A stretch of DNA of 64,000 bases from Eledone cirrhosa (GCA_964016885.1 OZ024744.1:45198001-45262000); one strand, 5' to 3'. Counted from the first letter of the stretch, positions 1-64,000 are shown. Program-made: numbers and translations. The notes: generated by a model from the sequence alone, not told the origin.

Positions 1-349
1 GTCCCCTACTACGTAGTTTCGTGGCATATTATGCAAAAACATATATTTATATACATATATATACACATATATTTATATATAGAGAGAAAGGATAAATTAC
101 TGAATAACTTATTAGATGATGTTCAATTAATAACTTACCCCTTAATTTTGGCTTGATTGAAGCACTGCGAGGGGACACTGTAATATGGTCACCTAGAATA
201 TATAAACAAAATCATAGTAAACCTACATGTATATATACAAATAACATTACAAATACAGGAAACAGTAATTAGATTCATTATCTCTGAAATATACATATAT
301 ACACCAGGTCCAAACACAAATGGACTAAACTCCCGCTGTCCCAGCCATT

Positions 350-491
<142 letters not shown>

Positions 492-794
492 AAGTATTCA
501 GGACGCCGACTGGTTAGCTCCGTAAATATACATTTACTACTAAATACACACGCACAGAGAGTGCACACACACAGCCTCACAATCACACAAACACAAACAG
601 GGCTCACACAGAACCTAACACACACCCTCAAAAAAGAATGTCCGGAGAAACGCACCCGAACACGTACACAATGAACACAACATCAACATACACATAACAC
701 CAACATCACTTTCCTTATATATCTACGCACTATTTTATTCATTAGTTCCATCATACGCATTACATAGATTTCCATGTATACAAATATACAATAT

Positions 795-890
795 AATTGT
801 TTCTACTTTTGGCACCAGTGCATTACTGGTACTTTATTTTATCAACGCCATAAGGATGAAAGGCAAAGTTAATATCGGTGGGATTTGAAG
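795..890 (-). mobile_element. SINE 3' fragment (mirror ~58825-58920)
   Basis: TACTGGTACTTTATTTTATC...AAGGATGAAAGGCAAAGT is shared with the full copies at 24716 and 56776. Confidence 0.75.
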
Positions 891-1259
891 TCAATTTGAT
901 ATTAATGTTGAAACACGTGTAATAGTTTTCTGTACTAACTGGGCAGAAAATGTGTTTGAAATACAACTTACTTTCTTTGGATCCACCTTTTTTAGGTGTG
1001 TCTGACTCGGAGACAAATATCACTACAGGAATCATACCTGGAAAAATATATACGGAAGAAAATAATAATAAAAGCTAGAAGACTTTCTTGAGAAGAGATT
1101 ATTGTCAAGTTGAAGAAAGGGTAGAATAACTTGTTGTTTATTGAATCCACTAGATCCATATATACGGTTTGTTCTGTCAATGTCATGCTTACTTATCCCA
1201 CAAATCTAAAACTTACAAAAGGAGTAAAGTGTGGCTCGTCATATGTGGGTTGTCTAGAA

Positions 1260-2460
1260 TTATGAGACATATTTTTGGTCCCCATGTTGTAGAACATGCT
1301 TGAACTTTCTATCCTCTGCTTTCTTTATTGCAAGGTACACTTGTCTCCTAGCTTCTCTCCTGGCCACTTGATAGTGTTCTCTACTTCCCCCATCCTGCCA
1401 TACTTTCCAAGCCTGCTTTTTGGCCTTGATTGTCTCCTCCACCTTACTGTTCCACCACCAAGTTACTCTCCTCCTGCCAATAGGTCTCCTCCAGCCATAG
1501 ATTTCATCCTTCACTTTCAGCAGGTTCACTTTCGAGAATTCCCACTGTTCCTCTATATTGCACATCTCTAATTGCTCTTCCTTATTGTCAAAGGCTTCAA
1601 GTAATAAGCTTTTAAATTTGTCACTGGCTATGGGGTCCTTCAACTTCCATATTCTTCTCCTCAAGATAGTCCTCCTCTGTCGTCGTGTACATCTATTCCT
1701 AACTATGAGGTCACTAACTACTAGGCTATGCTGGGAGGTGCATTCTTCACGGCGGAGGGATTTAGTGTTTACAACAGACACTTTGTCACGTCTGTCTTCT
1801 AGTAAGGATATAATCTATCTGGCTGGCGTGTTCCCCTGATCTATAGGTGATCAAGTAGTTTTCTCGTTTTTTAAAGTTTGTGTTACAGATAGTTAGGTTA
1901 TTAGCGTCACAGAATTCCAGGATTCTGAAGCCTTCCTCATTTCTATTTCCAAACCCATAGCCTCCATGGATTCCATCATAGCCATCACTATGTTGTCCGA
2001 CGTGGTCGTTTAGATCGCCAGCAATAATTAGGTAGTCGCTGTCGGTTATTTGGGAGGTAGTGTGCATTAGCGTCTCATAGAACCTGTCCTTGTCAGGTAG
2101 ATAAGATTGGGGTGCATAAGCGGATATTATTGTCACAGTAGTTCTATTTAGAACTAGTCTTATTTTAATTATTCTGTCATTCACTCTATTTACGTCAATT
2201 ACCTTATCTACCTATTTTTTAGCTAACATAATTCCTACACCACCCAGTCCGTTGTCATTTCCCACCCAGAAAGGTTTATAGCATCGCTTTTTACCCACGA
2301 TGAATCTGGCAGACCCACCTCTCCACCTAGTCTCTTGAACACAACACTCATCAACTTCTTTATGTTCAAGCCTCTCTACAACCTCATTTGAGCGACCTTT
2401 CAATGTGCCTACTTTCATGGTACCAACTCTGAAGTTGGGAGGGATGGGTTGGAGGGGCAC
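1260..2460 (-). pseudogene. RTE-clade LINE fragment, APE endonuclease region
   Basis: VGTMKVGTLKG, CCVQETRW, SAYAPQ, AGDLNDHVG, SQIDYIL, SQHSLV and TWWWN motifs with stops. Same family type as 60700-62235. Confidence 0.9.
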
Positions 2461-3627
2461 ACATTACATAAACTTCCATGTATACAAATATACAATATAA
2501 TGTCAATTTGATATTAATGTTGAAACACGTGTAATAGTTTTCTGTACTAACTGGGTAGAAAATGTGTTTGAAATACAACTTACTCTCTTTCGATCCACCT
2601 TTTTTAGGTGTTTCTGACTCAGAGACAAAGATCTCTACAGGAGTCATACCTGGAAAAAATATGGAAGAAAATAATAGGAAAACTAGAAGGCTTTCTTGAG
2701 AAGAGTTTGTTGTTAAATTGAAGAAAGGGTAGAATGAGTTGTCATTTATTTAATCAACTAGATCAAATTATACGGTTTGTTCTCTCAAGGACATGCTTAC
2801 TTTTCCCACAAATCTAAAACTTCCAAAAGCAGTAAAGTGTGGCTAGTCATATGTGGGATGTCTAGAATTATGAGAGAAATATTCTACAGTTTCCCACTGG
2901 TCCTGAAGAACAGAGATATATAGTGGTTTAACCAAATATTTAGGGTACTGGCTGATGTAGTGAATAAGAGGATGCAGTGTATGAACAATGAAGGGAGACA
3001 AGAAAGGGTGAAGAACTGTCGGATGAAGTTTTCTTAAAGATAAGAATACTGGTCTGTGAGATAATTCCATCTACCCCAATGAATCTAGGGCAACATTTAT
3101 CTTCTCATTTGAACCAAATAATATGTCATTATTTCTCATCTATCTCTGATAATGCCCTAAAAAAGTCTATCTTTACTTTTGTCCTCATTATAAGGTCTCT
3201 GAGGAAGTCAATAAAATGTTTATTCTGGATTATGTTTGGGAGTTTGTAATATAGGGTTTGATATTCTTGACTGAATTACGTAGTTATAAATTTACTTTTG
3301 AAAACCTAAATAAGTTACTGTATAACTTATTACATGATGTTTAAATTATAACTTACTCTTTTCAGTAGCTTCAGGATTCATTGCAGCACTGGGAGGGGAC
3401 ACTGTAATATGGTCACCTAGAATATATAAACAAAATCATAGTAAACCTACATGTATATATACAAATAACATTACAAATGCAGGAAACAGTTATTGGATTC
3501 ATTATCTCTGATATATACATATATACACCAGGTCCGAACAGAAAAGGACCAAACTCCTGCTGTCCCCGCCATTTATATATATATATATATATATATATAG
3601 TTATGTATTAAACAACATAAGATAATT

Positions 3628-3701
3628 ATTTCATTTACCAAGGTTTCTCGAAGACAGTCGAGCCTAACACAAACGTCAGACTTCGGTCGTCAGAATGAAA
3701 T
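3628..3701 (-). ncRNA. Type I hammerhead ribozyme (left arm only)
   Basis: Minus strand reads ATTTCATT-CTGACGA-C-CGAAG...CTTCG-A-GAAA-CCTTGG-TA-AATGAAAT: 8-bp stem I, intact core, 5-bp stem II, short stem III, GUA cleavage triplet. Confidence 0.8.
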
Positions 3702-4234
3702 TTTATTTAAAAGCTCTGTAGCCTACATAGAGCACTCTCTTTTCCTTTACCTTTCCTACGGAAACACTTTATATATATATACATATATATATACAAAATC
3801 TATTCTTATATTCACACGTACACAGAGGACACACAGAGAAACTCACACTCACACACGCACACTGAACCTAACCCACACTCAAAAAGGCACCATCTGACAA
3901 ACACACCCAAACAGGTAAACGATAAAGTTATATACAACCCCATATACCTACATGTATACATCAACATACACATAACACCAACATCACTTCACTTATATAT
4001 GTACACACTATTTTATACATCAACTCCACCATATACATTACATAAACTTCTATGTATACAAATATACAATTTAATGTCGATTTGATGTTAATGTTGAAAC
4101 ACGTGTAATAGTTTTCTGTACAGACTAACTTTCGATATACCATTTGTTGGTGTGTCTGACTCAGAGACACTCATATAGGCCAGTTAAGGAAGAACAGTTA
4201 AGGAACAGTTAAGGAAGAATTATTAGTACAGTGG

Positions 4235-5057
4235 GTGATGTGCAATAGTAATATACGTGAACGGCAAAGCATAAACGAACTAAGGAAAAAATTAGAAATA
4301 AGAGGGATCAGATGTTGTTTACTCGAGAGAAGGCTACGTTGGTACGGTCACGTGATGCGCATGAAAGACGACAGCTGTATAACAAAGTGCAGGGCAATAA
4401 AGGTAGACGGCAGCCACGGAGTAGGCAGACCCAGAAAAACATGGGACGAGCTGATAAATTCCGACCTCACACGCTTACACCTCTCCAAGACAATGTCACT
4501 GGACCGAGACCTTTGGCGGTACTCAGTAATAGAGAAGACCCGCCTTACCTAAATACAAAGTAAAAACCTACTACAGTCAGTAGGCATCTCTATCAAAACA
4601 CACCCCCGTCCCACCACCCTCCACCCCACCCACACCGCCCCTTTCAATGTAAAGTTATGTTGGTCCGACAACATCCAGGCCGAAACAAATGAGATCGTGT
4701 AGGTGTCACGACAAAAAACACACAGTCCACGCTGTAAATGTGGACGTGTAGGCAACACGGTAAAAACCTCCCAGCCCCACACTGTAAATGTGGTTGGTGT
4801 TAGGAAGGGCATCCAGCTGTAGAAAACCCGCCAGACAGTCCACGCTGTAATGTGGCCGTGTAGGCAACACGGTAAAAACCTCCCAGCCCCACACTGTAAA
4901 TGTGGTTGGTGTTAGGAAGGGCATCCAACTGTAGAAAACCCGCCAGACAGTCCTATGCGAGCAAGACAACCACTCTTGCCTCAAGTGGGAAAACCCCCGT
5001 CCAAACCCATGCAAGCGTGGAACACGGACGCTAAACCTGATGATGATGATGATGATG
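4235..5057 (+). mobile_element. 5'-truncated RTE LINE insertion with (TGA)n tail, left arm only
   Basis: RRLRWYGHVMR and GRPRKTW C-terminal motifs; 3' UTR with a ~117-bp tandem duplication (4722-4950); (TGA)n end. Empty site at ~56057-56082. Confidence 0.9.
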
Positions 5058-5196
5058 ATATGTTTTGCTGATCAGGGATTTTATGGTAGTTCCTGGCTTT
5101 TCTACCACTTTAAGCTTTAAGTGGGTCTTTCTTAGGAACTTTCTATATTGGTTAGCTAATTTCCCCCCAGGGATAACATCTACGAACATGACATAT
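5058..5196 (-). pseudogene. Penelope-like element fragment (mirror 55921-56065)
   Basis: Translates to VMFVDVIPGGKLANQYRKFL...KVVEKPGTTIKSLISKT, which aligns with IMFVTTTPRGELA...KIVERPGIPIKTLISKT in the GIY-YIG fragment at 10318-10716. Confidence 0.65.
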
Positions 5197-5327
5197 TGCC
5201 GTAAGTTTCAATCAGGGACCAGTGAATCCTCCCCAGACTCATTTGTGACAAAGAATATCTACACAATAATAGCTTTTGCAGTCTCTGTCCCACCATGTTA
5301 TGATGTAACACACCACCAGCCATTTTT

Positions 5328-5412
5328 GCCTTTCATCCTTACGGGGCCGATAAAATAAAGTACCAGTAATACACTAGGTGATTGCTGGCCTTGTGTCAAA
5401 CGTAGAAACAAT
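5328..5412 (+). mobile_element. SINE 3' fragment (mirror ~55705-55790)
   Basis: GCCTTTCATCCTTACGGGG...GATAAAATAAAGTACCAGTAAT...GTAGAAACAAT. Confidence 0.75.
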
Positions 5413-6043
5413 TATTCCAATGGCAATAAAGATGGAGCGCATGGACCTGAACAAATAAAGACCCTCGAAAACCATGATCAGACAAGGAAAATGGTCAGTA
5501 TAAGAACAATATTGAGGGGCTAACATCGGTCAGCATCACTCGTGATTTAGCCAATCTCTTTATCATATGTTTGGATATGACACTCAAAGAACGAGTAGCC
5601 AAGAACCATTTAGCCCTAAATATGTTCTCCCATTATGTAGAGGTTATCTGTACAGTAGTATAGACATGCCGCTAAAGAAATCATCAAGGGACTAGAAATA
5701 AACGGTAAAAATCATTCAGCAAATAAATACCCCTCCATCCACTAGAGTATTAAAATAGACTGCCCAAACTACAGACTACCTGTTTTAGACACACAACTCT
5801 GTATTCTTCTTGTCGTGTCCACAAGAGTGTCAGTTACAAAGCTTGGTTAGATGTAGTTCCGCCACAGCTGTCCTTTCTCATTAAACTCTGTCACGTCCAA
5901 TGTTGTGCAGGGATGTTCCAGCAGGGGTCATATCAGGAGGTGCCACGCAGTCTGTGGTTTGATGCCGCAGTCACACACAATGTCCCTATCCTTTAAATAT
6001 CCCCATTTTGCAATATTGATATGTATATATGTATGTATGTATG

Positions 6044-9000
6044 TTCTTCTGGTTTTATAATTTCACAAATTTTTTCCCAATAGAAAGAGAGAGTCGGTTT
6101 CTAACATAGACACACGACTTTCTCATTGGAATTTACACAACATCAACTAGGTAGATATGTATGTATGTCTGCATGTATACATGTGTAGATATGTTATTGT
6201 ATGTGTGGATGTGTAAGTTTCGAGTTGTATGTGTGCATGTGTATAAGCTTTGCATCTGTACATGTGTATATGCAGTTATTAAAAGCAACGTTTTTGGAAT
6301 ATTTTACATATTTTTACTGTTCCATTAATGGATTGTACTTGTAATTTCCTAACTAGTTGTGGTCTTTCTGTTCCTGTGAAGCCTAGCTTCTCAAGATTTG
6401 TATTGAGGCAGTTACTAACATACCCCAGTGACCCAATAATCACAGGCATAAATCTGAAGGTGTAATCAGGGTGGAGTATCTGCAGATTTCTCATCAGTTC
6501 TGCATAAATATTCTCCTTTCCGCTAATCTTTGATATGATATTGGCATCTGCTGGGCAGCAAATTTACACTACTGTGCATGCCTTCTTCTCCCTGTCCCAT
6601 ATCATATTATCTGGTCTGTTATGCCTGCATTTTATTGGGGTTTTAACTGGAACATTCCACCAGTACTCTTTCATATTATGTATATGTATGTCTTCCACAT
6701 TGCTGTAGCTTTTAATGTGTTTATTATCGGTGCTATCTTTTTTACGGTTTGCATTGTACAGTGTTTTGGCCACTACATCATGCCTCATAGGTAGATAGTC
6801 CTGCGATGACATCTTTCGACAGCTGCTGATGACATTGATGATATCTTCGATGTTAGTTCTGCAGAGTTTGCACTTGTTATCACATTTAGGTGTTTTGCCT
6901 GCATGCCTATCTCTTTTGTGAATCAGGTATTTCGTGTTAATTTCCTGTCCTTGGATTGCAAAAGCGTATCCTTCAAAGTGGGAGCCAATATAGCAGTTGT
7001 TGGTCCAAGATAGACTACTTTCCTTATTTATATTATTCTCCCTCTGGAGCTTCCTGGCACCATATCCATGCATGATCTTTTGCTGATAAGTATGCAGTTT
7101 TTCATCCATGGATTCACTGCGATACTGCTGAGCGACTTCCCTGGGTGTGAGTTTTTGATTATCACACAGGGAATATCTTTCAATGAGTTCCTTCCCAACT
7201 CTTATGATCTTATCTGTTTCATGCAGATAGACTTGCTCGAGAAGCGGGCACCTACGCTTCGAGGTTCGTAGATGTTGTCGGAGAGGTATGATGCGACATT
7301 CAAATGTTGTCTGGACTGCTGTTAGGCCTCTGCCTCCCTGCCTACGTTTCAAGTAAAGGCGGTTTATTTCACTGTTGATGTGGAAGTTTCCGGTGTTGTT
7401 CAGTATTTTTCGAGTTCCAACATCAACTGCTCGATTTCGTCTATCGTCCAATTGAGTATTCCAAACGTTGGTGTTAGGACAGGCACAGCAAACACATTGT
7501 GAGCCACTGTTTTGTTTTGCGCAGAGAGTTCCGATGACCAGATCTTTCTTAATCGGGTGTAGTATTCCCTGGTTACGCGTTCTTTATTACAGATACCATT
7601 ATAGGATATGTTCTCATCTATCCCCAGGTATATGTTACAGTCCTCATCAGATATCGGTGAAACAGTTAGGCCATTGATGACAATGTTGCTAGATTGGGTT
7701 GTTGTTTTTCCCCGCTTTACAGTCATATATGAGCATTTATCTTGGCCAAACTCCATTCCTATATCCTTTGAGAACGTTGTAACCAGGTCAAGATTTTTCT
7801 TCATCCCATCCATGTTCTTGGCATAGAGTTTCAGATCGTCCACAAAGAAGTTATGGGTTAGGTTCGTATTTCTGTCCTCCTGTGAGCCAATGATGTATCC
7901 CTCACATTTCTTGAGCAGAAAGGACAAGGGGTTTAATGACAAGATGAACAATATCACAAAGAGACTGTCTCCCTGAAATATACCCCTGCAATATTTTATT
8001 TTATCAGTGAAAATAGAGTCCCCCCTCTCTGTCTTTAACCTTAGGATAGTAGCCAAAGAAGAAGACAGCCTCTCTATGGCTCTGACAATAATGTCTGGGA
8101 CTTTAGCAAGTTGGAGGGCCTCTATCATCCAAGAGTGGGGAACAGAATCGAAAGCTTTCTTGTAGTCCAGCCAGACTGTAGTCATATTCCTCCTAAGTTG
8201 TTCACCTCCGACATCGCAGTTTTGTTGATTAGGAGTTGTTGAGCACATCCCCAAACCCTTTTCTTTCCAGCTGCTTGTTCATCTGTGATGATGTCATTAT
8301 TTTCACAATGATCTTGGAGGAATAGGTTGAGGCAGGCTGTATACATCTTATACATTAGGTTCTGGCATGCAATGGGTCGGTAGTTTTTTGCCAAGTGGGT
8401 GTCTTTGTTCTTGGGGACCAGTAATGTTTGTGCTAATGTCAACCATTCTGGTATAAGTGTATCTCCCTTAAGAACTTGTTGGTAGAGGTCAGTAAGATAC
8501 CTCCGATAGAATATTATTTTTTTGTACCAGTAGCCGACAATCATGTCTCTTCCTGGTGTTTTCTTATCTTGGAGTTTTCCTATCACAGTCTGAAGGGTAT
8601 CCTCAATTATTTCGTATGTTTTTGTTGTAGTGGAGGAGCAATAGTTCTTTCGGATTTCTCTTAGCCACACTGCATCTTGGTTGAAATTCTTCTTTTCACC
8701 CCATATTTTTCTCCAAAAGGAATCTTTGTCTCTCTGTGATGGGGCCTCAGTGACACTTATTATTTTGCCCTTCATATCTCTATAGATTGATGTTTGGTTT
8801 CGTCTGAATCTTTTATTAAGCATTTTTCTCTCATCTACCTTCTTCAGGTATCGGCGTTTTTCGCTAACAGCTCTCAATTCTTGTTTGAGGGTGATCAGCT
8901 TATATTGGAGAGTTCTGGTTCTACTGTTACCAAATATCGTCTCTATTTTATTTTTCACTCTTTGTTGGTGAGGAGTGAGGTTTTTTGTGTTTGTTTGCAT

Positions 9001-10147
9001 GTAAGGAGCATTATCACATGTCCTATGTTTTTTCGTAGGTCAGCACTCTTTTTTTTTCTATTTTAGTTATATATGATGGTATTTTTGGTGGTGTTTTGTT
9101 CTTGTTAATATCTCTGCTATCACCAAAATAATGCTTCACTGTCATTGCTAAGGCATATAAACAGGCGTTGATTTGCCAAAATGTTGGGGTTTTTATCCGT
9201 CGTAAATATTCATCCCCTATTTCGTCAATAACACGTAGTATTTCATTATTTGGGGTTTTTTTCACCATTGTCATTTTAACCCGTTCAGCCAGAGAGATAT
9301 TTATACATGAGTTAATTTCTCTCTGGAAGATTTCATTGAGGGAAATTTTCAATTGTTTATACTTTTGATTATCATTATCGATAGTATTTTCCACAACAGT
9401 CGAGGTAGACTCAGATGGTATACGTGGTGTCACATTTATTCGATTATTATTATTATCGATAGTGTTTTCCCCAGCATTCGAGGTAGACTAGGATGGTACA
9501 GGCATAGTTGTTTCAAGGCGCTGTTCGACCTGGCTGCTAGGAAGTCTAGTAGCATGGCGATCTGTAGCACGTGTTGTTGATTCCATGTTTGTTGTGGGGG
9601 ACTTACAATTAATAATATTTATCTTATTTTTACGTTCAACAAACGTCGCTTGTTGACGTAATTGTTTCGCTGTGAAATAATTTAGCTCTGGGTGCATTTC
9701 GTCCCAGTGTAGCTTCATTCTATTCATATAGCCAATGGAGGGATTGTTTTTTGCCATTTTATAACAATTAAATAAATCATCATTAAGTTCGCAACTCTAA
9801 GAGAAATGTGATTTATAATTTCGGTTTCTTCTGTAGCTACAACTGAATAAAATTTGGTTACCTTCTTTGTTATTTGTCTTCGATACTTCCTTAATTTTCT
9901 TGTTGATGTTGTGTTCAGCCATGCTGTTTGTAGCAAATCCTTGTAAAATGAATTATGTATTTAGTCGGATATCTCTACGAATTCGAATAAAAGGTGTCTT
10001 CAGAAGGGATAGTTAGAAGAATAACCAGTTATTCAACCTGGCTGTAGTTGTGGCATTACTGTCGGAGATAGTATTCATCTTAAATTTAATAAATAGTCTC
10101 CCACGCCAAAATATGCGACTGATCGCGTTGACTGATGGAGTTATGTA
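6044..10147 (-). mobile_element. Apparently full-length, decayed R4/Dong-like non-LTR retrotransposon (RT plus restriction-like endonuclease)
   Basis: NYRPIAC, WLDYKKAFDSVPH, GIFQGDSL and FFVDDLKLY (RT); LYLKRRQGGRGL; CKLC..C, RHD and RPD (CCHC/RLE); N-terminal GYMNRMKLHW...QLRQQ. Frameshifts present; (CATA)n on both flanks. Confidence 0.88.
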
Positions 10148-10184
10148 ATGTATGTATGTATGTGTGTATGTATGTATGTATGAA

Positions 10185-10730
10185 TATCTAGGGCGGGTAA
10201 AATTCCCGAGATAATTGTGGATATAATTTTTATCTCTACGTTCTCTAATGTGCCTCTTTGTTCTATTTTGGCATGTTGGTGGAGTACTGATAAGTTTTTC
10301 CCATCCTAGACTTCTCGCTAGTGTCCACTTATCCTTTCTCCTATGCTACGGGATGTTTCACCTATGTATGTTATATTCTTACACTGTCCGTCAGTACATC
10401 TTATGCTATATACTACGTTCCTAGTTTTGCGATTTGTTTGAGGGCTTAGCTTGCAGACTATGCGTTTCCTATCAGCACAGGGGCATCTTTGAAATGAGTG
10501 TGTTTTGCTAATTAGGGTTTTTATGGGAATACCTGGTCTTTCAACTATCTTAATATTTGGTTTGAGCCAGTCTAGGGCCCATCTAAATATGTAAGCTAGT
10601 TCGCCTCTAGGGGTTGTAGTGACGAACATTATACTCTGGTATTTATTGCTATCATACCATGATTTTGCCTTATTCTTAATCCTCTCTATTCTGTTCCAAA
10701 ATTTGCTCCTATACATGGGGAAAGTTCCAT
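10185..10730 (-). pseudogene. Penelope-like element 3' fragment with GIY-YIG endonuclease (mirror ~50365-50905)
   Basis: NVVYSIRC...C...YIGETSRSIGERISGH. Confidence 0.85.
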
Positions 10731-11578
10731 ATATATATTAATAAAAACGATGAAGATTCGTTTGCATGTATTTAGATTTTGTATTGTGTGTCAGCATGCT
10801 ACGCGTCTTTCGTAGCGGATTGGCTCAGTGTCACCCATAGAAATTATGAATCCGACTCCATTATCGATCTCTCCTCTTACTGGTGATCCGACAAAAAATA
10901 TAGTATATATATATATGTATGTGTGTGTGTGTGTGTGTGGAGGGAGAGAGTAAGGGAAAGATTATATTATTTATTCAAGTGTGAGCTACATGAGCTCTGA
11001 TATAGAGTTACTGTCCTTGCTTTCAAACTGTTTCCCCTTCTTTTTTCACTATGTGGGACGTTTCCCTCACCACATCACATTGAATGATGTTATTTAAAGA
11101 GTGACAATTTTGCTGTCTTTTAGGCATAACTGGAGCTTATTGGTCTTAAACCACGGTGATACTTAGTGTCGCGGGGGTTTAACTCCTTTTCTCATTCAAC
11201 GAGGGAAAATGATTCCATGTTTCGTGACATACTCCAGCGCTAAAATTGTCACTTCAGCCAATGTTTAAAATACAGCCACTCACAAGGCAGCAGAGGAACA
11301 GAAGATGGATAAATTAACAAGATGTTTTTTTTTACAATCTCTCCTCACTTCTGCGACTAGCGTTTCCCTCCGTTGAGAGGAAGGGTATCATGCCTGAGAA
11401 ATAAGTCCTGAGAGATACATTGGCTTATACAGCTAATATTGCTAGTCTTCTTGTCTGTGGGAGGCGTAAAACAGACAAGTTGTTTAGAAGTTGTGTACTT
11501 ATATTTTGGAGAAATAAAATTATATCTTAGTGTGTTATTTACAATTTAACAAACTGGGTTTATTATAACGTACTTTAA

Positions 11579-11760
11579 GGGCGGTGGATTGGCAGTTTGG
11601 TAGAGTGTCGGACAGCATGCTTTGTGGCATATAGTTACAGCATTTTACGTTCTGAGTTCAAAACTTACCGAGATTAGCTTTGCCTTTAACATGTACGGGG
11701 TCGATAAAATAAACTACTAGTAATGCACTAGGGTAGATTTAATCGATTTTCCCTTCAAAT
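11579..11760 (+). mobile_element. tRNA-derived SINE, diverged (mirror ~49335-49515)
   Basis: GGCGGTGGATTGGCAG head, B-box-like GAGTTCAAA, conserved GGGGTCGATAAAATAA core. Confidence 0.8.
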
Positions 11761-11801
11761 TGCTGATTTGTCTGGCCAAATGTAGAAACATTGTAACTTA
11801 C

Positions 11802-12021
11802 CAGGCTGCATATCGATTATGGCCGATTCATTAACATTCGCTGTGGCTGTTGGTAACTCCACAGACTCAGGATCGATAGATGTTATATTAAATTGTTGCA
11901 GTTTCTGTTGCCGTCGTCGGAATCGTTTTCCACGATAACAAGGAAATATGGACTCAGCAAGCCGTCGGACTCTTTCAGCACATCTTGAGAGAAACTTCTG
12001 GCGCTTTTTACGCTCCGACAT
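11802..12021 (-). CDS. Candidate host coding exon of unknown function (73 codons, phase-1 donor)
   Basis: ATG-initiated, non-repetitive frame MSERKKRQKFLSRCAERVRRLAESIFPC...IIDMQP ending at a consensus G|GTAAGT donor. No TE motifs recognised. Confidence 0.45.
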
Positions 12022-12415
12022 TATCAAACGAATAGAAAAAGAAACAACAAAAAACAAGCAAACACAAAAACAAATAAGATCAGTTATCAAACACTCAACC
12101 AATCAAACAAACAATCAGACAATGTAGATCAATTATCAGCAGTAATAAATTTCTGGATTGTTATACAGAAGAATAATTTGTATAAAATACAAAATACACT
12201 TGTACACTTTCGAGAAAATAGTTCACTAATGGCAGAAAATATTGAAATAGTATGAATCTATACGTATACATACATATATACGTACACAAATACATACATA
12301 CACACATATATACATACATAAACACATACATAAATACATACATACCTACAAACATACATACACACATACATGCATAACTACTACATACATGTATACATAC
12401 ATACACACACCCATG

Positions 12416-12479
<64 letters not shown>

Positions 12480-12506
12480 TTCATACACAAACAGATACAT
12501 GCACGC

Positions 12507-12541
<35 letters not shown>

Positions 12542-12557
12542 CACACACATATATGCA

Positions 12558-12610
<53 letters not shown>

Positions 12611-12734
12611 GTTATAACAGAATGTGAATATCTATTTAACACACAACCATGACGTCATAATTAGAAATCGAGAAAAACCGTGAAAATCTATTAAAAAATG
12701 TTAACATCATAGATTGGAACGCACGAGGCCCCGA

Positions 12735-13145
12735 TTGTTGTTGTTGTGGTGGTGTGGTGGTGGTGGTGGTGTGGTGGTGGTGGTGGTGTGGTGGTGGTGG
12801 TGGTAGTGATGACGGCGGTGGTGGTGGTAGTGGTTGTGGTGGTGGTGGTGGTTTGGTGGTGGTGATAGTGATGATGGTGGTGGTAGTGATGACGGCGGTC
12901 GTGGTGGTGGTGGTGGTGGTTGGGTGGCAGTGGTGGTTTGGTGGTGGTGGTGGTGTGGTGGTGGTGGTGGTTGTGATGACGGTGGTGGTGGTGGTGGTGG
13001 TGGTGGTTGGGTGGCGGTGGTGGTTTGGTGATGTTAGTAGTGGTGGTGGTGGTGGTGGTGGTGGTGGTGGCGTTGGAGTTGGTGTTAGTGATGGTGGTGG
13101 CGGTGTTGCTGGTGGGCATCGTGATTGTGGTGGTGGTGTTGTTGT
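12735..13145. repeat. Degenerate (GGT)n/(CAC)n trinucleotide tract (mirror ~47992-48372)
   Basis: Visible; produces the spurious poly-H/T/P/V/G ORFs. Confidence 0.95.
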
Positions 13146-13247
13146 TGGCTAAGAACTATCACGTGGCTAGCGGTCAAGGCAGAAATTTTGTGACACCAAT
13201 CACAAACTTTCTGCCTTGACCGCTAGCCACGTGATAGTTCTTAGCCA
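13146..13247. other. 102-bp near-perfect hairpin with two CACGTG E-boxes and a CCAAT at the tip (mirror ~47892-47993)
   Basis: 13146-13185 pairs perfectly with 13208-13247, then one mismatch, 7 more bp (TTTGTGA/TCACAAA) and a 6-nt loop. Confidence 0.9.
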
Positions 13248-13683
13248 TTTTGAATTCATTTCTGGCGGGGATCATGGTAGAAGAAACTTAGTCCAGTCTG
13301 AGTTATCTCCTGAAGAGTTCCAGGCCTCGTGATTGTATCCAAGATCGGATATTTTCAAAGAGTGGAACGAAACAACTGGTGGTCGAGACTACAAGAATAT
13401 TGGTAAAATGTATGTGCATTTTTTCTTTAAACTTCTATTTTGTACCTAATTCCGTGTAGTTAACTATTTGTCTAGTCAATTTCTACAGGCTACAAGAAAT
13501 AATTAGATAAGTGTCATATGGCTGTACATCGCGGAAAATAATTTGTATCATTTGTCTATTACTTCTTCACAAGTACATTTAAAACTTATTGCCCCGTTTA
13601 AATGATTTTTTTATGTGGTTAATTTATATTGATTGGGAGAGGAAATACTGTATATATTTTATCTAATGGTTCTTGGAACTTGC

Positions 13684-13925
<242 letters not shown>

Positions 13926-14003
13926 ATTTCCCACTCAAGTACCCTAAGTATTGAGTATTCTGGGGCGTTATGGTCCATTTGGTTCCTTACCAAAATTCCT
14001 TTG

Positions 14004-14062
<59 letters not shown>

Positions 14063-14148
14063 TAAAAGGTAAACAGAAATAACAACACAATCGGTACAGT
14101 ATATGTAAGGTACATATTAGGTTAACGCATGATATAGCAGGAAGAGGG

Positions 14149-14182
14149 TCTTAACGTTTCGGACGCTAGTTCTTCATCAGAA

Positions 14183-14184
<2 letters not shown>
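14149..14184 (-). ncRNA. Minimal type I hammerhead ribozyme with a stem II mismatch
   Basis: Minus strand TCTT-CTGATGA-A-GAAC-TAGC-GTCC-GAAA-CG-TT-AAGA, inside a ~125-bp module (14062-14186) flanked by (TA)n. Confidence 0.7.
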
Positions 14185-14254
<70 letters not shown>

Positions 14255-14257
<3 letters not shown>

Positions 14258-17200
14258 ATAAAGTATGACCCCGATGGCAGAGCTCAAGCCGTTTTGACGG
14301 CTACTTCTGGACTAAATTAGAATTTTTAGTGTGGTAAAAAAATAGCCGAACTTTTCAAGGGGTACTTCCTTATATGGGGAGATTGTAGTTGTCAAGAGGA
14401 TTCGTCAAAATTTGTTGTAAACTCAAATAAGCCTATCATGGCAGTGGGTGGTGGTGGTGGTGGTGGTGGCAGAACGTGCCTGTAGAACAATGAGGGAGTG
14501 GGTGGAGCCGGTCAAGCGTTGAAAGTGAAATCTATACGGCAAATTCTAAGGAATGTGTATGAAAGTAGGCCAGAGGAGGTAGGCGAAAAAAGGTTTCTGG
14601 AGAAAATAGAGGAAGGGACCTTATAGAATGGGTAAATCAATTGAGATTTGGAGACAATAAAAAACAATTAAAAAAATAAGAGAAAAATATATAAAAATAT
14701 AAAATTGGATAGTGAGAAGTGATAAAAAACAAAAACTATGGAGTCTAAAACAGCTGCCATATTGTTGGTGTTGCCTCTTCAGCCAATGCTATAGATTGAG
14801 TTGAGAATAGAAGATACTAAATAAGAATTATTGAAATTGTAGAATTGGGGAGTAAAAAGTAATATAAAATCTCTGGGATCTAACACAGCTGCTATGATTA
14901 GTTAGTGTAGCGTATTCGGCCAATGCTATCTTTAAATTACTGGGGTGGGGGTACTGAGGCTACAGAGGTCCGATGGGCTGCCTCGGGGTAGGCGAAATGG
15001 GGAAAAAAAGAACGAGGAAGAAGATCGGTTGTGGAAGGAAGTGATAGGAGGAGACAAAGGGAAGAAGAAAACATAGAGGAAAAGAAAAAAGGTAAAACTA
15101 CCTATGTAAGCTGGGGTTTCCCCTATATTATTCGGCAAGTGGGGTGTTTCAGCTCTTGTCTACCCACCCGGATCGTTAGGGGGTTTGAGGGCGAGGTAAG
15201 TCTTACACAATCTGTGTTTCCATGCAGTTACCAGTTCGTCTTTTTTGTTTAGGAGTTGATCCTTCGTAAACAGCATTTGTAATGTTTCCTCCGAGCATAA
15301 GTTACACGGACGGCGTCCTCCCGTGTAAGAGTTAGCTCTGGACAGTAAGCTCCAAGTAAGATTGTAAATTATATTATTATCTTGGAGGTCCCAGATGTGG
15401 TCCGAAAGTGTAGTGGCTTGTCGCCGGACCGAATTTCGGAACGTATGTCGGTGTTGATAGGCCGGGTCTTAAAGTCACAAGCGGTTAATCCTATATAAGC
15501 TTTGTTGGAGGTGTCCGTCCTCACGTTGCATTGGTAGATCACGTTACGTTCTCGGCATCTGTTATTGAGGGGGCACGTAGATCTATCAGGGCAGTTACAC
15601 CTCCTGGTCGGCTCTCCACTAATGTCTAGGTTGTTTCTTCCATAGGAGTTGATTTTTTCGTTGTTTGAGGAGACTATGTTTTGTGCGAAGTTAGGTGTGG
15701 TGCTGTAGGAGAGCTTGATAATGTTTTTGTTGATTATATTGTGGTAGTGGTGTTGTTGTGGGAAGTATTTTTCGAGGACCCTAAAGAAGATTTTCCCGAT
15801 AAGTGTTGCTATCTCGGCATTATGGGGAGGATTGAACCACGTTACGTGGCGAGAGCGGAGGCGTCGCCTGCACGTTCCCCTAAGGGAAGCTGGATAAAAA
15901 GATATTTCCTCCCGGAAGCCACTCCGCTTGAGGGTCTGGTTGTAATGAGGCGCATGTTCGTCGAATATCTGCTCATTAGCGGACAAACGAGATATGCGGA
16001 GGGAGATGTTTTTAAACAGGTTATTGGTGATGTTTCTAGGATGGTTAGTGCTGCGGTGGATGTAGTGCAGGTTGTCGTTTGGTTTCCTGTAAGGGTAGTA
16101 CAGATCAGTTTCGAGGTTGAGGGTAACGTCCAGGAAATTGACTCGGGTTAGGGACGTTTGTAGGGTGATTTTGAATCCCCAGTCCCGGAAGAAGTTGATT
16201 AGTTGTTTACGGACCCGGTCTGTACTACTGGAGTTGTACTATTTGAGGGTTAGGAGTCCATCGTCTCAGTACAATCCACCGCCAAATGCAGGAAATATTT
16301 CGTTGAGTTTAAATAGTAGGAATAATCCTATAAGATCGGTGACCTCGGCTGAATCGGTCGCGCCCATAGAGACGTCGAAACGAGGAGTCGGGAGCTCTCT
16401 TTAGGACTGTCTTCCTGGCGTGGAGAATGATATTTCTTTCCTGGTTGGTGATGGGTGTGAGTGTTTTGGCAAAGTCCAAGGCGGCTGTAAGGAGCGCTAA
16501 GGTAATAGATGCATAGTAACTCTCTATGTCAAACTGGATGAATTTTGTGTCCCGTTTGTCCTCAATATTCCTGAACCATGAGATTACTTCCTGGGTGCTG
16601 ACCCATAGGCCAAGTGTCGCGTTTTGCTTAAATTTTGGTATAAAGCGGTCTAGGATCTTTTCACTAATTCTCTCTATATCCGACTTCGTCGGGTTTAAAA
16701 GCCTTATGGATGGTTTGCGGTCGAAGTTGGATTTGTGGTCCTTCAGTGTGAAGTAGGTGGTCTGTGGGTCGAGGGATTCAGTGCGGTTTGCGACCCTGAG
16801 GCTGGAGGTAATGTGTTGTCCATCTAGTTTTATGTCCTCGATAATTGAATGGTTAGCCTTTTTATGGGTAGAGTTTAGGCTGCTCCTGATCAGTGTGTTA
16901 TATCTGTCCGGGTTGACGAAATAGAGGTTTCAAGTTTTGTCCGAGTGCACCAGGATGTCGTTGGCGCTTTCATACTCCGTTATTTTGCTACGGAACTGTT
17001 GTAGGAATCTGTTGTGTCTGGGTTTGAATTTAATACCCTTGACCAGTTGGAAAAGGTCGTTCTCGATGGGTGAGAGCATAGGGTTAGGTGGGGAAGATTT
17101 GTAGGTATTGAATCCGAATCTCTCCTTGGTGTCGAAGTCCTGGTTGTCGCGGTATCTATCGTAGAAAAATGTTCTCCATCTTAGTCTTTTCGCAAAAAGG

Positions 17201-18810
17201 TCGGTTTTTTTGCATGAGCTTCCGAAGGTAAAGTTTTCTCGGTGGAATTGGAATGTTCTTGGTGGAGGAGTCGATATTGTGTTTTCGCATGGTGTGGGTA
17301 AACAAACTTGAGCTGGGTGGAAAAGTCAGGATATGGCGTGGTAGGGTCGGAAAGTGCTCTACTGCGGAGGTAGGATCTAAATAACGAAGGAGTTGTGGTA
17401 AGCAACCAGATGGGGAACCGACCAGGAGGTGTAACTGCCCTGATAGATCTACGTGCCCCCTCAACAATAGATGCCGAGAGCGTAACGTGATCTCCCAGTG
17501 CAACCTGAGGACGGACACCTCCAACAAAGCTTATATAGGATTAACCGCTTGTGACTTTAAGACCCGGCCTATCAACACCGACATACGTTCCGAAATTCGG
17601 TCCGGCGACATGCCACTACACTTTCGGGCCACATCTGGGACCTCCAAGATAATAATATAATTTGCAATCTTACTTGGAGCTTACTGTCCAGAGCTAACTC
17701 TTACACGGGAGGACGCCGTCCGTGTAACTTATGCTCGGAGGAAACATTACAAATGCTGTTTACGAAGGATCAACTCCTAAACAAAAAAGACGAACTGGTA
17801 ACTGCATGGAAACACAGATTGTGTAAGACTTACCTCGCCCTCAAACCCCCTAACGATCCGGGTGGGTAGACAAGAGCTGAAACACCCCACTTGCCGAATA
17901 ATATAAGGGAAACCCCAGCTTACATAGGTAGTTTTACCTCTTTTCTTTTCCTCTATGTTTTCTTCTTCCCTTTGTCTCCTCCTATCACTTCCTTCCACCA
18001 CCGATCTTCTTCCTCGTTCTTTTTTTCCCCATTTCACCTACCCTGAGGCAGCCCATCGGACCTCTGTAGCCTCAGTACCCCCACCCCAGTAACTTAAAGA
18101 TAGCATTGGCCGAATACGCTACACTAACTAATCATAGCAGCTGTGTTAGATCCCAGAGATTTTATATTACATTTTACTCCCCAATTCTACAATTTCAATA
18201 ATTCTTATTTAGTATCTTCTATTCTCAACTCATTCTATAGCATTGGCTGAAGAGGCAACACCAAGAATATGGCAGCTGTTTTAGACTCCATAGTTTTTGT
18301 TTTTTATCACTTCTCACTATCCAATTTTATATTTTTATATATCTTTCTCTTATTGTTTTATTGTCTCCAAATCTCAATTGATTTACCCATTCTATAAGGT
18401 CCCTTCCTCTATTTTCTCCAGAAACCTTTTTTCGCCTACCTCCTTGGCCTACTTTCATACAGATTTCTTAGAATTTGCCGTATAGATTTCACTTTCAACG
18501 CTTGAGCAGCCCCACCCACTCCCTCATTGTTCTACAGGCAAGTTCCGCCACCACCACCTCCCACCCACTGCCAGGATATACTTATTTGTGTTTACAACAA
18601 ATTTTAACCAATCCTCTTGACGACTACAATCTTCCCATATTAGGAAGTACCTCTTGAAAAGTTCGGCTATTTATTTACCAGACTAAAAATTTTAATTTAG
18701 TCCAGAAATAACCGTCAAAACGGCTTGATCTCTGCCGTCGGGGTCATACTTTTTCCTATTGCCCACCCTTCTACTCTAAGTATTGAGTACTCTGGTGCGT
18801 TATGGTCATA
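14255..18810 (-). mobile_element. Penelope-like element with inverted pseudo-LTR (left arm; right arm keeps only ~45296-46338)
   Basis: Broken ORF ~15250-17290 on minus: STKNIPIP start, GLY*DDGL RT motif near 16260, WFNPP, IKLSYS, NVIYQC...YIGLT (GIY-YIG). 14255-15611 is repeated inverted at 17418-18759. Confidence 0.9.
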
Positions 18811-18815
18811 TATAT

Positions 18816-19441
18816 TTATGAAGGGCGGGTAAAATCCCGAGATCCATGGACGAGTTCTCTCCAGCGGTCTCCGGCCCTCATTATCGCTGCCATGTCCTGC
18901 GTCTCCAACAGACCAGTGGCTGTCCTCAGGGCATCAACATACGTTAACTTCGGTCTTCCTCTTCCAGTGTGTCCATGTAGGGGCTCCCACAGGATCACTG
19001 AATGCAGTGTCAACTCTGAATGTCGGTGAGCATGTACAGCTAACCTCAGTCTCCTTTGTTGTCACTTTTGAGCTGATATTTGGGAGGCTCCCGTACAGCT
19101 CTGAGTTCTTCATCATCAGAGTATACTGATTGATGTTCAGAGCCATCTCCAGCATTCTCGTGTAGCACCCATCCAGAATATTAAGAACCCAGAGAAGATT
19201 ACTAATGTAGGCGGGAAGCCGCTATAATTGGTTGAGGACTTCCTGTATTTGGGAGCAAAGATTGGGAATACGGAAGATGATGTGGTCGAGAGGAAAAGCA
19301 AAGCCTGGGCGGCGTACCACAGCTTGAGATTGGTGTGGAAGTCGGACCTTCGTAAAGACCTGAAGAACTGCCTCTACGTTGCTGTAGTGGAGTCTGTGCT
19401 GCTGTATAGGTCTGAGACTTGGACACTGACCAAGAAACTCA
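18816..19441 (-). mobile_element. 5'-inverted, 5'-truncated RTE/RTEX-like LINE with 11-bp TSD
   Basis: Plus segment ~19181-19441 encodes VEDFLYLG...VESVLLY..ETWTLTKKL; minus segment 19180-18816 continues ILDGCYTRML...WEP..HG..GRP. TSD GTCATATATAT at 18805-18815 and 19442-19452. Confidence 0.85.
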
Positions 19442-19876
19442 GTCATATATATATATATAATCCCAGAAACCATAGACAAAACTATAACCCTACTAACAAA
19501 AACCAAAGATCCCCGAACACAAGGCAGGACCTGATCCGCAGATCACAACCCACACAAAACCTATTCCAAAACCGTAGACCCCTGCCCACACAGAGCCTGT
19601 TCCAAAACCGTAGATCCCAACCCACACAAAGGAACAAAATCTACAACCCGGACTATCAACAAACCGAACCTCAATACGTCCGAAACTTCTATACAAGACC
19701 ACACAACAACAGCGGAAATACCATTAGATATAATAATACCATTGAAATACCATTAGATATAAATACCATTAGATATAATAATACCATTGAAATAGCATTA
19801 GATATAATAATACCATTGAAAAAACATTCCAGAAAAATAATTTTTTAGACCAAGGCTACAGTATTCACGACACCCG

Positions 19877-22147
19877 GTGGTACAAACCGATTTTGAAAAA
19901 CTGAAAATAATTAACCTTTCAAATACAAACCTCTCAGCCCAACAAGTAAAAATTCTCTCCAAAGGACTGAAATTCACACCAACACCACAATACTCTAACC
20001 CCAATGAGATAAATGACGATATCTCACACTTCTGTAGAAAATTACGTCTCACAGAGGAATTCTTTGACAAGGAGAATAACGACGAATCAATTGTACGGAA
20101 TAAAAGCAGTTACAACCCAACAAAAGGTAGAAACACAGTTCTGGACAAATTTTGTGATCACATAGCTACCTTCCCATACCATGAACTACCGCAACCTAAA
20201 CCCAAACCCAACACGAGTCGAAGGGAATGAGAGATTATCCATGAACTAAAAAACAATACGGACATTATAATTAGGGAAGCGGACAAGGGAAGTACTGTTG
20301 TCATTATGGAGGCTGAAAAATATAAAAATTCTATGTTCTCTCTCTTACAAAATACTAATTACTATGAAAGAGTAAAAAAGTACCAGCAATCAAAAATAAT
20401 GACCAAATTAAACACACTGATTTATCGATACCAGGAAGACCTAACTAAAAAGGAACGCGATTATTTAACAAATTTTGAATACAAAACCAGCAACCTTTAC
20501 GGACTTCCGAAGATCCACAAGTGTAAAATAATCAACGATGCCTGTAAACAATCCACCTCAGCCTGCGTGAACACACAATACCCCACATACCTTAAATTAA
20601 GACCAATTGTAGCGGGCCCACAATGTGAAACACACAGACTGAGCAACTTTATAGACATACTACTGAAGCCAATAGTGAAACACATACCAAGCCTTGTAAG
20701 AGACGATCTGGACCTCTTAAACCACCTCCCCAAACATGTCAACAACGACACTATTATTGTGTCCTTCGATGTAGTGAATCTCTACACAACGATCCCGCAC
20801 CAATACGGACTAGAAGCAATAGGATTCTGGCTAGAGAAATATCCCAATGAGATACCTGACAGAATAGAAAAAAGCTTCATCACCGAGGGATTAAAATTCA
20901 TCTTACAGAACAACTTTTTTGATTTCGATGGCAATACTTACAAGCAAATATCGGGGACTGCGATGGGTACAAAAGCCGCTCCAACTTATGCCAACTTAAT
21001 CATGGCATACTTAGAAGTCCAGATATATGAACAGTCCAAATCAAAATACGGATTGAACTTCCACAAATATTTATCAGAGAATTGGAAACGCTACTTGGAT
21101 GATTGCCTCATTCTTTGGACCCACACACTCGACCAACTGAAGGATTTCAAAAACTTAATAAACGGCATCAATAACCACATCCAATTCTCAATGGAATACA
21201 GCCAAGATCAACTCCCATTTCTGGACATCTTATTCTTAAAAAAAGACACAAATATCGAAACTGACATACACTACTAACCAACAGATTCCAAACAATATCT
21301 GCTATTCACCTCCAGCCATCCAAAGCACACGAAGACGAACATTCCTTTTAACCTAGCAAGAAGAATTTGCACAATTGTCTCCAATTATGAAACGCGAAAT
21401 AAAAGACTTCAAGAGTTAAAGGAAATTCTACTCGAGAGAGAGTACCCACTATTACTAATAAATAATGGAATAGAAAGGGCTAAAGCAATAGGCATTGATG
21501 AATTACGGAAACAGAAACAAATTCAAGGTACGTCCAATATTCTATCATATATCTCAACACACAACCCAAGAAATGCGGAAGCTTACAACACTATTCACAA
21601 GAACACCCCACTACTAAAACAAAACCCAAGAATGAAAAAAGCCCTTGAAACACACAAAATAATCAAAAGCAAAAGACAACCAAAATCACTGAAAACATTA
21701 CTCACCAATGCCAAATTACCTACCACAAACCCACAACCAAGTATCAAAAAATGTGGTCGCTCTAATTGTGGAACCTGCACTCCCCTCATTGAAGGCAACA
21801 CGTATACCTTTAAATCAGGACAAAATTTTACTGTAAAAAATCACTTCACTTGCTCATCAAAAAATCTACTTTATGCCATTAAATGTAAAGGATGCAATGA
21901 AGATTATATAGGACAAACTAAACTCACACTCAGAAACAGAATGATAGTTCATTGCCAACAATTACGAGATCCAACCACGAGACAGATACCACTAAGTGCA
22001 CATCTAGACATTTGCGCAAGTAATAAGATACCCAAATTCCAAGTCTTCCCATTTTACCTTTGCGCTAACAATACAACAGAACAAATACGAATAAATAAGG
22101 AAAATATGTTTATTCAAAAATATAGACCAGCATTAAATATGGTTTAA
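19877..22147 (+). pseudogene. Penelope-like RT-GIY-YIG ORF, one frame with two premature stops
   Basis: ORFs 19877, 20306 and 21632 share a frame. Motifs LSKGLKF, EADKG, YGLPKIHK, SFDVVNLYT, GTAMGT, RYLDD, NLLYAIKC..C..YIGQT. Stops at 20228 and 21275. Right arm keeps only 45018-45295. Confidence 0.93.
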
Positions 22148-22639
22148 TATACATTATGTCAACACCATAATATGACATACACACACACACATAACACCTT
22201 CTACTTTAGAAAATAAAAACCCGAACTAAATAAACCTTAACATACGTTTGCACTGACAATACAACAGAACAAATACGAATAACTAAGGAAAATATGTTCA
22301 TTCTAAAATATTCCTACTAAAGGAATCATTTTCCTACACACACACAGACACACACACACACACACACACTATATATATATATATTTTCTTCATCTTAACA
22401 TGCTAACCATACTCCCACACACAACACCCATACACACACATAACAACCCCCACACCCACAACTCCCTCCCCCATTTCTACTAATAGAACCACTTTCCTAC
22501 ACACATATATACACACACACAAAATATATATTCTCTCCATCTTAACATACTCGCACACACACACATAACACCCATACACACACAACTCCCTCCCACATTT
22601 CTACTAATAGAATCATCTTCCAATACACACACACACACA

Positions 22640-23260
22640 CACACACAAGCACACAAATAAACATACATATCTTTACTTCAATAGAAAATCTGAACTCTGA
22701 CACCCCAGCGAACTAACCATATTCACTGAACCAGAACAATTCTCCCAATCCCATTTCTCTTGACCACTATCTTTCCATTGTCATAACATTCTCTATAAAG
22801 GCTACAGAATAGATTTCCAAATAAGGGCGCAAAAATGTAATGAAAACTTGTTCACCTGACAGCCAAATTTCATTTATAACCAATCAAATCACGTTTATTA
22901 AAAAAAAGCCTTCGTGAGCCACCTTTTTTTGAAGTAAAGAAATTCAAACACACACACACAAGCACACAAATAAACATACATATCTTTACTTTCTTTATTC
23001 AATAGAAAATCTGAATTCTGACACCCCAGCGAACTAACCATATTCACTGAACCAGAACAATTCTCCCATCCCTTTCTCTTGACCATTATCTTTCACTTAT
23101 CATAAAATTCTCTAAAAAGGCTACAGAATGGATTTCCAAATAAGGGCACGAATATTTAATGAAAACTTGTTCACGTGACAGCCATAATTTCATTTATAAC
23201 CAATAAAAAAAAAGCCTTCGTGAGCCCCTTTTTTCAAGTAAAAAGAAATTCAAACACTCA
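22640..23260. repeat. ~310-bp tandem duplication downstream of the PLE ORF (mirror ~43905-44525)
   Basis: ACACAAGCACACAAATAAACATACATATCTTTACT...GACACCCCAGCGAACTAACC at ~22643 and ~22955. Confidence 0.85.
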
Positions 23261-23661
23261 TATATGAAAAAAAACAACCTGTGACAACCCCCCCCCCCCT
23301 CTTATTTGAAGAACTATTGTAACGCGAACTGGCGCGAGATTTATTATAATTATTGACAAACCAATCAAATTACTTCTCGAAAAACCTGGCATTTCGAGCC
23401 ACTTTTTCCATATAAAACAAGTAACATTCAGAGACCAACCAGATGTGAGAAAAACGACAGACATTCCATCTCAACTCACCTTTTGAAAAGCAGAAGAACT
23501 GCGAAACCGGTAAAGGAACCAAATAAATATATATATTTAAAAAAAAAAAAAGAAAAAAAAAAAAAGACTCCAGTTGCATTTTCGATTTCATCTCTTTTTC
23601 TTTATACTTTCACTCGTGTAGGACACCTCGGTTATTTTTCATTTTGTAAAAAAAACCTCAC

Positions 23662-23721
<60 letters not shown>

Positions 23722-24605
23722 TTATATATATATAAGAAAAGAGTTATTTAATTTGTTGGTTATTCAACAAATATTTTTATAACAGATTCGAAGCACTGTC
23801 AGGTTTTCTTCTGGAGTATATCAATAATATTAATAAATGGAAACTATCTTTATAAAACCATATTTATTTTATTATATATATTTCAAGGGTACCAACATTT
23901 TTAGAATATATAGACATTGCAAATCCATACACATTAACACATTCATAGATATAAGGAATGCTATCTAAATGCATATACAAAAGAATTTTTATCTTAGAAA
24001 ATACGTAATGTATGATACCATAAAATCACATATATTTTTACATATATCTTAATTAGAATATTTTTTAAAGTAAATTCTAGAATAAACTGTAAATATAACT
24101 TAACTATTTTAACTAAGAAATATTGGAGTTATCTTTTCCTTTATAATGTAACACGCTTACACATTTCTTCTAAGTAACTACTAAACTTTACATAAATATT
24201 AACATTTTTTGTATAATTTCATTAACTTCATAAATTTTGTAAATGTATTCCTATCTTGATGCAATTATTGGATGTACAAAATAATCTTCTATAATAAAAT
24301 AGAACTACTTCCTTTTTCTCAAACATACATTGAAAGGGCAAACAAGAAATTCATCGTAACTATATATAAAAAATATTTAAATAATCTATCCATTAATAAA
24401 GACAACATATATACTCACCAAAATTATTCATATAAATATAAATAAAAATATAAAAAAGACATAAAGGGATGGGTTGACAACGAAAGGGGGAAAATATAAT
24501 AAATATATATATATGTATGTAAAAGGTAAACAGAAATATCAACACAATCGGTACAGTATATGGAAGGGATATATTAGATTAACGTTTGATTTAGCAGGAA
24601 GAGGG

Positions 24606-24641
24606 TCTTAACGTTTCGGACGCTAGTCCTCCATCAGAAGA
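24606..24641 (-). ncRNA. Minimal hammerhead ribozyme with mutated core, CUGAUGG (mirror 42516-42551, +)
   Basis: TCTT-CTGATGG-A-GGAC-TAGC-GTCC-GAAA-CG-TT-AAGA in a second copy of the ~125-bp module (24521-24645). Confidence 0.6.
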
Positions 24642-24715
24642 AAGAATGAGAAATAAAATAGATTAAGGGGACGGGTGGGATGGAATTGGAAAAAATGTCT
24701 TTAGATAAAAATAAT

Positions 24716-24900
24716 TGTTTCTACTTTAGGCACAAGGCCAGCAATTACCCAGTGCATTACTGGTACTTTATTTTATCGACCCCGTAAGGATGAAAGGCAA
24801 AGTCAACCTCGGCGGGATCTGAACTCAGATCGTAAAGGGACGTAACTATGCTGGAAAGCATGGGGTCCGACCCTCTACTGATACTGCCAATCCACCGCCC
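24716..24900 (-). mobile_element. tRNA-derived SINE, full length (mirror ~42256-42442)
   Basis: GGCGGTGGATTGGCAG head and GAGTTCAGATCCC B-box; flanked by TTTAGATAAAAATAAT at ~24700 and ~24921. Confidence 0.85.
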
Positions 24901-25049
24901 TTAAGATAAAAATCCACCGTTTTAGATAAAAATAATAGGTCCATTCATGTTGACAGCTTTTATATATATATATATATATACACGCACACACATACACACA
25001 CACACAATCACACACACACAGACAGATATATATACGTACCCACATACGC

Positions 25050-25172
<123 letters not shown>

Positions 25173-25337
25173 CAGAAACATTCATATGTATATATGTACA
25201 CACACGTAAAAATATTATTTATATACATAAACACGCACACGCATATATACATACAATTTTATTATATAAACATAACTATAATTAGAATTATATACACATA
25301 TAGACACAAATGTATACATATATACATATATACATAC

Positions 25338-25411
<74 letters not shown>

Positions 25412-25648
25412 TTAGTTATACTATTTATGGTTATGTAAACACAAAACCTTAAGCAGTTGTAAGTATTTTACACACACCCTAAATAGTGGTAGGCAGTAAT
25501 GTATTACTACCTTATTACCAGTAAGTTAAGTAGCTCAATGTAAAAACATCAGATGATTTACAGAGCAGTTATATGAAATATAAGAATCAAAGAACTGTTC
25601 AAATATTATTGTAAGCACAATAATGTTTTGAACAGTTCTTTGATTCTT

Positions 25649-25755
<107 letters not shown>

Positions 25756-27104
25756 GTATGTATATATGTATATACGTATATATTTTTGTCTATATGTGTA
25801 TATAATTAAAATTATGGTTATGTTTATATATATATATCAAACAAAACACTATACACACACGCAAACGCATGCGCAGAGAAGACAAAAGAATAAACAAATA
25901 AATAAATAAATAAATAAACAGACTAAATAAAGATGGCCTAGGCATACAATGCAACGGGAGGAAACATAATAGCACCACTGACGATGTTGCAGATGTGCAA
26001 CAAAAGAACTTTGTTAGACTATATATATGTGTTTGTGTCTATATTTTTGACCGTTGGTCAGTTAATGGTAACATTGAGGACCGAATAAATTAAATTAACT
26101 GATATAAAGGAGGCAGAAGCGAAAACCAACCAAACAGTGAGTGTGTTCTGTTATTAATTCTGGCAATATTATTACACAAATATGACCCTCCCCAAGTATA
26201 ACAATATTTATACATATATATACATATCACGATAAATTAACGGAGGCATAGGCCCTCGTTATTCCCTGTAAATAATGTGCTCAAAGGAGAAGAGATCCTG
26301 AGCTCTTTAAAATACAATATGTTGAAAACGTAACACACCAGAGAGAGATATACAGCGCGTTATCAATAAAACAGGGGAAAAAACCACCAGTGTATGGAAT
26401 CTATAACCTATGAAAGGCAGACTATAGACACGATAATTAAAAATATAAATTAAAGCGTAAATAAATACCTCGATAACTATATAACACACGTACAAATCCA
26501 AATACACTAATCCAAAGATATGTTTCACCAATAATTTGTAAAAAGAAATGGGTTAGTCTCGGTTCATCAGCGTGTGTAAGGCTATACATTTCAGACAACA
26601 CTAAGCGAATTTTAAAATTGACTGTCCAGCTACACGTGGGAGAGAGAAGTCACAGCGTGTTTAAGGGCAGTGAACCAGTGGCCTCTGAGAGACGAACTGC
26701 TAGAAACGGCAGCCCGAAGCCACTCAGAGAAGTGTGCTCAACCAAACAGAGGTAGGAAAGACTGTTATGATTATATATATATATATAATTTAAAGTATAG
26801 AAATTGTTGTGAGCGTGAAGCCAACAGTATTTCATAAAATATAAGTGACTATAACGTCAAGATGAAAAAATAGTTAACGTAAATTCATACGAAAAGTAAA
26901 TTGACAATATCTTCTTCTTCACCCACTTATTTCTGAGAGGGTTGTGGGGGCAGTTTCACTTTCCTTTGTATATTTTATATTTGTTAATGTTTTCGTTCTG
27001 TAACCATTATATTAAAGGAGTTTTTAAAAAGAGAGTTAATATATAAATAAAACGTTATACTTGTATTACCCTCCCATTTCCTCTTCACCGAACGCTATCA
27101 TGAC

Positions 27105-27890
27105 TGTATGTGTGTGTAAATGTATATGTTTGAATGTATGTATGTTTGTGTGAAAGTATGTGTGAATGTATGTATGTTTGTGTAAATGTATATGTATGAA
27201 TGTATGTATATTTGTGTAAATGTATATGTATGAATGTATTTATATATGTGTGAAAGTATGTATATTTGTGTGAAAGTATGTGTGAATGTATGTATATTTG
27301 TGTGAAAGTATATGTGAATGTATGTATATTTGTGTGAAAGTATGAGTGAAAGTATGTATATTTGTGTGAATGTATATGTGAATGTATGTATGTTTGTGTG
27401 AATGTATGTATATTTGTGTGAAAGTTTGTGTAAATATATGTATATTTGTGTGAAACTATGTGTGAATGTATGTATATTTCTGTGAAAGTACGTGTGAATG
27501 TATGTATATTTGTGTGAAAGTATGTGTGAATGTATGTATGTTTGTCTGAAAGTACGTGTGAATGTATGTATATTTGTGTGAAAGTACGTGTGAATGTATG
27601 CATATTTGTGTGAAAGTATGTGTGAATGTATGTACATTTGTGTGAAAGTATGTATATTTGTGTGGATGTATGTATGTTTGTGTGAAAGTATGTGTGAATG
27701 TATGTGTGTATGTATGTGTAAATGTATGTGTATTTGTGTGAAAGAATGTTTGAATGTATGTGTGAATGTATGAGTATTTGTGTTTATGTATGTATGTTTC
27801 TGTGAAAGTATGTGTGAATGTATGTATATTTGTGTGAAAGTATGTGTGAATGTATCTGTATTTGTGTGAATGTATCTGTATTTGTGTGAA
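27105..27890. repeat. Minisatellite, ~32-bp unit TGTGTGAAAGTATGTGTGAATGTATGTATATT (mirror ~39730-40440, fewer units)
   Basis: Visible periodicity; explains the His/Thr-rich ORFs at 27085-27637. Confidence 0.9.
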
Positions 27891-28410
27891 TTCTGTCCGT
27901 GAACGTCTATCTTTATAATTTTATGATTGCGCGATTATAGCTATATACTCATAATAGTTATATACTCATACGCGTCAGTGTGTAGAAAATCATAATCTCT
28001 CTATCTCTCTCATCACACACTCTCTTTTTCTATCTTTCTATATATATGGTAGTTGAAGTGGTGGTGGTGGCGACGATATACCGGAAATGCAACTTTGAAA
28101 AGAAGTCGATTTTAAATTATGTTTACGAAAATATTTGTTTACGAAATTAGTAGATAAATTATGTAATATTCATTAATTATTTATTCAAAGTAATCCAACT
28201 TATTTTACTAACTGGATTAAAAGAAATAAACCGTACGCAGTCCCGCAGACCTTCCTTTATTATAGTTTAGATAACCTGTTGTAATATAATAAAATAAAAT
28301 ATACTTGCGACCCTAATTATTCATAAAATATACTTATAAATATTATCTCTATAACCCTTAAAATATATATAATAAAATGAATATGATTTTATAAAGATAG
28401 TTTCCATTTA

Positions 28411-28453
<43 letters not shown>

Positions 28454-28786
28454 GTAATAAATTTGAAGACCAAAATCCAAAGAGGGCTCAATAAGGATAA
28501 ATATGTATCAAATATATAAGAACCGTAGAGCAAATATTTATAAAAATAACAGATTAAAGTTTAAGCAAAGAATCGCTGCTTTCACCCTTAACGGGATCTT
28601 ATGAAACTAACAAAGTCAATCTGTGAACGCAGAAGTGAATATTTCAAAAACGTTGCAACCGGAGGAAGACAGAAAGACGATACTTTGGTTCGTGGAAACG
28701 TTCGCTGGCTAAGAACGGGAAAAAACGAATATAATACGTCATTATTTGGAGCGGTGAAAAACAATTACACGCAAAGACAGAACTGT

Positions 28787-28838
<52 letters not shown>

Positions 28839-28862
28839 GTAAACAGAAATAACAACACAATC

Positions 28863-30739
28863 CTGGCTTTTAAGTCCAGCATTAGATTTGCACGCTCTGC
28901 ACCAAATGTGACGGACAAAAAGTGTGTCCTCTATTGCATTTATTGGGTCAGTTTGTGGGATGTCATCCTTATGTGCCCTCATATGCCTTTTAAGACCAGA
29001 GATTGATTTGCACATCTTTTTGCACACCACACATGTTGTCTCAACTAGCATTGTAGGGATAGTTGGCGTTTCATGTGATTTTAAATGAGTGATATACCCA
29101 GATTTAGTGAGCAGTAAATGACCACACACCTCACAAATCTACCTCCCTGTGTTCTTATTGAGATTTATACTATGGCTTTTTCGAAGCTCACGTTTAAGCT
29201 TTTCATGACCAAGAGGTCTTTCTTCAAACATTCTGCAGCCTTCATTCACATGTCCTCTCCATTTACCCCTCTTTAAAGCAAACATTTCCCAGTTATGAAC
29301 TTCAAACTGTAGATCTTTAAGGTTGTTTTTGTGCAATCCTTATATCTTTTTCATGGTTTGTGCTGAAGGCGTTTCCCAGTGTGCAATTGACTGTAAAATA
29401 TTTGTTTTGGGAGTCTTTTCTCATTCATGCGAACAACATGGCCTTCCTAGCGTATTTGAGAGGATATGGATGTAGATTCAATGCTCGTGCAACTAGCATC
29501 TATAAGGATTTGAGTGTCCGGTATTTTTGTTACCATTTGATATTTAAGATTCGTCTTAAACGCTTTTGATTAAAGTGTTCAAGCAGTTAAGGTGTCTACG
29601 ATATACTGTCCACGTTTCGGAAGAGTACAACAGACCACTCAGAATGTAGACTTTGTACACACTAATCTTGGTCTTGATAATGATGCCATGATCCGCCCAC
29701 ACTCGCATTTCAAGTTTTTCGAAGGCTACAGAGGCCTTCTGAATGCGGAGGTGTATTTCTGCATCCAGTTAACCATCCGTTGATAATGCACTACTCAGTT
29801 AAACGAAAGTGTCAACTACACCCAACCTAATTCCATGCATCATCATATTTGGCTCAATGTATGCTTCTCCTGGTGATGGGGTGAATATTACCTTGGTCTC
29901 TTTTAGATTAATTTTCATATCAAAGACATTACATGAACCTGCAAAACAATCCATGTCATCTTGAGAGTGAGCTAAAAAGACAACATCATCTCCATACAGG
30001 AGTACTTTAATTAATATTTGGAACACCATGGACTTGAAATTGAACCTTCTTAGGTCAACATTCTTCCTAACTTGCAATAGAATACCCTTTGCACAGTCCT
30101 AGAATGCATGAGTCAGCATCACAGCAAAAACTATTGAAAACAGCTTCACGTCATCATCAACTGGGATTTCATTGGACAATTCTCCATTCAAGACAACCAG
30201 CCTTCATATTTCTGTGCAGTCCGACGAACATATCAATAAATTTGAGTGGGGACCCTAATATCTTCCACAGTTCCCCTCTGTTCACCGTATCAAAGGCCTT
30301 TGTCAGATCAACAAAACCTGATACAGAGCAACCCCTGCTCAATACATTTCTCCTGAACCTGCCTTGCAGAGAACATCATATCAATCGTCCCTCTGCCAGA
30401 TCTAAAGCTACTTTGTGATTCATGGATTACTGTAGGACAAATGTTCTCTATCAATCTGTTCAACAATAATCTAGCAAGAACTTTGTCCACAGACTCCAAC
30501 AGAGTGATGCCATGGTAGTGATCACAGATTCCTTAATCCTCTTTAGCTTTAAACGAGGTCACCAAGATACCATCTATCCAATCTTGTGGTATAGGAACTC
30601 CAGCCCAACCCTCTGTGATGAGATGGAGTATTGTTTGTGTTATGTTTTTATCACCAACCTTTAACAATTCCACAGGGATTCCACCCGTGTTTAACTGATT
30701 GGTGGTAATTTTAACTTCATTACAATCTGGTAATCGTTC
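28863..30739 (-). pseudogene. Decayed RTE-like LINE, RT plus C-terminal C2H2 zinc fingers
   Basis: ESQSSFRSGRGTIDMMF, FVDLTKAFDTV, LLYGDD; C..C..H..H fingers (CVVCKKMCKSISGLKRHMRAH). Confidence 0.85.
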
Positions 30740-31020
30740 TGTTGTATTCCTCTCGGTACTCGCAGAGAAAACACAACGAGTTATATCAAATAATTTGTGT
30801 ATTGTACGAAACAACCAAAACGCCCCTCCTCACAGTAGCAGAATAACATAAAGTAAGTCACCGCAGCAGTCTGTGACCGAGTTTTTAATACCAACGCTGA
30901 CTGACTGCCCAGGTCACGTGATTCATATGCAAATGTGTGAGCACGTATAAATTGAATAAAACGAATTTCACAGTCCATACAACAATGAGGTTGTGAGTTC
31001 GATTCCCAGTCCATACAACA
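30740..31020 (-). repeat. Gypsy 3' LTR (281 bp)
   Basis: TGTTGTAT...ATACAACA terminal inverted repeats; PPT (GGTGGGGAGG on minus) at 31021-31030. Confidence 0.88.
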
Positions 31021-31224
31021 CCTCCCCACCGAAATTGATGCAACAAAAGAAGCATCAACAGCAAAGTCTCTCTGGGGGTTTACGAGTTCACTTGGACCGT
31101 CTTCGATTGTCTGGTCCATACTCTGGAACGGGCAACAAGGTCTTGGGTCTGGTCTGTCTTGGAGTTAGTGACACGATTTCCGAGATCTCCATCGGGTGAT
31201 CTGTTGCAAATTCAAAAACAGTGT

Positions 31225-34200
31225 CTACTGCATCACCAAGTTGTCTTCCTCAGCAGTGTACCGCGGTCGCAGCTGTTCCCAGTGTCGTCTCCACACCGGG
31301 CCATGAGGTATAACCTTAACGTTGAAGCAGCGAGTACCCAATGACTTCTTAATGATTGCTGGTACCCATCGGGGATCTTTGTCTCGGCGAGGTCCGTAGT
31401 ACAGTGCATACACAGGATCTCCAGCCTTGTACTGCCTGGTAACCTTAGCGACACCTGCCGAGTCCGGAGTCATCTGAGACTTATGTGCTTCCTTAGACTG
31501 CTTGCCTTGAGCGATGTGTGCTGGCGAGGGCAGCAGAGAATCAATCCTTGTCCGTATCTGCCGGTGATTCAAAAGTTCACTCGGAGAGAATCCACTGGAT
31601 GTCGGTGTTCTCCGGTACTGCATCAAGAACTCTTGAAGTGCTCGCTTCGGCGGAAGAGAAGTCTTCCTCAGAGCTTGTTTGAAAGTCTGCACCAAACGTT
31701 CCGCTGCTCCGTTGGTAGCTGGGTGGTAAGGTGCCCCTGTCAGGTGCGTGATCCCACGTTCTTTGCACCAGCTCTGGAACTCCTCAGAAATAAAAGTTGG
31801 TGCGTTATCGGTGACTAGCGTGTGAGGAAATCCGAAGTGCGCAAAGTCTTCTTCAAGCAGATCTAAAGTGGCTCTGGAGGACATGGATGACGTAGGATGA
31901 ATGCATGGATACTTGGAATAAGCATCCGTGATCACCAACCAATTACTGCCCATGAAATTTATTGCGTGGTCCAGGTGAAAGCGGCTCCACGGCTTTTCAG
32001 GTAACATCCATGGGTGAACTGGAGACTTGGATGGCTGGTTTTGATGTTCATCACACGAATCACATTGTCGACTGGTTTTCTCTATAGCAGCATCGATACC
32101 AGGCCAATAAACAGCAGTTCTTGCCAATTGTTTCATGCGCTCCATGCCAAAGTGTCCGAGATGCAGAAGATTGAGGATCTTTGGCTGTAAGCTATGTGGA
32201 ATCACAACTCTCGATCCATGGATAAGGCATCCGTGGCAGATATTGAGTGAATCCGATAACTTCCGGAACTTATTGACTTCGTCATTGATCTCAGTATTCT
32301 TTGGTGGCCAGCCTTCACGGACGTAGCGTATCACTGTAGATATCACTGGATCTTTCCCTGACTCTTGACGGAGGACGTTAGCATCGATAGGCTGGACTTG
32401 AAGACTGAGAGCTTTGATGGCGCACACCATGTCCATGTCTTCACCATTTTCCTTCCTGTCGAAGTCGATGTCATTACCAAATGGCAAGCGACTGAGGGCA
32501 TCTGCATTGCCATGATCCGCTGTTTTCCGATATTCGATGGTGTAGTCAAACTGGTTCAACCACAGGGCCCACCGTGCTAGTCGGTTAGCAGCGAGAAGTG
32601 GCGTCCCTTTCCTCGGACTGAACAGTGATGTCAGTGGCTTGTGGTCAGTTACGAGTATAAACTGATGTCCGTACAGATACTGATAGAACTTCTGCAAGCC
32701 AAATATGATGGCCAGGGCTTCCTTTTGAATTTGGCCGTATTTCCGCTGTGCAGAAGTAAGAGTCTTGGACACATTGGATATTGGGCGCTCGCTTCCATCA
32801 GGATAGCGATGAAACAGGACTGCTCCAATACCAACGTTTGACGCGTCGCAAGCCAGTCCCAAAGTTTTGTTTGGATCGAAGTGTATCAGAACTCGATCCG
32901 ATGAAAGCACATTTTTCGACTGATCAAAAGCTGACTGTTCTTCATCTCCCCACTTCCAAGTAGTCGTTTTTTTCGTAAGGCAATAGAGTGGCTCTGCCAT
33001 GCTGGCCAGGTTTGGGATAAACTTTCCATAGAACTGAACTGAACCCAGGAAAGACTTCAAGCTTGAGACGTTCGTTGGAGGTGGCATCTTTAAAACTGCT
33101 TCGACCTTGGATCCCTTCGCGATCCCTTCAGCCGACAAGGTGTGTCCAAGGTATTCCACACTGGGTAGTGCAAACTGGCACTTGTCACGGCGACATCTGA
33201 GTCCTTTGTCGCACAGACGTGTGAGCAGACATTTTAGGTTGTTCAGGTGATCGTTTGCATCTTTCCCACTGACGAGCATCTCGTCCTGGAAGACGGCCAC
33301 ACCAGGTAGATCTTGAGTCAGGTTTTCCATGATCTCCCGAAAGTAACCAGGTGCTGACTTGATTCCGAAAGGGAGTCATTCCTGCAGGAGCACCCCATGG
33401 AGAGTGCTGAGTGCAAGCCTGCGTTGACTTTCTGGAGCCAGCTTGATCTGATTATAGGCATCAGCAAGATCAATCTTTGTGTATCCGAATCCACCTCCGA
33501 GCTTCTGCATCAGTTCCTCTGGGAGTGGCATTGGATGACGATGATCTGCAAGTTGGTCATTAATTCCCACAGAGTAGTCACCACAAATCCGTAGTTTGGG
33601 CTTCAGGTTGCCTGAAGTATGTGCTTTACGAATCTGTACCACTGGCGTTCCGTATTCGTTGAACTGTACTGGCTTCCAGATTCCTTTGGCGTTGCCTTCT
33701 TCGTAACCTTTGGCCAGGTCATCACGTAGAGCAAACGGGACCGCGCGTGCCTTGTGAAAGACCGGTGTCACGTCCGACTTGAACTTCACTTCCAGTTCGA
33801 AGTCATTAAGACATCCAAATTCTTGCTTGAAGAGATCTGGGAATTCATCACACATGTTGTGACAATCTCGTTGCATGGAAATATAGGGCTCATTTGAGGT
33901 CTTTGGATGCATCACTTCTGCACCCTCACTCTTGGCCTGGCTGTCTATGCTTTTCAATCCTAGAGTATTGTCCACGGAAATTCCCAGAGTCTGGATAGCG
34001 TTTCGTCCCAGCAAATTAAGATCAGGGATCTTGGTGACGATGTAGGGTATTGAATTCCGTTTACCGGTCGTTGGATCCTTGGTTTGGCCCATGAAAGTTC
34101 CCAGAACGGGCAAGTCGTGCTTGCTGGCAGATTCAAACCGATGTTTGACATCTTGCAGCTTCGGTTTTCCTAATTGTTTCCAAACTGACAAGGAAACAAA

Positions 34201-35131
34201 GTTGCCTGTAGTAGCTGTGTCCAATTCCATTGTGAAAAGTCTGTTCTGGATTGTTATTGGCACATTCAAACTATGAGTATCGTGGGGAACTTCACCAAGG
34301 ATCGCCTTGACTAGCTCAGCTTTCGTGATTCTTTTCACGTAATTCTGTGAGCGATGATTACGTTGCTGATGTTGTTTCTTTCTACACACCGCTTGCAAAT
34401 GTCCCTTTTTGTCACAAAAATGACATTTGGCTTCTTTGAAGGGGGGGCAGTCTGTCGCTTTGTGGGCCTTTCCACATCGGTAGCACATCTCCTGGTCTGT
34501 GGAATAAGACTGCTGATGGTTCTTTCGAGGACCCTTGTTCTTGTTCTGCTGGACCTTGTAGACTTGCTTGGTTTTGGAACCGTAAACAGTTTCCTTGGTA
34601 ACCTTTGCTGCGTCTTCGGTCCCGATGGAAACTTGGACAGCACGGGCGAAATCTAGTTCTGTATCCTTGATCTTGAAAATAGCCTTCAACACAGCTTCAT
34701 TATTGACAGAACATATAAATCTCTGTCTTAGAGCTTCATCTTGTGGATTTGTGATCGAAGGAAAATCACAGGTAGTTGCATCCTGACGTATGCGTGCTGC
34801 CAGCTCCTGGAGAGTTTCGCCTGGCTTCCGTTGCATGTCACTCCAGAACTTGAAACGTTCTCTCACAATGAAAAGTTTTGGGTCGAACTGTTCTTTCATG
34901 AAGTCAACAATTTCGTCCATTGTCAACTTGTTGATATCCTTAGGCGGATTTTGTTGAGCAGCCAGATTTGCAAGTTGTTTGTAGATAGCAGCCGTCTGAT
35001 TAGTCAGGAACACTTGTGCCATGCGTTGCTCGGGTACAGCGTTAGCAGCCACAAACGTGCAGAATCTTGACCAGTAATCAGGCCATAGTTCTGTTGTTGA
35101 ATCAAAAGCAGCAAATGGTGGGATGAATGCT
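31225..35131 (-). mobile_element. Gypsy (Mag-like) gag-pol, 5'-truncated, single frame with one premature stop
   Basis: Two CCHC knuckles (CYRCGKAHKATDC, CHFCDKKGHLQAVC), protease LDTA, RT (RICGDY, KIDLADAY, FQDE), RNase H (CDAS, TDHKPL), integrase (HLGH, TDN, GAAERLV). TGA at 33376-33378 lies in frame between the two ORFs. No 5' LTR or PBS. Confidence 0.95.
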
Positions 35132-35390
35132 GAAAAAACAACATAAAGACTGGTTTGATGATAATAATCAGGTTATCAACCAACTGTTAAAGAAAAAACA
35201 TGCTCTGCCTAAAAATGCTTCTGGAAGAGTACCCTATGAATTTAACTACTATTAAAAAGACATATAAAGAATATAAAGCCACCTTAGAACGTGAGCAAAA
35301 AAGCCTTAAAAATAAATGGTGGTTGAAGATCTCTGAAGATATTCAAATTGCTTATAGCGCAAAGTATTCAAAACTGTTTTATAGTCTTTT
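35132..35390 (+). pseudogene. Orphan upstream fragment of an RTE-like LINE in the palindrome spacer
   Basis: KKQHKDWFDDNNQVINQLLKKKH...LKNKWWLKISEDIQ...KLFYSLL, the linker region that precedes the RT in RTE-like ORFs. Confidence 0.7.
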
Positions 35391-36843
35391 GCTTACAGCC
35401 AAAGATCCTCAATCTTCTGCATCTCGGACACTTTGGCATGGAGCGCATGAAACAATTGGCAAGAACTGCTGTTTATTGGCCTGGTATCGATGCTGCTATA
35501 GAGAAAACCAGTCGACAATGTGATTCGTGTGATGAACATCAAAACCAGCCATCCAAGTCTCCAGTTCACCCATGGATGTTACCTGAAAAGCCGTGGAGCC
35601 CCTTTCACCTGGACCACGCAATAAATTTCATGGGCAGTAATTGGTTGGTGATCACGGATGCTTATTCCAAGTATCCATGCATTCATCCTACGTCATCCAT
35701 GTCCTCCAGAGCCACTTTAGATCTGCTTGAAGAAGACTTTGCGCACTTCGGATTTCCTCACACGCTAGTCACCGATAACGCACCAACTTTTATTTCTGAG
35801 GAGTTCCAGAGCTGGTGCAAAGAACGTGGGATCACGCACCTGACAGGGGCACCTTACCACCCAGCTACCAACGGAGCAGCGGAACGTTTGGTGCAGACTT
35901 TCAAACAAGCTCTGAGGAAGACTTCTCTTCCGCCGAAGCGAGCACTTCAAGAGTTCTTGATGCAGTACCGGAGAACACCGACATCCAGTGGATTATCTCC
36001 GAGTGAACTTTTGAATCACCGGCAGATACGGACAAGGATTGATTCTCTGCTGCCCTCGCCAGCACACATCGCTCAAGGCAAGCAGTCTAAGGAAGCACAT
36101 AAGTCTCAGATGACTCCGGACTCGGCAGGTGTCGCTAAGGTTACCAGGCAGTACAAGGCTGGAGATCCTGTGTATGCACTGTACTACGGACCTCGCCGAG
36201 ACAAAGATCCCCGATGGGTACCAGCAATCATTAAGAAGTCATTGGGTACTCGCTGCTTCAACGTTAAGGTTATACCTCATGGCCCGGTGTGGAGACGACA
36301 CTGGGAACAGCTGCGACCGCGGTACACTGCTGAGGAAGACAACTTGGTGATGCAGTAGACACTGTTTTTGAATTTGCAACAGATCACCCGATGGAGATCT
36401 CGGAAATCGTGTCACTAACTCCAAGACAGACCAGACCCAAGACCTTGTTGCCCGTTCCAGAGTATGGACCAGACAATCGAAGACGGTCCAAGAGAACTCG
36501 TAAACCCCCAGAGAGACTTTGCTGTTGATGCTTCTTTTGTTGCATCAATTTCGGTGGGGAGGTGTTGTATGGACTGGGAATCGAACTCACAACCTCATTG
36601 TTGTATGGACTGTGAAATTCGTTTTATTCAATTTATACGTGCTCACACATTTGCATATGAATCACGTGACCTGGGCAGTCAGTCAGCGTTGGTATTAAAA
36701 ACTCGGTCACAGACTGCTGCGGTGACTTACTTTATGTTATTCTGCTACTGTGAGGAGGGGCGTTTTGGTTGTTTCGTACAATACACAAATTATTTGATAT
36801 AACTCGTTGTGTTTTCTCTGCGAGTACCGAGAGGAATACAACA
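35391..36843 (+). mobile_element. Gypsy integrase, PPT and 3' LTR (right-arm copy; LTR 36563-36843)
   Basis: Mirror of 30740-32192; PPT 36553-36562. Confidence 0.93.
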
Positions 36844-38721
36844 GAACGATTACCAGATTGTAATGAAGTTAAAATTACCACCAATCAGTTAAACACGGGT
36901 GGAATCCCTGTGGAATTGTTAAAGGTTGGTGATAAAAACATAACACAAACAATACTCCATCTCATCACAGAGGGTTGGGCTGGAGTTCCTATACCACAAG
37001 ATTGGATAGATGGTATCTTGGTGACCTTGTTTAAAGCTAAAGAGGATTAAGGAATATGTGATCACTACCATGGCATCACTCTGTTGGAGTCTGTGGACAA
37101 AGTTCTTGCTAGATTATTGTTGAACAGATTGATAGAGAACATTTGTCCTACAGTAATCCATGAATCACAAAGTAGCTTTAGATCTGGCAGAGGGACGATT
37201 GATATGATGTTCTCTGCAAGGCAGATTCATGAGAAATGTATTGAGCAGGGGTTGCTCTGTATCAGGTTTTGTTGATCTGACAAAGGCCTTTGATACGGTG
37301 AACAGAGGGGAACTGTGGAAGATATTAGGGTCCCCACTCAAATTTATTGATATGTTCGTCGGACTGCACAGAAATATGAAGGCTGGGTTGTCTTGAATGG
37401 AGAATTGTCCAATGAAATCCCAGTTGATGATGACGTGAAGCTGTTTTCAATAGTTTTTGCTGTGATGCTGACTCATGCATTCTAGGACTGTGCAAAGGGT
37501 ATTCTATTGCAAGTTAGGACGAATTTTGACCTAAGAAGGTTCAATTTCAAGTCCATGGTGTTCCAAATATTAATTAAAGTACTCCTGTATGGAGATGATG
37601 TTGTCTTTTTAGCTCACTCTCAAGATGACATGGATTGTTTTGCAGGTTCATGTAATGTCTTTGATATGAAAATTAATCTAAAAGAGACCAAGGTAATATT
37701 CACCCCATCACCAGGAGAAGCATACATTGAGCCAAATATGATGATGCATGGAATTAGGTTGGGTGTAGTTGACACTTTCGTTTAACTGAGTAGTGCATTA
37801 TCAACGGATGGTTAACTGGATGCAGAAATACACCTCCGCATTCAGAAGGCCTCTGTAGCCTTCGAAAAACTTGAAATGCGAGTGTGGGCGGATCATGGCA
37901 TCATTATCAAGACCAAGATTAGTGTGTACAAAGTCTACATTCTGAGTGGTCTGTTGTACTCTTCCGAAACGTGGACAGTATATCGTAGACACCTTAACTG
38001 CTTGAACACTTTAATCAAAAGCGTTTAAGACGAATCCTAAATATCAAATGGTAACAAAAATACCGGACACTCAAATCCTTATAGATGCTAGTTGCACGAG
38101 CATTGAATCTACATCCATATCCTCTCAAATACGCTAGGAAGGCCATGTTGTTCGCATGAATGAGAAAAGACTCCCAAAACAAATATTTTACAGTCAATTG
38201 CACACTGGGAAACGCCTTCAGCACAAACCATGAAAAAGATATAAGGATTGCACAAAAACAACCTTAAAGATCTACAGTTTGAAGTTCATAACTGGGAAAT
38301 GTTTGCTTTAAAGAGGGGTAAATGGAGAGGACATGTGAATGAAGGCTGCAGAATGTTTGAAGAAAGACCTCTTGGTCATGAAAAGCTTAAACGTGAGCTT
38401 CGAAAAAGCCATAGTATAAATCTCAATAAGAACACAGGGAGGTAGATTTGTGAGGTGTGTGGTCATTTACTGCTCACTAAATCTGGGTATATCACTCATT
38501 TAAAATCACATGAAACGCCAACTATCCCTACAATGCTAGTTGAGACAACATGTGTGGTGTGCAAAAAGATGTGCAAATCAATCTCTGGTCTTAAAAGGCA
38601 TATGAGGGCACATAAGGATGACATCCCACAAACTGACCCAATAAATGCAATAGAGGACACACTTTTTGTCCGTCACATTTGGTGCAGAGCGTGCAAATCT
38701 AATGCTGGACTTAAAAGCCAG
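36844..38721 (+). pseudogene. Decayed RTE-like LINE, right-arm copy
   Basis: Mirror of 28863-30739; resumes directly after the Gypsy LTR. Confidence 0.85.
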
Positions 38722-38745
38722 GATTGTGTTGTTATTTCTGTTTAC

Positions 38746-38831
<86 letters not shown>

Positions 38832-39164
38832 ACAGTTCTGTCTTTGCGTGTAATTGTTTTTCACCGCTCCAAATAATGACGTATTATATTCGTTTTTTCC
38901 CGTTCTTAGCCAGCGAACGTTTCCACGAACCAAAGTATCGTCTTCCTGTCTTCCTCCGGTTGCAACGTTTTTGAAATATTCACTTCTGCGTTCACAGATT
39001 GACTTTGTTAGTTTCATAAGATCCCGTTAAGGGTGAAAGCAGCGATTCTTTGCTTAAACTTTAATCTGTTATTTTTATAAATATTTGCTCTACGGTTCTT
39101 ATATATTTGATACATATTTATCCTTATTGAGCCCTCTTTGGATTTTGGTCTTCAAATTTATTAC

Positions 39165-39207
<43 letters not shown>

Positions 39208-41789
39208 TAAATGGAAACTATCTTTATAAAATCATATTCATTTTATTATATATATTTTAAGGGTTATAGAGATAATATTTATAAGTATATTTTATGAATA
39301 ATTAGGGTCGCAAGTATATTTTATTTTATTATATTACAACAGGTTATCTAAACTATAATAAAGGAAGGTCTGCGGGACTGCGTACGGTTTATTTCTTTTA
39401 ATCCAGTTAGTAAAATAAGTTGGATTACTTTGAATAAATAATTAATGAATATTACATAATTTATCTACTAATTTCGTAAACAAATATTTTCGTAAACATA
39501 ATTTAAAATCGACTTCTTTTCAAAGTTGCATTTCCGGTATATCGTCGCCACCACCACCACTTCAACTACCATATATATAGAAAGATAGAAAAAGAGAGTG
39601 TGTGATGAGAGAGATAGAGAGATTATGATTTTCTACACACTGACGCGTATGAGTATATAACTATTATGAGTATATAGCTATAATCGCGCAATCATAAAAT
39701 TATAAAGATAGACGTTCACGGACAGAATTCACACAAATACAGATACATTCACACAAATACAGATACATTCACACATACTTTCACACAAATATACATACAT
39801 TCACACATACTTTCACAGAAACATACATACATAAACACAAATACTCATACATTCACACATACATTCAAACATTCTTTCACACAAATACACATACATTTAC
39901 ACATACATACACACATACATTCACACATACTTTCACACAAATATACATACATTCACACGTACTTTCACACACATATACATACATTCACTCGTACTTTCAC
40001 ACAAACATACATACATTCACACATACTTTCACACAAATATACATACATTCACACGTACTTTCACAGAAATATACATACATTCACACATAGTTTCACACAA
40101 ATATACATATATTTACACAAACTTTCACACAAATATACATACATTCACACAAACATACATACATTCACATATACATTCACACAAATATACATACTTTCAC
40201 TCATACTTTCACACAAATATACATACATTCACATATACTTTCACACAAATATACATACATTCACACATACTTTCGCACAAATATACATACTTTCACACAT
40301 ATATAAATACATTCATACATATACATTTACACAAATATACATACATTCATACATATACATTTACACAAACATACATACATTCACACATACTTTCACACAA
40401 ACATACATACATTCAAACATATACATTTACACACACATACAGTCATGATAGCGTTCGGTGAAGAGGAAATGGGAGGGTAATACAAGTATAACGTTTTATT
40501 TATATATTAACTCTCTTTTTAAAACTCCTTTAATATAATGGTTACAGAACGAAAACATTAACAAATATAAAATATACAAAGGAAAGTGAAACTGCCCCCA
40601 CAACCCTCTCAGAAATAAGTGGGTGAAGAAGAAGATATTGTCAATTTACTTTTCGTATGAATTTACGTTAACTATTTTTTCATCTTGACGTTATAGTCAC
40701 TTATATTTTATGAAATACTGTTGGCTTCACGCTCACAACAATTTCTATACTTTAAATTATATATATATATATAATCATAACAGTCTTTCCTACCTCTGTT
40801 TGGTTGAGCACACTTCTCTGAGTGGCTTCGGGCTGCCGTTTCTAGCAGTTCGTCTCTCAGAGGCCACTGGTTCACTGCCCTTAAACGCGCTGTGACTTCT
40901 CTCTCCCACGTGTAGCTGGACAGTCAATTTTAAAATTCGCTTAGTGTTGTCTGAAATGTATAGCCTTACACACGCTGATGAACCGAGACTAACCCATTTC
41001 TTTTTACAAATTATTGGTGAAACATATCTTTGGATTAGTGTATTTGGATTTGTACGTGTGTTATATAGTTATCGAGGTATTTATTTACGCTTTAATTTAT
41101 ATTTTTAATTATCGTGTCTATAGTCTGCCTTTCATAGGTTATAGATTCCATACACTGGTGGTTTTTTCCCCTGTTTTATTGATAACGCGCTGTATATCTC
41201 TCTCTGGTGTGTTACGTTTTCAACATATTGTATTTTAAAGAGCTCAGGATCTCTTCTCCTTTGAGCACATTATTTACAGGGAATAACGAGGGCCTATGCC
41301 TCCGTTAATTTATCGTGATATGTATATATATGTATAAATATTGTTATACTTGGGGAGGGTCATATTTGTGTAATAATATTGCCAGAATTAATAACAGAAC
41401 ACACTCACTGTTTGGTTGGTTTTCGCTTCTGCCTCCTTTATATCAGTTAATTTAATTTATTCGGTCCTCAATGTTACCATTAACTGACCAACGGTCAAAA
41501 ATATAGACACAAACACATATATATAGTCTAACAAAGTTCTTTTGTTGCACATCTGCAACATCGTCAGTGGTGCTATTATGTTTCCTCCCGTTGCATTGTA
41601 TGCCTACGCCATCTTTATTTAGTCTGTTTATTTATTTATTTATTTATTTGTTTATTCTTTTGTCTTCTCTGCGCATGCGTTTGCGTGTGTGTATAGTGTT
41701 TTGTTTGATATATATATATAAACATAACCATAATTTTAATTATATACACATATAGACAAAAATATATACGTATATACATATATACATAC

Positions 41790-41845
<56 letters not shown>

Positions 41846-42006
41846 GTATGTATATATGTATATATGTATACATTTGTGTCTATATGTGTATATAATTCTA
41901 ATTATAGTTATGTTTATATAATAAAATTGTATGTATATATGCGTGTGCGTGTTTATGTATATAAATAATATTTTTACGTGTGTGTACATATATACATATG
42001 AATGTT

Positions 42007-42105
<99 letters not shown>

Positions 42106-43435
42106 GCGTATGTGGGTACGTATATATATATGTGTGTGTGTGTGTGATTGTGTGTGTGTGTATGTGTGTGCGTGTATATATATATATATATATATAAAAG
42201 CTGTCAACATGAATGGACCTATTATTTTTATCTAAAACGGTGGATTTTTATCTTAAGGGCGGTGGATTGGCAGTATCAGTAGAGGGTCGGACCCCATGCT
42301 TTCCAGCATAGTTACGTCCCTTTACGATCTGAGTTCAGATCCCGCCGAGGTTGACTTTGCCTCTCATCCTTACGGGGTCGATAAAATAAAGTACCAGTAA
42401 TGCACTGGGTAATTGCTGGCCTTGTGCCTAAAGTAGAAACAATTATTTTTATCTAAAGACATTTTTTCCAATTCCATCCCACCCGTCCCCTTAATCTATT
42501 TTATTTCTCATTCTTTCTTCTGATGGAGGACTAGCGTCCGAAACGTTAAGACCCTCTTCCTGCTAAATCAAACGTTAATCTAATATATCCCTTCCATATA
42601 CTGTACCGATTGTGTTGATATTTCTGTTTACCTTTTACATACATATATATATATTTATTATATTTTCCCCCTTTCGTTGTCAACCCATCCCTTTATGTCT
42701 TTTTTATATTTTTATTTATATTTATATGAATAATTTTGGTGAGTATATATGTTGTCTTTATTAATGGATAGATTATTTAAATATTTTTTATATATAGTTA
42801 CGATGAATTTCTTGTTTGCCCTTTCAATGTATGTTTGAGAAAAAGGAAGTAGTTCTATTTTATTATAGAAGATTATTTTGTACATCCAATAATTGCATCA
42901 AGATAGGAATACATTTACAAAATTTATGAAGTTAATGAAATTATACAAAAAATGTTAATATTTATGTAAAGTTTAGTAGTTACTTAGAAGAAATGTGTAA
43001 GCGTGTTACATTATAAAGGAAAAGATAACTCCAATATTTCTTAGTTAAAATAGTTAAGTTATATTTACAGTTTATTCTAGAATTTACTTTAAAAAATATT
43101 CTAATTAAGATATATGTAAAAATATATGTGATTTTATAGTATCATACATTACGTATTTTCTAAGATAAAAATTCTTTTGTATATGCATTTAGATAGCATT
43201 CCTTATATCTATGAATGTGTTAATGTGTATGGATTTGCAATGTCTATATATTCTAAAAATGTTGGTACCCTTGAAATATATATAATAAAATAAATATGGT
43301 TTTATAAAGATAGTTTCCATTTATTAATATTATTGATATACTCCAGAAGAAAACCTGACAGTGCTTCGAATCTGTTATAAAAATATTTGTTGAATAACCA
43401 ACAAATTAAATAACTCTTTTCTTATATATATATAA

Positions 43436-43503
<68 letters not shown>

Positions 43504-46500
43504 GTGAGGTTTTTTTTACAAAATGAAAAATAACCGAGGTGTCCTACACGAGTGAAAGTATAAAGAAAAAGAGATGAAATCGAAAATGCAACTGGAGTCT
43601 TTTTTTTTTTTTTCTTTTTTTTTTTTTAAATATATATATTTATTTGGTTCCTTTACCGGTTTCGCAGTTCTTCTGCTTTTCAAAAGGTGAGTTGAGATGG
43701 AATGTCTGTCGTTTTTCTCACATCTGGTTGGTCTCTGAATGTTACTTGTTTTATATGGAAAAAGTGGCTCGAAATGCCAGGTTTTTCGAGAAGTAATTTG
43801 ATTGGTTTGTCAATAATTATAATAAATCTCGCGCCAGTTCGCGTTACAATAGTTCTTCAAATAAGAGGGGGGGGGGGTTGTCACAGGTTGTTTTTTTTCA
43901 TATATGAGTGTTTGAATTTCTTTTTACTTGAAAAAAGGGGCTCACGAAGGCTTTTTTTTTATTGGTTATAAATGAAATTATGGCTGTCACGTGAACAAGT
44001 TTTCATTAAATATTCGTGCCCTTATTTGGAAATCCATTCTGTAGCCTTTTTAGAGAATTTTATGATAAGTGAAAGATAATGGTCAAGAGAAAGGGATGGG
44101 AGAATTGTTCTGGTTCAGTGAATATGGTTAGTTCGCTGGGGTGTCAGAATTCAGATTTTCTATTGAATAAAGAAAGTAAAGATATGTATGTTTATTTGTG
44201 TGCTTGTGTGTGTGTGTTTGAATTTCTTTACTTCAAAAAAAGGTGGCTCACGAAGGCTTTTTTTTAATAAACGTGATTTGATTGGTTATAAATGAAATTT
44301 GGCTGTCAGGTGAACAAGTTTTCATTACATTTTTGCGCCCTTATTTGGAAATCTATTCTGTAGCCTTTATAGAGAATGTTATGACAATGGAAAGATAGTG
44401 GTCAAGAGAAATGGGATTGGGAGAATTGTTCTGGTTCAGTGAATATGGTTAGTTCGCTGGGGTGTCAGAGTTCAGATTTTCTATTGAAGTAAAGATATGT
44501 ATGTTTATTTGTGTGCTTGTGTGTGTGTGTGTGTGTGTGTATTGGAAGATGATTCTATTAGTAGAAATGTGGGAGGGAGTTGTGTGTGTATGGGTGTTAT
44601 GTGTGTGTGTGCGAGTATGTTAAGATGGAGAGAATATATATTTTGTGTGTGTGTATATATGTGTGTAGGAAAGTGGTTCTATTAGTAGAAATGGGGGAGG
44701 GAGTTGTGGGTGTGGGGGTTGTTATGTGTGTGTATGGGTGTTGTGTGTGGGAGTATGGTTAGCATGTTAAGATGAAGAAAATATATATATATATTGTGTG
44801 TGTGTGTGTGTGTGTGTCTGTGTGTGTGTAGGAAAATGATTCCTTTAGTAGGAATATTTTAGAATGAACATATTTTCCTTAGTTATTCGTATTTGTTCTG
44901 TTGTATTGTCAGTGCAAACGTATGTTAAGGTTTATTTAGTTCGGGTTTTTATTTTCTAAAGTAGAAGGTGTTATGTGTGTGTGTGTATGTCATATTATGG
45001 TGTTGACATAATGTATATTAAACCATATTTAATGCTGGTCTATATTTTTGAATAAACATATTTTCCTTATTTATTCGTATTTGTTCTGTTGTATTGTTAG
45101 CGCAAATGTAAAATGGGAAGACTTGGAATTTGGGTATCTTATTACTTGCGCAAATGTCTAGATGTGCACTTAGTGGTATCTGTCTCGTGGTTGGATCTCG
45201 TAATTGTTGGCAATGAACTGTCATTCTGTTTCTGAGTGTGAGTTTAGTTTGTCCTATATAATCTTCATTGCATCCTTTACATTTAATGGCATAAACTTAC
45301 TGTCCAGAGCTAACTCTTACACGGGAGGACGCCGTCCGTGTAACTTATGCTCGGAGGAAACATTACAAATGCTGTTTACGAAGGATCAAATCCTAAACAA
45401 AAAAGACGAACTAGTAACTGCATGGAAACACAGATTGTGTAAGACTTACCTCGCCCTCAAACCCCCTAACGATCCGGGTGGGTAGACAAGAGCTGAAACA
45501 CCCCACTTGCCGAATAATATAGGGGAAACCCCAGCTTACATGGGTAGTTTTACCTTTTTTCTTTTCCTCTATGTTTTCTTCTTCCCTTTGTCTCCTCCTA
45601 TCACTTCCTTCCACAACCGATCTTCTTCCTCGTTCTTTTTTTCCCCATTTCGCCTACCCCGAGGCAGCCCATCGGACCTCTGTAGCCTCAGTACCCTCAC
45701 CCCAGTAATTTAAAGATAGCATTGGCCGAATACGCTACACTAACTAATCATAGCAGCTGTGTTAGATCCCAGAGATTTTATATTACTTTTTACTCCCCAA
45801 TTCTACAATTTCAATAATTCTTATTTACTATCTTCTATTCTCAACTCATTCCATAGCATTGGCTGAAGAGGCAACACCAACAATATGGCAGCTGTTTTAG
45901 ACTTTATAGTTTTTGTTTTTTATCACTTCTCACTATCCAATTTTATATTTTTATATATTTTTCTCTTATTTTTTTTATTGTTTTTTATTGTCTCCAAATC
46001 TCAATTGATTTACCCATTCTATAAGGTCCCTTCCTCTATTTTCTCCAGAAACCTTTTTTCGCCTACCTCCTCTGGCCTACTTTCATACACATTCCTTAGA
46101 ATTTGCCGTATAGATTTCACTTTCAACGCTTGACCGGCTCCACCCACTCCCTCATTGTTCTACAGGCACGTTCTGCCACCACCACCACCACCACCACCCA
46201 CTGCCATGATAGGCTTATTTGAGTTTACAACAAATTTTGACGAATCCTCTTGACAACTACAATCTCCCCATATAAGGAAGTACCCCTTGAAAAGTTCGGC
46301 TATTTTTTTACCACACTAAAAATTCTAATTTAGTCCAGTTTGGCATGCGTATGCATGATGAGCATACATTTTTGTATAAATATGTGTACGGGGTAGTTAC
46401 ATGTATATACACACACCGAACTGCATAAAACCTTTTGTATTTTCATTGGTCAATTTTGTTCCCAAACGGACCTGAAATTTTGAATTGTTGTTATTATCAA

Positions 46501-46509
46501 TAAATATAT

Positions 46510-46663
46510 TTCATTATTTCTGAAGACGGCGTATATATGTGTTGGTATGTATATTTAATCTTGATAGTTTGTATAATTTTGTATAATTTTGTACATAGAT
46601 CTGTTGAATATGCATGCCAATTCTAACACATATATATCCTAGAAACGATCGTTAAATAATGAA
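46510..46663 (+). ncRNA. Type I hammerhead ribozyme with greatly extended stem II (right arm only)
   Basis: TTCATTATTT-CTGAAGA-[~115-nt hairpin]-GAAA-CGATCG-TT-AAATAATGAA: perfect 10-bp stem I and palindromic stem III. Confidence 0.75.
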
Positions 46664-46857
46664 CTTTTTTTGTTTAATATAAGGAACTGTTTCATTGTTT
46701 TATTCATTATTTGTTTAATATTTTATCTTGACTCTGTATACCGTTTATCTTTCACCGAAAGTGATTTTTCATTACATCTCTTCTTTCCATGATATCCGGA
46801 ATACATTGAGTTCTTCATACGGATTGGACACTACCGTAAACTCTTGGTAGATTTATC

Positions 46858-46926
<69 letters not shown>

Positions 46927-46928
<2 letters not shown>

Positions 46929-46962
46929 TTCTGATGAAGGACTAGCGTCCGAAACGTTAAGA
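46927..46962 (+). ncRNA. Minimal type I hammerhead ribozyme, intact
   Basis: TCTT-CTGATGA-A-GGAC-TAGC-GTCC-GAAA-CG-TT-AAGA: stem I TCTT/AAGA, stem II GGAC/GTCC, palindromic AACGTT in place of stem III. Confidence 0.82.
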
Positions 46963-47047
46963 CCCTCTTCCTGCTATATCATGCGTTAACCTAATATGTA
47001 CCTTACATATACTGTACCGATTAGGTTGTTATTTCTGTTTACCTTTT

Positions 47048-47183
<136 letters not shown>

Positions 47184-47388
47184 CAAAGGAATTTTGGTAA
47201 GGAACCAAATGGACCATAACGCCCCAGAATACTCAATACTTAGGGTACTTGAGTGGGAAATAGGAAAAAGTATGACCCCGACGGCAGAGCTCAAGCCGTT
47301 TCTGGACTAAATTCAAACTTAGTCCAGAAATAGCCGTCAAAACGGCTTGAGCTCTGCCTTCGGTGTCATACTTTTTCCTCTCTCTCTC

Positions 47389-47455
<67 letters not shown>

Positions 47456-48494
47456 GCAAGTTCCAAGAACCATTAGATAAAATATATACAGTATTTCCTC
47501 TCCCAATCAATATAAATTAACCACATAAAAAAATCATTTAAAGGGGGCAATAAGTTTTAAATGTACTTGTGAAGAAGTAATAGACAAATGATACAAATTA
47601 TTTTCCGCGATGTACAGCCATATGACACTTATCTAATTATTTCTTGTAGCCTGTAGAAATTGACTAGACAAATAGTTAACTACACGGAATTAGGTACAAA
47701 ATAGAAGTTTAAAGAAAAAATGCACATACATTTTACCAATATTCTTGTAGTCTCGACCACCAGTTGTTTCGTTCCACTCTTTGAAAATATCCGATCTTGG
47801 ATACAATCACGAGGCCTGGAACTCTTCAGGAGATAACTCAGACTGGACTAAGTTTCTTCTACCATGATCCCCGCCAGAAATGAATTCAAAATGGCTAAGA
47901 ACTATCACGTGGCTAGCGGTCAAGGCAGAAAGTTTGTGATTGGTGTCACAAAATTTCTGCCTTGACCGCTAGCCACGTGATAGTTCTTAGCCAACAACAA
48001 CACCACCACCACAATCACGATGCCCACCAGCAACACCACCACCACCATCACTAACACCAACTCCAACTCCTCCACCACCACCACCACCACTACTAACATC
48101 ACCAAACCACCACCACCACCCAACCACCACCACCACACCACCACCACCACCGTCATCACAACCACCACCACCACCACACCACCACCACCACTAAAACACC
48201 ACTGCCACCCAACCACCACCACCACCACCACGACCGCCGTCATCACTACCACCACCATCATCACTATCACCACCACCAAACCACCACCACCACCACCACC
48301 ACTACCACCACCACCGCCGTCATCACTACCACCACCACCACCACACCACCACCACCACCACAACAACAACAATCGGGGCCTCGTGCGTTCCAATCTATGA
48401 TGTTAACATTTTTTAATAGATTTTCACGGTTTTTCTCGATTTCTAATTATGACGTCATGGTTGTGTGTTAAATAGATATTCACATTCTGTTATA

Positions 48495-48531
<37 letters not shown>

Positions 48532-48547
48532 TGCATATATGTGTGTG

Positions 48548-48594
<47 letters not shown>

Positions 48595-48627
48595 GCGTGC
48601 ATGTATCTGTTTGTGTATGAATGTGTG

Positions 48628-48677
<50 letters not shown>

Positions 48678-49071
48678 CATGGGTGTGTGTATGTATGTAT
48701 ACATGTATGTAGTAGTTATGCATGTATGTGTGTATGTATGTTTGTAGGTATGTATGTATTTATGTATGTGTTTATGTATGTATATATGTGTGTATGTATG
48801 TATTTGTGTACGTATATATGTATGTATACGTATAGATTCATACTATTTCAATATTTTCTGCCATTAGTGAAATATTTTCTCGAAAGTGTACAAGTGTATT
48901 TTGTATTTTATACAAATTATTCTTCTGTATAACACTCCAGAAATTTATTACTGCTGATAATTGATCTACATTGTCTGATTGTTTGTTTGTTTGTTTGAGT
49001 GTTTGATAACTGATCTTATTTGTTTTTGTGTTTGCTTGTTATTTGTTGTTTCTTTTTCTATTCGTTTGATA

Positions 49072-49291
49072 ATGTCGGAGCGTAAAAAGCGCCAGAAGTT
49101 TCTCTCAAGATGTGCTGAAAGAGTCCGACGGCTTGCTGAGTCCATATTTCCTTGTTATCGTGGAAAACGATTCCGACGACGGCAACAGAAACTGCAACAA
49201 TTTAATATAACATCTATCGATCCTGAGTCTGTGGAGTTACCAACAGCCACAGTGAATGTTAATGAATCGGCCATAATCGATATGCAGCCTG
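49072..49291 (+). CDS. Candidate host coding exon, right-arm copy
   Basis: ATG at 49072, GTAAGT at 49292; one amino-acid difference (A/V) from the left copy. Confidence 0.45.
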
Positions 49292-50945
49292 GTAAGTTAC
49301 AATGTTTCTACATTTGGCCAGACAAATCAGCAATTTGAAGGGAAAATCGATTAAATCTACCCTAGTGCATTACTAGTAGTTTATTTTATCGACCCCGTAC
49401 ATGTTAAAGGCAAAGCTAATCTCGGTAAGTTTTGAACTCAGAACGTAAAATGCTGTAACTATATGCCACAAAGCATGCTGTCCGACACTCTACCAAACTG
49501 CCAATCCACCGCCCTTAAAGTACGTTATAATAAACCCAGTTTGTTAAATTGTAAATAACACACTAAGATATAATTTTATTTCTCCAAAATATAAGTACAC
49601 AACTTCTAAACAACTTGTCTGTTTTACGCCTCCCACAGACAAGAAGACTAGCAATATTAGCTGTATAAGCCAATGTATCTCTCAGGACTTATTTCTCAGG
49701 CATGATACCCTTCCTCTCAACGGAGGGAAACGCTAGTCGCAGAAGTGAGGAGAGATTGTAAAAAAAAACATCTTGTTAATTTATCCATCTTCTGTTCCTC
49801 TGCTGCCTTGTGAGTGGCTGTATTTTAAACATTGGCTGAAGTGACAATTTTAGCGCTGGAGTATGTCACGAAACATGGAATCATTTTCCCTCGTTGAATG
49901 AGAAAAGGAGTTAAACCCCCGCGACACTAAGTATCACCGTGGTTTAAGACCAATAAGCTCCAGTTATGCCTAAAAGACAGCAAAATTGTCACTCTTTAAA
50001 TAACATCATTCAATGTGATGTGGTGAGGGAAACGTCCCACATAGTGAAAAAAGAAGGGGAAACAGTTTGAAAGCAAGGACAGTAACTCTATATCAGAGCT
50101 CATGTAGCTCACACTTGAATAAATAATATAATCTTTCCCTTACTCTCTCCCTCCACACACACACACACACACATACATATATATATATACTATATTTTTT
50201 GTCGGATCACCAGTAAGAGGAGAGATCGATAATGGAGTCGGATTCATAATTTCTATGGGTGACACTGAGCCAATCCGCTACGAAAGACGCGTAGCATGCT
50301 GACACACAATACAAAATCTAAATACATGCAAACGAATCTTCATCGTTTTTATTAATATATATATGGAACTTTCCCCATGTATAGGAGCAAATTTTGGAAC
50401 AGAATAGAGAGGATTAAGAATAAGGCAAAATCATGGTATGATAGCAATAAATACCAGAGTATAATGTTCGTCACTACAACCCCTAGAGGCGAACTAGCTT
50501 ACATATTTAGATGGGCCCTAGACTGGCTCAAACCAAATATTAAGATAGTTGAAAGACCAGGTATTCCCATAAAAACCCTAATTAGCAAAACACACTCATT
50601 TCAAAGATGCCCCTGTGCTGATAGGAAACGCATAGTCTGCAAGCTAAGCCCTCAAACAAATCGCAAAACTAGGAACGTAGTATATGGCATAAGATGTACT
50701 GACGGACAGTGTAAGAATATAACATACATAGGTGAAACATCCCGTAGCATAGGAGAAAGGATAAGTGGACACTAGCGAGAAGTCTAGGATGGGAAAAACT
50801 TATCAGTACTCCACCAACATGCCAAAATAGAACAAAGAGGCACATTAGAGAACGTAGAGATAAAAATTATATCCACAATTATCTCGGGAATTTTACCCGC
50901 CCTAGATATTCATACATACATACATACACACATACATACATACAT

Positions 50946-53900
50946 TACATAACTCCATCAGTCAACGCGATCAGTCGCATATTTTGGCGTGGGAGACTAT
51001 TTATTGAATTTAAGATGAATACTATCTCCGACAGTAATGCCACAACTACAGCCAGGTTGAATAACTGGTTATTCTTCTAACTATCCCTTCTGAAGACACC
51101 TTTTATTCGAATTCGTAGAGATATCCGACTAAATACATAATTCATTTTACAAGGATTTGCTACAAACAGCATGGCTGAACACAACATCAACAAGAAAATT
51201 AAGGAAGTATCGAAGACAAATAACAAAGAAGGTAACCAAATTTTATTCAGTTGTAGCTACAGAAGAAACCGAAATTATAAATCGCATTTCTCTTAGAATT
51301 GCGAACTTAATGATGATTTATTTAATTGTTATAAAATGGCAAAAAACAATCCCTCCATTGGCTATATGAATAGAATGAAGCTACACTGGGACGAAATGCA
51401 CCCAGAGCTAAATTATTTCACAGCGAAACAATTACGTCAACAAGCGACGTTTGTTGAACGTAAAAATAAGATAAATATTATTAATTGTAAGTCCCCCACA
51501 ACAAACATGGAATCAACAACACGTGCTACAGATCGCCATGCTACTAGACTTCCTAGCAGCCAGGTCGAACAGCGCCTTGAAACAACTATGCCTGTACCAT
51601 CTAAGTCTACCTCGAATGCTGGGGAAAACACTATCGATAATAATAATAATCGAAGAAATAATAATAATAATCGAATAAATGTGACACCACGTATACCATC
51701 CGAGTCTACCTCGACTGTTGTGGAAAATACTATCGATAATGATAATAATCAAAAGTATAAACAATTGAAAATTTCCCTCAATGAAATCTTCCAGAGAGAA
51801 ATTAACTCCTGTATAAATATCTCTCTGGCTGAACGGGTTAAAATGACAATGGTGAAAAAAACCCCAAATAATGAAATACTACGTGTTATTGACGAAATAG
51901 GGGATGAATATTTACGACGGATAAAAACCCCAACATTTTGGCAAATCAACGCCTGTTTATATGCCTTAGCAATGACAGTGAAGCATTATTTTGGTGATAG
52001 CAAAGATATTAACAAGAACAAAACACCACCAAAAATACCATCATATATAACTAAAATAGAAAAAAAAAGAGTGCTGACCTACGAAAAAACATAGGACATG
52101 TGATAATGCTCCTTACATGCAAACAAACACAAAAAACCTCACTCCTCACCAACAAAGAGTGAAAAATAAAATAGAGACGATGTTTGGTAACAGTAGAACC
52201 AGAACTCTCCAATATAAACTGATCACCCTCAAACAAGAATTGAGAGCTGTTAGCGAAAAACGCCGATACCTGAAGAAGGTAGATGAGAGAAAAATGCTTA
52301 ATAAAAGATTCAGACGAAACCAAACATCAGTCTATGGAGATATGAAGGGCAAAATAATAAGTGTCACTGAGGCCCCATCACAGAAAGACAGAGATTCCTT
52401 TTGAAGAAAAATATGGGGTGAAAAGAAGAATTTCAACCAAGATGCAGTGTGGCTAAGAGAAATCCGAAAGAACTATTGCTCCTCCACTACAACAAAAACA
52501 TACAAAATAATTGAGGATACCCTTGAGACTGTGATAGGAAAACTCCAAGATAAGAAAACACCAGGAAGAGACATGATTGTCGGCTACTGGTACAAAAAAA
52601 TAATATTCTATCGGAGGTATCTTACTGACCTCTACCAACAAGTTCTTAAGGGAGATACACTTATACCAGAATGGTTGACATTAGCACAAACATTACTGGT
52701 CCCCAAGAACAAAGACACCCACTTGGCAAAAAAACTACCGACCCATTGCATGCCAGAACCTAATGTCTAAGATGTATACAGCCTGCCTCAACCTATTCCT
52801 CCAAGATCATTGTGAAAATAATGACATCATCACAGATGAACAAGCAGCTGGAAAGAAAAGGGTTTGGGGATGTGCTCAACAACTCCTAATCAACAAAAAA
52901 CGATGTCGGAGGTGAACAACTTAGGAGGAATATGACTACAGTCTGGCTGGACTACAAGAAAGCTTTCGATTCTGTTCCCCACTCTTGGATGATAGAGGCC
53001 CTCCAACTTGCTAAAGTCCCAGACATTATTGTCAGAGCCATAGAGAGGCTGTCTTCTTCTTTGGCTACTATCCTAAGGTTAAAGACAGAGAGGGGGGACT
53101 CTATTTTCACTGATAAAATAAAATATTGCAGGGGTATATTTCAGGGGGACAGTCTCTTTGTGATATTGTTCATCTTGTCATTAAACCCCTTGTCCTTTCT
53201 GCTCAAGAAATGTGAGGGATACATCATTGGCTCACAGGAGGACAGAAATACGAACCTAACCCATAACTTCTTTGTGGACGATCTGAAACTCTATGCCAAG
53301 AACATGGATGGGATGAAGAAAAATCTTGACCTGGTTACAACGTTCTCAAAGGATATAGGAATGGAGTTTGGCCAAGATAAATGCTCATATATGACTGTAA
53401 AGCGGGGAAAAACAACAACCCAATCTAGCAACATTGTCATCAATGGCCTAACTGTTTCACCGATATCTGATGAGGACTGTAACATATACCTGGGGATAGA
53501 TGAGAACATATCCTATAATGGTATCTGTAATAAAGAACGCGTAACCAGGGAATACTACACCCGATTAAGAAAGATATGGTCATCGGAACTCTCTGCGCAA
53601 AACAAAACAGTGGCTCACAATGTGTTTGCTGTGCCTGTCCTAACACCAACGTTTGGAATACTCAATTGGACGATAGACGAAATCGAGCAGTTGATGTTGG
53701 AACTCGAAAAATACTGAACAACACCGGAAACTTCCACATCAACAGTGACATAGACCGCCTTTAATTGAAACGTAGGCAGGGAGGCAGAGGCCTAACATCA
53801 GTCCAGACAACATTTGAATGTCGCATCATACCTCTCCGACAACATCTATGAACCTCGAAGCGTAGGTGCCCGCTTCTTGAGCAAGTCTATCTGCATGAAA

Positions 53901-55073
53901 CAGATAAGATCATAAGAGTTGGGAAGGAACTCATTGAGAGATATTCCCTGTGTGATAATCAAAAACTCACACCCAGGGAAGTCGCTCAGCAGTATCGCAG
54001 TGAATCCATGGATGAAAAACTGCATACTTATCAGCAAAAGATCATGCATGGATATGGTGCCAGGAAGCTCCAGAGGGAGAATAATATAAATAAGGAAAGT
54101 AGTCTATCTTGGACCAACAACTGCTATATTGGCTCCCACTTTGAAGGATACGCTTTTGCAATCCAAGAACAGGAAATTAACACGAAATACCTGATTCACA
54201 AAAGAGATAGGCATGCAGGCAAAACACCTAAATGTGATAACAAGTGCAAACTCTGCAGAACTAACATCGAAGATATCATCAATGTCATCAGCAGCTGTCG
54301 AAAGATGTCATCGCAGGACTATCTACCTATGAGGCATGATGTAGTGGCCAAAACACTGTACAATGCAAACCGTAAAAAAGATAGCACCGATAATAAACAC
54401 ATTAAAAGCTACAGCAATGTGGAAGACATACATATACATAATATGAAAGAGTACTGGTGGAATGTTCCAGTTAAAACCCCAATAAAATGCAGGCATAACA
54501 GACCAGATAATATGATATGGGACAGGGAGAAGAAGGCATGCACAGTAGTGTAAATTTGCTGCCCAGCAGATGCCAATATCATATCAAAGATTAGCGGAAA
54601 GGAGAATATTTATGCAGAACTGATGAGAAATCTGCAGATACTCCACCCTGATTACACCTTCAGATTTATGCCTGTGATTATTGGGTCACTGGGGTATGTT
54701 AGTAACTGCCTCAATACAAATCTTGAGAAGCTAGGCTTCACAGGAACAGAAAGACCACAACTAGTTAGGAAATTACAAGTACAATCCATTAATGGAACAG
54801 TAAAAATATGTAAAATATTCCAAAAACGTTGCTTTTAATAACTGCATATACACATGTACAGATGCAAAGCTTATACACATGCACACATACAACTCGAAAC
54901 TTACACATCCACACATACAATAACATATCTACACATGTATACATGCAGACATACATACATATCTACCTAGTTGATGTTGTGTAAATTCCAATGAGAAAGT
55001 CGTGTGTCTATGTTAGAAACCGACTCTCTCTTTCTATTGGGAAAAAATTTGTGAAATTATAAAACCAGAAGAA
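50946..55073 (+). mobile_element. R4/Dong-like element, right-arm copy
   Basis: Mirror of 6044-10147 with private stops (e.g. TGA 52402, TAA 53762) and a private frameshift near 52734. Confidence 0.88.
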
Positions 55074-56775
55074 CATACATACATACATATATACATATCA
55101 ATATTGCAAAATGGGGATATTTAAAGGATAGGGACATTGTGTGTGACTGCGGCATCAAACCACAGACTGCGTGGCACCTCCTGATATGACCCCTGCTGGA
55201 ACATCCCTGCACAACATTGGACGTGACAGAGTTTAATGAGAAAGGACAGCTGTGGCGGAACTACATCTAACCAAGCTTTGTAACTGACACTCTTGTGGAC
55301 ACGACAAGAAGAATACAGAGTTGTGTGTCTAAAACAGGTAGTCTGTAGTTTGGGCAGTCTATTTTAATACTCTAGTGGATGGAGGGGTATTTATTTGCTG
55401 AATGATTTTTACCGTTTATTTCTAGTCCCTTGATGATTTCTTTAGCGGCATGTCTATACTACTGTACAGATAACCTCTACATAATGGGAGAACATATTTA
55501 GGGCTAAATGGTTCTTGGCTACTCGTTCTTTGAGTGTCATATCCAAACATATGATAAAGAGATTGGCTAAATCACGAGTGATGCTGACCGATGTTAGCCC
55601 CTCAATATTGTTCTTATACTGACCATTTTCCTTGTCTGATCATGGTTTTCGAGGGTCTTTATTTGCTCAGGTCCATGCGCTCCATCTTTATTGCCATTGG
55701 AATAATTGTTTCTACGTTTGACACAAGGCCAGCAATCACCTAGTGTATTACTGGTACTTTATTTTATCGGCCCCGTAAGGATGAAAGGCAAAAATGGCTG
55801 GTGGTGTGTTACATCATAACATGGTGGGACAGAGACTGCAAAAGCTATTATTGTGTAGATATTCTTTGTCACAAATGAGTCTGGGGAGGATTCACTGGTC
55901 CCTGATTGAAACTTACGGCAATATGTCATGTTCGTAGATGTTATCCCTGGGGGGGAATTAGCTAACAAATATAGAAAGTTCCTAAGAAAGACCCACTTAA
56001 AGCTTAAAGTGGTAGAAAAGCCAGGAACTACCATAAAATCCCTGATCAGCAAAACATATCCTTTAAAAAAAACCACTGTACTAATAATTCTTCCTTAACT
56101 GTTCCTTAACTGTTCTTCCTTAACTGGCCTATATAAGTGTCTCTGAGTCAGACACACCAACAAATGGTATATCGAAAGTTAGTCTGTACAGAAAACTATT
56201 ACACGTGTTTCAACATTAACATCAAATCGACATTAAATTGTATATTTGTATACATAGAAGTTTATGTAATGTATATGGTGGAGTTGATGTATAAAATAGT
56301 GTGTACATATATAAGTGAAGTGATGTTGGTGTTATGTGTATGTTGATGTATACATGTAGGTATATGGGGTTGTATATAACTTTATCGTTTACCTGTTTGG
56401 GTGTGTTTGTCAGATGGTGCCTTTTTGTTGTTTGTTATTTGTATATATACATGTAGGTTTACTATGATGTTGTTTATATATTCTAGGTGACCATATTACA
56501 GTGTCCCCTCGCAGTGCTGCAATGAATCCTGAAGCTACTGAAAAGAGTAAGTTATAATTTAAACATCATGTAATAAGTTATTCAGTAACTTATTTAGGTT
56601 TTCAAAAGTAAATTTATAACTACGTAATTCAGTCAAGAATATCAAACCCTATATTACAAACTCCCTAACATAATCCAGAATAAACATTTTATTGACTTCC
56701 TCAGAGACCTTGTAATGAGGACAAAAGTAAAGATAGACTTTTTTAGGGCATTATCAGAGATAGATGAGAAATAAT

Positions 56776-56961
56776 TGTTTCTACTTTAGGCACAAGGCCA
56801 GCAATTACCCAGTGCATTACTGGTACTTTATTTTATCGACCCCGTAAGGATGAAAGGCAAAGTCAACCTCGGCGGTATTTGAACTCAGCTCGTAAAGGGA
56901 CGTAACTATGCTGGAAAGCATGGCGTCCGACCCTCTACCGATACTGCCAATCCACCACCAC
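56776..56961 (-). mobile_element. Young SINE insertion with 18-bp TSD, right arm only
   Basis: TSD AGATAGATGAGAAATAAT at 56758-56775 and 56962-56979; single-copy empty site at ~3128-3145. Confidence 0.93.
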
Positions 56962-57646
56962 AGATAGATGAGAAATAATGACATATTATTTGGTTCAAAT
57001 GAGAAGATAAATGTTGCCCTAGATTCATTGGGGTAGATGGAATTATCTCACAGACCAGTATTCTTATCTTTAAGAAAACTTCATCCGACAGTTCTTCACC
57101 CTTTCTTGTCTCCCTTCATTGTTCATACACTGCATCCTCTTATTCACTACATCAGCCAGTACCCTAAATATTTGGTTAAACCACTATATATCTCTGTTCT
57201 TCAGGACCAGTGGGAAACTGTAGAATATTTCTCTCATAATTCTAGACATCCCACATATGACTAGCCACACTTTACTGCTTTTGGAAGTTTTAGATTTGTG
57301 GGAAAAGTAAGTATGTCCTTGAGAGAACAAACCGTATAATTTGATCTAGTTGATTAAATAAATGACAACTCACTCTACCCTTTCTTCAATTTAACAACAA
57401 ACTCTTCTCAAGAAAGCCTTCTAGTTTTCCTATTATTTTCTTCCATATTTTTTCCAGGTATGACTCCTGTAGAGATCTTTGTCTCTGAGTCAGAAACACC
57501 TAAAAAAGGTGGATCGAAAGAAAGTAAGTTGTATTTCAAACACATTTTCTACCCAGTTAGTACAGAAAACTATTACACGTGTTTCAACATTAATATCAAA
57601 TTGACATTATATTGTATATTTGTATACATGGAAGTTTATGTAATGT

Positions 57647-58533
57647 GTGCCCCTCCAACCCATCCCTCCCAACTTCAGAGTTGGTACCATGAAAGTAGGC
57701 ACATTGAAAGGTCGCTCAAATGAGGTTGTAGAGAGGCTTGAACATAAAGAAGTTGATGAGTGTTGTGTTCAAGAGACTAGGTGGAGAGGTGGGTCTGCCA
57801 GATTCATCGTGGGTAAAAAGCGATGCTATAAACCTTTCTGGGTGGGAAATGACAACGGACTGGGTGGTGTAGGAATTATGTTAGCTAAAAAATAGGTAGA
57901 TAAGGTAATTGACGTAAATAGAGTGAATGACAGAATAATTAAAATAATACAAGTTCTAAATAGAACTACTGTGACAATAATATCCGCTTATGCACCCCAA
58001 TCTTATCTACCTGACAAGGACAGGTTCTATGAGACGCTAATGCACACTACCTCCCAAATAACCGACAGCGACTACCTAATTATTGCTGGCGATCTAAACG
58101 ACCACGTCGGACAACATAGTGATGGCTATGATGGAATCCATGGAGGCTATGGGTTTGGAAATAGAAATGAGGAAGGCTTCAGAATCCTGGAATTCTGTGA
58201 CGCTAATAACCTAACTATCTGTAACACAAACTTTAAAAAACGAGAAAACTACTTGATCACCTATAGATCAGGGGAACACGCCAGCCAGATAGATTATATC
58301 CTTACTAGAAGACAGACGTGACAAAGTGTCTGTTGTAAACACTAAATCCCTCCGCCGTGAAGAATGCACCTCCCAGCATAGCCTAGTAGTTAGTGACCTC
58401 ATAGTTAGGAATAGATGTACACGACGACAGAGGAGGACTATCTTGAGGAGAAGAATATGGAAGTTGAAGGATCCCATAGCCAGTGACAAATTTAAAAGCT
58501 TATTACTTGAAGCCTTTGACAATAAGGAAGAGC
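57647..58533 (+). pseudogene. RTE-clade LINE fragment (mirror of 1575-2460, truncated by an arm-specific deletion)
   Basis: Mirror ORFs 57647-57895, 57923-58321, 58326-58538. Confidence 0.9.
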
Positions 58534-59223
58534 ATTGACAGAACAAACCGTATATATGGATCTAGTGGATTAAATAAACAACAAGTTATTCTACCCTTTC
58601 TTCAACTTGACAATAATCTCTTCTCAAGAAAGTCTTCCAGCTTTTATTATTATTTTCTTCCGTATATATTTTTCCAGGTATGACTCCTGTAGTGATATTT
58701 GTCTCCGAGTCAGACACACCTAAAAAAGGTGGATCCAAAGAAAGTAAGTTGTATTTCAAACACATTTTCTGCCCAGTTAGTACAGAAAACTATTACACGT
58801 GTTTCAACATTAATATCAAATTGACTTCAAATCCCACCGATATTAACTTTGCCTTTCATCCTTATGGCGTTGATAAAATAAAGTACCAGTAATGCACTGG
58901 TGCCAAAAGTAGAAACAATTATATTGTATATTTGTATACATGGAAATCTATGTAATGCGTATGATGGAACTAATGAATAAAATAGTGCGTAGATATATAA
59001 GGAAAGTGATGTTGGTGTTATGTGTATGTTGATGTTGTGTTCATTGTGTACGTGTTCGGGTGCGTTTCTCCGGACATTCTTTTTTGAGGGTGTGTGTTAG
59101 GTTCTGTGTGAGCCCTGTTTGTGTTTGTGTGATTGTGAGGCTGTGTGTGTGCACTCTCTGTGCGTGTGTATTTAGTAGTAAATGTATATTTACGGAGCTA
59201 ACCAGTCGGCGTCCTGAATACTT

Positions 59224-59319
<96 letters not shown>

Positions 59320-59740
59320 AATGGCTGGGACAGCGGGAGTTTAGTCCATTTGTGTTTGGACCTGGTGTATATATGTATATTTCAGAGATAATGAATCTAA
59401 TTACTGTTTCCTGTATTTGTAATGTTATTTGTATATATACATGTAGGTTTACTATGATTTTGTTTATATATTCTAGGTGACCATATTACAGTGTCCCCTC
59501 GCAGTGCTTCAATCAAGCCAAAATTAAGGGGTAAGTTATTAATTGAACACATCATCTAATAAGTTATTCAGTAATTTATCCTTTCTCTCTATATATAAAT
59601 ATATGTGTATATATATGTATATAAATATATGTTTTTGCATAATATGCCACGAAACTACGTAGTAGGGGACTATAGAAGCAGTTTAGGTATGATATATCTT
59701 ATTACTATTTATATCTAATGTTTCTTCTCTCTTCATAATG

Positions 59741-59794
<54 letters not shown>

Positions 59795-59918
59795 CGGGGA
59801 AAGAGGGAGTTTGGTCCATTTGTGTTTGGACCTGGTGTATATATGTATATATCAGAGATAATGAATCTAATAACTGTTTCCTGTATTTGTAAATTTATTT
59901 GTATATATTTGTATATAT

Positions 59919-62900
59919 TCACTTCTATCGGTTATTTTGCCATCACGGCGACCCTCTCTTTATGATGGCTACCCTCTCTCTATTTCTCTCTCTATCTATG
60001 AGAGCTATACCCTCTCTCTCTCCCTCTCTCTATCTATCTCTAAGCCACCTATTACCTCCCTGTCCCTCTCACCCATTCCTTCCTCACTCAGCTTGAAGTT
60101 CTTGAAGAGATAAGACACACTTGACTCTGAAAGGCTAAAATGAATCACTAGAGTTGCTTAACCACGTTCCAGCTATCCATCCATACAAATCTTTCAGGTA
60201 TCCCTCTATTTCCCCAATCGCAAATGTTCTGCTTACAATTATTGCTGTATTTATCACTTCGCTAGCTTCCACAACACATTTAATTTTTTACCCTCATTTT
60301 CTCTACCATGCTGCCTCTCTACCTGTCTATTTTGCCATCAGATGCTAGGGGTATCACATAGCTAACTACCCCCCCCCCCCCCCCCCCCCTCACACCCACA
60401 TAGCCTATTCGACCAATCAAACCTCAGCATGCCCCCCTCCCCCACTACCAACCCCAACAAACCCTGCCATTTCTACTACTACCTAACTCTCTCCTCCCCC
60501 GTCCCAGCCCAACACACCCTGGCATTATTACCACCACCACTGTTCTTCTAGCCCTGAATTTTCCTACCGTTATGTATGGATGAGCTGAGAATAATTTGGA
60601 GCAACTCTGAATTAATAGATGAAAATGAATATGAATCCGCGAGCTACCAAGCACCCATGTGAAGCTCCAATTCAGAGACAGGAAGCACACACACACCCCT
60701 GCAAAAATCGACCCTTCCCTACGAATGTCGACAAATGCCCAAAACTCCAAGTTGGTACCATCAATGTAAGCACAATGAAAGGAAGAGCAGGAGAAATCGT
60801 AGAGATGCTAGAGCGAAAGGAAATTGATGTATGCTGTGTGCAAGAGACTAGATGGAGAGGAGAGTCTGCTAGAGTCCTTGTAGGAAAAAGTCAGTGCTAC
60901 AAATTTTTCTGGGTGGGAAATGACGATGGGATGGGTGGTGTAAGTATACAACTAGCTGACAAGTGGGTAGATAAAGTAATCTCAGTGTACAGGGTAAATG
61001 CAAGAATCATTAAACTCAGACTAGTCCTGAATAAAACAATTACCACAATAATATCAGCCTACGCACGCCATTCGGGGTTGCCAGACGAACTTAAGAATAA
61101 ATGTTACGAGTCCCTAATGCACACTACTGCTCTAACAAACGACAATGACTTTCTAATCATCGCATGAGATTTTAACGGACACGTAGGTAAACACTGTGAC
61201 GGCTTCAATAGAGTCCATGGAGGCCATGGGGTTGGCACAAGAAATGAAGGATTCAGACTTCTAGAATTCTGCGACGCCAATGACATGTCGATATGTAACA
61301 CAAACTTCCAAAAACACAACAACCACCTGATCACCTATAGATCAGGGGCGCATTCTAGTCAGATAGATTTTATCCTCATCAGAGGACGTGACAGATGGAC
61401 GGTCGTAAACACAAAAGCCTTCCCTAGTGAGGAATGTACCTACCAACATAGCTTAGATGTCAGCGACCTCACGGTCAGAACTAGACGAACCTGGAAACAG
61501 AGGCTAACCTGGAGAAGAAAGATCTGGAAGCTGAAAGACCCCTCAGCCAGTAACAGATTTAAAGATATTTTACTCAACGCCTACGACAGTAAAGAGGAAC
61601 AGATAGTGACATTCAAAGTAGAAGAACACTGGGAGATCCTAAACAATAACTTACTAGAGGCGACGGATGAGATCTGTGGCTGGAGTAAGACCACAAGCAG
61701 GAGGAGAGTGACTTGGTGGTGGAACAATAAGGTAGATGAGGCAGTTAAGGCTAAGAGACAGGCATGGAAAGAATGGAAGAACGGGGGAAGCAGGGTACAT
61801 TACATAGAGACCAAGAGGGAAGCTAGGCGTCAAGTATACTTAGCTAGGAGGGAAGCAGAGGATAGAAAATTCAAGTATGTTTTGCAACGTGACGACCAGA
61901 AACAGGAGGTGTTCAAGATTGCGAGGCAGTGTGTAAGAGAGAATTGTGATGTCATTGGAGAGAAGTGTATCTGGAATGATAAAGGTGAGCTTGCCCTCGC
62001 AAGTGCTGAGAAGAAAGATGCATGGAAGAGCCATTATGATAGATTACTAAATGAGGAGAATGCATCTGAAGAAGAGACCCTACCCCAAGTAGACCCTATA
62101 GAGGGGCCAGCAGTACAAGTCAGCAGCAGTGTAGTAAGTAAGGCAATCAAAGATATGAAGATGGGGAAGGCAACCGGTCCATCGGGTATAGCTGCCGAGA
62201 TGCTGAAGGCATCTGGGTCTGTAGGAGGAGTTTAAGACCGGATATCCATGGGAACTCCTGTATGCAGATAACCTCACACTTATAGCTGAATCTATGGTAG
62301 AACTAGAGAAGAAATTCCAAACTTGGAAGCAGTGACTAGAAAGAAAGGGTCTTAAAGTCAACATGACAAAGACTAAGGTCCTTGTAAGTAGACGAGAAAA
62401 CAGAACCCAGATCCCTCAGGGAAATGGCCTTGCTCAGTATGTAGGAAAGGTGTAGGTAGGAACTCCATTCTCTGCCCCAAATGCAAACAATGGGTACACA
62501 AGAGATGTTGCGGGATCTCAGGAAGCTTAATTAAGAATGTAGGCTTCACATGCAGCAGCTGTACTGGGACAGCAAGCAGCAAACAGCCACAGGAACCAAG
62601 TACCACCAATCTCTGGGAGGGCTCTGTAGAAACAGTAGACAGCTTCTGCTACCTAGGTGACCGAATTAGCAGCAGAGAGGGTCGTTCATAAAGTACAATA
62701 ACTAGGGTAAGAACGGGATGGAAGAAGTTCAGGGAACAACTGCCACTGCTAGCTGCAAAAGGCTTCTCCCTCAAAATGAAAGGCAGACTGTATGATGCGT
62801 GTAACCGAACAGCAATGTTACATGGTAGTAACACATGGGCGCTGAAGGTGGAAGACTTATGTAGATTAGAAAGAAACAAAGCATGCATGCTCCGATGGAT

Positions 62901-63533
62901 GTGTAATAGTAATATACGCGAACGGCAAAGCATAAATGAATTGAGAGAGAGACTGAGCATAAGAGGAATCAAATGCTGTGTGCAGGAGAGGCGGTTGCGT
63001 TGGTATGGACATGTGATGCGTATGAAGGATGACAGCTGCATAAAAAGGTGCAGAGCACTAGAAGTCAATGGAAACCGCAGAGTGGGGAGACCCAAGAAGA
63101 GTGGGATGAGGTGATAAAAACCGACGTTACCCAATTACACCTCTCAAAGGCGATGACACACGACCGTGACCTCTGGCATCGCGCAGTAATACAGAGTACC
63201 CGACCTCCCATGGGTACAAGCTGAAACATATAGGCAATATGAACCCTCACCCTCCCACTGCAAAGTGGTCGTGGAAGCGCCACGGCAAAAAAGCACCCAG
63301 CCCACATTGTAAAGTCAACGTGTAGGCGAAACGGAAAAAAGCACCCAGCACTCACGGTAAATGAGGTTGGTGTTAGGAAGAGCATCCAGCTGTAGAAATG
63401 AAGCCAAAATCAGTTCCTGTACGAGCCAGGCATGGTCGGCCGACCAGACACTGGCCACAACAGGACAACCCGTCTAACCAATGTTAGCATGGAAGAACGG
63501 ACGTAAAACGGTGATGATGATGATTATGATGAT
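59919..63533 (+). mobile_element. RTE-clade LINE, near full length but with most of the RT deleted
   Basis: APE motifs (VGTINV, VQETRW, SQIDF), GKATGPSG joined near 62235 to PWELLYAD, Cys-rich CSVC..CPKC..HKRC segment, RRLRWYGHVMR, (TGA)n tail. Interrupts a copy of the unclassified repeat. Confidence 0.88.
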
Positions 63534-63545
63534 AATATACATATA

Positions 63546-63925
63546 GGTTTACTATGATTTTGTTTATATATTCTAGGTGACCATATTACCGTGTACCCTC
63601 CCAGGGCTGCAATGAAGCCTGAAACTACTCAAAAGAGTAAGTTATAATTTAAACATCATGTAATAAGTTATTCAGTAACTTATTTAGGTTTTCAACAGTA
63701 AATTTATAACTACTTAATTCAGTCAACAATATCATGGAGGTTTACTATGATTTTGTTTATATATTCTAGGTGACCATATTACCGTGTACCCTCCCAGTGC
63801 TGCAATGAAGCCTGAAACTACTCAAAAGAGTAAGTTATAATTTAAACATCATGTAATAAGTTATTCAGTAACTTATTTAGGTTTTCAACAGTAAATTTAT
63901 AACTACTTAATTCAGTTAACAATAT
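63546..63925. repeat. ~190-bp tandem duplication within the unclassified repeat
   Basis: AGGTTTACTATGATTTTG...AACAATATCA occurs twice (63546, 63738). Confidence 0.85.
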
Positions 63926-64000
63926 CAAACTCTATATTATAAACTCCATAAAATAATCCAGAATAAACATTTTATTGACTTCCTCAAAGACCTTGTAATA

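Follow-up and report, generated by a model that had tools for sequence, protein, structure and literature searches.

The sequence analyzed is a window of 64,000 nt from the genome of Eledone cirrhosa (GCA_964016885.1 OZ024744.1:45198001-45262000). It is a large inverted duplication with its center near 33.8 kb and arms 98-100% identical. The duplication spans ~59 kb (window ~400-59700), and the spacer (32192-35391) lies within an LTR-type element with RT, RNase H and integrase. A 6.5-kb segment of the left arm (15350-21869), comprising the larger part of a Penelope-type RT/GIY-YIG element, is absent from the right arm. Weak C2H2 zinc-finger matches, under the Pfam cut-offs, are located at 28644-29138 on the minus strand.

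A first-pass annotation, made from the sequence, had proposed a right-arm-only insert of ~520 bp replacing ~50 bp of the left arm. Both parts agree with the assembly, in which the insert measures 522 bp and 51 bp stand at its place in the left arm (Table 1). The insert has no long match elsewhere within the window. A (TA)n repeat follows the insert in the right arm and the 51 bp in the left arm. The 51-bp sequence has a second, diverged copy in the window at ~18706-18759, and thus the left-arm state is the older one. Judged from the two arms, the insertion into (TA)n removed 51 bp of target at the 5' junction of the insert.

Table 1. Features of the insert and its target in window coordinates.
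Feature	Position	Strand	Remarks
Insert: 5'-truncated 3' end (pLTR + tail) of a Hydra-clade Penelope-like element	46339..46860	+	right arm only
51 bp of another element's end	14256..14306	-	in left arm, lost at right-arm insertion
AATAAA	46499..46504	+	kept here in A1-A4, seen in B and D, absent from C
Stem I 5' strand TTCATTATTT	46510..46519	+	10/10 Watson-Crick with 3' strand
Core CUGAAGA	46520..46526	+	CUG pairs with 46640-46642 in predicted rod
Domain II, 115 nt	46527..46641	+	C-A at 10.1/11.1, basal helix, 6-nt bulge, distal helix, apical stems
Core GAAA (46642-46645), palindromic stem III ACGAUCGU (dimer-type), GUU	46642..46653	+	predicted cut after 46653
Stem I 3' strand AAATAATGAA	46654..46663	+	
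Optional 134-nt tail	46727..46860	+	copies end at 46726 or 46860, both then (TA)n
(TA)n target	46861..46926	.	

Another repeat carries a second, minimal hammerhead 280 nt downstream (46927-46962, plus strand), with CUGAUGA, a 13-nt domain II, GAAACGUU and a 4-bp stem I. In its left-arm counterpart (14149-14184, minus strand), stem II is weakened by a change from G to A, and related sequences are also found at 24494-24642 and 42515-42663. A heterodimer of the insert's hammerhead with this short one at 46931 was ruled out by eye, as the stem I strands are not complementary.

The parent element

The sequence of the copies identifies the insert as the truncated pLTR-and-tail end of a young, ~7-kb Penelope-like element (PLE) of the Hydra clade. 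The own-genome search listed 41 matches, all 99-100% identical (40 of 1,457 candidates scored), in line with the recent mobility claimed in the first-pass annotation. The insert is not a stand-alone unit of ~520 bp but the end of a longer element: (TA)n directly follows 46860 in 29 of the 30 fetched loci, and apart from the window copy, 28 of 29 extend beyond 46339 on the upstream side.

Twenty loci were extended by 9 kb to reach the coding region. Upstream of the pLTR they contain ~4 kb of TA/TG-rich sequence, preceded by an ORF of ~813 aa with DKT, RWR, YRDD, CxCx5C, VY..YIG, CxxC and CxH, which are the diagnostics of Hydra (PMC8557442). As read from the motifs, this single ORF encodes an RT with YRDD followed by a C-terminal GIY-YIG endonuclease (VY..YIG). 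DKT replaces DKG in the context HSDKTGN, and the RWK counterpart, RVRWRAY, carries RWR, a conservative change. The linker CNCRNKANC is present in loci L034, L035 and L047, while L033 has its first C altered. The C-terminal CRLC and CNH are present and CCHH is absent, as judged by eye. Pfam gave no match on the two family ORFs scanned, and the clade placement was read from the motifs. The 120 homologues listed, with a named one from Argonauta, are 35-48% identical.

In L047, ~4.05 kb separate the stop codon from the element end, exceeding by itself the 3 kb below which Hydra elements tend to stay. About 3.5 kb of the same locus (5412-8900, oriented) are TA/TG microsatellite-like sequence with internal duplications and form an inherited part of the 3' region. 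In L033, a complete pLTR lies 150 nt ahead of the start codon. The two alternative ends of the copies, 46726 and 46860, are probably the two reverse-transcription start sites, by analogy with the Poseidon element of Anolis, for which two internal reverse-transcription starts were described to define the tail (Frangieh et al. 2024, PMC11167929).

Other affiliations were rejected. A stand-alone SINE, MITE or retrozyme does not fit copies that extend upstream to a coding element. Non-LTR retrozymes are short non-coding head-to-tail arrays, whereas here truncated copies of a coding element are scattered through the genome, many of them in head-to-head orientation. Naiad PLEs have an N-terminal endonuclease and no canonical hammerhead, whereas the endonuclease here is C-terminal.

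A hammerhead with a long domain II

The pLTR contains the elements of a type I hammerhead: the CUGAnGA...GAAA core, A15.1-U16.1, an NUH triplet and three stems, from which cleavage is predicted. The core halves CUGAAGA (46520) and GAAA (46642) around a long hairpin, the perfect 10-bp stem I and the palindromic stem III (ACGATCGT, 46645-52, ahead of the GUU ending at 46653) are all present as the annotation had described them. The basal helix of domain II (46528-41/46627-40) includes TATATATGTG at 46532-41 paired with CACATATATA at 46627-36. The distal helix of 17 bp pairs TTGGTATGTATATTTAA (46542-58) with TTGAATATGCATGCCAA (46604-20). The non-Watson-Crick positions of the long helix had been claimed to be three G-U pairs on the plus strand, and checking base by base located them at 46546/46616, 46550/46612 and 46556/46606. 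At 10.1-11.1 there is a C-A mismatch instead of the usual G-C closing pair. This position is C-A in groups A1-A3, U-A in A4, and U-U or G-C in group C (groups described below); U-U is a published tolerated mismatch here.

The further step from this strand bias to RNA structure stands in part. Domain II does fold more stably on the plus strand (-40.5 kcal/mol, against -18.4 on the minus strand), and the hairpin is more stable than shuffled sequences (z = -5.1; 0 of 200 shuffles as stable). Three of three G-U pairs on one strand say little by themselves, because chance would give this in one case of eight, and the G-U richness is specific to A1. The stem of a sister subfamily is nearly pure Watson-Crick (-35.4 on the plus strand, -34.2 on the minus strand), and thus G-U richness is not part of the architecture.

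Over the whole window, Rfam returned no match at gathering level; for 46300-47100, a threshold of E<=10 gave only low-complexity noise and none of the hammerhead families. With an invariant core and a covarying basal helix (see below), this accords with the expectation of an atypical hammerhead that length-limited searches miss. The abundance of such motifs in the genome was counted with stem III fixed as GAAACGATCGT, a spacing of 8-128 nt after CUGAnGA, and reversed-pattern controls. There were 127 motifs (control 8) with a domain II of 8-38 nt, 117 (control 13) with 39-68 nt, 1,470 (control 4) with 69-98 nt, and 1,293 + 9,563 (controls 1 and 3) with 99-128 nt; the length classes may overlap slightly, and other stem III sequences lie outside the count. 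The genome thus has >12,000 motifs with this stem III and a domain II of 69-128 nt, and long forms outnumber short ones ~100 to 1.

Sorting of 124 motifs from 120 fetched loci gave six groups by domain II: A, the window's lineage (95-116 nt), B (101-102 nt), C (95-98 nt, branched), D (97 nt), E (63 nt) and F (20 nt). Hydra-like ORF ends were found upstream of group A and D copies, and the link to the coding element is made for these two groups only. Group C copies (L111, L120, L122, L125-L128, L134, L139, L140) have two hairpins on an 8-bp stem and a stem I of 4 bp. Group D copies (L114, L116, L123, L132, L133, L135, L137, L156) show an apparent 10-nt insertion between the stem I 5' strand and CUGAUGA.

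As an outgroup, 78 metagenome loci encoding relatives were scanned, and 60 had a sense-strand hammerhead; the scanner also recovered the window motif. Domain II is 10-25 nt long in 59 of these 60 and 64 nt in one weak match. For published Hydra hammerheads, ~12-26 nt were counted from the rows of File S2 of PMC8557442, against 115 nt here. By these sequence comparisons, a long arm characterizes the family and exceeds that of relatives elsewhere by a factor of five to ten. Hydra elements are already known to carry hammerheads. No report of a domain II of 95-115 nt was found in the open literature, although the supplementary figures of PMC4209133 and Lunse et al. 2017 may hold longer forms.

Conservation was analyzed in an alignment of 29 of the 39 full-length group A motifs; the 10 omitted mostly had deletions or lost 5' flanks or were near duplicates. 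The core is invariant in all 29 aligned copies, as is the stem III palindrome, for which the searches had selected. The named structure pairs 84.7% of cells, compared with 79.9% in shuffles (0 of 500 reach it) and 21-49% when slid, and the covariation score is 0.172 versus 0.103. Two-sided changes affect 6 of the 13 pairs in the basal helix, 3 of the 17 in the distal helix and 3 of the 10 in stem I, a total of 12 that is matched by 25 of 500 shuffles; the relatedness of the copies inflates all these covariation measures. A core-anchored, alignment-free count gave the same register: after a shared C-C mismatch, A1 has G-U, U-A and A-U where A3 has G-C, G-C and G-C. RNAalifold returned neither the hammerhead nor the distal helix and chose a rod pairing instead. 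The annotation had named loss of core conservation among genomic copies as one half of the outcome that would speak against a ribozyme. The copies gave the opposite, an invariant core and a covarying basal helix.

Predicted rod, 5' ends and A>G differences

The lowest-energy fold of the monomer (46510-46663) is not the hammerhead; it pairs part of the core (-46.5 versus -43.1 with the core open). In RNA from 46513, CUG is predicted to pair with YAG and UUU with AAA, and domain II to be extended into a rod that ends exactly at 46513. The rod has a probability of 0.63-0.99 in six of six subfamily representatives, with a core-open fraction of <1%, and it is the same set of pairs that RNAalifold picked independently. 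These pairs use invariant core bases, and therefore their conservation is not independent support. The pairing requires UUU at the end of stem I, and this is missing from groups C and D. The active dimer is at -90.6 versus -84.0 for two monomers, and the best two-strand fold is a non-productive dimer that is lower still (-96.6); these energies leave aside tertiary contacts and magnesium. The monomer RNA is predicted to be inactive, with its core halves paired in the rod.

The 5' ends of genomic copies were counted by position in 80 regions of contig C1 with 93 motifs, taken from the 100 matches listed. In 30 of these 93 the copy starts 4-10 nt ahead of the core, 18 of them at exactly 7 nt (window 46513); 4 begin closer, 24 at 11-430 nt, and 35 reach the 450-nt limit. 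The start density is 0.058 per nt at this hotspot versus 0.0014 further up. The 30 hotspot copies come from 22 loci and do not amount to 30 independent events: 20 copies, from 12 loci, stand at junctions of the head-to-head type, and 6 have the same repeat upstream. These six A2 copies (L187, L195, L196, L197, L198, L204) start 7 nt before the core, joined to one same repeat end, and reflect either repeated template switching or one amplified chimera. In the junctions of L178 and L205, small stretches of stem I and core have been copied anew more than once, which suggests repeated priming at the template end.

In a downstream-anchored sample, overlapping and from the same part of C1, 12 of the 30 copies start at 46512-46519; no copy starts at 46654, where cleavage-site ends would pile up. 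Copies starting at the cleavage site were also sought among 557 motif matches and rejected: 27 of the 30 inspected are position-17 variants and 3 are junctions. Position 17 varies among U, A and C, and in those 27 the base before stem I is A or C, never G. A non-native G precedes the ATYATTT end in 10 of 33 non-palindromic junctions from 8 loci (p = 0.04 by copy, 0.11 by locus). For L1 and SVA, an extra G at the 5' junction was attributed to cap copying. Here it is a weak sign of a start site, as snap-back onto the rod would add the same base.

Base differences were compared on contigs between sequencing runs. Run X4 comprises 88 million letters of contigs from a sample other than that of the DNA-like run X1 and, like the other runs, is not recorded as RNA. 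It is probably RNA, to judge from a single-locus contig depth of ~3 to 384; the long pieces of X1 and X2 mostly have a depth of ~7-28. Among the rows listed, five positions show A>G in X4: 46620 (34%, 0 in X1), 46632 (5%, 0 in X1), 46634 (19%, 0.008% in X1), 46641 (18%, 0 in X1) and 46645, which is A15.1 (21%, 0.004% in X1). Each was seen on 9-29 contigs. Position 46636 is variable in X1 as well as in X4. In the assembly, the variants at 46641 and 46645 number 21 and 25 versus 11,050 (~0.2%), and the two positions are paired in the rod with probabilities of 0.75 and 0.53. Runs X5 and X6 have no A>G at the five sites. In the second long-arm family (group C, L120), 53 X4 contigs with low cover gave no run-specific T>C in the ribozyme among the 40 of 65 rows listed.

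UAG is the preferred context of ADAR, and 46641 stands in UAG. Ludwig et al. (1998) reportedly found NUH sites to be cleaved less well when position 15.1 is inosine. It is likely that the A>G differences in arm and core represent ADAR editing of the rod, including A15.1; no report of editing of a PLE hammerhead was found in the open literature. In four of the five G-U pairs of the two helices, G stands where sister subfamilies have A. Their fixation from edited RNA is unsupported, since the sites changed in X4 vary only at ~0.2% in the assembly.

A proposed locked ribozyme and its alternatives

The reading judged most probable, with some confidence, is that the pLTR/tail end of this Hydra-clade element carries a long-armed hammerhead that is locked as a rod in a single RNA and cut after GUU at 46653 only through a palindrome dimer or the element's protein. 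It takes family, copy number, copy structure and covariation from the genomic data and would work as follows. Transcription would start at ~46513 in the upstream pLTR, so that a leader of 502 nt would begin with the ribozyme (141 nt). The long arm would fold first, and the CUG/YAG and UUU/AAA pairs would extend it and keep the RNA uncut, so that reverse transcription from 46726 or 46860 could copy the RNA back into (TA)n. From these positions in the first pLTR it would yield mini-copies of 214 and 348 nt, and from the downstream pLTR long or randomly truncated copies. The window copy would derive from the downstream pLTR of a longer transcript, truncated at 46339 and with 51 bp removed at its 5' junction. 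ADAR would edit the rod, including A15.1, and lower cleavage further. Cleavage, needing the dimer or a protein, would strip the leader of these 141 nt with their cap and structure; that this serves translation is speculation by analogy. For the Anolis element, it has been published that the main template is RNA left uncut and that the hammerhead is assisted by protein (PMC11167929), both as proposed here.

The ends near 46513 are better explained by a transcription start, which is somewhat favored, than by snap-back during reverse transcription, where the new DNA folds back, switches template and yields head-to-head mini-elements, leaving the arm mainly as a template-switch signal. Snap-back is rather unlikely. 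It would account for the many junctions that are perfect palindromes centered 4-7 nt before the core, for 2 of 30 loci (L288, L305) that fuse the inverted core directly to the stem I 3' strand, and for the rod terminating exactly at 46513. However, the majority of hotspot copies adjoin unrelated DNA or another truncated copy, which is not the expected fold-back product. In addition, TCA+1T, which resembles an initiator, is kept in groups A, B and D, PLE starts were reported within the upstream pLTR, and L033 has its whole pLTR just before the ORF. Poly(A) cleavage behind AATAAA may be another source of 5' ends, but the spacing is just 8-9 nt and no added G is predicted. A similar doubt attaches to the view that the A>G differences reflect genomic variation at a small number of loci with strong representation, or arise in long duplexes of inverted copies, with no bearing on the local hairpin. 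The run type and sample of X4, the lack of replication in group C, the common head-to-head copies and the mixing of subfamilies in contigs at 80% likeness speak for this view. Against it, the five multi-contig X4-specific changes among the 40 rows listed are all sense A>G within 26 nt, with none T>C, the 9-29 contigs per site suggest mixed combinations, and the variants are rare in the assembly.

It is improbable that the ribozyme is active or neutral and its long arm simply tolerated, having grown by TA-repeat slippage and duplication, with any closed stem II sufficing and rod and editing as side effects. Domain II does vary freely among families (~20, 63 and 95-115 nt, as a single hairpin or branched), a 10-nt tandem duplication accounts for the growth from 105 to 115 nt, short-armed Hydra elements thrive elsewhere, and internally deleted copies occur. 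Mere tolerance would nevertheless leave unexplained that several families with unrelated domain II sequences are all at 95-115 nt, and that the apical stems TGAT/ATC and TGTA/TACA are almost invariant across subfamilies 67-84% identical. A11.1, mismatched in the hammerhead and paired only in the rod, is likewise kept in 35 of 36 copies of groups A1-A3. A microRNA-like or siRNA precursor, suggested by a ~30-bp stem with G-U pairs, is very improbable: the hairpin is bracketed exactly by the invariant hammerhead core at the usual hammerhead place of Hydra elements, its stem sequence turns over while pairing is kept, and Rfam has no match over it.

The proposed locked ribozyme can be placed among known systems. 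With Hydra-clade elements such as Hydra-1_Obim, which are described as C-terminal EN+ PLEs (Craig et al. 2021, PMC8557442), the family shares the protein motifs, the (TA)n target, tandem and inverted truncated copies, and a type I hammerhead with a CUGAnGA core and a short palindromic stem III near the 3' end. According to the same source, Hydra elements are generally <3 kb, a tendency, and PLE tails are 30-40 bp, whereas here the element is ~7 kb with a 4-kb TA/TG-rich 3' region and the tail is 134 nt. Hydra-1_Obim and the window family are different families, compared by eye. The longest domains II in File S2 of that source, ~50-55 nt or half of the length here, belong to PLE-X1_sMoe and PLE-X1_sTam, plant elements of another clade; a C-A at the base of stem II is also present in PLE-X1_cBra (File S2) and in metagenome locus L385.

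The minimal PLE hammerheads described by Cervera and de la Pena (2014, PMC4209133) are alike in pLTR location and in the palindromic 15.2-16.2 + loop 3, and are expected there to work as dimers with low activity. In contrast to their helix II of 6-8 bp with conserved G10.1-C11.1, the window motif has ~30 bp plus apical stems and C-A, together with a 7-10 bp stem I and the predicted core-sequestering rod. The Poseidon ORF is reported to start inside stem II (PMC11167929), whereas the AUG here is ~360 nt past the cut site, behind 10 leader AUGs. As predicted here, the HDV-like ribozymes of R2 and viral hammerheads, which are linked to the start of translation, are self-cleaving motifs in a leader before an ORF, but these are described to cut efficiently as monomers (PMC13725137), unlike the monomer predicted here.

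There is a slim chance that this hammerhead acts at the capped 5' RNA end as a switch under the control of editing and folding. With transcription starting at the rod's first base, the 115-nt arm would zip the two halves of the core together, ADAR would edit A11.1 and A15.1, and the host would set whether the RNA is cut, translated or copied, with >10,000 such motifs in one genome escaping Rfam and short-stem descriptors.

The in vivo role of PLE hammerheads is stated as an open question in PMC8557442 and PMC4209133. The family offers three testable handles on it: a predicted off-state, a candidate start located 7 nt ahead of the core, and a core nucleotide that is a candidate for editing. The off-state would explain how uncut RNA serves as the template. 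If rod and editing were side effects, what remains would be a known element with a natural domain II of unusual size. Length-limited searches undercount hammerheads, as long forms exceed short ones ~100 to 1 for one stem III in one genome.
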